Assembly (NCBI RefSeq): GCF_022539665.2 | Contig: NC_081332.1 | Location: 186,001 to 250,000, forward strand | DNA: 64,000 bases | Direction of reading: 5' to 3' | Source of the DNA: Daphnia carinata | Taxonomy: Eukaryota | Shown here: piece by piece, positions 1 through 64,000 of the stretch | How the letters are laid out: each line of letters starts with the position of its first letter | Numbering within the stretch: the stretch's first letter is position 1 | Program-made: the position numbers and the translations under genes | Notes under the pieces: generated by a model | Databases searched by the model: none | What the model saw: only the letters and a program-made list of their open reading frames with translations | Told to the model about the DNA's origin: nothing

Positions 1-172
1 CTGTGATTAATTAATACACTAAACCTTTTAAAATGAATCTCAATATTTTTTTTCTTCAAATTTTCCACAATCATGGAAGGCATGCCAGTGTACTTTTATA
101 AAAAACTATCTCGACATGGCTTAAACATGAAAGAACACGAAGTTAGCTCATCCATGAGACAGTATCGGTCTT

Positions 173-1070
173 TCATACGATAAATCTGCCTTTTTCCTTT
201 AGTTTATTCAGTTTATGTTCTTTCTTTTCAGTTTTCTTTTTCTTAATGTTGGCTTTTCTCGTTTTCTGTTGTTATTCTTTTCTCTTTTCCTGTTCTTCGA
301 TGCGTTCAGCCCACTTCTTTTTACTTTCTGATTTGATTTTATCTTGTTTCTTAATTGATTTAGCAAGCAATTCCACATTGTTTTTTACCTATTGCAATAC
401 AGAAAGGTTAAAATTTTTGAAGATCATACAAATATGTTTGTCAAATTGAAAGTTTACCTGAAAATCTTCAGCTCTTTGCAGAGCACCTTTTCATGCCTGT
501 TTGTCTTCAATGCTTCTTGCATTCTCAACTTCAGCTTGGCCTTCCAAGATTTTCACTTTTGCTTTGCGTTTTTTTTATATTTTAATTGTTACCACTTTTG
601 TATCTAAAGTGGTGTTGTTCAGAATGGGTGAGGGATTAGATAGTTCTCCTAAATCAAATTTGCTGAAACCCAGGCAGCCTTCACTGCTGAAAATTGGTGT
701 TGGCAGTGTACTCGTTACTCTTGGTTCAGGAATATCTGTTTTGACAACCTCTGTGAGATCAGAGGTTGATGACACAGATGCTGCTTCAGTGGCTTGTGCA
801 AATTTTGCAATTCAGGACAACTTCTTGTTATTTTTCTTTTTTAATTTCTTCTTCTTCAATTTATCTAACTCCGTTTAACTTTGGTTTTCATTGTCCTATC
901 AGACAAATCCAGCTTTTCCCCTGAAAATAGATGGAATAAGCTGGCCAGTCTTCCTTTAATGTAAAGATTAACACATACCTGTTGAGTGTGAGGTCTTAGC
1001 TGCTAGACATTCTTCCAGTTCAACACCAACCTTATTGCTATTGAGATCTTCAACTGTAGAAACACTTTGA
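173..1070 (-). pseudogene. SURF6: SURF6/Rrp14-like nucleolar protein pseudogene, 3' part, copy 1
   Basis: Minus-strand translation gives IFSSEGCLGFSKFDL, KQA*KGALQRAE and, after an intron, VKNNVELLAKSIKKQDKIKSESKKKWAERIEEQEKRKE*QQKTRKANIKKKKTEKKEHKLNKLKEKGRFIV*, which matches the SURF6 C-terminal pattern. In-frame stops; GT-AG introns at about 389-455 and 921-978. Confidence 0.8.
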
Positions 1071-1078
1071 GTTGGAAT

Positions 1079-1580
1079 CAGACTTGCCGCGCCGATCAAT
1101 TTTCCGATCTTGATCTCCGATCCGATCTTTTGAGTTTGATCGGATCGGGCGATCCGATCAAACTGCAAAAGATCGGATCGGCAAAAATCAATTTTTGCCG
1201 ATCATTTTTACCGATCATTTTTGTGCGACAACTAACGCTTAAAATTCACACCGTCTAACGAATGTTGCATTGGCTGTCACAGCGGCAGTCACTGACGGCC
1301 ATTGAGGGTGAACCCTAAACAGTTTCCTTCAATTGGCATTCGCAAAAACAGTAGTGAAAAGAGCCATGCGACTGCAAAATTTACAGCTAGATGGCGAAAA
1401 GTTTGATCGCTAAAAATGATCGGATCACGATCAATTTTTTGGGATCGCCGATCCGATCTCCGATCTTTCTCAAAAGATCGGATGGGCGATCATTTTTTGA
1501 TCGAAGATCGGATCGGCGATCATTTTTTGATCGAAGATCGGATCGGCGATCAATTTTTGATCGCGATCGCGGCAAGTCTG
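1079..1580. mobile_element. Non-autonomous hAT-like MITE, GATC-rich
   Basis: TIR CAGACTTGCCGCG...CGCGGCAAGTCTG; perfect 8-bp TSD GTTGGAAT (1071-1078 and 1581-1588); about 30 GATC subterminal motifs and a 30-bp tandem repeat near 1475-1565. Confidence 0.92.
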
Positions 1581-1848
1581 GTTGGAATATTGTTTTTTTT
1601 TTGGTCTTTTTTTATTGTTCATGGTTTCCATCTATCGGTGGAACACGCGAATCCCAATAATAGCTTTGCTGTGCTGCTATTGTCTGCTAGCATCACTAAA
1701 AATGGCGTTCAAGTTTCGCTTCATTAATCCCTATAATGGTTTCCGCTTTTGGTATGTCCACATTGCTGTTTTCACTTGTCCAGTTGCTGTGATCCTATTA
1801 CAGTTAATCTTGCATAGGCTTTTTACTTCTGTTTTTGGTATTGAAATA

Positions 1849-3804
1849 ATGGCTGAGTCTGTGGCACTAGTAAACAACTCCTACGATAAACGAAGGCTGG
1901 CTGCTTTAAAGAGGTAAGTTGAGAAAACTCTGCTACAGAAACTTACGCACAGCATTCACTCAAATTGTTGATGTGGAATATATCATGCAGGCTTATTCAC
2001 TTTTAATGTTTATTTTGTTTTCTAGGAGAACATAAAATTGGTGTCAAAGATATTTTGTTCTACTGGATGATGGATTACTACTAGGATTCAAGCATAAACC
2101 AAAGCTAAACATAAGACTTGCTAAACCACTCAACAATTTTACTGTGAAAGGATACCAAATTATGAAAGTGGTAAAACATTTTACTAACAATACTTTATTG
2201 GATATCTTTACTTTGTTTTTGGATAATACCAAAGGATCGTCCAAAACAATTCACCTTTCTGATTCGAGGTCTTCAATGGATGACTGTAACTGAAAGGACT
2301 TTTCATATTGACTCTGAAAGATAAAGGTATGTGAAGGGCCAAAACCTAATTTTAAAAATATTCATGAATAGTGGTTTTCTTGTGCACGAATTAACAAAAA
2401 TTGTGAGCGTAACTTTGTTCGCTCACTCTCGCGAACGGCTTCATACAGACCTGATAGCAATGATGTGGATATGCTCGTCGTTTCCGAAGAAAACGAACTA
2501 AAGGGCTCATCAACACTATTATCCCTATCTAACAAAATGGTTTCTTTGCCAATGGATGCAGAGAATGATGAATTGCAAATGAAATTTCTTGTAGCCGGAA
2601 CGTCTACAAAATAGACCTCATCATTCAGGGAAGAAGGAAGTGGTACGTAGTCGAAGAGATACAAATATGTGGTTTATTAATAGTGAAGACGGTTTAACCA
2701 TTTTTAACTATTTTTTATTTCAATGTTGTTCCTTTTTTACCCCAATATTTGTTTCAAACAGACTTAAGAAAACTTTGAGTTCATCAAAATGTTGGGCAAA
2801 GGTATGTTTGGAAAGATGATTCTTGGCCGAGAAAAAGGCACTGGCTACTTGTTCGCCATCAAAATCTTTAAAAAGGAAGTCATTATTGGAAAGACGAAGT
2901 TGCCCACATTCTTACGGAAAACCACGTGCCACCACCAACCATCCTTTTTCTTTTATTGTAAAACAGTTTTCATTCAATAATATCGCACCCTTTCTCATTC
3001 ATATTTTTAAAACTTCGAAACAGGCATTAAAATATTCCTTTCAAACAGCTGAACGGTAGTGTTTCGTAATGGAATATGTTAACGGTGGTGAAATGTTTTT
3101 TCACCTTTCACGTGAACGAAATTTTTCTGAAGACAAAACGCGGTTTTACGGAGCGGAAATTGTTTCAGCGCTAGGTTATTTACACGATCAAGGGATTATC
3201 TGTAGGGACCTTAAGGAAACAACCTGATAGATAAATTGTTTTGTTTCTTGGAGTTTCACGTACGAAACGATTTTTTGTTACCAGCTGGAAAATTTGTTAC
3301 TCGCAAAGATGGGCACATAAAGATTGCTGACTTTGGACTTTGTAAAGAGGATACCACGTACGGACGTACTGCCAAAACATTTGCTGAACCCCCGAGTACC
3401 TTGCCCCTGAAAGCGCTTGGAAGACGACGACTACGGGGGTGCAGTACGTTGGTGGGGCTTGGGTGTTATCATTTATGAGCTCATTTGCGGTCACTTTCCT
3501 TTTTACGACCGGGATCGCGACATTCTCTAAGACCGTATTCTTTTGGAAGAAGTTAGATTCCCTCGAACACTATTTCAGGAAGCGAAAGATCTTCTTGGTG
3601 GGCTTTTAGCTAAGGATCCACATAAGAGATTAGGAGGCGGCCCTGAAGATTATCAAGAAATCATTCTACATCCATTTTTCCTACCGATTTCTTGGACAGA
3701 TCTTGTTCAAGGGAAGGTACGTAGGCGTGCAAGTTGTATTTGAATGTTTTGATTTTACCCTGTCTCCTACACGCAGATTCCACCACCGTTCAAGCCGCAA
3801 GTGG
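1849..3804 (+). pseudogene. Akt: Akt/PKB serine/threonine kinase pseudogene copy 1 (unprocessed, C-terminally truncated)
   Basis: PH-domain fragments (EGWLL-KR|GE, RYFVLLDDG, KPLNNFTV) and kinase motifs [46 protein letters not shown]. Introns retained; several frameshifts and stops (e.g. TAG 3057-3059). Confidence 0.9.
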
Positions 3805-5728
3805 TAAGTGAAAGACACCCGATAATTCTGTATTTATGCTTATGCTCAATGAGAGAAATAAACTATTTGTAAAATTGATAAAACTCTTACGAATGTTTGC
3901 GTAATCCATTTTTAATTACTTAATACTTAAATTGAAAATTTTAGGGAACTAATTCCTAAGTGTGAAATGCATGCTAAGGAATTAAAAATGCGATAAAGAA
4001 ATAAATGGTATTTGAATCAAAATTGAATTATAGTAGTCTTTTTCTTTTGTCCTTGCTTCAGACGATAGTTTGTGTAAGATTGTAATATTATTCCTATATA
4101 CATAATTCATCAAATGTTAGTAATACTGAACTAGATTTCATGATAACAAATCTCGTTCCTAGCACCCACCAAAAACCCCACGGAACTCATTCAATTTTCG
4201 TGCTTACCATGTAGGCCTAGTTCTTTCCTTTGTCCACAAAAGGCAAAAACAATATTTTGCGCAAGGGCAAACAGTGTTTCATTATTAAATTAACGTTTCT
4301 TAAATTATTTTTATATAATAATTTTCTTATTTGTCTGTGTATTAAAAGGTACTTATACGCCCTCCCAAGAATCCTCATTGAGGCATGAAGAAAAAAGGAA
4401 AAAAAAGTGAATAAGGACATTAGTAAGGGATGGTAGGCCTGAAAACACCAGTAAGAAAATGTCAAATGCAAAATTCCAGATACTGTGTGAACAAAATTAC
4501 TTTTTTATTAAATGAGCTCTAAAAAGCAATAGATAAAGCATATAATCATGCAAAAACATTACGAATACTAATTCAAAAACAAAAGTTATGATGGAGTAAA
4601 AACACGTCATATTGATAACGGTGTTTGAAGTGCAGAAACCTGTATAAGCCGTTCGGTTTTCTTCCTAAATATCGGACAAATAATGCTCGTTCGATATTTG
4701 GCGTTTTTAAGCTGGAGAAACAGGACCAATACCAAGGAAGTATAGGATCCTTATGATGGAGAAATAGGACCCTTCAAAAAATGTTTGAAGATTGGGTTCT
4801 ATTTCTCCGGGTCCTATTTCTCCAGGTCCTATTTTGAGGTCCTATTTCTCCGGCTACCCGTAACAAGTCTACGTAAAACTAGTGGTAGGCTTACTATATC
4901 ATTAAACAATTCTCGCATTAACCCCTGCCTTCGCAGACAAAAAGCAGTCCACTTAAAAGTAGCCTGTTAGAAAGAACAACTTCACAAAACTAAAGCGCTC
5001 CGTTTCAAATTTTTTTTACAAGTTTGTTATTCCCCAGCTTCTTGTTGCATGAACTGCCTCTGGGTTTTTTCACATTTTAAATTAAAGGTTAATTGGAAAA
5101 AAAATTGCAAAATTATTGGCTAAACCTTTGTACATTTTATTAAAACTAGAGCTTAGTCTATTCAAAGTTGAACTCCATGAGTTTCTTTTGACTGCGACAA
5201 TTGCTGCTATGACGGATGCATCTGTTACATTCTCCTAGCTCCCGTGGTTATTTAATATTGAGCTAGACACAACAATGGAGTAATAATGAATAAATTGGTT
5301 TCACTATGATTTTCAATTGGGTTTTACTTGTTTTGTAGAGATACAGCATGAAATACAATAAAGACGCATCCTATGGTATCAGGCCGAAAAATGCAATGTC
5401 CTTGAATATTTTACGAATGTATACATTGTAAGTTACGGCGAACAACCATACACAACACGCACATCCTTCCCAGTAATGTTTTCGTTCGAAAAGAGTGAGC
5501 GCAGATTAGATGTTTGGTATATAGTTTTCAAATAATCGGATATGGGAAAAGTAAAAGTTACCAACCGCCTAGATTTATGAATTTTTCAACGAAGCTTTAA
5601 ATTCGAAAGACTTTCCTTAAACAGATCAGTTGTACACCGTTGGTCGCACTCACTCCATCGGACATCACTTCCGAACGGCACGCTGTACCGGGGACTTTAG
5701 AATTTTTGTCACAGCAACATTCTGTAAC

Positions 5729-8700
5729 ATGAGTACCAGGTAATGAAAACAAGGCGAACAAATATAGAAGCTCTTAAATATTCTTTGTATCACACATGGT
5801 AATCAAGAACAAAAAGATTCTGGTTTTCACAATTTGCCTGCTGGATCTTCTTCAGTTTGGTAATGGCAGTGAAATGTAACCCTATCGCCGATCATCAATT
5901 CACGAAAGTCGAAGGTAAAAACTGGCTTCTTCCTACAAGGTATTTTTCACACGAACATTTTTTAAAATTATTTTTGGAGCTATATACGTAGAATAAATCA
6001 ATTTACATTATGTAAGAGAAAAGCAAACGGAAAACCAATAATTTAAATAGAGCTTTAAGTAAACTCCAATAATGAAGAAAAAAAAATTCAGAGTTGTGAA
6101 AACATGTTTGAAGTGGGATTGAACATATTGAATAGGGTTCTTTATTGAATGTAGGGGTCTATGGAGCAGCCTCGTCATTAATTGAAGCAATGGACCTGAG
6201 TGTTGACCCGTGTCAAGATTTTTTCCAGTATGCATGCGGTGGGTGGATAAGGAAAAATCCTATCCCTGCGACAAAATCTCGGTGGACCCAAATCGATGTT
6301 TTACGGGAACGACTAGCGAATGATTTGAAAAGTAAGACATTTGTAAAATCGAGCGATGTAATAATTTTCATGGTTCATCGAATATTTCGAATTACTCGAA
6401 GACATTTTAGAGCAAGACCATGACGCCAGAGACCCAAAACCTTTGAACAGTGCAAGAGATATGTACAAGGCCTGCATGAATACGCGTAAAATTTCTTTTC
6501 CATTTTTGAAATGCATGATTTAATTTGGGATTTTCCCATATATAAAGGTGCTATTCAGAAGCTAGGGTTAAAGCCGCTGACTGACGCTTTGGAGAACTAT
6601 GGTGGTTGGCCAATTACGTCGGCGGCAGGTATTCACGAAGGGATCCGTTTTGATTGGAAAGTTGTGACAGCTTCAATTCGCAAACGTTACCGTATATCTT
6701 ACCTGATTTCCGTGTACAACGATCTCGACAACTACGATACGAAAAAGAATTCAATTTACGTACGTATATCGGTCTATAGCTTAAAAAGTGGTTTTGCAAA
6801 TAAGTTTAATGAGCGGCAGCTAATGACTAAAAGCATATTTGCGTTAAAAGATTGATCAGGGGTCGCTTACCTTGCCACACGAGATTTTGCTGAATTCTGA
6901 AGATTACCCCAAAATCATGGAGGCTTATTTTGTTTATGTTTCGGAATCGGCAAAGGCCATTCGCAATTCACTCGGAGGTGACGCAACGGATGGACAAATT
7001 GACTTGGATGCCCGCGATCTATTGCAATTTGAATTTGAACTAGCCAAAGTAAAACATCTTTATTTAAATATTATTTTTTTTAAATATCTCTTTATTTAAA
7101 TATTATTTTTGTAAAAATATTCTTGTTTTTCAATTGTCTTACCCAATTTTTTCGTGGCTGGGGCTGTTTCTCAGATCACCACACCTGCAGAAGCAAGGCG
7201 AGATAGCACTCGCATGTACAATCCCATGCTCTTAATGGAAATGCAAAAATGGACTGATGGATTTTCTCATAAATCACCCCAAGCTCAAGTATAGCCTAGC
7301 GATGGAACCTCGTGTGGTTATAGGACTTTAGCATTGCATCGCAAATCTATTTTATCTAGGTGGACTGGTTCCAGTATCTCAACACAATTTATTCAGTGGC
7401 TGGCGTTGCCATTCCCACCGATGAACGCATTATCGTCGTAGAGGTAGAGTACGTGAGAAATCTTCTGGCGCTTTTGGAAAACACGTCCCCGCGCATTATA
7501 GGTATAAACTAGCTTATATAGCCTATGGCTAGAAACGATAATAATAGGCAAGTTTGACAATGCATTGTTTTACCACTTCAACCTCCAGTAAACTACGTCA
7601 TGTGGCGATTGGTTAGAATATTAGCACCTGGAACTGCCAACCAAATGAATATCTTGTCTATCAATTTTTCTAAAGCCCTCTACGGCAATCCTCAGTCAGA
7701 AACTCGGTAAATAAGTAATTTTGTTATCTAAATATTTCTAAACATTAGAGATTACACGACGGAGAAAACTGATTTGAAAACAATAGATCAAATAGCTGCG
7801 CTAACGAAGTCAACAGTATGTTCGGCTATGCAGTGGGCGCAAAATATGTAGAAAAACATTTTCAAGGAAGTATCAAGACGCAGGTAGACCTACCAATCTA
7901 TTACACATTTTTTCCCATATTTACTTAACATATTTTAGTATCAGTTGTAAATAAGCTACTAAACTAATCGAGTTAATAATAAACAAATAAAAACGTTTCA
8001 GGTTGAATCAATGATCAAATACCTCAAGGCCGCATTTGTGACATTGATTGACGAAGCCGAATGGATGGATGCTACAACAAAAGCTATCGCCAGAGAAAAA
8101 GTAGATGCTATGGTTGAACTAGTGGCTTTTCCAAACTGGATTAAAAAGAAAGAAGATGTGGAGTCATTTTATTCCGACCGGGTATTTATTTAATGAACCT
8201 TAGAATTCTAAATGAAAATAAAAAATAAGAACGGCCAATTTACACTTTAAATAAAAAGGGGCTAATAATTGTCTTGTTGCTAGCCACCCGTCTCTAAGGA
8301 GGAACATTTCGAAAACATTCAAAGTGTTAATGCCTGGCTGACGAAAAATGGGCTTATGAGCCTGCGACGTAAAACAAACCGAACTCGGTAGGCTAAACGA
8401 TAATCGAACAACATTTTACCACTTGAAACTCTGTTTACATTGTTCCGCAGCAGTTGCAGGGAATAAGCTGAAATTTTTTTTATTCCGTTATATTTCAGAT
8501 GGATTACTTTTCCTTCAATAGTCAACGCTTTTTACGCCCCAAAATACAATTCTATTAGTATATTATCTTTTGTTTTTCCCTTCTGCATCTATTGTACCTA
8601 AGGTAAAGTTAAATTTTTCTAACTAGGTTTCCCAGCAGGAATCTTACAACCACCATACTTTGGGTTGAACGGGAGATCTTCGTGAGTATGCGATTTTTGG

Positions 8701-9694
8701 TTAAATAAGATATTTCTGCCATATGATTTCATAAAAAAGCCTCTAACTTTATCGGACATTCAAAATCTAGTTCGATGAATTACGGTGGTATTGGAGTCGT
8801 CATTGGTCATGAAATAACACACGGTTTCGACGACAAAGGTATGGTAGGAAAATGAGCTTGGCAAGGGTTTGGCAACTCTCTGGCAAAGTATACGGGATTC
8901 TAAATTTTAGACTAGATTCACCAGACATTTTGGATTAAGATTCGTAACTTGGATTAAGGTTCACACAAGCTGTGGCTTAGGTTCCAAATGGTTCTTGGCA
9001 GGTGTGTAGGAAAATTAAATCAGTTGCCAAACCTTCGAGATTGGCCTTCAACCCATTTTTGTGACATTGACGCCAGAATGCATCCGAGAAATTCTTTAAC
9101 TAATCTGTTTTCTATATGTCTGCGTGAGATGTATAGGCCGCCAAAACGATAAGTACGGCAATACTGCTAACTGGTGGACGGAGAACACATTGGCGCAATA
9201 TCAATCGAGAGCAAAATGTTTCGAAGACAAATACAATAATTACCTTGTTTTAAATGGAACTCAAGTAAGAAATTTGATACGTTTCGAAATCTAGACCTTT
9301 CTACAAAAATATCCACGTTCTTTTAATAGAAACATTTTTTTATTTTCAGTTGAACGGCCTTACCACGCTAGGGGAAAATATTGCTGATTACGGTGGAATA
9401 CGCGAGGCATTCGTAGCCTATCGTAACTACGTCGCAGCCAATGGAATCGAGTCTGTTCTGCCAGGTTTGGAAAGGTTTACTTCCGAACAGATATTTTTCC
9501 TATCCTTCGCTAATACTTATTGCGGCATCGAAACTCCAGAAAAGCTTCTGAATCAAATAATGAATGACCCGCATAGTCCCAACCGTTACAGAGTTATAGG
9601 GACTCTCTCCAATTCAGAAGATTTCGTTCGCGAATTTAACTGTGTGCCTGGTACTCCAATGAACCAACTTAGAAAATGCACCCTTTGGCGCTGA
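5729..9694 (+). CDS. Neprilysin/ECE-like M13 zinc metallopeptidase, multi-exon, apparently intact
   Basis: [29 protein letters not shown] (8521), [19 protein letters not shown] (HExxH, ~8805-8835), [14 protein letters not shown], terminal CTLW. Short GT-AG introns. The start (ATG 5729, hydrophobic exon 5808-5914) is inferred. Confidence 0.92.
8862..9036. mobile_element. Short MITE-like insertion in a neprilysin intron
   Basis: Imperfect TIR caagggtttggcaact / agttgccaaaccttc, flanked by near-identical 8-mers GAGCTTGG / GAGATTGG. This intron is much longer than its neighbours. Confidence 0.55.
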
Positions 9695-10739
9695 TTCTGT
9701 CATTATGTGTTACAAGTTATTCTACAAATAAATTGTTTTCGTTAAAGTGATCGTCACAGTTTAATACTATATAACCGTATATAATTTTTCTCATTAGGCA
9801 TTATTGCTTTAATATTATGGAATGGGCATCGAGAATCAAATTGGTAAAATCAATGATTTCATCTGCACTCATGGTTAATTTGTCAGCTCAAATCTCATCC
9901 AGTACAAGAAGAGGCCCGTGTGTAACAGGCGGCTAAGAAATGGTTTTTCATTTTTTTTTGCTCGAACGTGGCTCCTGGCCCATTTCACACAGTGATAGGC
10001 GCTGCTATTAAATATGATAAAATCAGGGCAAAAAAAAAAAAGTCGTTTACACGACAAATCCTGGTTTCCTGTGTAATGGGGAAAAAGCTCCAGGATAACT
10101 CAAAAACTTTTAGTCTAAGACATCAAATTTTTTCTAAAAAATAAACAGCCTAAATTACTGTTAGCCCAAATTTTTGTACGAAATCCATGTCGTACTTCCA
10201 GAGGCAGAATTTTTGTTTCATTTGCCCGAGTTCCATTTACGCCCATCTTCATCTATCTTGCTTGGTGCGGATGGAAGCATCATTCAAAAGAAGTGTGATC
10301 ACTTTCAGAGCTTCGTAGCGAAGACGTTGGAAAAATCATAACTGTAAAAAATAATATGAGTTAAATGAAGACTAAATAACAGCAAAAGAAATACTGAATG
10401 AAAGATTGCTTAAAAAGCTATATACCTCCTACGCTACTTGTTCTTTTAACGTTAGGGTCCAATGTCCGTTCATAATGGAAGAAGTAGGGGAGACCGGACC
10501 CATCTTGGACAGTTACGATTTTATTCCATTATCTACCATCCCACTTACGCAAAATTTCGAAAATTTGTTTGAAAATAAATCTAGAACGCTTCCGACATCT
10601 CCTGAATTTTTTTCGAAGATGATATGTAATTTTTTTTTAAATTTATAACGATTTTTACCTAACGGTGAACTTAGACCGAATCGGCGTGACTTTGGGCGGA
10701 CCGCTGTCCCACTTTGGACGGGGTCAAAAGAGGTAGAAT

Positions 10740-11315
10740 CAGTGCTTCCTATCTTTTTTTTTTTACGCTGTAGATACAGTTACTGTAAAAAAAAATTTTA
10801 AATACAAAGTTAAGTTAAGATATTTTGTAAATACCGAAAAAAATGCTTCGATACAAGATACTACCGAAAAAACCAGTTAAGATAAGATATTTTAAAAATT
10901 TTTTAAAAATTCTCATTTTAGGCTAAAGATAAGATAAAATAAGATACAAGATACTTAGTAATAACGCAAAACTAAATAAAAAAATTCTGAATCGAAGATT
11001 AATTGAAATTCTGGGTTGCATCAAATTTGTAGCTTCATAATTCATTTATTTTTGATCCACATCCACGAGACAAGGGATGACTAAAACAATGAGACCCGAA
11101 AATTTTATTCCAAATAAATGAACTTGTCGCCGCTAGATGGCGCCGAAAGTATCTTGTATCTTTTCGGTAACTTTAGGCTAAAATTGGCTTAGCATAAGAT
11201 AAAGATACTTTTTTTTGGCTCAAATTGACGCCCGATACAAGTTATCGAAAAGATGCCGGAAGTATCTTAACTTTTGCCATTCTATCTTATCTTTTCCGAA
11301 AGATAGGATCCACTG
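10740..11315. mobile_element. Non-autonomous hAT-like MITE, AAGATA-rich
   Basis: TIR CAGTGCTTCCTATCT / AGATAGGATCCACTG; perfect 8-bp TSD GGTAGAAT (10732-10739 and 11316-11323); AAGATA motifs in the left arm and TATCTT in the right arm. Confidence 0.9.
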
Positions 11316-12049
11316 GGTAGAATGAGTTGTGTAAAAATTTTGCTTTTATTTCTAGTTTTTGCTGTTAACTTAGCGAACAACTGAAATACAATCTTCAAAG
11401 AGATTACCTGAAATAAATGACTTTTATTATGCCTGAAATATTTTCATTTTACTGATAGAGAAGACATAAGAGGAGGCGCAGCCACCACAGTATCGATAAT
11501 TTAGTTATTTCAATTTATCGATCGATTTCCCTGATTCATTATTTGTAATATCATGGCTGCGTCAGTTGACGAAACTTTGAAATTGTTGAAACAGTTGAAT
11601 AATACAGAAAAGTATTACATTTTTTTCCAAAATAAAATGTTTTTATGTAAGATTAAAAATATAAATAAGCATTAGCTATATCATAAATGTGCCGTTAAAT
11701 ATTTAAAACCTCCGCGCTTTGACTTGACTCCTCCCTTGCACGCCCAATTCATGTCCAATACAACACATGTCGTTTGTACAATTTAGCCCCCAAAAGCAGT
11801 TTCACAGAACAACTAATGTGTTTATAATTCAATAGCTAAGATTATTTTGATTTACAAATATTATTAAGAAACCTCTGCTCTACATACTGCCAACATCTAC
11901 AATCGTATAATTATAAAACAACATAGGAAAAAATTATCGACAAAGAACAAAGAAAAATACAGATTTATTCTAATTTTTATTATTTGTTGAAAACTCAATA
12001 AATAATTAACTCTGTTCAAATAATAAACTCCTGTTTTGGCCATTCGTTA

Positions 12050-12845
12050 AGTTTCTTAACCAGTCACTCACGGAATGTGTGAAGTTTGTACAGAAAGAAA
12101 CCTTTGGGATGTCTTAACCGACGAAGCGTGGTCTTTTCTACAATACTTCACTTAAAGAAGGCATCCCTTCTATTTCGAGGAAGGAATTTGGTTCACTTGG
12201 GATGTACAAAACATTTCTTAGCCTTGCCAGGTCGCTGAATCCTACCATCACGGTGACGGTGTTCATAAGTGTATGTTAAGTAAAAAGAATCGTGGTCTTT
12301 TCCAGTTGCCAGTTACTTTGGGTAAAGTAACATTCAGAACACAAGTAATTTGCTTAAACGAATTGGGGAAATAAATTTCTTATCCATTTGTTAAACACTT
12401 GGTTAAGTTTCTTAACTAGTCACTCATCATTCGCCAGTGGATGTGTGGCCCAATGGATAAGGCGCCTGCCTACGGAGCAGGAGATTCCAGGTTCAATCCC
12501 TTGCACGTTCATTGAAGACGTGAAATGTAAAGAACATTGATTGATAATGGTTTTTGAAGCCGTGTTTAACTGGAGTGATGGTGTGGTCTTAGAGGTCGTG
12601 CCAGCAGTCAAGTGGCCTGAAGCTTTTGTCTCAATCCATATTTAAGGCCAATACAGCAACGTTTCGCAAAGTGGGAGACTAGCTTAGTGGAGATTGCTGC
12701 AAAATGGGAATGTGTGAAGTTTGTACAGAAAGAAACCTTTGGGATGTCTTAACCGATGCCGAAGCGTGGTCTTTTCTACAATACTTCATTTTCAAGACTG
12801 GAGGCATCCCTTCTATTGTTTGGTTCACTGAATTATCGTACAAAA
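12050..12845 (+). repeat. Degenerate, inverted orphan copy (~1.3 units) of the 685-bp tRNA-Arg repeat
   Basis: Reverse complement of the array unit, with many small deletions. Confidence 0.9.
12439..12511 (+). tRNA. tRNA-Arg(ACG), type A body, T-stem mismatch (possible pseudogene)
   Basis: GGATGTGTGGCCCAATGGATAAGGCGCCTGCCTACGGAGCAGGAGATTCCAGGTTCAATCCCTTGCACGTTCA; cloverleaf with anticodon loop CTACGGA. Confidence 0.8.
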
Positions 12846-13167
12846 CATCATATACATTTTCAAGCAGCTATTGTTTACCTAATACATCATATACTACAGT
12901 GAAATATAAGGAAGCTTTGCATTTGCCGTCAACAAAGCTACTAACAATTACAAATCAATTTTAATTATTTTGTACCATGAAGGACTTCTTTTAATGAGTC
13001 TGTTATTAGTGAAGACACTAAACCTTTTAAAATGAATCTATGATTTTTTTTCTTCAAATTTTCCACGATCATGGAAGGCATGCCAGTGTATTTTCATAAA
13101 AAACTATCACATGTCTTGCACATGAAAGAACACGAGTTTAACTCATCCATGAGTCAGTATCAGTATT

Positions 13168-14040
13168 TCATACGATAAATTTTGCTTGTTTTGATTTGGT
13201 TTAATCACTTTATGTTCTTTCTTTTCAGTTTTCTTTTTCATAATGTTGGCTTTTCTCTTTTTCTGTTGTTATTCCTTTCTCTTTTCCTTTTCTTCGATGC
13301 GTTCAGCCCAATTGTTTTTTACTTTCTGATTTGATTTTATCTCGTTTCTTAATTTATTTGTCAAGCAATTTCACACAGTCTTTTACCTATTGCAATACAG
13401 AAAGGTTAAAAGTTTCGAGACCTTACAAAAGTGTTTGTAAAATTTAAAGTTTACCTGAAAACCTTCAGCTATTTGCAAAGCACCATTTCATGCCTGTTTC
13501 TCTTCAATGCTTCTTGCATTCTGAACTTCAGCTTGGCCTACCAAGATTCTCACTATTGGTTTAAGCTTTTCTTCTTCATTTTAATCGTTGCCACTGATGG
13601 ATCTAAAGTTGTCTTTTTCAGAATGGGTGAGGGATCAAATAGTTCTCCAAAATCAAATTTCATGAAAACTAGGCAGCCTTCACTGTTGAAAATTGGTGTT
13701 GGCAGTGTAATTGGTAATCTTCTTTCAGGAATTTCTGCTTTGACAAACGCTGAAAGACCAGAGGTTGAAGACACAGATGCTGCCTGGGTGGCTCGTGCAA
13801 GTTTGGCAATTCAGGACCTCTTCTTCTTATTTTTCCTATTTAAATTCTTCTTCATTTCGTCTAATTTCTGTTTAGTTTGGTTTGTGTTTTCTTATCAGAT
13901 AAATCCAGCTTTTTCCCTGAAAATCAATGGAATAAACTGGCCAGTCTTCCTTAAATGTAAAGATTAACACATACCTGTGAAGTGTGAGAGCTTAACTGTT
14001 GGACGTTCTTCCATTTCTTCAGGATTGGGAGCATGGTTCC
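13168..14040 (-). pseudogene. SURF6: SURF6-like pseudogene, 3' part, copy 2
   Basis: Paralog of 173-1070 (IFNSEGCLVFMKFDFGE and the Lys-rich C-terminal exon); stops and frameshifts. Confidence 0.78.
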
Positions 14041-14865
14041 TGATGTTTTTTCAGAAACAACTGGCACATCCACATCATTGCTATCAGGATCTGTATGAAG
14101 CTGTTCAGCAACATGATCAATAGCAGTCATCCATTCTTCCCTAGAATCCAACAACAAAGTTATGCTCACAATTTTTGTTATTTCATGTAGAAGAAAACCA
14201 CAACATATGAATATTTTAAAAATTAGGTTTTGACCCTTCACATACCTTTTTTTTCAGACTCAATATGAAAACTCGTTTCAATTGCATTCATCCATGGAAG
14301 ACTTCAAATCAGAAAGGTTGATGGTTTGGATGATCCTCTGGTATCATGCAAAAACAAAGTAAAGATATTCTAAGATGTATTGGTTAGTAAAATGTTATAC
14401 CGCTTTCATAATTTGGCATCCTTCCACAGTAAAATTGTTGAGTGGTTAAGCAAGTCCTATGTTTGGCTTTGGTTTATGCTTGAATCCTAGTAATAATCAA
14501 TAATCCCGTATAACAAAATATCTTTGACGCCAATTTTTTATGTGTTCTCCTAGAAAACAAAATAAACATTGAATGTGAATGATAATTCATAATATATTCC
14601 ACATCAACAATTTAAGTGGAAGCTGCACGTAAGTCTCTGTAGAAGAGCTTACTCAATTTACCTCTTTAAAGCAGCCAGTCGTCCTTTATGGTAAAAGGAG
14701 CTTTTGGTAGAATCTATTGCACCGAAACATTTTGTTGTAATAACGGCCTTTTCCCTTCTTTCGCCGAATTCTTTCGGTACTAGCTTCGATGCTAGCAGAC
14801 AATAACAGCAAAGCTATCAATGATATTCGCATACTACACCGATAGATGGAAACCATGAACAATAA
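14041..14865 (-). pseudogene. Akt: Inverted 5' fragment of Akt (5' region and PH-domain exons)
   Basis: Reverse complement of ~15165-16085; encodes NWRQRYFV, PLNNFTVEGCQIMK and REEWMTAIDHVAEQL, with introns. Confidence 0.88.
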
Positions 14866-15407
14866 CAAAGTAACTAAATTTTGTTGAATTTGTATTATAA
14901 GACTTAAAATTTTTTAAAAATTTCAATAGACAATCTTAAGAGTTTATTTTACTACGTTTGTTTTTTGTACTACCCTTCATACGATTTTTTGGATACCTAC
15001 TCTGCTTATACTGCCCTCAAGCGGAGGCGCCCTGAACCTAGATTTGGGCTTGAAAATGTCGAAGAACCTAGGCTATTGTTATTTTCTTTAGAGAACGACA
15101 TTAAGATTGTCGATTGAAATTTCAAAACAAAATTTATGCTTGTATTACAAATTCGAAAAAATTTTTTCTTTTTTTATTGTTCATGGTTTTCATCTCGGTG
15201 TAGCGTGCGAATCCCAATGATAGCTTTGCTGTGCTGCTCTTGTCTGCTAGCATCACTAAAAATGGCGCCCAAGTTTCGTTTCATTAATCCCAATAATCAT
15301 TTCCGCTTTTGTAATGTCCAGATTGCGGTTTTCACTTGTCCAGTTGCTGTGATCCTATTACAGTTAATCTTGCATAGGCTTTTTACTTCTGTTTTTGGTA
15401 TTGAAAT

Positions 15408-17391
15408 AAGGGCTGAGTCTGTGGCACCAGTAAACAACTCCTTCTACCATAAAGGAAGGCTGGCTGCTTTAAAGAGGTAAGTTGAGAAACCTGCTACAGA
15501 AACTTACGCACAGCATTTTTCTCTAATTGTTGATGTGGAATATGTTTTGCAGGCTTATTCACATTCATTTTTTTTTTGTTTTCTAGGAGAACATAAAAAT
15601 TGGTGTCAAAGATATTTTGTTCTACTGAATAATGGATTATTTCTAGGATTCAAGCATAAACCAAAGCCAAAAATAGGACTTGCTGAACCACTCAACAATT
15701 TTACTGTGGAAGGATGTCAAATTATGGAAGTGGTAAAACATTTTACTAACCAATACTTTATAGAATATCTTTACTTTGTTTTTGGATGATACCAAAGGAT
15801 CGTCCAAAACCATTTACCTTTCTGATTCGAGGTCTTCAATGGATGACTGTAATTGAAAGGACTTTTGATATTGGCTCTGAAAGAGGAAGGTATGTGAATG
15901 GCCAAAACCTAATTTAAAAAATATTCATAAATAGTGGCCACCTTATGCATGAATTAACCAAAATTGTGAAGGTAACTTTGTTGTTGGATTCTAGGGAAGA
16001 ATGGATGGCTGCTATTGAGCATGTTGCTGACCGGCTTCATACAGACCTGATAGCAATGATGTGGATATGCTCGTCGTTTCCGAAGAAAACGAACTAAAGG
16101 GCTCTTCAACAGTATTATCCCTATCTAACAAAATGGTTTCTTTGCCAATGGATGCAGAGAATGATGAATTGCAAATGAAATTTCTTGTAGCCGGAACGTC
16201 AAATAGACCTCATCATTCAGGGAAGAAGGAAGTGGTACGTAGTCGAAGAGATACAAATATGTGGTTTATTAATAGTGAAGACGGTTTAACCATTTTTAAC
16301 TATTTCTTATTCCAATGTTGTTCCTTTTTTACCCCAATATTTGTTTCAAACAGACTTAAGAAAACTTTTAGTTCATCAAAATGTTGGGCAAAGGTATGTT
16401 TGGAAAGGTGATTCTTTGCCGAGAAAAGGCACTGGCTACTTGTTCGCCATCAAAATCTTAAAAAGGAAGCATTATTGCATTAGACGAAGTTGCCCACATT
16501 CTAACGGAAAACCGCATGCCACCACCAACCATCCTTTTTCTTTTATTGTAAAGCAGTTTTCATTAAATAATATTGCACCATTTCTCATTCATATTTTTAA
16601 AACTTTGAAACAGGCATTAAAATATTCCTTTCAAACAGCTAAATGGTTGTGTTTTGTAATGGAATATGTTAACGGCGGTGAAATGTTTTTTCATCTTTCA
16701 CGTGAACGGAATTTTTCTGAAGACAAAACGCGGTTTTACGAAGCGGAAATTGTTTCAGCGCTAGGTTATTTACACGATCAAGGCATTATCTGTAGGGACC
16801 TTAAGGAAACAAAGTGATAGATAAATTGTTTTGTTTCTTGGAGTTTCACGTACGAAACGATTTTTTGTTACCAGCTGGAAAATTTGTTATTCGACAAAGA
16901 TGGACACATAGAGGTTGCTGACTTTGGACTTTGTAAAGAGGATACCACGTACGGACGGACTGCCAAAACATTTGCTGAACCCCCGAGTACCTTGCCCCCG
17001 AAGTGCTTGAAGACATTGACAACGGGAGGACAGTAGATTGGTGGGGCTTGGGTGTTGTCATGTATGAGCTCATTTGCGGCCACCTTCCGTTTTACGACCG
17101 GGATCACGACATTCTCTTTGACCATATTCTTTTGAAAGAAGTTAGATTCCCTCGAACGCTATTGCAGGAAGCAAAAGATCTTCTTGGCGGGCTTTTAGCT
17201 AAGGATCCACATAAGAGATTAGGAGGCGGCCCAGAAGATTATCAAGAGAACATTCTACATCCATTTTTCATACCGATATCTTGGACAGATCTTGTTCAAG
17301 GGAAGGTACGTAGGCGTGCAGGTTGTATTGAATGTTTTGATTTTACCCTGTATGCTGCACTCAGATTCGACCACCGTTCAAGCCGCAAGTG
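15408..17391 (+). pseudogene. Akt: Akt/PKB pseudogene copy 2
   Basis: [86 protein letters not shown]. The ATG of copy 1 reads AGG here; frameshifts. Confidence 0.9.
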
Positions 17392-18436
17392 GTGAGTGAA
17401 AGACACCCGATAATTCTGTATCTATGGTTATGATCAATGAGAGAAATAAACTATTTGTAAAATTGATAAAACTTTTACAAATCTTTGCGTAATCCATTTT
17501 TAATTACTTAATACTTAAATTGAAGATTTTAGGGAACTTATTCCTAAGTGTGAAATGCATGCTGAAATTCAAAGATCAAATCAAGATTAAATAATAGTAA
17601 TCTTTTTCGTTTGTCCGTGCTTCAGACGATAGTTAGTGTGAGATTGTAATATTATTCGTATAAACATATTCATCAAATGTTAGTAATAATGTACTAGACT
17701 TCAGGATAACAAATCTCGTTCCTAGCACCCACCAAAAACCCCACGGAACTCATTCAATTTTCGTGCTTACCATGCAGGCCTAGTTCTTTTCTTTGTCCAC
17801 AAAAGGCACTACGATAAGAGTAAGTATTTTGTTTTTTCGGCGTCAGTAGGTATAGGGCTAAAAGCATACCACACAACGAATGATGATTGTTCTTTATCTA
17901 TGGCATAAGTATCGCAAAAGAGAAGTTACAAGGGAGACTGAGTGGGGTGGGGGGGGGAGAGAATGAGCAAGAGGTTGGACAGAACAACGCGAAGTGCGAA
18001 AAACATAGATTTCTTATATTATATTTTAAGACGCGATAGTTGTTCAAAAAACAAAAAATGTAAAAAATGAACTTTATATAACTAGTTATTAGCATTAGAT
18101 AAATACTAACATAATCGAAAATCTGATTACTACCGAATCAATAATCAAAGAGCAATAATCAATAGCAAATAGCGCACATACGCTAACATTGTTTGATCTC
18201 GGCAAACCTTATAGGAGGTGACGGTTTCAGCAACCTTCGTACATTCCAACTTCCACGGAATAGGAGGTCGGAAATATATTTTGGAAAAAAACATAAAGTT
18301 TTTAGGAACTTGGAAATTGAGCGGAGAAAAAGGCCCAGTCCAAAGGGAAATAAGGCCCACTTTTGAATGTGGAAAAAAGTGGGCCTTTTTCGTCTGGGCC
18401 TTTTCCTCCGCCAATCCTTTACGTTCCATATTTCAA

Positions 18437-18508
18437 TGATCCTACCAGGGATCAAACATGGAATCTCCTGCTCCGTAGGCAGCGCCTTATCCATTGGGCC
18501 ACACATCC
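18437..18508 (-). pseudogene. tRNA-Arg(ACG) pseudogene (type A)
   Basis: 1-nt deletion plus acceptor- and T-stem mismatches relative to 25242-25314. Confidence 0.8.
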
Positions 18509-19037
18509 ACTGGCGAACTTTGAGTGACTAGTTAAGAAACTTAACCTAGCTTAACTTAACCCAAAGTGAGACTGGCAGACCGAAGGAAGATTCTTTTTAC
18601 TTAACATACACTTATGAACACCGTGATGGTAGGATTCAGCGACCTGGCAAGGCTTGCAGGGTTCTTTAGTGGAAATGTTTTGTACGATACTCCATTCAGT
18701 GAACCAAATTCCTTCCTCGAAATAGAAGAGATGCCTCCAGTCATTGCGGTAAGTGAAGTATTGTAGAAAAGACCACGCTTCGTCATCCGTTAAGACATCC
18801 CAAAGGTTTCTTTCTGTACAAACTCCACACATTCCCATTTTGCAGCAATCTCCACTAAGCTAGTCTCCCACTTTGCGAAACGTTGCTGTATTGGCCTTAA
18901 ATATGGATTGAGACAAAAGCTACCAACGTCAGGCCACTTGACTGCTGGCACGACCTCTAAGACCACACCATCACTCCAGTTAAACACGGCTTCAAAAACC
19001 ATTATCAATCAATGTTCTTTACGTTCCATGTTTTCAA

Positions 19038-19110
19038 TGAACGTGCCAGGGATCGTAACTGGAATCTCCTGCTCCGTAGGCAGGCGCCTTATCCATTGGG
19101 CCACACATCC
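19038..19110 (-). pseudogene. tRNA-Arg(ACG) type A with damaged B box
   Basis: T-loop reads AGTTACGATC instead of GGTTCGATC. Confidence 0.75.
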
Positions 19111-19394
19111 ACTGGCGAATTATTAGTGACTAGTTAAGAAACTTAACCAAGGGCCACAACAGGTGTTTAACAAATGGATAAGAAATTTATTTCCCCAATT
19201 CGTTTAAGCAAATTACTTGTGTTCTGAATGTTACTTTACCCAAAGTGAGACTGGCAGACCGAAGGGAGATTCTTTTTACTTAACATACACTTATGAACAC
19301 CGTGATGGTAGGATTCAGCGACCTGGCAAGGCTTGCAGGGTTCTTTAGTGAAAATGTTTTGTACGATACTCCATTCAGTGAACCAAATTCCTTC

Positions 19395-22300
19395 TGTTTA
19401 CGCGAAATCGCAATAATTTAATCTGGCACCTACGCCTACCCCTCCTGTCGTTATTCCCCTCCTTTCATCTTTATTAATGTCGTCTGTTATTCGACCATGT
19501 TGCGTTAGTTCTTTGATGCCATCTAGGTAACGCTGCTCTTTCTGGAGAATTTCACTGTCGTGAGTGCGACTCCCTTTACTCTTTTCCCATCTTTCTCGAA
19601 GCCTAGCAGGTCTCAGCTATCTGTATTGTATGCTCTGTGCATGTGTGTGTGTGTGTTAAACAAATTACCCGATAAGCTTTCTGGTTTCTCTGGTAGACTT
19701 ATACTTTATTGTATTTTCCCCTATCGTTCCTAACCATGCTGATCCTTCTCAGGTACCACACGCGTCTCATGTACATCGTCATATTGTATATATACTCTCA
19801 CCGTTCATCACTCATCACTCATCAGTCTCAAATAAACTCTATGGCAAGAGAGAGAGAGCGAGCTGTCTAGCAATCTATTTTACTGGTTCCACATCCATAG
19901 GAACATTTGGTCCTTCGAACCGGAGCCAACAACCCTTTGTTGGCCACACTCATTCCAGGCCTCTGTGATCAGTTAATGCCCAGCAATCCTTGTTGGCCAA
20001 GTCTTCTAAATCCTCTACAACCACACAAGCCTACATCTCGTCGTCAGACAGCCGGGAACCTCCACCATGACCGACCGAGTTGTTCAACAACCACTGGAAG
20101 AGGCTTCAAGACTTGAAGAAGAGGACGCTGCGTCTACAACTAATCGGACGGAAGCACGGGCGAGAGAAGCAAAACTTAAGAGGAGGACACTCCGTCGACA
20201 AATCACTACGACGGGGAGAAGAATAGAGACTCTGATTACTAGTAGAGGCTCAAGAGGAGGAATACTGGGCCTACTTCGTAACTGTGAAGAGCTTCTGCTC
20301 AGAGCGTCCCTTCTACAGACGGAACATGCGCAGTCTCATTATTGCCGGCCGGACCCAATTAGACCGGTTGATTTCTGAGATGCGTCGCTTCTGCGACACG
20401 GAGGCGTTCGGAACGGAATTCAAGCAAGACTGTCTATCTCCCGATAATCAGAGAGCTATGGCGCTCGTGAAGGGGAAGACACGAAAATTAGCCGTCGGTT
20501 ACGAGGTTCCTATCATTTGGAGAGAGGGGGAACCGGGCCTCCCGAACAATAGAGCCATGGCCGTCAATCGTTTCCAGAGTCTACTGAGGAGATTTCAACA
20601 TCAGCCGCAACTCGAACGGGATTATGAGGCCGCCATGCAGAAGACCCTGGACCAAGGGTACGCATCCCGTGTTGAGGATCCGGCTGACGCGAAATATTTT
20701 CTCGCCCACCACGGCGTTTATAAAGGGACGAAGCTGAGAGTTGTGTTCGATGCTGCCGCCTCCTTCACAGGGAAAGCTCTCAACGACGCCATCATAGGAG
20801 GACCAGCACTACAACCAGCGCTGGCGGCCGTTATCACCCGTTTCCGACAGGAAGAGTGTGCCTGGGCTTCAGACATTAAGGCGATGTTTAGTCGCCTTCG
20901 TCTATCTGCGGAAGATGCGAGATTTTTCTGTTTCTTATGGAGACAGAAATCATCTGGCAACATGGTGACGTACAAGATGGATAGGTTGCCTTTCGGAGCA
21001 AGTTGTTCCCCGTTTGTAGCCATTCATACGATCCAGCGGATTGCAGAAGACGCTGGAGTAGAGGAAAAGGTGGCCGTTGCTGTTCGAGAACGGATGTACG
21101 TGGATGATTATCTGAGCTCCGCGCCAACCGTTCAAGAAGCTGTACAAGAAGCGTCCGCCGTGAGAAAAATGCTAGCGGACGCGGATTTGAACCTTCAACG
21201 TTGGGTGTCCAACTCGCCCGACTTCCTGCAGCAGATGACCGTCAGCACCAGACTGAGTTCATCAAATATTCATCAGTTGGGGAGCAATTGTGAAGAAAAG
21301 GTCCTAGGGGTTTTCTGGGACGTTCATTCCGACACTTTGGGTTTTAAAGTTGCCGAAGCGCCCGATGTCAAGTTCACCAAGATGGAGCTGGCCAGTCGAG
21401 TAGCCGGAGTTTTCGACCCCTTGGGCACCGCGTCGCCGATTATCGTGAAGGCAAAAATCCGTCTCAGGATGCTGGGACAGAGCGGACTACAATGGACGGA
21501 CGTAGTAGGCGAAGAAGACGCGAGCTGGTGGCTTCTCTGGTTCAAAGAGTTGCAATATCTGAACCGAGTTGCGATGCCCCGTTGTTTATTTCCAAATCGT
21601 GAAACCCTTGAGTCGTCGGAACCTCATACTTTCTGCGACGCGTCGGAAGAGGCGTATGCGGCCGTCCTTTATGTCCAGAGTGTTTTCTCCAGTGGCCAAG
21701 TGGTGATTCGGCAGGTGAAGCCGACCAATAAGCTTGCCCCTAAAAAGACCATATCGGTGCCGAAACTTGAGCTGAACGCCGCATTGTTAGGCGCCCGTAT
21801 GACCCAAGCCGTGCAGCAAGCTCTACCAGCCCATATTCATCGTCGTCGATTCTGGACAGATTCCAGTACGGTGCGCAACTGGATTCGCACCGCTGCAGCC
21901 AACTATCAAGTTTTTGTGAGTAATCGAATCGGAGAGATACAAACGATTACCGACGAAGGCGAGTGGAGATTTGTGCCTGGGCGGCTCAACCCTGCCGATG
22001 CTGCCACTCGATCCGCTTTGGATGGGGATATCTTCCCGGCCATATGGCTGAACGGACCAGATTTCCTTTTACAGCATGAAGACAAATGGCCAGTCGACCT
22101 TCCATGGATGAAGATCAAGGAAGAAATGCGGCCGGTTCGAGTGTCTTTCGCGGCCCAAGTGGAGAAAACGGATTGGTCCAAGGTCCAGCTCACACCCAGT
22201 GACATTCCGCAGCTGTGTGCGTTGGAGGGAAAATTCCTGGGTCTTGTTCGTCAGTGCCAAGAAGAGTCGTTCGCCGAGGAACTACATCGACTTCGAAAGA

Positions 22301-24100
22301 AGAAGGCGCTCTCCTCCACCTCCTCTCTTCTAGCGCTTGCACCGATCCTGAGTGAAGACGGACTACTTCGTTTAGGCGGGCGTGCCGGTCGGGCGCGCTT
22401 GCCGTATGATCAGCTACATCCACCATTTCTTCGGGTCGGCATCCCTTTACGGAGAGGATCGTCTTCGCTTATCATCAGAGTCTAAACCACGTCGGAACAG
22501 ACTTTCTTTTGAGTTATATTCGCCAACATTTTTGGGTGACTGAAGGCCGAGAAGTGGTCAAGAAGATTCGACGCGACTGTGTAATCTGCCGACGCAACCG
22601 CGCGCAGCCGGGTGAGCAGCTAATGGCGGATCTAACGGAGTCTCGTCTCGATTTTGGTTCTATCCCTTTCACTCGAGCTGCTGTGGACTTATTCGGGCCA
22701 CTAGAAATCGGGTTGTATCGAAACAAAACCGCAAAACGTTGGAGTGTGCTGTATACTTGTCTCGTCACCCGTGCCGTCTTCTTGGAGTTGGTGCCGTCGT
22801 TGTCCTCTTCTGACTTTCTTCTTTCTCTCAGAAAATTCGTCGCCATGTATCGCAGTCCAGAAGTTCTGCACTCTGACAACGGGACCAATTTCGTTGGTGC
22901 GGAAAGAGAGCTGCGTGAAGCAGCCGACGCATTGTATGCATTCGAAGAGCTTCCAAAGTACATGCAGGCTTTCCGCATAAAATGGACATTTCAGCCTCCA
23001 CGGACTCCGCATTTTGGCGGGGCCCATGAATCATTAGTCAAGTCTACAAAGAGAGCGCTCTACAACGTTCTGGAGCAAGAGAAAGGCGATTTTCGTTATA
23101 CATCAGAAGATCTTCTGCGTACTCTCCTCTACGAGGTAGCTGGGCTCTTGAATACTCGTCCATTGACCTACGCAAGCTCGGATCCTTCCGACTTCCGCCC
23201 GTTGACGTCCAACGACTTCCTGAATAGAGCTCCCACTGCTTACCCACCCGCCGGATTGTATAGTGATGCGCAGCCAAGAGATCACTACCGATATCTGCAA
23301 CGCGCCCTCAACTTATTCTGGGATATTTGGAAGACCGTCTATTTACAATCCTTGGCTGCGAGGATGAAGTGGCAAACTCGCCGTCCAAATCTGGAAATTG
23401 GAGACGTCGTGTTGGAAATCAACAAGGGTTTCGAACGAGGTGTATGGAGCATCGGGCATGTCGTCCAAGTATTTCCGGGCCCTGACGGCTGCGTGAGATC
23501 AGTGGAGGTTCAACTGCCGTCCGGAGTCTTCCGCCGCGGAATTACAGAACTGTGCCTGCTTGAAACTAACTCAGCCGTTCCGGCCTCAGGGGAGGATGTT
23601 TCCGCGAAATCGCAATAATTTAATCTGGCACCTACGCCTACCCCTCCTGTCGTTATTCCCCTCCTTTCATCTTTATTAATGTCGTCTGTTATTCGACCAT
23701 GTTGCGTTAGTTCTTTGATGCCATTTAGGTAACGCTGCTCTTTCTGGAGAATTTCACTGTCGTGCGTGCGACTCCCTTTACTCTTTTCCCATCTTTCTCG
23801 AAGCCTAGCAGGTCTCAGCTAACTGTATTGTATGCTCTGTGCATGTGTGTGTGTGTGTTAAACAAATTACCCGATAAGCTTTCTGGTTTCTCAGGTAGAC
23901 TTATACTTTATTGTATTTTCCCCTATCGTTCCTAACCATGCTGATCCTTCTCAGGTACCACACGCGTCTCATGTACATCGTCATATTGTATATATACTCT
24001 CACCGTTCATCACTCATCAGTCTCAAATAAACTCTATGGCAAGAGAGAGAGAGCGAGCTGTCTAGCAATCTATTTTACTGGTTCCACATCCATAGGAACA
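19395..24100 (+). mobile_element. BEL/Pao LTR retrotransposon 1, internally deleted
   Basis: LTRs 19395-19905 and 23597-24100 (TG...CA; ~5 substitutions and one 7-bp indel); 5-bp TSD CCTTC; PBS TGGTCCTTCGAACCGG (tRNA-Tyr type) at 19908; PPT AGGGGAGGA at 23588-23596. Confidence 0.96.
20067..23618 (+). pseudogene. BEL/Pao gag N-terminal stub plus RT-RNase H-integrase (frameshifted)
   Basis: YFLAHHGV, KLRVVFDAAA, LPFGASCSP, MYVDD, CDASEEAYAA, PKLELNAA, NPADAATR, VDLFGP, SDNGTNF. Frame breaks at about 20330 and 22430; no protease or zinc knuckles. Confidence 0.93.
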
Positions 24101-24427
24101 CCTTCCTCAAAATAGAAGGGATGCCTCCAGTCATTGCGGTAAGTGAAGTATTGTAGAAAAGACCACGCTTCGTCATCGGTTAAGACATCCCAAAGGTTTC
24201 TTTCTGTACAAACTCCACACATTCCCATTTTGCAGCAATCTCCACTAAGCTAGTCTCCCACTTTGCGAAACTTTGCTGTATTGGCCTTAAATATGGATTG
24301 AGACAAAAGCTACCAACGTCAGGCCACTTGACTGCTGGCACGACCTCTAAGACCACACTATCACTCCAGTTAAACACGGCTTCAAAAACCATTATCAATC
24401 AATGTTCTTTAAGTTCCACGAAATGAA

Positions 24428-24500
24428 CGAGCCTGCCAGGAGTCGAACATGGAATCTCCTGATCCGTAGTCAGGCGCGTTATCCATTGCGCCACAACCCC
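24428..24500 (-). tRNA. tRNA-Arg(ACG), type B body with mismatched stems (likely pseudogene)
   Basis: GCGCAATGGATAACGCGCCTGACTACGGATCAGG core; acceptor- and T-stem mismatches. Confidence 0.65.
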
Positions 24501-25241
24501 ACTGGCGAATTATGAGTGACTAGTTAAGAAACTTAACCAAGGGCCACAACAGGTGTTTAACAAATGGATAAGAAATTTATTTCCCCAATTCGTTTAAGCA
24601 AATTACTTGTGTTCTGAATGTTACTTTACCCAAAGTGAGACTGGCAGACCGAAGGGAGATTCTTTTTACTTAACATACACTTATGAACACCGTGATGGTA
24701 GGATTCAGCGACCTGGCAAGGCTTGCAGGGTTCTTTAGTGGAAATGTTTTGTACGATACTCCATTCAGTGAACCAAATTCCTTCCTCGAAATAGAAGGAA
24801 TGCCTCCAGTCATTGCGGTAAGTGAAGTATTGTAGAAAAGACCACGCTTCGTCATCCGTTAAGACATCCCAAAGGTTTCTTTCTGTACAAACTCCACACA
24901 TTCCCATTTTGCAGCAATCTCCACTAAGCTAGTCTCCCACTTTGCGAAACGTTGCTGTATTGGCCTTAAATATGGATTGAGACAAAAGCTACCGACGACT
25001 GGCAGACCGAAGGGAGATTCTTTTTACTTAACATACACTTATGAACACCGTGAGGCCACTTGTCCAGTCATTGCGGTAAGTGAAGTATTGTGCGTACAAA
25101 CTCCACACATTCCCATTTTGCAGCAATCTCCACTTAGTCTACTGCACGACAAACTCCACACTAAGACCACACCATCACTCCAGTTAAACACGGCTTCAAA
25201 AACCATTATCAATCAATGTTCTTTACGTTTCACGTTTTCAA

Positions 25242-25314
25242 TGAACGTGCCAGGGATCGAACCTGGAATCTCCTGCTCCGTAGGCAGGCGCCTTATCCAT
25301 TGGGCCACACATCC
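25242..25314 (-). tRNA. tRNA-Arg(ACG), type A, fully paired
   Basis: GGATGTGTGGCCCAATGGATAAGGCGCCTGCCTACGGAGCAGGAGATTCCAGGTTCGATCCCTGGCACGTTCA; all stems pair; A and B boxes intact. Confidence 0.92.
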
Positions 25315-26086
25315 ACTGGCGAATGATGAGTGACTAGTTAAGAAACTTAACCAAGGGCCACAACAGGTGTTTAACAAATGGATAAGAAATTTATTTCCCC
25401 AATTCGTTTAAGCAAATTACTTGTGTTCTGAATGTTACTTTACCCAAAGTGAGACTGGCAGACCGAAGGGAGATTCTTTTTACTTAACATACACTTATGA
25501 ACACCGGGATGGTAGGATTCAGCGACCTGGCAAGGCTTGCAGGGTTCTTTAGTGGAAATGTTTTGTACGATACTCCATTCAGTGAACCAAATTCCTTCCT
25601 CGAAATAGAAGGGATGCCTCCAGTCATTGCGGTAAGTGAATGTTGCTGACTCCGTGCCGAGTAGCAACAGAGAGAAGATGATGATGATGAGGGTGAATGA
25701 AGATGAAATAAAAATGACGATGATTTAACAAAGGGACGGCTTTATTTCCAATTTTGGAAAAGGAAAGGGAAAACTGACACGCTTGATTTGGACAAACTGA
25801 GGGGACGAGAAATGAGGCTGGGACAAAAAGGCAGCTGAACGAGACATAAATTGGAGACAACTTGTCTGGGTGGCTAACAATACTATTACTACCCCTTTCC
25901 CATGGAAAGGAGTAAAAAGAAAACAAAAAATGGGCACACAAATACTAGGCAGGCCCGTGCCCCCTACAGCCCTGCCCGCGAGGGCAGCACCGTAGGTGAC
26001 AGCGGGACCCACCGTTACAACAGGCTCTACAAACAAAAATTACAAACTTCCCACGCAGAACATACCACCAAATATAACCACCAAAT

Positions 26087-26737
26087 TTAGTGGCTGGGAA
26101 GATCCTTATACGTCTTCTTCGTGCCGCAGAGGATTTGATGATGGTCTCGGGTGTGGCACAACCCGCACTGACGAGGATGGGAACAATCGGGGAGCCTCAC
26201 GTGCCCCGCCACGGCCGTCGGGACGAAACACCCGAAACACCTCCGTTGCCCGAAGAGAAGCTCTTGTTTCTCTTGATTGGTGAGGAGCATAACCTCCTCA
26301 CATTCTGCGATCTTCTTTTTGCACGGCGTCGCTCCCGAGACGTGGCACTTAAGGAAACACATGATGTTGGGAGTGTGTACCGGAACTATATACGTAGGAC
26401 GTTCGGGGGTGACGAGCGGCGTGGGCGCAAGAGTTTCGGTCGCCTTTTCACGTTCCTTACGCAGGAGGGACCCGACCTACTCGCTTAACAGGGCTCCCCG
26501 CTCAGTTTTGAAGTGCACGTGCACGTTCACCAGGTCCTTCTGACGCTCGTCGTGTTCCTTGTCGAGGCGAACAATCGCACTTTGGTACAAGTACACTTTC
26601 TCCACGGCTTCCTTTTTTGCTATCAAAATCCCGTCAATGAGTTCCGTGAGGTTGGCCACGCACTCTTGTTCGCGTTCCCTGCTTACTTTAAGTTTTTCCT
26701 TCACGGATGCGGCTGATGGAGGTGGATAGTCTGCCAT
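26087..26737 (-). pseudogene. Extra 3' ORF of BEL/Pao element 2: coiled coil plus Gag-like zinc knuckles, one in-frame stop
   Basis: ORFs 26477-26779 and 26087-26362 are in the same frame, separated only by TAG 26477-26479 and 38 open codons. C-terminus RRCFGCF..GH..C..CGLCHTRDHHQILC. Confidence 0.7.
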
Positions 26738-27106
26738 GGCAATCACGTTGGGTAGAAGTTCACAGGTGGTACGTTTCACTATGACGAAGTTAGGTCGACT
26801 GAATGCCGTCTGCTAACCTAATAGGTTAAACAGTTTCCAATTTTCCTGATGTTTCTAAACAGCAACCGAATTGACTTTCGCCCTTTGCCCTATATTTGAA
26901 CTTGAATATAGGTGGCGTTGAGGGCAAAGGTACTTATTGACTCTTCCACCAGAGCTTAAGTTGCGATTTTCCTACGTTGTTTACATTTGTGTTTTTACAT
27001 TACGATTTACTTGTTACATTTACAATTTTGGTTTTACAAGGGGAGCTACTAATTGTAGCTCCATTACAAATCGGTATTTACATTTTACAATACTGAAATT
27101 TAATTT

Positions 27107-30100
27107 TTACGCTGTTGAAGGTTCCATTTTTTCTTCTTTTGCGTAAATTTGTTGTTCTTTGACTGGTACCATGATACATAATTTGGCCACCGGCCGAGTA
27201 CATGGTTTCGGATGATTGGTAAGTTTTACTTTTACCACTCGAACAACATTATCCGTTGTACTGGGGATAACTTCCAACACTTTACCCATCGGCCATTGCC
27301 CACGCAAAGTATTTGGTTCGATTACAAGTACTAGATCCCCCACGGTGACGTTAGGCCTATTTTCTTGCCATTTTCTTCTCTCGGTTAAGTGGGGAACGTA
27401 TTCACGTAGCCATCTGTTCCAAAAGTGCTGAAGTATAGCTTGACTTTGCTGAAACTGCTTGTTGGTTACGTTCATGTCTTCCACTTCGGTAAATTGTAGG
27501 GGCAAGTATGGCCGAGCTCCACCGTGTAGGAAGTGGTTTGGCGTTAACGGATCCGGGTCTTCTGGGTCCATACTAAGATGAGTTAACGGACGGACATTTA
27601 ATAAAGCTGCCACTTCAGCAATTACAGTTCGTAACACTTGATCCGTGACTAGGCAATTTCCGATGCTTGTCTTCATTGCCCGTTTGCAGGATTGTACAAT
27701 CCTTTCCCAAACACCACCAAAGTGAGGCCCATGGGGTGGAGAGAAATGCCACTCAATCTGTTGACAAGCCATTAACGTCTGAAGTTCTTCGTGCTTGGCA
27801 ACAAGTTCTTCTAGAGCTTGTCGTAACTCTTGCTCGGTAGCGACAAGGTTTGTCCCATTGTCGCTGTAAACCACTTTGGGCTTTCTCCGTAGGCTAACGA
27901 AACGGGAGAAGCAGAGTAAAAACTCCTCCATACTGAGCCCGTTGGCCATTTCCAGGTGAACTGCTCGTGTGGTAAAGCACGTGAATAGGCTGATCCAACG
28001 TTTTTCGTGTCTTCTTCCCCGACCACCAACTCTTACGGTCAAGGGTCCGAAATAATCGATCCCTGTGTACGTAAACACCGCCAGATGTGGTGTCAAACGA
28101 TGGACTGGTAGTGAAGCCATTAAAGGAGGACTAGGTTTTGCCGACGTGCGCTTGCAGGGCCAGCAGTTGTTGAGGACAGATTTTACTACTTTACGTCCAG
28201 AGAGTATCCAGTAGCGAGAGAAGAGGTCCGTCAACAATCTCTCGTCTTGACGTGAATGTTTCTAACGTGATAATCCCAAATTATCCTCTTCGTTAGGAGT
28301 TGAGATGCTGGCAGAAGTATGGGGTGTTTAGCTGCATAGTCGATCGGCGCTAGGAGTATACGTCCTCCAATTCGCATCTGTCCATCTTCATCCAAGAAGG
28401 GCTTGAAGTTGCGAAGTTTGGATCGGAGTGGTAGTTCCAGATTCTTGCGAAGGCCATAGACTTCTTCAGCAAAGGCCAATTCCTGCGCTCGTACGATGCA
28501 TTTTGTCAGCGATGTTACCATTTCTTCTACTGTCAGCTCTCCGACAATGGGTTTTTCATCATGAAGTTTTGCTCCTGCGTTGTTGGTAAATCTTCTACTC
28601 CAGGCTAGCACCCGTTGAATCTTCACCAGGCTGGAAAAACGTGTTATACATCGGTCGATGACATGGTTCTCATCTTCCGTTTTGACTGCCAAAACGCGAA
28701 TCACGTTTACGTCTCGTTCCTCAGGCTCCGTAATCTCTTCCCAAATGTACCACTCTGAAGGGTCTAGGTTCAGGAACGCAGGTCCTCGATGGAAGTAGAC
28801 CAATTCGTCGACGTCCTTTGGTTCGATACCCCTGCTGCAGAGATCCGCTGGGTTTAAGTCTCCCGCAACATGACGCCATTGTCGACGACCCGTGTTTCGG
28901 AGTATTTTTCCGATGCGGTTGTTGACGAAGACTTCAAATCGACACGTCTTCGAGTGGATCCACCGCAGCACTGTTTGCGAGTCTGTGTGGAAGGTTACTT
29001 GCCTCAAATCAATTTCTAGTTCACGACAAATCGTGAGAGCAATGTTGAGGCCTTCTACTGCCGCCTGTAACTCCAAACGGGGAATCGTGAGACCTTTTAC
29101 CGGTGTGACGTGCGTTTTCGACAAGACGAATGACACGTTGACGGAATAGTCTTCAAATACAGTGCGGAAGTAGGCTACTGCTCCGAATCCTTTGGAGCTT
29201 GCATCCGTGAAGACGTGGAGGCACTGTTGAGTATATCGTCCTCGTTTGAAACGGAAGCATCTCCGTACTGAGAGCGACTCCATATTTTCCAGATGATCGT
29301 ACCAGCAATAGAAACGTTGACTCAATGTTTCCGGTACGATGTCATCCCAACCGATCCGTTCTTCGTAGGTCCAGATGTCTTGGAGTAAAGACTTCATAAC
29401 GAAGATAACTGGTGCAACCAGCCCCAACGGGTCGTAGACGCTAGAGATGATGCTTAGGAAGGCTCGCTTCGTGAGTGTCACGTTGTGTGGCGGCTTCCGA
29501 ATCTTGAAAGTCAACACATCTCGTTCGCTGTCCCACATTACTCCCAGCGTTCTTTCGACGGGGAGTTTCTCCAAATCCAGATCCAGAGTTGGTGACGCGA
29601 GGCCAAATTCTCGTAGCGCAGCTATCACCATTCGCGATGACGACGTCCATTTTGTCAGATTGAAACCGCCTAACTGGAGAAGGGACTTCATTTGGCGGGA
29701 CCGTTTGATGACCTCGTCTTCGGAGTGGAATGAGTCGAGATAATTATCTACGTAGAAATTACGTCGAACGCTATCGGCTACGTCTGGAAACTGGCTGCGG
29801 TAGTCGTCGGCTGTCCTGTTGAGGGCAAAGATGCAGCTCGTTGGGGATGAGATAGCTCCGAATACGTGTACCGTCATCTGGTACGTTAACGGAGCTGAAT
29901 TACTGCCAGGCGTCCGGAAGAGAAATCGGAAGGCTGCCTGGTCTGCTTCCGGGACTTTCACTTGGTGAAACATTTTCTCAATGTCCGCTCCGACTGGTAC
30001 GAGGTTACGACGGAAGCGGATGAGCACACCAAGCAGGTTAACGAGTAAGTTAGGTCCTCGGAGCAGATTTTGATTTATCGATGTGCCACCAAACTCAGCA

Positions 30101-31329
30101 GCTCCATCGAATACGACACAAACTTTGGTCGATGAGCTGGAAGGGCTCACGACCCCGTGGTGTGGCAGGTACCACGTCTTGTTTGTCTCCGTCTGGGCTT
30201 CTTGGGTCGTTAGGAGCCGGGCGTGTTTTAACCCGATGTACTCCTTGACTACTGCATCGTACTTATGAGCAAACTCTTCATCCCGATGAAAACGTCGTTC
30301 AAGAGCGTAGAGCCTCTTCAATGCAGCTGCCCGATTGTTTGGGAGATTTACTTCGTCGGCTTTCCACATTAAGCCAACTTGATACTGGTTGCCAATACGT
30401 TTTACTGACGATTCGAGGATGCGTTTCCCACGTAGGTCATCCTCCGATAGAACAGGTGGTTCTATTTCTACTTCGTTGGCCTCAAGGTGCCAAAACTTCT
30501 TCACCAGCTCGTTAAGGTCTTCGGAACGTTCCACGAAGGCCAGATGAGCGATGAACGGGCGTCCGTCTTGTGGTGGACCTGTTTGTCCACCCAGACACCA
30601 GCCAAACGGCGTCTTGAAGGCGATGGGCCCAGTCGTTCCAGCCGGCGGCTTGATGGAAGCTACATGATGGTGGGCCTCTGCGACGTCGATTCCTATCAGC
30701 ACGGTCACGTCCTCTTCTTGCACGGTTGGGACGTCAATACCACGTAGGTGTTTCCATGACTCCAACTGTCGAGGGTCGATCGGCGAATTCGGCGTCACCT
30801 TCAAATTGTCGACGGCGTAAGCGTGTTTGACTTCAAACTGGCTGCTACCATCACGAGACGTTAGGGTGAAGTTTACTACGGAAGCCGTGACGTTAGACAT
30901 GGCTCCGTCATACGAGACGACTTTGATGCGTTTTGATGGCCCAACGAGTCCCAACTTTCTTACTAGGTCGCTCCGAATCAGCGTGGTGTCGCTTCCGGTA
31001 TCAAGGAAACCGAAAGTGTCGACCCACGTTTTTCCAACTCCAACACGAACCGGTACGATCTTGAAACGTATACGTCGTTTTACTGTTTCCAGATGGGTCA
31101 AGGTCCCAAGGAAAGCTGTCGAAGATGGCGCTGATGGAGCAATTGGATCCGCTAGCCTCCTCAATGGGATGAATTCGGATCCGTGAAGCAAGGTGTGGTG
31201 TCTGTTTCCAGTACAATCAGCGACAGTACAGCTGACATCCCTGGGACATTCCTTGCGTTCGTGTTTTCCCGTAAGACATAACAAACATCTTCCGGACCTG
31301 AATACCTTCTCAGCCCTTTTCGTGGGCAT
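27107..31329 (-). pseudogene. BEL/Pao Gag knuckles-PR-RT-RNase H-integrase polyprotein, frameshift near 28235
   Basis: CLLCLTGKH..C..C..HHTLLH, FLDTGSDTT, WYLPHHGV, FYVDN, FTDASSKGFGA, IPRLELQAA, GIDYFGP, SDNGTN. Confidence 0.95.
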
Positions 31330-32242
31330 GTGCTGTGTAATACTGGCGATCTCTCAGGAAGTCGTTGATCTTGAATCGTTCGGGGTTGAACTTTCATTTC
31401 GTCTACTTCCGTTCGAAGGTCTTCGATTTTAGCGGACAAATCCACCTTAACCACGTCAATTTTCTGATCCAAACCGTCCAACGTGTGGTGTGCTTCCCGT
31501 ACTAACGTGTTGTTGGCCGCGATATCTTTGGACGTGATTCTTGAACTATCAATGAGCTTACTAAGTTGTTCGCTCATACTCCTTAACGCCTTGTGAGGGT
31601 TTCTGTGATGGAAGTTGTATTTGCTTCCATCTGGGCCCTTGCCGTTTCCAACTTCAATTCCAGCTTTAGCATCTGTTCTTCTTTCTCTAACTCCCCTTGG
31701 GTTGCTTGTTGGAAAAGGCTGGCTGGTTTAGAGTTGGTACGCCTTTTTTCAGATAGCGTGGTACTACATGTGATGTCCGAAGCTACTGTCTCAATCGAAC
31801 TGGCGGACTGACTTGAGGAAGTGGCGTAGCGATTTGCGAATTTGATAACTTTAACGTGGTCGGTTTCGAAGTCTACTTCCCACTTGTCACATGCTTGACG
31901 TTGTTGCTCAGTCAGGTCGGATAAACTTTCTGTATACTGATTGTGAATTGCTTTGACTTCGTCGTATATACGAATCAATTCGTCACGCCATGCGGTTACT
32001 TGTAACTTCTTTACTCTGATGGCTCCCATCTTGTGGTCTTCCACTGCCTTTCTGAGTTGTGTCGTTAACTTCGTGTGGGCCGCCTTTCTCTTCCCACGTT
32101 TCTTCTTGAGATCGTTTTCGGGAAGTAATGGCCGTTCACTCTTCTGCCGTTCAGGTTTCGATGCGTCTACCATTGGGTTCGGGCCGTGTTCCCAAATGTG
32201 GCCAATTTCCATTTTTTCGGCTTTGAGTGCGGCTTCACTCAT
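31330..32242 (-). pseudogene. BEL/Pao gag N-terminal coiled-coil region (frameshifted)
   Basis: ORFs 31583-32242 and 31161-31577 lie between the PBS and the knuckles; helical, charged composition. Confidence 0.75.
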
Positions 32243-33135
32243 GACGTAGAAACGTTATTAAAGGCTGATAGAGTCACACGTTAACGGATGTCGATGATTC
32301 ACGTAGATACACCGATCTTTTTGTCAGATGGCAAACACGTGGTGGATAGTGGGTGCTTTCAGGCTGGCGTGGACGTCTGCCAAAGGTTTACAGGGAAAAA
32401 TACCCGAAAATTTACAAATCAAGCGAGGGTTTTTACTAACGAGGACGGGAATTGCACGTGTTCGTCAAATCCCGGGTTTCGGCACCATTTGTTGCTGACT
32501 CCGTGCCGAGTAGCAACAGAGAGAAGATGGTGATGATGAGGGTGAATGAAGTTGAAATAAAAATGACGATGATTTAACAAAGGGACGGCTTTATTTCCAA
32601 ACTTGGAAAAGGAAAGGGAAAACTGACACGCTTGATTTGGACAAACTGAGGGGACGAGAAATGAGGCTGGGACAAAAAGGCAGCTGAACGAGACATAAAT
32701 TGGAGACAACTTGTCTGGGTGGCTAACAATACTATTACTACCCCTTTCCCATGGAAAGGAGTAAAAAGAAAACAAAAAATGGGCACACAAATACTAGACA
32801 GGCCCGTGCCCCTTACAGCCCTGCCCGCGAGGGCAGCACCGTAGGTGACAGTGAAGTATTGTAGAAAAGACCACGCTTCGTCATCCGTTAAGACATCCCA
32901 AAGGTTTCTTTCTGTACAAACTCCACACATTCCCATTTTGCAGCTATCTCCACTAAGCTAGTCTCCCACTTTGCGAAACGTTGCTGTATTGGCCTTAAAT
33001 ATGGATTGAGACAAAAGCTACCAACGTCAGGCCACTTGACTGCTGGCACGGCCTCTAAGACCACACCATCACTCCATTTAAACACGGCTTCAAAAACCAT
33101 TATCAATCAATGTTCTTTACGTTCCACGTTTTCAA

Positions 33136-33182
33136 TGAACGTGCTCCGTAGGCAGGCGCCTTATCCATTGGGCCACACATCC
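33136..33182 (-). pseudogene. tRNA-Arg(ACG) type A with T-arm deletion
   Basis: gaacgtg is joined directly to ctccgtaggc, a 26-nt deletion. Confidence 0.85.
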
Positions 33183-34243
33183 ACTGGCGAATTATGAGTG
33201 ACTAGTTAAGAAACTTAACCAAGGGCCACAACAGGTGTTTAACAAATGGATAAGAAATTTATTTCCCCAATTCGTTTAAGCAAATTACTTGTGTTCTGAA
33301 TGTTACTTTACCCAAAGTGAGACTGGCAGACCGAAGTGAGATTCTTTTTACTTAACATACACTTATGAACACCGTCACCGTGATGGTAGGATTCAGCGAC
33401 CTGGCAAAGGGTTCATTCTTTTAGTGATTGAAAAGAATGACTTTACGTTATTAAAGACAAATTGTAATAGGAAAAATGAACTCGGGAAGGCGTTACCACA
33501 ATGCGGAATATATTTTATTCTAATAGGCCAAAGATAATAAAGGCATTACACAGATATAAGATATAAATGGGAAACGGAAATACAAAATGGAGTCAGGCGA
33601 ATTTAGTCTTACCGTCACCGCTGTGGCGAAGATGGAATAAAGATGTCAAACGTTGAAGAGAAAAGATAAGGAAAAACGGGACTTGTCGGTCGCACAAGAA
33701 GCGATGAAGACGCTCACAATAATTATTGAATAAGAACAAATTAAACTCATTATATTTGAAGAAAATAATAACACTTGGAGCACTAAGAATGAGAGCTGGA
33801 ACTAAAACTGGAACTAGAACAAGAGAGAGCTGAAGAACTGTGGAACTAACTTTTGGGGACAAAAAGGGTATCCTTTTATACGTTTTACATGTTTGAGGGA
33901 AACATAGCATTTCCGACAGATGAGCTCCGGATATAAGTTATTGAATATCTCACGCAGCAACATTTCTTATTCAGGAAATGTATGGCGCGATGTTCTACGC
34001 ATTAGGCTCATCCAATCAGCAATAAGCAGGATGTAAAGTATAATATAAAAATAGAATTCAAGGAAATGTCAATGACACTTGAATTACTATATTTATAATG
34101 TATACTTTAAATATAATGCATAACAAACATAATATATAATTTTAATATAAAGAAAACAAACAATGAAGATAAAATATAATCAAAAGTTGTATTTTGGTGA
34201 CTTCGTTACATCACTCCCGGCGGTGCGAGATTACGTCCCGTAA

Positions 34244-35928
34244 TCAGACTTGGTAAGCGAAATCAGGCTCCGGTTCTTGAATTGGGCGACAGCATAACTT
34301 GCTAATAAGTCCGAAAAATCCACAGCCATAACAAATGCGTAAGAAAAGTAGACCCAGGAGGCATAGTACACCGATGAAGAAATAATTTTTAATAGTTTCC
34401 CACCAGCTGGTATAACTAGCCACTCCAGATGCGGATAATAAGACGTTGGTGACACTTGGACGATTATTGGTTGAAAACTCACTCGGCGAATGTTCATTCA
34501 TAGCTGCGGCAATATCAGCCATTATACTCATATGATCCATAATAGTTTCACTATACGCAGGGTTACTTTTATGTTCATAATAAAAAAATTTCACGTCTTC
34601 ATACCGAAAAGAATGCGCAAGAGTTTGTATTGGTAACACGATACTTGCGTTCACAGGCTTCCAAGTGTTATTGCGAAACGCATAAGGTATGTCATTGAAG
34701 TTCACAAATCCATTTGTCCAATAACACGGCGAATATTTAACGAGTTCCCAACCGTCCAAGTTAATTGTATAATTTTTAAATTTTGGTTGCGGTCCGCAAG
34801 ACGTTACGACTGTTTCGAAAGTCACATTTAAAGGTTTACACGAGATGACAATGGCGGTTTTTCCAAAGGCTTGCAATTTTGTGCACTTGGGTAGATCTAG
34901 ATGTGAAGCAGCTAACCAGCCATTATATTGTGCTGCAATAATTGCTCTTACATGTTTCGCATTTCTTGAATCACACTGTAAGATTTGAATTAATCGTGAT
35001 AATTCATTTTCATGGTCCGTAAGTTGATCACGAACATATTGTAAAGTAGCGGGATGGTCCAAATTTTGGCCGCCAGGTGGCGCGAGGTCTGCCAATGTTA
35101 TTGTCGACAAATTTTCCATGATGGCCGCCGTTGTAACGAAGAGTTTTGATTGGCCGAGAATATTAAAGGCATCAGATTTCTTTGAACAAGAGTTTTGTAT
35201 GGGAATACAACGCGGTTGAAAAGTTAAATGAAAATCCAATTGTTTTTTGTCATCTTGAAGGCGAAAAATTTTATCATTTCCCGTTTTTCGTATTAATTTT
35301 CCAATACCAGGTTCAATGAGATGAGCTTTTGGTTCAGATCGTTGAGTATATGTTTTGTCCCAAACTAATGTCAAATGATTATGCGACAAATGACCTGTTG
35401 AGGCAGAAGCAATTCCTATCGGCGTAGAAAAATTACTATCTTCCACATCTTGATATAGGTGAATGTTTTCGAGCACACAACTAATAATTTCCACGTCGAT
35501 CGTTTGTAACCAATGACCAAAAATTTCAGGTTCACGGTCGAATACAAAATTATTTTCCTCAGCAGTCATTTTTTGATCTTCGCACCGAAGACTGTTAATC
35601 ATATCGTTGCACTCATTTGGCGTAGTGTCAAGTGGAATTTTATCCGGCACAATCACCAATTGTCCAAAAAAATTCATGGTGACATGTCGAATTTGTTTCC
35701 ACTTCGCACAAATATATCCTGGAAATTGAACTGCGGCGCGAACTTCACTATGCACTGAATATTGTACGTCAATGGAGTGTTCATCTTTATTTCCGGATGA
35801 CAATCGTCATCCGAAAATTGAATTATTCCCATTTTTGATGATTCAGTACAATCGCATACGGTCGTTTCAAAGGCTCGAACGTGAAGCCCAAAAAGACATA
35901 GCAGTAAGACAATTGGAAAAGGCGACAT
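34244..35928 (-). pseudogene. env: Envelope-like type I membrane glycoprotein, probably class III fusion protein; one frameshift near 35780
   Basis: Signal peptide MSPFPIVLLLCLFGLHVRA followed by VCDC; Cys-rich ectodomain (GYICAKW..NFFG..NEC..C) with NxS/T sites; C-terminal TM YFFIGVLCLLGLLFL with a Cys-rich tail; last ORF before the 3' LTR. Confidence 0.85.
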
Positions 35929-37267
35929 TTCTACATATGTCAAAAAAATAAAAAAAAAACAATACATAAGAAAAATTTAACAATACACAGAGCAGTGGCC
36001 AAAAATATTCTACATCGACATTGGGTTTTTATAATATTTTGGATTATATATATATATAGTTGAAATAAAATAAAAGGTAAAGAAAGAAGAGAAGAGAAGG
36101 TAAAAGTAAAAAACTTTCCGACGGCTTTGAAAGGTCAACGGTCTCCCGTCGGCTTTTCAGTAGCCGCGCTACAGCAAAAGATAGGAAAATAAAAGGGTAT
36201 CGCATTATAACTGTGTTTTGGGCAGAAGGAAAATTTATTTTTTAATCGAAAGTGATATTACTGGGAAGAGGCGAAGATGCTCGTATTTTTCAGAAGGAAA
36301 TAATTGAAAAAGATTGTTTCGTTTAATTATGCGGAGAAGAAAAGAAACGTTTTAAATTCTATGGCGGAAAAAGTCCGTGCGCCAAAGGTCAAACTCAGAT
36401 TTTCGATTTTTTTCTAAGTCCAACGCAATGGAAAAAGGACTTTGTTAGAAACGGAGAGAAAAGATGTGAAACATGAACAGGTGGGCGGAGCTAACGCGCT
36501 TGGAGGGGGACAAGGAATTTTTGGAAATATGAACGCGAGTGGAAGGGGAGGCTTGTTAGTTGCCCTCTGGCAAAATTGGGGAAGTAAAAACATTTTTTCT
36601 TCGCTAGCTGCGAAGTGTTGGAACAAATTCAGTGTTCGCTCGAAAGGGAAAGTGAAAAGAAGTGTAAAGTGAGAGACGCGTTGTGAAAAAAAATCTGGGC
36701 GGTGGCTACATTCAAGAAGAAAAAGTGACTTGGAGATGCAGTAGAAGAGGAATTGTGTGTGTAAAACAATTTGTGCGTTTAGAAGAAAAGTTTTGTTTCT
36801 ACATCATTGATAGTTTTTCATGTTTGTGCTATTGCTGTTAATGTAATTGTATGAAATAAAGGTTTAATAAAATGTTCTAAACTTACTCGGTATCGGATTG
36901 TTAATAATGTTATACTTAAGAAAAACGGAACACAGAATTTAAGGGCATATAATTTTGAAGGAAAACATTTTTCAAAAACACATATAATTTTTAACATCGT
37001 TTATAAGATAAAAAGAAAACAAAAGTGAGAAATAAAATAAAATTCTCTAGTAACATGTTTTGTGCATTCGCTATAACTTTTTTTTTTTTTTTTTTTTTTT
37101 TTTAATTATTATTATTGAGAAAGAATTAAGACAAGACAAGTGTAAGATTAAAAAGTTGTATATAATGAATAATAATATGAAGAAAACAAGAGATAAAATT
37201 ATAAAAGAAATGAATGTGGAAAAAAAACAAACAAAAATAATAGTATAACGAAAACAATAATGAAAGG

Positions 37268-37840
37268 TCAATCATCAATGGTCACGACAATCGGGCCATT
37301 GGGGCGTCTTCCGGCCCGTCCGCAGGTAGGGCAGACGTCTTGTATCCACCATTGGGATAGCGCCCAATTTGGTGGTGGCGGCATGCGGTTCTGTGGGTCA
37401 AGTTCTAAAATTGCTTGAAGGTTTTCCACCGCTCCTTGCCAATTCTCCTCGTATAAAGCGTTTAGTAGCGCCAATCTTAAAACTCCGGTGCGAAGGTAAA
37501 GTTCATGAAGATTTAAATCGCGTCGGGTAGGCCAGGTGGGGCGTGCGGGTTCCGGCATAAGTGTAGCGATTGGCCTTACGCGCACCGGGTTGGATCTTGT
37601 TTGAGGTGGAGCCGGGTTGGGCTGGACCCGGGGTGGAGCACGGATGCGGGTACGGGATGGCAAAGTCACTTACGGTGGGAAAGGTACCCGGGGCGGAACA
37701 GGTGGAGGGGTAATGCGGTTCGATGGCCCCGCTTCCGGCTCATCGAAATCAATTGGCCTTAGCCGCCAAGCACTGTTGGAGCTATGCCGACGAGTGGTGT
37801 ACGGGGAAAGCCGATAATCTCCCGTATGGTCCTTAGACAT
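37268..37840 (-). pseudogene. Gypsy accessory ORF B (~190 codons, Pro/Arg-rich N-terminus, TPR-like + CxxC C-terminus), one in-frame stop
   Basis: ATG 37840; TAA at 37670-37672; the frame continues to EENWQGAVENLQAILELDPQNRMPPPPNWALSQWWIQDVCPTC. Confidence 0.7.
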
Positions 37841-37844
37841 TTTG

Positions 37845-38003
37845 TTAAAATGATTTTTCAAGACTTGTGAGAAAGGATTGATCCCTTTCCTTGCGCCCAC
37901 GTTTGTTATATAAGCAAAAAGTGTCATTGTCAGCTTTCTTGAAATAACTTTTAATGTTTCTTCTTGATGTTGTAAGCAATTCTTCTTTTGTTTCCGAATC
38001 CAT
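37845..38003 (-). CDS. Possible small accessory ORF (52 aa, MDSETKEE...)
   Basis: ATG in an A-rich context; its stop lies 4 nt before the ORF B ATG; shares the ATGGATTCGGA start with ORF A. Confidence 0.35.
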   Translation of the reverse strand: MDSETKEELLTTSRRNIKSYFKKADNDTFCLYNKRGRKERDQSFLTSLEKSF

Positions 38004-38659
38004 TTTTTGTTGCAAAGCAAACGAAGAGATAACCATATATGGGTAACATGAAGAAGGGAATTGATTACAATTTCCAAGAAGTACAAGCATATATAAAAAA
38101 AAAATTTCATTTATAATAAACATATATATATAACAGAATTAACAATTCGTACAACTTAAAAATAACTATAAGAAACAGACAAAAATTGTCGTCAAATTCT
38201 ATTTATATATATTTGAAAATATATATATATATTGAACTGTATTCGCACCCTTGCCGTTCGCTGATCCAATTTCTAATACAGTAGTGTAACACTACTCTTT
38301 CTTCTGCTATTTTTGAATTTCTTTTATTCATTATTAAAACTAACATTTTTTTTTCCAATGTCTACACCAACTGTGGCTCGTAAAAGAAAAGAAAACCCCT
38401 TTTTTTTTCTTTTATTATCATTCGTAAGAGCCAAAATTAAAATTGTATACCCAAAATTTGTATCTAAAGGATAAGTATATTGTTTGTCGGATAAGCGCAA
38501 GAGCAAGAGATACTAAAAGTTGACAAAAGGACACATGAATAGAGTCATAAGAAAAATAACACATACACAAAAGGAATAATATAATAGGCCACACAAAAAG
38601 CACTACAACAAATAAACAAATTTTATAAAGACGATAAAATCTTCAGCTGTCCTGCTTCT

Positions 38660-39199
38660 TTAATTATTCTTGCAGAATCTGCAACGGTAGTGGGGATTCC
38701 AATCCTCAGGAAACCATCCGTAGAGAGGTGGGCTCCTGTTCTCAGGGTCCAAATCCAAAATCCTTTTCAATTTGACAACTGCTTTTCTCCAATTTTCCTG
38801 GCGGATGTGGAGTTGAAGTTCGTCCGCCAAATCTCTGGTCCGTTTCCGCATCTCCCTGTTGAAACGCCTCTTTTCTTTACGCCAGTTGTGTTCGTCTTCT
38901 GAATCTTCAGAATGACATTCTTGGTTTCGGTAGGGTTCTAACATTTCATCACAAATCTTATCGGTTTCATCTTTATACTTTCGTTGTTCTTTAGTCATTG
39001 CTGGATGCAGAAACTCCTCTAAATCCTTCTCCCTCTTGATTTCTTCTTCTTCGTCAGTGCTTTCTATCTCTCCTTCTTCGAGCTTGCACTTTTTTCCCGC
39101 GGGCTCTTCCTCTCCCATGGACAATTGCGAAGTCATCGCCACTTCGATGGTTTGGGCGACGTCCCAGGCGTTCAGCTCAACAGTACTGTCCGAATCCAT
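38660..39199 (-). CDS. Gypsy accessory ORF A (179 aa, acidic N-terminus, TPR-like + CxxC C-terminus)
   Basis: Uninterrupted ORF in AT-rich flanks; ends QENWRKAVVKLKRILDLDPENRSPPLYGWFPEDWNPHYRCRFC; paralogous to ORF B. Confidence 0.8.
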   Translation of the reverse strand: MDSDSTVELNAWDVAQTIEVAMTSQLSMGEEEPAGKKCKLEEGEIESTDEEEEIKREKDLEEFLHPAMTKEQRKYKDETDKICDEMLEPYRNQECHSEDSEDEHNWRKEKRRFNREMRKRTRDLADELQLHIRQENWRKAVVKLKRILDLDPENRSPPLYGWFPEDWNPHYRCRFCKNN

Positions 39200-39254
39200 G
39201 TTGTGCTCAAGATCACCAACAAACTGTTGAATATCTGCCACTATGTGTCACCAG

Positions 39255-39262
39255 CTTATATA
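39255..39262 (-). promoter_or_regulatory. Candidate internal TATA box (TATATAAG) for accessory ORF A
   Basis: Lies between the pol stop (39301) and ATG 39199, followed by an ACAGTT Inr-like motif. Confidence 0.4.
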
Positions 39263-39300
39263 GTCCTTTTTCCATCATTAAAAAAAAAAAAAATTTCAAA

Positions 39301-42300
39301 TTAAAATCCAGCGGTGTATCGAATAGGCTTCCTGCGATTTCTTTGTGGACGTCCGGTGTTCGAGACCGTTTGAGGATCATCTTTTTTCAAATTTTCTTGA
39401 GAAGTTCCAGAATCTTGTGAATTCCGTTGAATGTAATCCGTCTTCATTGGGATTTCCATAGAATTTTGTTGATTTTCCCTTGCTTGAAATTGCTGGTTTT
39501 CAAATCCATTTCCGGTGTGTATTTTCATCTCTTCATCCAGAAGTGCGTTGTTTACGAGAGAAATGTTTACAATTTCTTGGACATCACACAAATCATTAAA
39601 CTCATCTATAAGCCCATCCTCGTTTTTTGATAAATCAATTGTTTGGGTTGAAATCGTTTTACGAAATCGACTCTCAAACTCAAAAGGGGTCTCAAATGGT
39701 GGACAATGTTCGGTCTTCCAAAGCATTGTTTCGTACAAAGGTTTTAATCTGTTAACATGAGTACGTTGACAGATATAAGAGTTATCCGCTATATCTACAG
39801 TATTATTAGAATACACTTTTACTACCCTATATGGTCCTTTATATTTCGAAGTGAATTTCCTGCTATCCCTATCTTTAACTACGCGAATATCCAATAACAC
39901 TCTATCGCCTACCACATATCGTCTTTCTTTGGCGCGTTTGTTATATTGTTCCCTCTGACGCTCCCTAGCTTTTCCGCTTTCTTCTCTAACCCTTTGGAAA
40001 CTATAACGCAAACGTTCCGCTAAATTACCTACATAATCCGAAGAAGATTTAAATGTTTTTGGGGACGCATCAAGAAATTCATTTATTGGAATATTGGGAT
40101 CCCTACCGTGGAGTAAATAATAAGGGGTGTCAAGTGTTGAGGCGTGCACTGAGCTACGATAAGCAAATAATACGTCGTCTAACATATCTTCCCAATTGGA
40201 ATGCTCTCCATCTTTTAATTCTTTCCTTAACATTGTTGTTAATGTCCTATTGAATCTCTCTGTTTCCCCATTACTGGCTGGATTATATGCAGTTGTTAAC
40301 CTTTGATCAATCTTCAATTTCTTACAAAAATATCGAAATAATTTTGAAGTGAAATTAGTCCCACGATCAGAAAGAATTGCTTTTGGTATCCCATGACGTA
40401 CAATTATAGTCTTATATATACACTCGGCTGTTGTTAACGCAGTTTGATCTTTTAAAGCAACTGCTTCTACCCATCGACTAAAATAATCAGTAATAACTAA
40501 AATATAACTATTTCCGTTAGGCGAAATCGGAGTAATAGGCCCTAAAAAGTCCATTCCAATTACTTGAAAAGGAGCTTTGGCGACTTCATGAGGGTGCAAA
40601 ACTGCTCTATATGTAGAGGAAGTGTTAGTATACATATTTCGCAAGCTTGGCAATACTCTTTAATATCGCCCCTCATGTTAGGCCAATAATAATGGTTTTT
40701 TACTTTTAAATACGTCTTATAAAATGCTAAATGCCCTCCCATCGGTGCGTCATGTAATTCCTTGAGCACTAGATGGCGGAGCGCTACAGGTAACACCAAT
40801 TGATAATTTACGTCGCTGCGCTTGCTATTTGACAAAGGCAACTCATGCCGATAAAGAGTACCTTCGATGACTTCAAAATATTCAATTTCATTTACCCAAT
40901 CTGGTCTAGTTTGTTGAAAAATTTCATCCAATTCTCCTTTCTCTAAATAATTCCTAATAGCTATACAAAGTTCATCTTCTAATTGTTTCTCACAAATAAA
41001 CTTAATATTTTTCCCAGTTTGAATACTCGCCACCTTTAAACGTGACAAACAGTCAGCATTTTGGTGAATACGACCAGGCCTATACTTTAACTCATAATTG
41101 GTCGCAGCTAATAATATAGCCCATCGTCCTAATCTCCCATTGTTATCTTTTTGATCCTTAAGCCACTGTAGTGGACGATGATCACTAATAATCTCGAATG
41201 GCTTATCCAAAAGATAATGTCGAAAATGTTTAATTGCATCAATCACTGCTAAAGCTTCTTTCTCTGTAGTGGCATATTTCATCTCAGCTTTTGTTAATTG
41301 TCTACTAGAATACGCTATCGGATGTTCGTGGCCATTTTGTATCTGCGAAAGTACCGCTCCTATTCCATAATCACATGCGTCTGTGAAAAGTAAAAATTTT
41401 TCATTGAAATTGGGGTAAACTAATACTGGGGGCGTAACGAGAGAAGTTCGTAATTTTTCAAAGGCATTTTGCTCCTCAGTACCCCAAACAAAAGGTTTTT
41501 TGCTAAGGTCTTTATGAGTTAATCTGGTCAATGGCTTAGCTATTGATCCAAAATTTTGAATAAATCTCCTATAATATCCGGCTAATCCCAAAAATGATCT
41601 TACTTCGTCTATAAAAGAAGGTGCTTTATAATTCACTATTTTATCGATTTTCCCTGGATCTGGCTTAATTCCTTCAGTCTTGGCCTAAATAATTTACCGA
41701 TCGTTTAATAAACTGGCATTTTTTTAGTTTTAATTTTAAATTTGCATCCTGTAGTAGTTGAAAAATTTCCCGAATATCCCTCAAATGGTCCTCGAAATTA
41801 TCCGAAAAGATTATTACATCATCCAAATAAACTAATGCCTTACTTCCCAAAACGTCTTTCAGTACATAATTCATTAGTCTTTGAAATGTGGCAGGTGCAT
41901 TGCACAAGCCAAATGCCATACGCTTAAATTCGTATAGATTATTTTCTACCACAAATGCTGTTTTTTCTATAGCTGGCTCATATACCTGAATTTGCCAATA
42001 TCCCGCAGCTAAGTCGAGAGTAGTAAAAAATTTCTTCCCATACAATTTATCCAATGTTTCATCTATCCTTGGCATAGGAAACGAATCTTTCTTTGTGATA
42101 CTATTTAATTTCCGATAATCGACGCAAAACCTGACTTCTCCACCTTTTTTCTCAACTAAAACCACAGGTGAAGCCCATGGCGAATGCGAGTATTGAATTA
42201 CATTCGCATCAAGCATTTCTTGTACCTTATCCTCCAATAATTTTCTTTGATTATTTGTAACTCTATATGGGCGTTGTCGAATAGGGCCTCGTCCCTGTGT

Positions 42301-43239
42301 ATCAATTGTATGTTTTATAAGATCTGTGTTGCCTAATTCTGAATCTTTTGCAGCGAACAAGTCGTGAAAGTCATTTAATAATTTAGCGAGCTGTGTTTGA
42401 AATTCGGGGTCGACCTCCGGAATTACAATAGGCTCTTTTACTACGTTAGGCTTGTCCTCAACTTTATTTAAAGAAATTTTTCCGATCGCTCGAGTAGTAA
42501 CTTCGATGCCACCTAACTTCGTATCCCTAGGAATTTTGACTTGATTTAACGAATGATTTTCAACTAGAATATTATATTTTCCATCTCTCGATACTTTTCC
42601 TACGAACTCCTCAATAAAAACGCCGGCCGGCAAATCTTCTGCTGGGGTAAATATAAAAGCTGTATTCGGCGGAACAAACGGAAATGACCCTTTCATTTGC
42701 GCGGCAATTACTAGCGACGTCTGACGAGATAACGTCGTCTTTTTGACCGAAGTAACTGCCATGTCCGGAATGCTAGAAATAGCTGATCCCTGCTTATCTC
42801 TTGCTAAATAAATGCTCTTGGCTTCTCCATCAAGTCGAAATCCGTGTTTCTGGATTGCGTCCCATCCAAGGATACAGTCCTCAGAAACACCATTTGTAAC
42901 AATAAACTCTTGCTCCAAAACTGACTCTCCGTATCGCACGGGCAAAGTAACGCTCCCCAGCGTATGTAATTTTTTCTCCCCTACATCGTATAAATCAAAA
43001 TCAAGTTGACTGCAGATCACTTGACCTCTTTGGGGTAATTTCTTAAATAATTTCTCATGAATAATACTCTTAGACGCTCCTGTATCGAATAATGCTTGAA
43101 ATGGGATCTGATGAATTTTCAATGGAATTCTCGGTGTCGATTCATTCGTTATGGTTGTTAATTTTGCGACTTGTCGGGATTTACACGGAGGCTCCCTATC
43201 AACTGACCCGAAGTTACAGTTGATACCTATTGGTTTCCC
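39301..43239 (-). pseudogene. pol: Gypsy pol (PR, RT, RNase H, integrase), frameshifts near 41680 and 40640
   Basis: [86 protein letters not shown]. Confidence 0.96.
43173..43239 (-). promoter_or_regulatory. -1 programmed ribosomal frameshift signal
   Basis: G GGA AAC in the gag frame (43239-43233), 7-nt spacer, 9-bp stem TATCAACTG/CAGTTGATA. The -1 frame is open into the protease. Confidence 0.85.
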
Positions 43240-46009
43240 TGATTCGGAGGCGGACCTGGAATGTTAGGCCTACTCTGGTTTTTTGCCTTTGGACAGTTGT
43301 TTGATTTATGGCCAATTTCCCGACATGAATAGCATATTGGTGGCTGAGCTTGTTCCAAACTTTGCCGTTGATATTTGTAACAATTTGTCTGAGAATGACC
43401 CTTATATCCACAAAAATTGCAAATCAGCTGTGGCTGCGTAGGCTTATGGTGAGAATCACCAGCTGGTTTTGAAAAAGGGGTTTTATGAGCTGTAGGCCTA
43501 CCCGGGAATTTATTGAAAGGTTGTGCGCCATTGTTATTGTTATTCTGCTGCGGAGGTCTCCAATTCCTATCCTGGATACTGTTACTAGTTTGGAACGAAA
43601 CTTGCTTTTTATACGGTGCGCTTGATACGTTTTTATCAAATTGCAATTGCCTTACCGCTTGCATTAGCTCAAGAAGTGCGCTCTTAATTTCCTCCTTTTC
43701 AGTTTTTGGGTCATCGACTTGTTTGCTTCCCTGTCTGATATTTGCTACGGCATTTTTGACGAATTCTTTTTGCTCCAATATTATTTCCTTTAGTTCTTTT
43801 AATTCTGCGTCTTTGGTGTCAGGAGGCTCAGTCACTGCCCTAATAAAATCATGTTTTTCCCTATTCGTTTCCATGGCCTCCAGTCGCAATGCATACATTC
43901 GTGTTGCCGAAATAAGATCATTAAAATTCTTAAATTCTTTATATTTAACTTTCGATTGTAATTTGGAATCCAACCCCTCTATAAATTTTTGCATAAGAAT
44001 TATAGCAAAAGATGCTTCTGAATAGCCTACAGGATATGCGCGTTTGAAAATTTCCTGCAAACGATGAGCATATTCTATAATCTTTTCCCCTGGCTTACGC
44101 TTAGCTTTATTAAACTTCTTTTGATAAAAGTCAGCATTTTCGTCACCATGAAAATGATCAAGAAGAGATTCTTTAATTAAAGCATAGTTGTGAGGATGAC
44201 CCTTCAAAGTTGCCTGAATAATCGAGAAAGCTTTATCAGCCTATTTTGCCCTTAACATCTGAATAATTTTCCCCTCAGACCAACCTGATCCTTCTACTAT
44301 ACTTTCAAAAGATTCTAACCAGGAGTCAAAACGCACCAGGGGATTTCCAGAAAAAGAAGGAAGTAGCTGTAAACGGGAAAAAGTGTGTTGATTATTTTGG
44401 AAATCGTTCAAATCATCGACCGTGGCCGTCATGTTTGAACAAGTTTCCGCCATGTTTGGATTAAATTTTAAAAAATTCAAAGTTCTTCCCTGGGAATTTT
44501 GAGGGTGTTCTGAAATGTCGTTTGTAATTGCCTTAAATTCCCCTGCGTTGTATCCGACTGGCTGGGTGGGCGGGCTCGAAGACAGGGTAGAGGGTACGTA
44601 GGACAGTGTAGGGTTTGTGACTGATTGAAATGATAGTTTCTTCTGCGCGACCGTTTCCTCTTTGGAATGCTTCCCGACAGCGGCGATGTTTGTTGGATTG
44701 GCGTGCTTTGTTGCTGCGTTGGTCTCGTTTGTATGAACGTCAGCGATTGTCTCAATGTTTGTTCCGTTTGCGTGATTATTGGCTTGATGTCGCTCGCCTG
44801 CTGTGCGAAGAACGGGTTGTTGGCTTCCGGAAAATTGTTCAGTTTGTCCAAAAGGAATATGATTTCCGGCTGTAGTACCTCCAAATTGTTGATGAGTTGT
44901 AGTGTCTTTAGGTATGCCGCTAGGTTGGCTACTTCCTTCAGGAACGTTCGTTGGGACGCCAGCAAGATCTCTTCCAGATGAAGGGATGTGTCGCTCACTT
45001 TGGTGATGATTTCCACGTATCTCCCGTCCTCGTCTCTGTCGGTGATGTCCCGTCTTGGAACGAAGCCGAATAGTTCTCGCTTTGTTGTTGGTGTGACCAC
45101 TTGAAGGTCTATTATGTTGTAAATTTGTCCGTGTAGGCAAGTCAGAACCTGTCTCGCGTGTCGTGTGAAAATTTTCTTGAGCTCCGTCACAATTTCCTCC
45201 GTCTGCTTCTTCGTCTTCTTCGTGATCGGTACACTGGCTTTCACCTCCAGAATGGATGTCAGCTACTTCAGAAGTGTCTTCGGTTGTTTCCGATCCGTTA
45301 GTATTAATTTTTCGGCGTCGTAATTCCTCTGAATGATCCCAGATGATCCCAGATTTTCGGGTCGCTCGATTGGAAGTCCTTCTCCCTCTCCTTGAGGCTC
45401 TTGATGGCTAGCAGTAGGAACGGTAGCTGGCTGTTCGGTAGTTGGAAGATGGTGTCCCCTTTCTTCTTGATCTCTTGGAACAGGTGCTGGAGGTTGACGT
45501 TGAGCTGGTCTTCCATTGGTTGTCTTTTTTTTTGCAAACAAACCCGAGACTTGTTCAAAAAAAGCGTTTGTTGGGGAAGTGTTTGTGGAAACGGTTTTCT
45601 TGGGTGAAAGACGGTTTACTAGTTGGGCTATGAAGGAAGGAGAATTTCTTACGGTCGAGGTATCAGCTTTACTTTGAGCTCGTGGTTTGCGAACGTTTGA
45701 AAGGTCTACTGGCTTTACTAACTCATACGCAGAGTTCGATCTTAACTTTCTTAGCTGGGGATTATTTGGAATTGCACTAGGCTTCAAAACAGGAGAGGCA
45801 GATTTCCTGATAGTTTCTGTTGCTTTTCTCGAAGTTTTATTACCCGTAAACTTATCAGATCCAGCAAGATTTGAAGTGGAAGTTTTATCAAAATTAAGGG
45901 TTCTGGCTACACCTTCATCAATTTGAATAACTGGCTCAATAGGACTTTTAATAGTGGATACAGGTGTGCGAGAAAGTTTATGCTTACTAGAAAAAATATT
46001 ATCCGTCAT
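43227..46009 (-). pseudogene. gag: Gypsy gag with long N-terminal extension, capsid and two CCHC knuckles; in-frame stops at 45263 and 44241 and one frameshift
   Basis: LPSFSGNPLVRFDSWLESFE..W, CNFCGYKGHSQTNC, CYSCREIGHKSNNC. ORFs 45263-46009 and 44477-45244 are co-frame, as are 44241-45140 and 43227-44207. Confidence 0.88.
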
Positions 46010-46847
46010 TGTGGGTGAGTTCGATAGATCGCTGCCACCATTATGTAAAGCATTCTTTTAGTGATTGAAAAGAATGACTTTACGTTATTAAAGACAAATT
46101 GTGATAGGAAAAATGAACTCGGGAAGGCGTTACCAGAATGCCGAATATATTTTATTCTAATAGGCCAAAGATAATAAAAGCATACACAGATATAAGATAT
46201 AAATGGGAAACGGAAATACAAAATGGAGTCAGGCGAATTTAGTCTTACCGTCACCGCTGTGGCGAAGATGGAATAAAGATGTCAAACGTTGAAGAGAAAA
46301 GATAAGGAAAAACGGGACTTGTCGGTCGCACAAGAAGCGATGAAGACACTCACAATAATTATTGAATAAGAACAAATTAAACTCACTATATTTGAAGAAA
46401 ATAATAACACTTGGAGCACTAAGAATGAGAGCTGGAACTAAAACTGGAACTAGAACAAGAGAGAGCTGAAGAACTGTGGAACTAACTTTTGGGGACAAAA
46501 AGGGTATCGTTTTATACGTTTTACATGTTTGAGGGAAACATAGCATTTCCGACAGATGAGCTCCGGATATAAGTTATTGAATATCTCACGCAGCAACATT
46601 TCTTATTCAGGAAATGTATGGCGCGATGTTCTACGCATTAAGCTCATCCAATCACCAATAAGCAGGATGTAAAGTATAATATGAAAATAGAATTCAAGGA
46701 AATGTCAATGACACTACAAATTACTATATTTATAATGTATACTTTAAATATAATGCATAACAAACATAATATATAATTTTAATATAAAGAAAACAAACAA
46801 TGAAGATAAAATATAATCAAAAATTGTATTTTGATGACTTCGTTACA

Positions 46848-46907
46848 GATCGAACCTGGAATCTCCTGATCCGTAGTCAGGCGCGTTATCCATTGCGCCA
46901 CACATCC
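46848..46907 (-). pseudogene. tRNA-Arg(ACG) truncated by the Gypsy insertion in its T-arm
   Basis: LTR end ttaca abuts gatcgaacctgg; the 3' 13 nt of the tRNA are missing. Confidence 0.9.
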
Positions 46908-47519
46908 ACTGGCGAATGATGAGTGACTAGTTAAGAAACTTAACCAAGGGCCACAACAGGTGTTTAACAAATGGATAAGAAATTTATTTCCCCAATTCGT
47001 TTAAGCAAATTACTTGTGTTCTGAATGTTACTTTACCCAAAGTGAGACTGGCAGACCGAAGGGAGATTCTTTTTACTTAACATACACTTATGAACACCGT
47101 CACCGTGATGGTAGGATTCAGCGACCTGGCAAGGCTTGCAGGGTTCTTTAGTGGAAATGTTTTGTACGATACTCCATTCAGTGAACCAAATTCCTTCCTC
47201 GAAATAGAAGGGATGCCTCCAGTCATTGCGGTAAGTGAAGTATTGTAGAAAAGACCACGCTTCGTCATCCGTTAAGACATCCCAAAGGTTTCTTTCTGTA
47301 CAAACTCCACACATTCCCATTTTGCAGCAATCTCCACTAAGCTAGTCTCCCACTTTGCGAAACGTTGCTGTATTGGCCTTAAATATGGATTGAGACAAAA
47401 GCTACCGACGTCAGGCCACTTGACTGCTGGCACGACCTCTAAGACCACACCATCACTCCAGTTAAACACGGCTTCAAAAACCATTATCAATCAATGTTCT
47501 TTACGTTTCACGTTTTCAA

Positions 47520-50500
47520 TGAACCTGCCAGGGATCGAACCTGGAATCTCCTGATCCGTAGTCAGGCGCGTTATCCATTGCGCCACAAATCCACTGGCGA
47601 ATGATGAGTGACTAGTTAAGAAACTTAACCAAGGGCCACAACAGGTGTTTAACAAATGGATAAGAAATTTATTTCCCCAATTCGTTTAAGCAAATTACTT
47701 GTGTTCTGAATGTTACTTTACCCAAAGTGAGACTGGCAGACCGAAGGGAGATTCTTTTTACTTAACATACACTTATGAACACCGTACCGTGATGGTAGGA
47801 TTCAGCGACCTGGCAAGGCTTGCAGGGTTCTTTAGTGGAAATGTTTTGTACGATACTCCATTCAGTGAACCAAATTCCTTCCTCGAAATAGAAGGGATGC
47901 CTCCAGTCATTGCGGTAAGTGAAGTATTGTAGAAAAGACCACGCTTCGTCATCCGTTAAGACATCCCAAAGGTTTCTTTCTGTACAAACTCCACACATTC
48001 CCATTTTGCAGCAATCTCCACTAAGCTAGTCTCCCACTTTGCGAAACGTTGCTGTATTGGCCTTAAATATGGATTGAGACAAAAGCTACCGACGTCAGGC
48101 CACTTGACTGCTGGCACGACCTCTAAGACCACACCATCACTCCAGTTAAACACGGCTTCAAAAACCATTATCAATCAATGTTCTTTACGTTTCACGTTTT
48201 CAATGAACGAGCCTGCCAGGAATCGAACCTGGAATCTCCTGATCCGTAGTCAGGCGCGTTATCCATTGCGCCACACATCCACAGGCGAATGATGAGTGAC
48301 TAGTTAAGAAACTTAACCAAGGGCCACAACAGGTGTTTAACAAATGGATAAGAAATTTATTTCCCCAATTCGTTTAAGCAAATTACTTGTGTTCTGAATG
48401 TTACTTTACCCAAAGTGAGACTGGCAGACCGAAGGGAGATTCTTTTTACTTAACATACACTTATGAACACCGTCACCGTGATGGTAGGATTCAGCGACCT
48501 GGCAAGGCTTGCAGGGTTCTTTAGTGGAAATGTTTTGTACGATACTCCATTCAGTGAACCAAATTCCTTCCTCGAAATAGAAGGGATGCCTCCAGTCATT
48601 GCGGTAAGTGAAGTATTGTAGAAAAGACCACGCTTCGTCATCCGTTAAGACATCCCAAAGGTTTCTTTCTGTACAAACTCCACACATTCCCATTTTGCAG
48701 CAATCTCCACTAAGCTAGTCTCCCACTTTGCGAAACGTTGCTGTATTGGCCTTAAATATGGATTGAGACAAAAGCTACCGACGTCAGGCCACTTGACTGC
48801 TGGCACGACCTCTAAGACCACACCATCACTCCAGTTAAACACGGCTTCAAAAACCATTATCAATCAATGTTCTTTACGTTTCACGTTTTCAATGAACGTG
48901 CCAGGAGTCGAACCTGGAATCTCCTGATCCGTAGTCAGGCGCGTTATCCATTGCGCCACAAATCCACTGGCGAATGATGAGTGACTAGTTAAGAAACTTA
49001 ACCAAGGGCCACAACAGGTGTTTAACAAATGGATAAGAAATTTATTTCCCCAATTCGTTTAAGCAAATTACTTGTGTTCTGAATGTTACTTTACCCAAAG
49101 TGAGACTGGCAGACCGAAGGGAGATTCTTTTTACTTAACATACACTTATGAACACCGTCACCGTGATGGTAGGATTCAGCGACCTGGCAAGGCTTGCAGG
49201 GTTCTTTAGTGGAAATGTTTTGTACGATACTCCATTCAGTGAACCAAATTCCTTCCTCGAAATAGAAGGGATGCCTCCAGTCATTGCGGTAAGTGAAGTA
49301 TTGTAGAAAAGACCACGCTTCGTCATCCGTTAAGACATCCCAAAGGTTTCTTTCTGTACAAACTCCACACATTCCCATTTTGCAGCAATCTCCACTAAGC
49401 TAGTCTCCCACTTTGCGAAACGTTGCTGTATTGGCCTTAAATATGGATTGAGACAAAAGCTACCGACGTCAGGCCACTTGACTGCTGGCACGACCTCTAA
49501 GACCACACCATCACTCCAGTTAAACACGGCTTCAAAAACCATTATCAATCAATGTTCTTTACGTTTCACGTTTTCAATGAGCCTGCCAGGAGTCGAACCT
49601 GGAATCTCCTGATCCGTAGTCAGGCGCGTTATCCATTGCGCCACAAATCCACTGGCGAATGATGAGTGACTAGTTAAGAAACTTAACCAAGGGCCACAAC
49701 AGGTGTTTAACAAATGGATAAGAAATTTATTTCCCCAATTCGTTTAAGCAAATTACTTGTGTTCTGAATGTTACTTTACCCAAAGTGAGACTGGCAGACC
49801 GAAGGGAGATTCTTTTTACTTAACATACACTTATGAACACCGTCACCGTGATGGTAGGATTCAGCGACCTGGCAAGGCTTGCAGGGTTCTTTAGTGGAAA
49901 TGTTTTGTACGATACTCCATTCAGTGAACCAAATTCCTTCCTCGAAATAGAAGGGATGCCTCCAGTCATTGCGGTAAGTGAAGTATTGTAGAAAAGACCA
50001 CGCTTCGTCATCCGTTAAGACATCCCAAAGGTTTCTTTCTGTACAAACTCCACACATTCCCATTTTGCAGCAATCTCCACTAAGCTAGTCTCCCACTTTG
50101 CGAAACGTTGCTGTATTGGCCTTAAATATGGATTGAGACAAAAGCTACCGACGTCAGGCCACTTGACTGCTGGCACGACCTCTAAGACCACACCATCACT
50201 CCAGTTAAACACGGCTTCAAAAACCATTATCAATCAATGTTCTTTACGTTTCACGTTTTCAATGAACCTGCCAGGGATCGAACCTGGAATCTCCTGATCC
50301 GTAGTCAGGCGCGTTATCCATTGCGCCACAAATCCACTGGCGAATGATGAGTGACTAGTTAAGAAACTTAACCAAGGGCCACAACAGGTGTTTAACAAAT
50401 GGATAAGAAATTTATTTCCCCAATTCGTTTAAGCAAATTACTTGTGTTCTGAATGTTACTTTACCCAAAGTGAGACTGGCAGACCGAAGGGAGATTCTTT

Positions 50501-63681: not shown

Positions 63682-63754
63682 GCCCGGTTAGCTCAGTCGG
63701 TAGAGCGCGGGACTTTTAATCCTGAGGTCGAGGGTTCAAGTCCCTCATCGGGCG
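63682..63754 (+). tRNA. tRNA-Lys(TTT)
   Basis: Third copy. Confidence 0.93.
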
Positions 63755-63871
63755 ACATGAAATCATATTCTATAATTCAAATATTGTGCATACATGCCCA
63801 ATGCTGGGAATGTTTATTGAAAAAAGGCTTACGGTTCATTGTTACTCGAGTAAAATTGTAATCAGTTTGTG

Positions 63872-63953
63872 GACGAGGTGACCGAGCGGTTAAGGTGATG
63901 GACTGCTAATCCATTGTGCATTGCACGCGTGGGTTCGAATCCCATCTTCGTCG
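63872..63953 (+). tRNA. tRNA-Ser(GCT)
   Basis: Third copy. Confidence 0.93.
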
Positions 63954-64000
63954 TGATCATTTAATCCTCCAATTGATACCGAAATTTATCGAATACTTAC

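What the first reader, a model, noticed from the sequence alone, without database searches (positions are those of the whole stretch)
33414..46847. Complex endogenous-retrovirus-like Gypsy element: gag-pol, accessory genes and class III env
Seen: LTR-PBS(Leu)-long gag-(-1 frameshift)-pol-ORF A-small ORF-ORF B-~1.3 kb noncoding-splice acceptor-env-LTR, all in one orientation and 13.4 kb long. Known: insect errantiviruses are simple gag-pol-env elements with baculovirus-F-type env; accessory genes between pol and env are typical of complex vertebrate retroviruses. Inference: an independently evolved, potentially infectious invertebrate retrovirus lineage with accessory genes. This copy is defective, but the ~98% LTR identity suggests recent relatives. 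Best candidate for an undescribed system in the window.
Basis: partly seen in the sequence, partly recalled or inferred. Interest (0 to 1): 0.88.

Follow-up and report, generated by a model that had tools for sequence, protein, structure and literature searches.

The report
Water-flea retrovirus with duplicated accessory gene
This is a broken copy of a known kind of enveloped, retrovirus-like jumping gene, likely from a water flea, that also carries two copies of a conserved small gene between its enzyme and envelope genes, each behind its own TATA box, and this gene likely encodes a regulator like those of complex retroviruses.

Summary
The anatomy is real: 98%-identical LTRs, Leu-type PBS, long gag, a -1 slippery site with a conserved pseudoknot, pol, a 3.4-kb spacer, and an env whose intact Daphnia magna relative folds as a class III fusogen. 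This copy is defective (7 breaks, clipped 3' LTR) and sits in a tRNA-Arg array.

The backbone is not new: Daphnia Ty3/gypsy 'errantiviruses' with HSV/gB-type env are listed by Chary and Hayashi (eLife 2026), and one relative matches their Dpul_errantivirus_4.

What I did not find in print is the spacer content. ORF A and ORF B are paralogues of one Daphnia protein family (disordered arm plus a conserved TPR-like helical hairpin). The family lies next to this env in a metagenome contig and in D. pulex, D. sinensis and D. magna annotations, twice in D. magna. All 5 post-pol ORFs examined have a TATA box 63-99 nt upstream and a downstream poly(A)-type signal, so they likely have their own promoters. 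The 'small ORF' is probably not a separate gene. Function (likely nuclear regulator) and infectivity are untested. The scan has noted unrelated Gypsy accessory genes on other DNA, not this family.

The parts
46044..46847 (-). 5' LTR, TGT...ACA, with a TATA-like box at 46516
46029..46040 (-). Primer-binding site, tRNA-Leu-like
   Evidence: compared with PBS columns in PMC13524379 supplement
43227..46009 (-). Long gag (about 927 codons); broken by stops at 45263-45265 and 44241-44243 and a frame change near 44,500-44,600
   Evidence: relatives have single 710- and 826-aa gag ORFs. The N-terminal ~500 codons have no detected homologue, so their being gag is inferred from frame continuity and relatives' lengths
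43173..43239 (-). -1 slippery heptamer and H-type pseudoknot at the gag-pol junction
39301..43263 (-). pol: protease, RT, RNase H, integrase; frame changes near 41,678 and 40,629
39200..39262 (-). TATA box (39262) and Inr-like leader of ORF A: predicted internal promoter
38660..39199 (-). ORF A, 179 aa, unbroken: acidic disordered arm, NLS-like motif, basic helix, conserved helical hairpin
38323..38416 (-). Two AATAAA signals after the T-rich 3' region of ORF A
37845..38003 (-). 52-codon 'small ORF'; probably not a gene (contains ORF B's TATA box at 37912)
37268..37840 (-). ORF B, paralogue of ORF A, 190 codons with an in-frame stop at 37670-37672
37078..37106 (-). ATTAAA running into a long A tract after ORF B
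35931..37267 (-). Non-coding stretch ending in a pyrimidine tract and YAG (predicted splice acceptor for env)
34244..35928 (-). env, class III fusion glycoprotein; one frame change near 35,780
34211..34245 (-). Short inverted repeat and purine-rich tract before the 3' LTR; similar in L004, L005, L006, L007, L009
   Evidence: seen by eye, not folded
33414..34210 (-). 3' LTR, last 7 nt missing
46848..46908 (-). Interrupted tRNA-Arg(ACG) gene (insertion in the T-loop/B-box region) at the edge of a 685-bp tandem array

Best explanation
This is a defective copy of a Ty3/gypsy element with a class III env, likely from a Daphnia-like water flea, whose subclade carries between pol and env a conserved small gene (here duplicated as ORF A and ORF B) that is likely transcribed from its own internal TATA promoter and likely encodes a nuclear regulator of the element. 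Steps: (1) LTR-driven genomic RNA gives Gag and, by -1 frameshifting at a slippery site plus pseudoknot, Gag-Pol (motifs and conservation shown; frameshifting inferred). (2) Env is made from a spliced RNA that uses the acceptor just before its ATG (motif conserved in relatives; splicing inferred; an internal promoter for env is not excluded) and would let particles fuse with a neighbouring cell, probably soma to germline (fold predicted; infectivity untested). (3) Each accessory ORF is a self-contained cassette, TATA - ORF - T-rich 3' region - poly(A)-type signal (shown in sequence; use inferred). (4) The protein is a disordered, usually acidic and Trp-studded arm plus a TPR-like helical hairpin, often with an NLS-like motif; my split for its job is about 40% transactivator or genomic-RNA processing/export factor (Tas-, Rev- or CERV-like, including read-through of the internal poly(A) signals), 25% Argonaute/Piwi-binding silencing suppressor, 20% trafficking or assembly adaptor, 15% other (all inferred).
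For: Env: 68 homologues, named ones all Daphnia, many full length; 11 and 10 of 27 aligned members hit Rhabdo_glycop_FD and Monjiviricetes_fusion (best E 3.7e-5 and 1.3e-5); model of D. magna relative P0001 (pLDDT 74) matches herpesvirus gB (E 1.9e-15) and xinmo-, chu- and rhabdo-like G (E to 2.6e-21); two hydrophobic loop tips conserved. Accessory family: A vs B 39% over 61 aa, E 3e-9; profile search returns 21 short proteins with the same core and 13 hits in a second search, 10 of them new; every named source is Daphnia. Protein-level selection: in 36 core codons A/B/L001 share 14-17 residues, 10-11 of them by different codons; third positions 9-16 identical against second 20-25; no blastn match there. 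Synteny: L001 is pol-ORF-1.1 kb-intact env; consecutive accessions for family member and env in D. pulex (EFX66265/66), D. sinensis (KAI9550782/83) and D. magna (KAK4027291/90), and the last env gene model itself contains a second family copy; four other gene calls join pol pieces to the core. TATA 63-99 nt upstream in 5 of 5 post-pol ORFs (chance 0.02-0.12 each by shuffling; 4 of 194 control windows in pol) and A(A/T)TAAA 161-274 nt downstream in 5 of 5. YAG within 8 nt of the env ATG in 7 of 8 long-spacer elements, absent in the no-spacer control L015. NLS-like motif in 7 of 18 members against 1.3 shuffled.
Against: No expression data: no sequencing run was listed, no host genome was held. 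The TATA window was chosen after seeing the sequences, and AATAAA is common in such AT-rich DNA. Only 1 of 29 fetched loci holds the family core (most in this clade are too short to reach it); L004, in the same integrase clade, and L019 carry unrelated ORFs in that slot, and 5 of 8 measured relatives have no spacer at all, so the gene is dispensable for the wider family. The hairpin has no specific structural match (best Z 6.9, none of 127 viral matches under E 0.001) and the core is not consistently basic (net charge -7 to +7), which weakens an RNA-binding Rev-like reading. Internal poly(A) signals would cut the genomic RNA unless they are read through. ORF A being unbroken says nothing (probability about 0.67 under neutral decay). 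Synteny in the three Daphnia genomes rests on accession order and contig length, not on DNA read here.
Confidence: 0.62

Rival explanations
1. The accessory protein is a counter-defence factor: its WG/GW-type motifs would hook Argonaute/Piwi proteins and blunt small-RNA silencing of the element.
For: WG/GW outside the core in 9 of 18 members against 3.7 shuffled (6 of 2000 shuffles reach it); repeated DDWG in P0086; fast-evolving disordered arm, duplication and turnover fit an arms race. GW-motif viral suppressors exist (PMC6563293, search listing and start of abstract only).
Against: ORF A and ORF B have no WG/GW outside the conserved tail; members are related, so counts are not independent; the invariant part is the hairpin, not the GW motifs.
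Confidence: 0.2
2. The cassettes are passengers: processed mRNAs with their poly(A) tails captured into the spacer and carried along without use to the element.
For: Long A tract after ORF B, A-rich signals after ORF A and L001; different ORFs occupy the slot in L004 and L019; the core resembles one TPR unit of cellular proteins.
Against: Protein core conserved while DNA is saturated across three Daphnia species; retained TATA boxes are not expected in retrocopies; no non-retroelement parent gene seen among named hits.
Confidence: 0.1
3. The accessory protein is a cytoplasmic adaptor for capsid trafficking or budding (acidic-Trp motifs, Pro-rich stretches, a hairpin like ESCRT-associated ones).
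For: Acidic-Trp motifs in 15 of 18 members against 10.2 shuffled; top fold row is the Vta1 C-terminal domain and several ESCRT-III chains are listed.
Against: Z 6.9 is within the background for helical hairpins by the tool's own note; NLS-like motifs are enriched; no TM segment.
Confidence: 0.12
4. The 34-39 kb segment is a locus-specific insertion or assembly chimaera.
For: The element lies in a tandem array with two BEL/Pao insertions, and its 3' junction is damaged.
Against: Same order in L001 and three Daphnia annotations; integrase and env trees both place the window with L001 and L004.
Confidence: 0.02

Closest known systems
Branchiopod HSV/gB-type errantiviruses (Chary and Hayashi, eLife 2026, PMC13524379; read: abstract, sections 5 part 1, 6 part 1, 8, 14, term searches, supplement rows)
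   Same: Ty3/gypsy gag-pol-env in Daphnia and Ceriodaphnia with class III env; Leu-type PBS in some; locus L016, an env homologue found here (33% identical), matches the printed Dpul_errantivirus_4 env over the 27 residues compared by eye.
   Different: The window's env subclade is separate from L016's in both trees; four subclade-typical peptide motifs are absent from their ENV alignment file. Their screen allowed up to 1000 nt between pol and env (3000 nt in a manual extension); here the gap is 3372 nt. No accessory ORF is discussed in the main text ('accessory', 'extra ORF' 0 hits).
CERV of C. elegans Cer1 (PMC10309623; abstract and passages read)
   Same: Ty3/gypsy accessory protein, nuclear, needed for export of unspliced genomic RNA: the closest functional model.
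   Different: CERV is 517 aa, made from a spliced RNA and replaces env; here the gene is 130-230 aa, coexists with env and seems to have its own promoter. No sequence comparison with CERV was run.
sORF1/sORF2 of Drosophila MDG1-group elements (PMC11952523; abstract and section 7 read)
   Same: Small accessory ORFs; sORF1 is a nuclear helix-turn-helix-like protein on a short transcript ending at an internal poly(A) site.
   Different: Upstream of gag, LTR-driven, in env-less elements.
Oikopleura Tor3b/4b internal promoter Penv (PMC4402516; passages read); foamy-virus internal promoter for accessory genes (mentioned generically there; tas/bet detail recalled)
   Same: Transcription from an internal promoter after pol in an enveloped retroelement.
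   Different: In Tor the promoter drives env itself; no accessory gene.
[quoted passage not shown]
   Same: Extra ORFs after pol are a known phenomenon in LTR retrotransposons.
   Different: Those are enzymes or TM proteins; this family is not among the ones named in the passages read.

Membership tests
Ty3/gypsy (Metaviridae) | LTRs with TG...CA, PBS, purine tract | tested here: met
   3' LTR clipped
Ty3/gypsy (Metaviridae) | pol order PR-RT-RNaseH-IN | tested here: met
Ty3/gypsy (Metaviridae) | RT phylogeny against GyDB/Repbase references | not tested
   no reference set held; only an integrase tree among 10 relatives
Ty3/gypsy (Metaviridae) | Target-site duplication | tested here: inconclusive
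   3' flank deleted into the array unit
Branchiopod HSV/gB-type errantiviruses | gag-pol-env order with class III env (signal peptide, fusion loops, TM anchor) | tested here: met
Branchiopod HSV/gB-type errantiviruses | env homology to a listed element | tested here: met
   L016 env 33% to the window's env, E 3e-83, and matches Dpul_errantivirus_4
Branchiopod HSV/gB-type errantiviruses | C2c cysteine-bridge configuration | not tested
   figure not visible; 7 invariant cysteines in alignment A1
Branchiopod HSV/gB-type errantiviruses | Intact ORFs and multiple near-identical copies in the host genome | tested here: inconclusive
   this copy has 7 breaks; host genome not held; a sister env cluster has 25 members at 90% identity, with several 560-615-aa D. 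magna proteins among the 15 listed
Insect errantiviruses with F-type env | Baculovirus/paramyxovirus F-like class I env with furin site | tested here: not met
   class III fold; no R-x-K/R-R site
Complex retroviruses (works like) | Conserved accessory gene in addition to gag, pol, env | tested here: met
Complex retroviruses (works like) | Accessory transcript and regulatory activity | not testable with these tools
   no RNA run listed
Retroviridae | RT in the Retroviridae clade; class I env | tested here: not met
   class III env; pol relatives are the gypsy elements of PMC13524379
TPR-repeat proteins | Three or more tandem TPR units above Pfam cut-off | tested here: not met
   single unit, TPR_2 E 0.13-0.17

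The most novel reading that the evidence does not exclude
A clade of still-active water-flea enveloped retroelements has independently evolved the foamy-virus plan: a modular slot between pol and env holding one or two self-promoted accessory genes, whose product is a dedicated transactivator, RNA-processing switch or piRNA-pathway antagonist that controls production of infectious class III-enveloped particles.
Probability: 0.35. Interest if true: 0.75.

Novelty: new variant of a known kind. Interest (0 to 1): 0.55.

Why it matters
Enveloped invertebrate Ty3/gypsy elements are described as simple gag-pol-env. A conserved, duplicating, apparently self-promoted gene beside an intact fusogen gene would be a convergent 'complex retrovirus' in a laboratory model animal (Daphnia) with RNAi, CRISPR and natural full-length copies, so its regulatory or anti-silencing role can be tested. 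It also shows that screens capping the pol-env distance miss a subclade.

Tried and rejected
No host genome held. Sequencing-run search: none was listed. Single-sequence search with ORF A found nothing at E 0.1 among 28 candidates; the family appeared only with a profile. Viral contigs: 33 pattern matches, none an env relative; the family alignment had no stretch usable for a scan. PDB sequence search with the env profile: nothing under E 0.1. Protein atlas gave no answer. Fold searches with the ORF A model: no specific match. Purine-rich antisense frames at 36,400-36,900 considered as a hidden gene: all three frames broken, no tblastx support beyond low-complexity hits; rejected. 52-codon ORF rejected as above. 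tRNA-gene targeting: 0 tRNA genes in 29 loci, but these contigs mostly end at the LTRs, so uninformative; two BEL/Pao elements in the same array suggest a tolerant site. Rfam: only tRNA. First GW count (29 against 9.9) was inflated by related sequences and the conserved tail; redone. The env tree is the quick version; L024, L025 (fragmentary) and L017 (same element as L016) were left out of the spacer count. P0110 was dropped from the family as a doubtful three-repeat hit; the long multi-stretch hits were taken as generic TPR-like proteins without looking them up. Literature searches for this architecture; none described it; Rho et al. 2010 (PMC2996953, passages) lists Daphnia gypsy elements up to 12.9 kb without mentioning extra ORFs in the passages shown. 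Repbase, subscription journals, figures and the authors' GitHub files were not visible and may hold this family.

Full report
Observation. The element lies on the minus strand from 46847 to 33414. The LTRs share 782 of 796 aligned columns. The 5' LTR ends in ACA at 46044 and is followed by a PBS that 5 of 29 fetched relatives share. The 3' LTR lacks 7 nt and joins the tRNA array unit several hundred bases further on, so no target-site duplication can be read. The element interrupts a tRNA-Arg(ACG) gene at the edge of a 685-bp array of 19 such genes that also holds two BEL/Pao elements. Pfam gives zinc knuckle, protease, RT, RNase H and integrase in Ty3/gypsy order. A slippery heptamer at 43233-43239 is present at the gag end in 4 of 4 relatives, and an H-type pseudoknot follows, with 93% of cells paired and 4 two-sided changes, all contributed by the window's sequence. 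Seven breaks are seen: two stops and a frame change in gag, two frame changes in pol, one in env, one stop in ORF B. That load fits neutral decay at about 2% LTR divergence (inference).

Env. The larger env piece has 68 homologues; all named ones are Daphnia magna, pulex or sinensis, the best at 64% identity, so the host is likely a daphniid not well represented in the databases (inference; no run was listed). A model of the intact D. magna relative P0001 (pLDDT 74, pTM 0.37) matches herpesvirus gB in the PDB (E 1.9e-15) and xinmo-, chu- and rhabdo-like glycoproteins in BFVD; TM-scores are low (0.2-0.45), as expected for elongated proteins modelled in different conformations. Signal peptide, TM anchor and two hydrophobic loop tips are conserved. 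Class III is therefore well supported; closest viral family is not resolved.

Known backbone. Chary and Hayashi (PMC13524379) do not name Daphnia in the main text but their supplement lists Daphnia and Ceriodaphnia errantiviruses with 'ENV_HSV', 15 of them in the Branchiopoda_C2 alignment. Locus L016 matches Dpul_errantivirus_4 over the 27 residues compared by eye, and the PBS printed for it equals the window's. In an integrase tree the window groups with L001 and L004 (100/100), apart from L016 and L019; the quick env tree agrees. So the window belongs to a sister subclade of a published group. Four peptide motifs typical of this subclade are absent from their alignment file, and the fifth hits only an unrelated flatworm row; their pol-env distance limits would tend to miss a 3372-nt spacer.

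Accessory gene. ORF A and ORF B share a 61-residue C-terminal region (39%, E 3e-9). ORF B's upstream frame is continuous from an ATG at 37840 through one stop, with the same high GC as the 3' part (0.57 and 0.56 against 0.29-0.31 in the spacers), so I read it as one broken 190-codon gene. L001 carries the same core in a 202-aa ORF between pol and an intact env. A profile of the three found 181 proteins; most of the 150 listed are long multi-repeat proteins (TPR-like resemblance), and 21 are short proteins with the same core. Of 20 looked up, 7 are annotated D. magna or D. sinensis hypothetical proteins and 13 are unnamed assembly products; a second search gave 13 hits with two D. pulex names. 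Family gene and env have consecutive accessions on the same contig in D. pulex, D. sinensis and D. magna; in D. magna the env gene model contains a second family copy, which repeats the window's two-copy layout. Codon patterns show selection on the protein. Against generality: of 8 relatives with a measurable spacer, 5 have none, L004 and L019 hold unrelated ORFs, and only L001 of 29 loci shows the core.

Expression model. All 5 post-pol ORFs have a TATA box 63-99 nt upstream (4 of 194 pol control windows do) and an A(A/T)TAAA 161-274 nt downstream. The window was chosen after the fact, so this is strong but not formal. Env has YAG within 8 nt of its ATG in 7 of 8 long-spacer elements. I infer separate short transcripts for the accessory genes and a spliced env RNA; internal promoters are documented for Tor env (PMC4402516) and internal polyadenylation for MDG1 sORF1 (PMC11952523).

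Function. The ORF A model has one confident helical hairpin (residues 105-150) and is otherwise low-confidence; fold searches give only background matches. NLS-like motifs (7 of 18 against 1.3), WG/GW (9 against 3.7) and acidic-Trp motifs (15 against 10.2) are enriched outside the core, with members not independent. A nuclear regulator, by analogy with CERV (PMC10309623; lead from earlier finding e1-8075350), is my best guess; silencing suppression and trafficking are the rivals.

Verdict. New variant of a known kind: a published group of enveloped Daphnia Ty3/gypsy elements, in a subclade with a conserved, duplicating, probably self-promoted accessory gene that six literature searches did not find described. 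Interest 0.55.

Noticed in passing
window 47519-59926: 19 tRNA-Arg(ACG) genes in a 685-bp tandem array; four more ARAGORN calls in array remnants at 12438-25315.
   Followed up: partly
window 19395-24100 and 25641-32851: Two BEL/Pao LTR elements (LTR pairs 97.7% and 98.3% identical) inserted in the same tRNA array.
   Followed up: partly
window 61240-63953: A second tandem array of about 1.13 kb with tRNA-Met, Lys, Ser, Gln.
   Followed up: no
L004:1830-2399: Unrelated 189-aa ORF with a C-terminal TM-like segment in the same post-pol slot, behind a TATA box; no Pfam hit.
   Followed up: partly
L019:4600-4911: Unrelated 103-aa Cys-containing ORF after pol with the same CTATATAAG box and a perfect Inr; its close relative L016 has no spacer, so the slot was filled independently.
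   Followed up: partly
L015:8772-9218: Acidic 148-aa ORF downstream of env in a relative without pol-env spacer.
   Followed up: no
window 45263-46009; L005, L015, L016 gag starts: Gag has a long low-complexity N-terminal arm with a short amphipathic, basic-ended helix by eye, a possible membrane-targeting matrix analogue.
   Followed up: no
window 1-17800: Further repeats (1-1021 vs 13000-14017; 1598-4245 vs 15162-17808, 86-91% identical) without long ORFs.
   Followed up: no

What the first reader, a model, noticed from the sequence alone, without database searches (positions are those of the whole stretch)
37268..39199. Two paralogous accessory proteins sharing an unrecognised TPR-like/PP-W-W/CxxC module
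Seen: ORF A QENWRKAVVKLKRILDLDPENRSPPLYGWFPEDWNPHYRCRFC aligns without gaps to ORF B EENWQGAVENLQAILELDPQNRMPPPPNWALSQWWIQDVCPTC. The pattern ENW..AV..L..IL.LDP.NR.PP...W....W.....C..C is kept despite heavy nucleotide divergence. The N-termini are opposite in character: acidic with a KKCK NLS-like motif in A, Pro/Arg-rich in B. Known: A...L..AL.LDP.N is the TPR helix-B signature. Inference: selection on a protein module; the single CxxC per chain might form an inter-subunit zinc site in an A/B dimer. Possible roles are transactivation, RNA export or anti-silencing (speculative).
Basis: partly seen in the sequence, partly recalled or inferred. Interest (0 to 1): 0.85.

Follow-up and report, generated by a model that had tools for sequence, protein, structure and literature searches.

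The report
Duplicated accessory genes of water-flea retrotransposon
An envelope-bearing jumping gene, likely from a water flea, carries two related small protein genes between its enzyme and envelope genes; a relative sits in the same slot of a related element, and the proteins likely work in the nucleus to boost the element's own expression.

Summary
ORF A (38660-39199, 179 aa) and ORF B align without gaps over 72 codons (25 identical; beyond all 5000 shuffles). They lie between pol and a gB/rhabdovirus-type env of a young Ty3/gypsy errantivirus (LTRs 98% identical) whose named relatives are all Daphnia. A profile search found about 25 more family members. All named ones are Daphnia hypothetical proteins. 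One sits right after pol in a related element and four more clusters are tied to pol or env. The conserved core is a predicted helical hairpin plus a DP..R..P..W tail, TPR-like only in its second helix. The CxxC is optional (5 of 30), and A and B are not resolved as sisters, so an obligate zinc-bridged A/B dimer is unlikely. Each gene has a TATA box 63-72 nt upstream, as do three of four post-pol ORFs in related elements. Best reading: a new accessory protein family, likely made from internal promoters and likely nuclear adaptors that promote the element's expression. Expression and function are untested.

The parts
38660..39199 (-). ORF A, 179 aa, open from ATG to stop: acidic leader (about 1-104), K[KR]x[KR] motifs at 36, 55 and 119, predicted helical hairpin (102-150), DP..R..P..W tail, CxxC (173-176)
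38672..38887 (-).
37268..37840 (-). ORF B coding island (ATG 37840), one frame with an in-frame stop at 37670-37672; the 3' piece has in-frame ATGs at 37558 and 37384
   Evidence: GC mostly 0.5-0.67 across the island against 0.13-0.40 in the flanks
37322..37537 (-). 72-codon module in ORF B; core 37322-37450
39255..39262 (-). TATA box 63 nt before the ORF A ATG; candidate internal promoter, no initiator-like match
37906..37912 (-). TATA box 72 nt before the ORF B ATG, with an initiator-like hexamer 33 nt downstream; candidate internal promoter
37078..37267 (-). U-rich stretch after ORF B (58% T on the sense strand) ending in an A26 run that starts at 37103
46044..46847 (-). 5' LTR; TATA-like hexamer at 46734; followed by a primer-binding site at 46029-46040
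   Evidence: The 12-nt PBS equals the one listed for Dpul_errantivirus_4 and differs by one base from two elements typed tRNA-Leu in the supplement of PMC13524379
33414..34210 (-). 3' LTR, 14 mismatches and 2 gaps in 798 columns against the 5' LTR; its last few bases are missing
43227..46009 (-). gag region in several pieces, with zinc knuckles at the 3' end
39301..43263 (-). pol (protease, RT, RNase H, integrase) in three pieces; its stop lies about 100 nt before the ORF A ATG
34244..35926 (-). env-like glycoprotein, class III fusion type, with a change of frame near its 5' end

Best explanation
ORFs A and B are two diverged members of a family of small soluble accessory proteins carried between pol and env by an envelope-bearing Ty3/gypsy element, likely of a water flea; they are likely transcribed from their own internal TATA promoters and likely act in the nucleus as adaptors that raise or protect the element's own expression. 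SHOWN: the homology, the position, the family, its link to pol or env in 5 clusters, the TATA boxes, no transmembrane segment, and the stop in B. PREDICTED: a roughly 50-residue helical hairpin. INFERRED: short mRNAs are made independently of the LTR; K[KR]x[KR] motifs import the protein; the invariant hairpin and tail bind one host factor or a second copy of the protein; the swappable flank (acidic and Trp-dotted in type I, a separate conserved domain in type II) recruits transcription or chromatin machinery; the CxxC is a subfamily add-on. In this copy A may be intact and B is probably a damaged second copy. I put about 0.9 on 'element-encoded accessory family under selection' and about 0.45 on the nuclear self-regulator mechanism.
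For: Homology beyond chance, with divergence concentrated at third codon positions. Family: a three-sequence profile against 1.84 billion representatives gave 155 hits at E<=0.001. Of the 150 listed, 25 are short proteins with one module, scoring 51-100 bits on a family profile against at most 28 for the other 125. That profile was built largely from them, so the gap is partly circular. All 9 of 21 looked-up clusters that carry a species name are Daphnia. Linkage: L001 has the gene about 90 nt after the pol stop and upstream of env. Gene models P0075, P0218, P0119 and P0167 join the module to pol pieces. Promoters: TATA within 110 nt of the ATG in 5 of 6 post-pol ORFs, background 0.196, binomial P = 0.0015, test framed after looking; initiator-like hexamer in 4 of those 5 against 19 of 144 overall. 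Nuclear: K[KR]x[KR] in 10 of 21 members against 2.1 in shuffles (0 of 2000 reach 10); highest 19-residue hydropathy 1.17, so no transmembrane helix. Leader of A net -18; 9 of 13 type I leaders are net negative. Hairpin pLDDT 87-91. Precedent: sORF1 of fly MDG1 elements is nuclear and has its own short transcript (PMC11952523); Tor elements use an internal promoter after pol (PMC4402516).
Against: No DNA-binding domain is recognisable in type I members, so how the protein would reach the LTR is unexplained. ORF B has no K[KR]x[KR] motif and a basic leader. 11 of 21 members lack the motif, and members are related, so the counts are not independent. A's TATA has no initiator-like match and L011's post-pol ORF has no TATA. 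The gene is dispensable for the wider lineage: 8 of 11 loci with contiguous pol and env have a gap under 500 nt and no ORF, and L004, L011 and L023 carry unrelated ORFs there. Only 1 of 40 env loci held the module, though most are too short to show the slot. 16 of 21 clusters have no context seen, so unlinked host copies are not excluded. dN/dS could be estimated only between A and B, where it is saturated (NG86 0.84/2.63; two other methods failed). This copy's gag, pol and env are all interrupted, so A's open frame does not prove present use.
Confidence: 0.45

Rival explanations
1. Silencing suppressor that hooks Argonaute/PIWI proteins through WG/GW dipeptides in disordered flanks, with the hairpin as a dimerisation or scaffold unit (Ago-hook role of WG/GW motifs is recalled knowledge).
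For: [DE]WG occurs 7 times in 6 of 21 members' flanks against 0.3 in shuffles (0 of 2000 reach 7). It lies in the leader of type I and in the tail of type II. ORF A and several type I members have GW in the module tail.
Against: The motif was chosen after looking and the members are related. A and B have no WG in their flanks. The Gly before the tail Trp is 10 of 15 and is replaced by N or E in others. GW alone is not enriched (307 of 2000 shuffles reach the count).
Confidence: 0.15
2. One reading: A and B work as a heterodimer bridged by one zinc held by a CxxC from each chain.
For: Both window proteins carry the CxxC. In all 5 carriers it sits 6 residues after the tail aromatic, so it is inherited and not chance. 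Lone CxxC pairs can form inter-subunit zinc sites (Rad50 hook, RNase E zinc link; recalled).
Against: CxxC is absent from 25 of 30 members, including 9 of the 14 type I members that reach that region. L001 has a single gene without it. A scores 173 against another element's protein and 100 against B, and B is a long branch of unsure place. B has an in-frame stop. A zinc-bridged homodimer in the CxxC subfamily remains open.
Confidence: 0.1
3. Cytoplasmic assembly or budding adaptor that mimics the Vta1 VSL hairpin and engages Vps4/ESCRT for release of enveloped particles.
For: The top VIA-align hit is the yeast Vta1 C-terminal domain (2rkl, Z 6.6, rmsd 1.7, 53 of 53 residues). P0070 has a weak Pfam Vta1_C hit (E 0.2). 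VSL is a helical hairpin that dimerises and binds Vps4 (PMC5413351). The element has an env.
Against: Z 6.6 is tied with unrelated hairpins and far below the value of about 13 that the tool asks for helical matches. Only 1 of 32 members hits Vta1_C. The turn residues are variable in the family and no Tyr is conserved in the hairpin, whereas Y303 and Y310 are marked at the Vps4 interface (my mapping of positions is from recall). NLS-like motifs point to the nucleus.
Confidence: 0.1
4. Rev/CERV-like factor that binds the genomic RNA and exports it from the nucleus.
For: A has an Arg/Lys-rich helix (net +8 over residues 106-122). CERV of Cer1 is a nuclear Ty3/gypsy accessory protein whose Cys loop is needed for RNA export (PMC10309623).
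Against: The same segment has net charge -3 to +5 in the other 31 rows, so the basic character is not conserved. The cysteines are optional. CERV is 517 aa and spliced from gag exons.
Confidence: 0.1
5. A captured fragment of a host TPR gene riding along without function.
For: 125 of the 150 listed profile hits fall outside the family, most of them long multi-repeat proteins; 5 scanned have TPR Pfam hits or none of the family tail. GC at third positions is 0.50-0.53 in A and B against 0.29-0.34 in gag, pol and env, which fits a foreign origin.
Against: Seven positions are at least 90% invariant across 32 members that are 23-51% identical to A. The tail motif is in 20 of 25 members and 1 of 125 others. 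Synonymous divergence exceeds amino-acid divergence. A remote TPR origin is possible, neutral carriage is not likely.
Confidence: 0.05

Closest known systems
HSV/gB-type 'ancient errantiviruses' of Branchiopoda (Chary and Hayashi, PMC13524379; abstract, sections 5 part 1, 14 and 22, passages, and 30 Branchiopoda rows of supplementary table 1 read)
   Same: LTR-gag-pol-env Ty3/gypsy element with a class III-type env, the same or near-same PBS as three listed elements, Daphnia relatives.
   Different: The parts I read describe three ORFs only; 'accessory' has 0 occurrences in the two texts I could search. One search listing counts 2 occurrences in a longer held version that I did not see. Their first filter allowed at most 1000 nt between pol and env, with a manual 3000-nt extension; here the gap is about 3370 nt.
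sORF1 of Drosophila MDG1-group elements (PMC11952523, passages read)
   Same: Small accessory ORF of a Ty3/gypsy element, predicted helical, nuclear, with its own short transcript.
   Different: Upstream of gag, made from the LTR by early polyadenylation, in elements without env. Sequence similarity was not tested.
CERV of C. elegans Cer1 (PMC10309623, passages read)
   Same: Nuclear accessory protein of a Ty3/gypsy element with a Cys motif and predicted multimers.
   Different: 517 aa, spliced, shares exons with gag, cysteines invariant and essential. Here about 180 aa, a separate gene, cysteines optional.
Tor3b/4b elements of Oikopleura (PMC4402516, passages read)
   Same: Internal promoter in the space after pol, independent of the LTR.
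   Different: It drives env, mapped by 5' RACE. Here the promoters are only predicted and precede non-env genes.
Orf A (rv-cyclin) and Orf B of walleye dermal sarcoma virus (PMC3185748, passages read); Vpr/Vpx of HIV-2/SIV (recalled)
   Same: Accessory genes of complex retroviruses; rv-cyclin has an acidic activation domain. That orf a/orf b and vpr/vpx are duplicate pairs is recalled, not seen in a call.
   Different: True retroviruses, spliced transcripts, unrelated folds. An analogy only.
Tetratricopeptide repeat (Pfam PF07719 and kin)
   Same: Helix-turn-helix whose second helix ends in L[DE]LDP.N; aligns weakly to designed CTPR chains (E 0.016-0.035).
   Different: One unit, bulky residues at positions 8 and 27, a long first helix, and a family-specific tail.

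Membership tests
Ty3/gypsy errantivirus, HSV/gB-type env | Two LTRs, PBS, and pol in the order protease-RT-RNase H-integrase | tested here: met
Ty3/gypsy errantivirus, HSV/gB-type env | env-like class III fusion glycoprotein downstream of pol | tested here: met
   Signal-like start and C-terminal hydrophobic stretch in the translations. Among 28 aligned relatives 9 hit Monjiviricetes_fusion and 5 hit Rhabdo_glycop_FD at E<=0.01; the window's own env hits the latter only at E 0.02. The env was not folded.
Ty3/gypsy errantivirus, HSV/gB-type env | Intact gag, pol and env, with several near-identical genomic copies | tested here: not met
   All three are interrupted in this copy; copy number could not be tested because no genome is held.
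TPR repeat | Helix B signature at positions 17, 20, 24, 28, 32 | tested here: met
   W 31/32, A 23/32, hydrophobic at 24, L 31/32, P 30/32; position numbers recalled, register seen in the CTPR alignment
TPR repeat | Small residues at positions 8 and 27 | tested here: not met
   L28/M2 at 8 and I30/F1/M1 at 27; small fraction 0 at both
TPR repeat | Tandem repeats and a score above the Pfam cut-off | tested here: not met
   One stretch per protein in nearly all members; best TPR_2 14.6 bits against 27, 5 of 32 members hit at all
Vta1 VSL domain | Helical hairpin fold | tested here: inconclusive
   Z 6.6, rmsd 1.7, 53 aligned, tied with unrelated hairpins
Vta1 VSL domain | Conserved Vps4-contacting tyrosines | tested here: inconclusive
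   No Tyr is conserved in the hairpin columns, but no residue-level alignment to Vta1 was printed
Inter-subunit zinc clasp (Rad50 hook / RNase E zinc link type) | Conserved lone CxxC across the family | tested here: not met
   5 of 30 members; fixed spacing in those 5
Inter-subunit zinc clasp (Rad50 hook / RNase E zinc link type) | Zinc-dependent dimer | not tested
   Needs purified protein; no complex model was obtained
Retroviral-type transactivator from an internal promoter (foamy-virus Tas type, recalled) | Internal promoter upstream of the accessory gene | tested here: inconclusive
   TATA in 5 of 6 post-pol ORFs, P 0.0015 post hoc; no transcript data
Retroviral-type transactivator from an internal promoter (foamy-virus Tas type, recalled) | DNA binding and activation of the LTR | not testable with these tools
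   No DNA-binding domain recognised; needs reporter assays

The most novel reading that the evidence does not exclude
One clade of water-flea errantiviruses has independently become 'complex', like HIV or foamy viruses: it keeps a swappable accessory slot between pol and env where each gene has its own TATA promoter, and the commonest cargo is a new hairpin module that docks on one host silencing or transcription factor, is fused to interchangeable effector flanks, and has been duplicated and diversified (A/B) in an arms race with the host's small-RNA defence.
Probability: 0.25. Interest if true: 0.8.

Novelty: new variant of a known kind. Interest (0 to 1): 0.55.

Why it matters
Envelope-bearing Ty3/gypsy elements are described as three-gene elements, and only a few animal retrotransposon accessory proteins have a known job (CERV, sORF1/2). 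This is a family of about 25-30 known sequences, now sitting as 'hypothetical proteins' in Daphnia annotations, that can be defined by a profile and tied to one integrase clade with a variable, promoter-bearing slot. Daphnia is a tractable model, so what these proteins bind and whether they counter silencing can be tested directly. No paper describing the family turned up in six full-text searches; subscription journals and Repbase entries were not searchable, so it may be annotated there.

Tried and rejected
No whole genome is held, so copy number and dN/dS among copies could not be computed. No sequencing run was listed for 36900-39400, which says nothing on expression. Word-index search with ORF A alone: 0 of 28 candidates; with the family alignment: 8 hits, type II-like. 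Viral contig scans with integrase, the env alignment and P0070 found no relative; the family alignment had no stretch conserved enough to scan with. Single-sequence fold of A was poor (pLDDT 57) and was not searched. Foldseek on the module model: no match at E<=0.001 in PDB or viral structures; weak rows include TPR, Vta1-C and UVR-domain proteins. VIA-align: no chain at Z>=8; the tail (residues 67-90 of the model) was barely tested. PDB sequence searches: only weak TPR hits. Protein atlas: no usable hit for A or P0070, which shows neither novelty nor absence. No Pfam family for the module passes its cut-off in any member. The L023 post-pol ORF is unrelated to the family. [ST]P enrichment was not found. 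Earlier-findings look-ups by sequence and place were empty. Rejected: recent tandem duplication of A to B (no DNA similarity; A is closer to other elements' proteins). Not settled: whether B's stop is bypassed in vivo. It overlaps a GTAAGT donor-like hexamer and an in-frame ATG at 37558 precedes the whole module, but both sides look coding by GC and the rest of the copy is also damaged, so a nonsense lesion is the simpler reading. Rows left out: three near-copies (P0230-P0232) from the module tree; fused gene models and near-copies from the motif counts (21 members kept). bioRxiv supplements were not seen.

Full report
Setting. The finding lies inside a 13.4-kb LTR element on the minus strand. 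The LTRs are at 46044-46847 and 33414-34210 and differ at 14 positions plus 2 gaps in 798 columns. Pfam gives zinc knuckles, then protease, RT, RNase H and integrase in Ty3/gypsy order. A glycoprotein gene lies at 34244-35926. Its 68 database relatives are Daphnia proteins wherever a species is named, at most 64% identical over near full length, and some hit class III fusion families. The host is therefore inferred to be a cladoceran; no genome is held. The PBS matches elements that Chary and Hayashi list as HSV/gB-type errantiviruses of Branchiopoda (PMC13524379, supplementary table 1). gag, pol and env are each interrupted in this copy.

Observation. Both peptides are present as quoted. The pair scores 101 against a shuffle maximum of 58 in 5000 shuffles. 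Core nucleotide identity by codon position is 23, 27 and 16 of 43, and 14 of 21 identical non-Trp residues use different codons, which is the pattern of selection on protein. dN/dS between A and B is saturated and not reliable. ORF A is open from ATG to stop. ORF B is one GC-rich island from 37840 to 37268 with an in-frame stop at 37670-37672.

Relatives with context. An env alignment pulled 40 metagenome loci. One of the 40, L001, holds the module, in a 202-aa ORF that starts about 90 nt after the pol stop, the position of ORF A. It has the hairpin and the DP..R..P tail but no CxxC and an unrelated N-terminus. Fifteen loci have both integrase and env. Of the 11 in which pol runs into env on the contig, 8 have a gap under 500 nt with no ORF and 3 (L001, L004, L023) have a gap over 2 kb with a small ORF. 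L011, which is circularly permuted, also has an ORF after pol. The window, L001, L004 and L011 form one integrase clade (100/100); L023 lies outside it. The L004 and L011 ORFs have a C-terminal hydrophobic segment (hydropathy 2.3-2.4) and the L023 ORF has two CxxC pairs; none matches the family. The slot is thus variable in content.

The family. A profile of A, B and the L001 module, run against 1.84 billion representatives, gave 155 hits at E<=0.001, 150 listed. Most are long multi-repeat proteins that match only the second helix. Twenty-five are short and match through the tail; they score 51-100 bits on a family profile against at most 28 for the rest, a gap that is partly circular, and 20 of 25 carry the tail motif against 1 of 125. 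Nine of 21 looked-up clusters carry a species name, all Daphnia pulex, magna or sinensis hypothetical proteins. Five of the 21 have context, and all five point to the element: L001 with its cluster mate P0075, which is fused to gag and pol pieces; P0096, whose locus tag is next to env hit P0047; and P0119, P0167 and P0218, fused to pol pieces. The other 16 have no context that I could see.

Anatomy. Across 32 aligned members the positions equal to A's W137, I147, L148, D151, P152, R155 and P158 are at least 90% invariant, and T121, L124, L128, I132 and W167 nearly so. With this alignment AlphaFold2 gives a long helix (102-133), a three-residue turn and a second helix (137-150) at pLDDT 87-91, and a tail at 58-66. 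A tree splits type I (disordered leader; includes A and B) from type II (a conserved N-terminal domain; includes L001) at 97/92. B is a long branch (1.83) of unsure place, and A scores 173 with P0096 but 100 with B. So A and B are old paralogues or B came from another element; a recent tandem copy is unlikely. The CxxC is in 5 of 30 members, all type I, always six residues after the tail aromatic. In TPR register the helix B positions fit and the small positions 8 and 27 do not (numbering recalled). The module is best called a TPR-like hairpin, not a TPR protein.

Expression signals. TATA boxes lie 63 nt before A and 72 nt before B, and 99, 97 and 70 nt before the post-pol ORFs of L001, L004 and L023; L011 has none. 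Such boxes are rare on the sense strand of these loci (4 in 7070 nt for L001, 3 in 6073 for L004). With a spacer background of 0.196, five of six gives P = 0.0015; the test was framed after looking, and after I had read an earlier scan note that mentions TATA boxes before accessory genes of another Gypsy family. Four of the five have an initiator-like hexamer 31-35 nt downstream, against 19 of 144 for all boxes; A does not. U-rich stretches follow both genes. Internal promoters after pol are known from Tor elements (PMC4402516, passages).

Mechanism. No member has a transmembrane segment. Ten of 21 have a K[KR]x[KR] motif against 2.1 in shuffles, and 9 of 13 type I leaders are net negative and most carry scattered Trp, as acidic activation domains do (established knowledge). 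One invariant compact module with exchangeable flanks is the layout of an adaptor. I therefore favour a nuclear adaptor, made early from its own promoter, that binds a host factor through the hairpin and tail and raises or protects transcription of the element (0.45). Everything past the predicted fold is inference. Against it: no DNA-binding part is visible, B lacks the basic motif, and most related elements do without the gene. Rivals are an Argonaute hook (0.15; [DE]WG enriched post hoc but absent from A and B flanks), the zinc-bridged A/B dimer (0.1), a Vta1-like budding adaptor (0.1; top fold hit at noise level), a Rev/CERV-like exporter (0.1; basic helix not conserved) and a neutral captured fragment (0.05).

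Comparison and novelty. Accessory ORFs in Ty3/gypsy elements are a known kind: sORF1/2 of MDG1 elements (PMC11952523, passages), CERV (PMC10309623, passages) and bdelloid ORF3s (PMC5408684, search listing only). The D. pulex LTR survey (PMC2996953, passages) showed no env or third ORF in the 12 of 19 places displayed. The errantivirus paper does not mention accessory genes in the texts I could search. Six full-text searches found no description of this family. I rate it a new variant of a known kind: a new protein family in a variable, promoter-bearing slot of an env-bearing clade, duplicated in this element.

Verdict. Real, selected, element-borne, and larger than the two ORFs. The zinc heterodimer is unlikely to be the core function. 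Interest 0.55.

Noticed in passing
window 46848-46900 and 33390-33414: The element is inserted inside a tRNA-Arg(ACG) gene of a 685-bp tandem array (about 20 units, 46848-60400). The right flank resumes in the tRNA T-arm region; the left junction is rearranged and no target-site duplication is seen.
   Followed up: partly
window 27107-32254, minus strand: A BEL/Pao-like LTR element, judged by eye from the translations, lies directly beside the Gypsy element among degenerate copies of the same tRNA-Arg repeat; further ORFs at 20326-23618 were not examined. The array may be an insertion hotspot.
   Followed up: no
window 44477-45262 (minus); L011 4549-6036 and L022 3171-4355: A long second frame overlaps the 5' part of gag (261 codons here; 496 codons inside the 1125-codon gag of L011). 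No similarity between them was found by tblastn. It may be an overprinted gene of this clade or a result of frame damage.
   Followed up: partly
L023 4600-4908: A 103-aa ORF right after pol with two CxxC pairs, an acidic run and a textbook TATA plus TCAGTT at +31; its closest relatives L020/L021 lack it. Unrelated to the A/B family.
   Followed up: partly
L004 1830-2396 and L011 12020-12922: Post-pol ORFs of 189 and 301 aa with a C-terminal hydrophobic segment and no Pfam hit: other cargo in the same slot.
   Followed up: partly
L018 8595-9215: An acidic ORF downstream of env, no Pfam hit and no TATA before the first ATG.
   Followed up: no
L001 2647-2960 (type II N-terminal domain): About 100 conserved residues ahead of the hairpin in type II members, with no PDB sequence match; not folded.
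   Followed up: partly
window 37078-37103: An A26 run about 165 nt after the ORF B stop, the longest homopolymer in the element. It could be the trace of a polyadenylated transcript copied into the element, or an ordinary spacer run.
   Followed up: no
window 61240-63953: A second tandem tRNA array with a unit of about 1134 bp holding Met, Lys, Ser and Gln genes.
   Followed up: no
window 35927-37267: A 1.3-kb non-coding spacer before env, strongly pyrimidine-rich on the sense strand (GC skew 0.35 on the plus strand), with a TA run about 125 nt before the env ATG; a possible env promoter or splice acceptor region.
   Followed up: no
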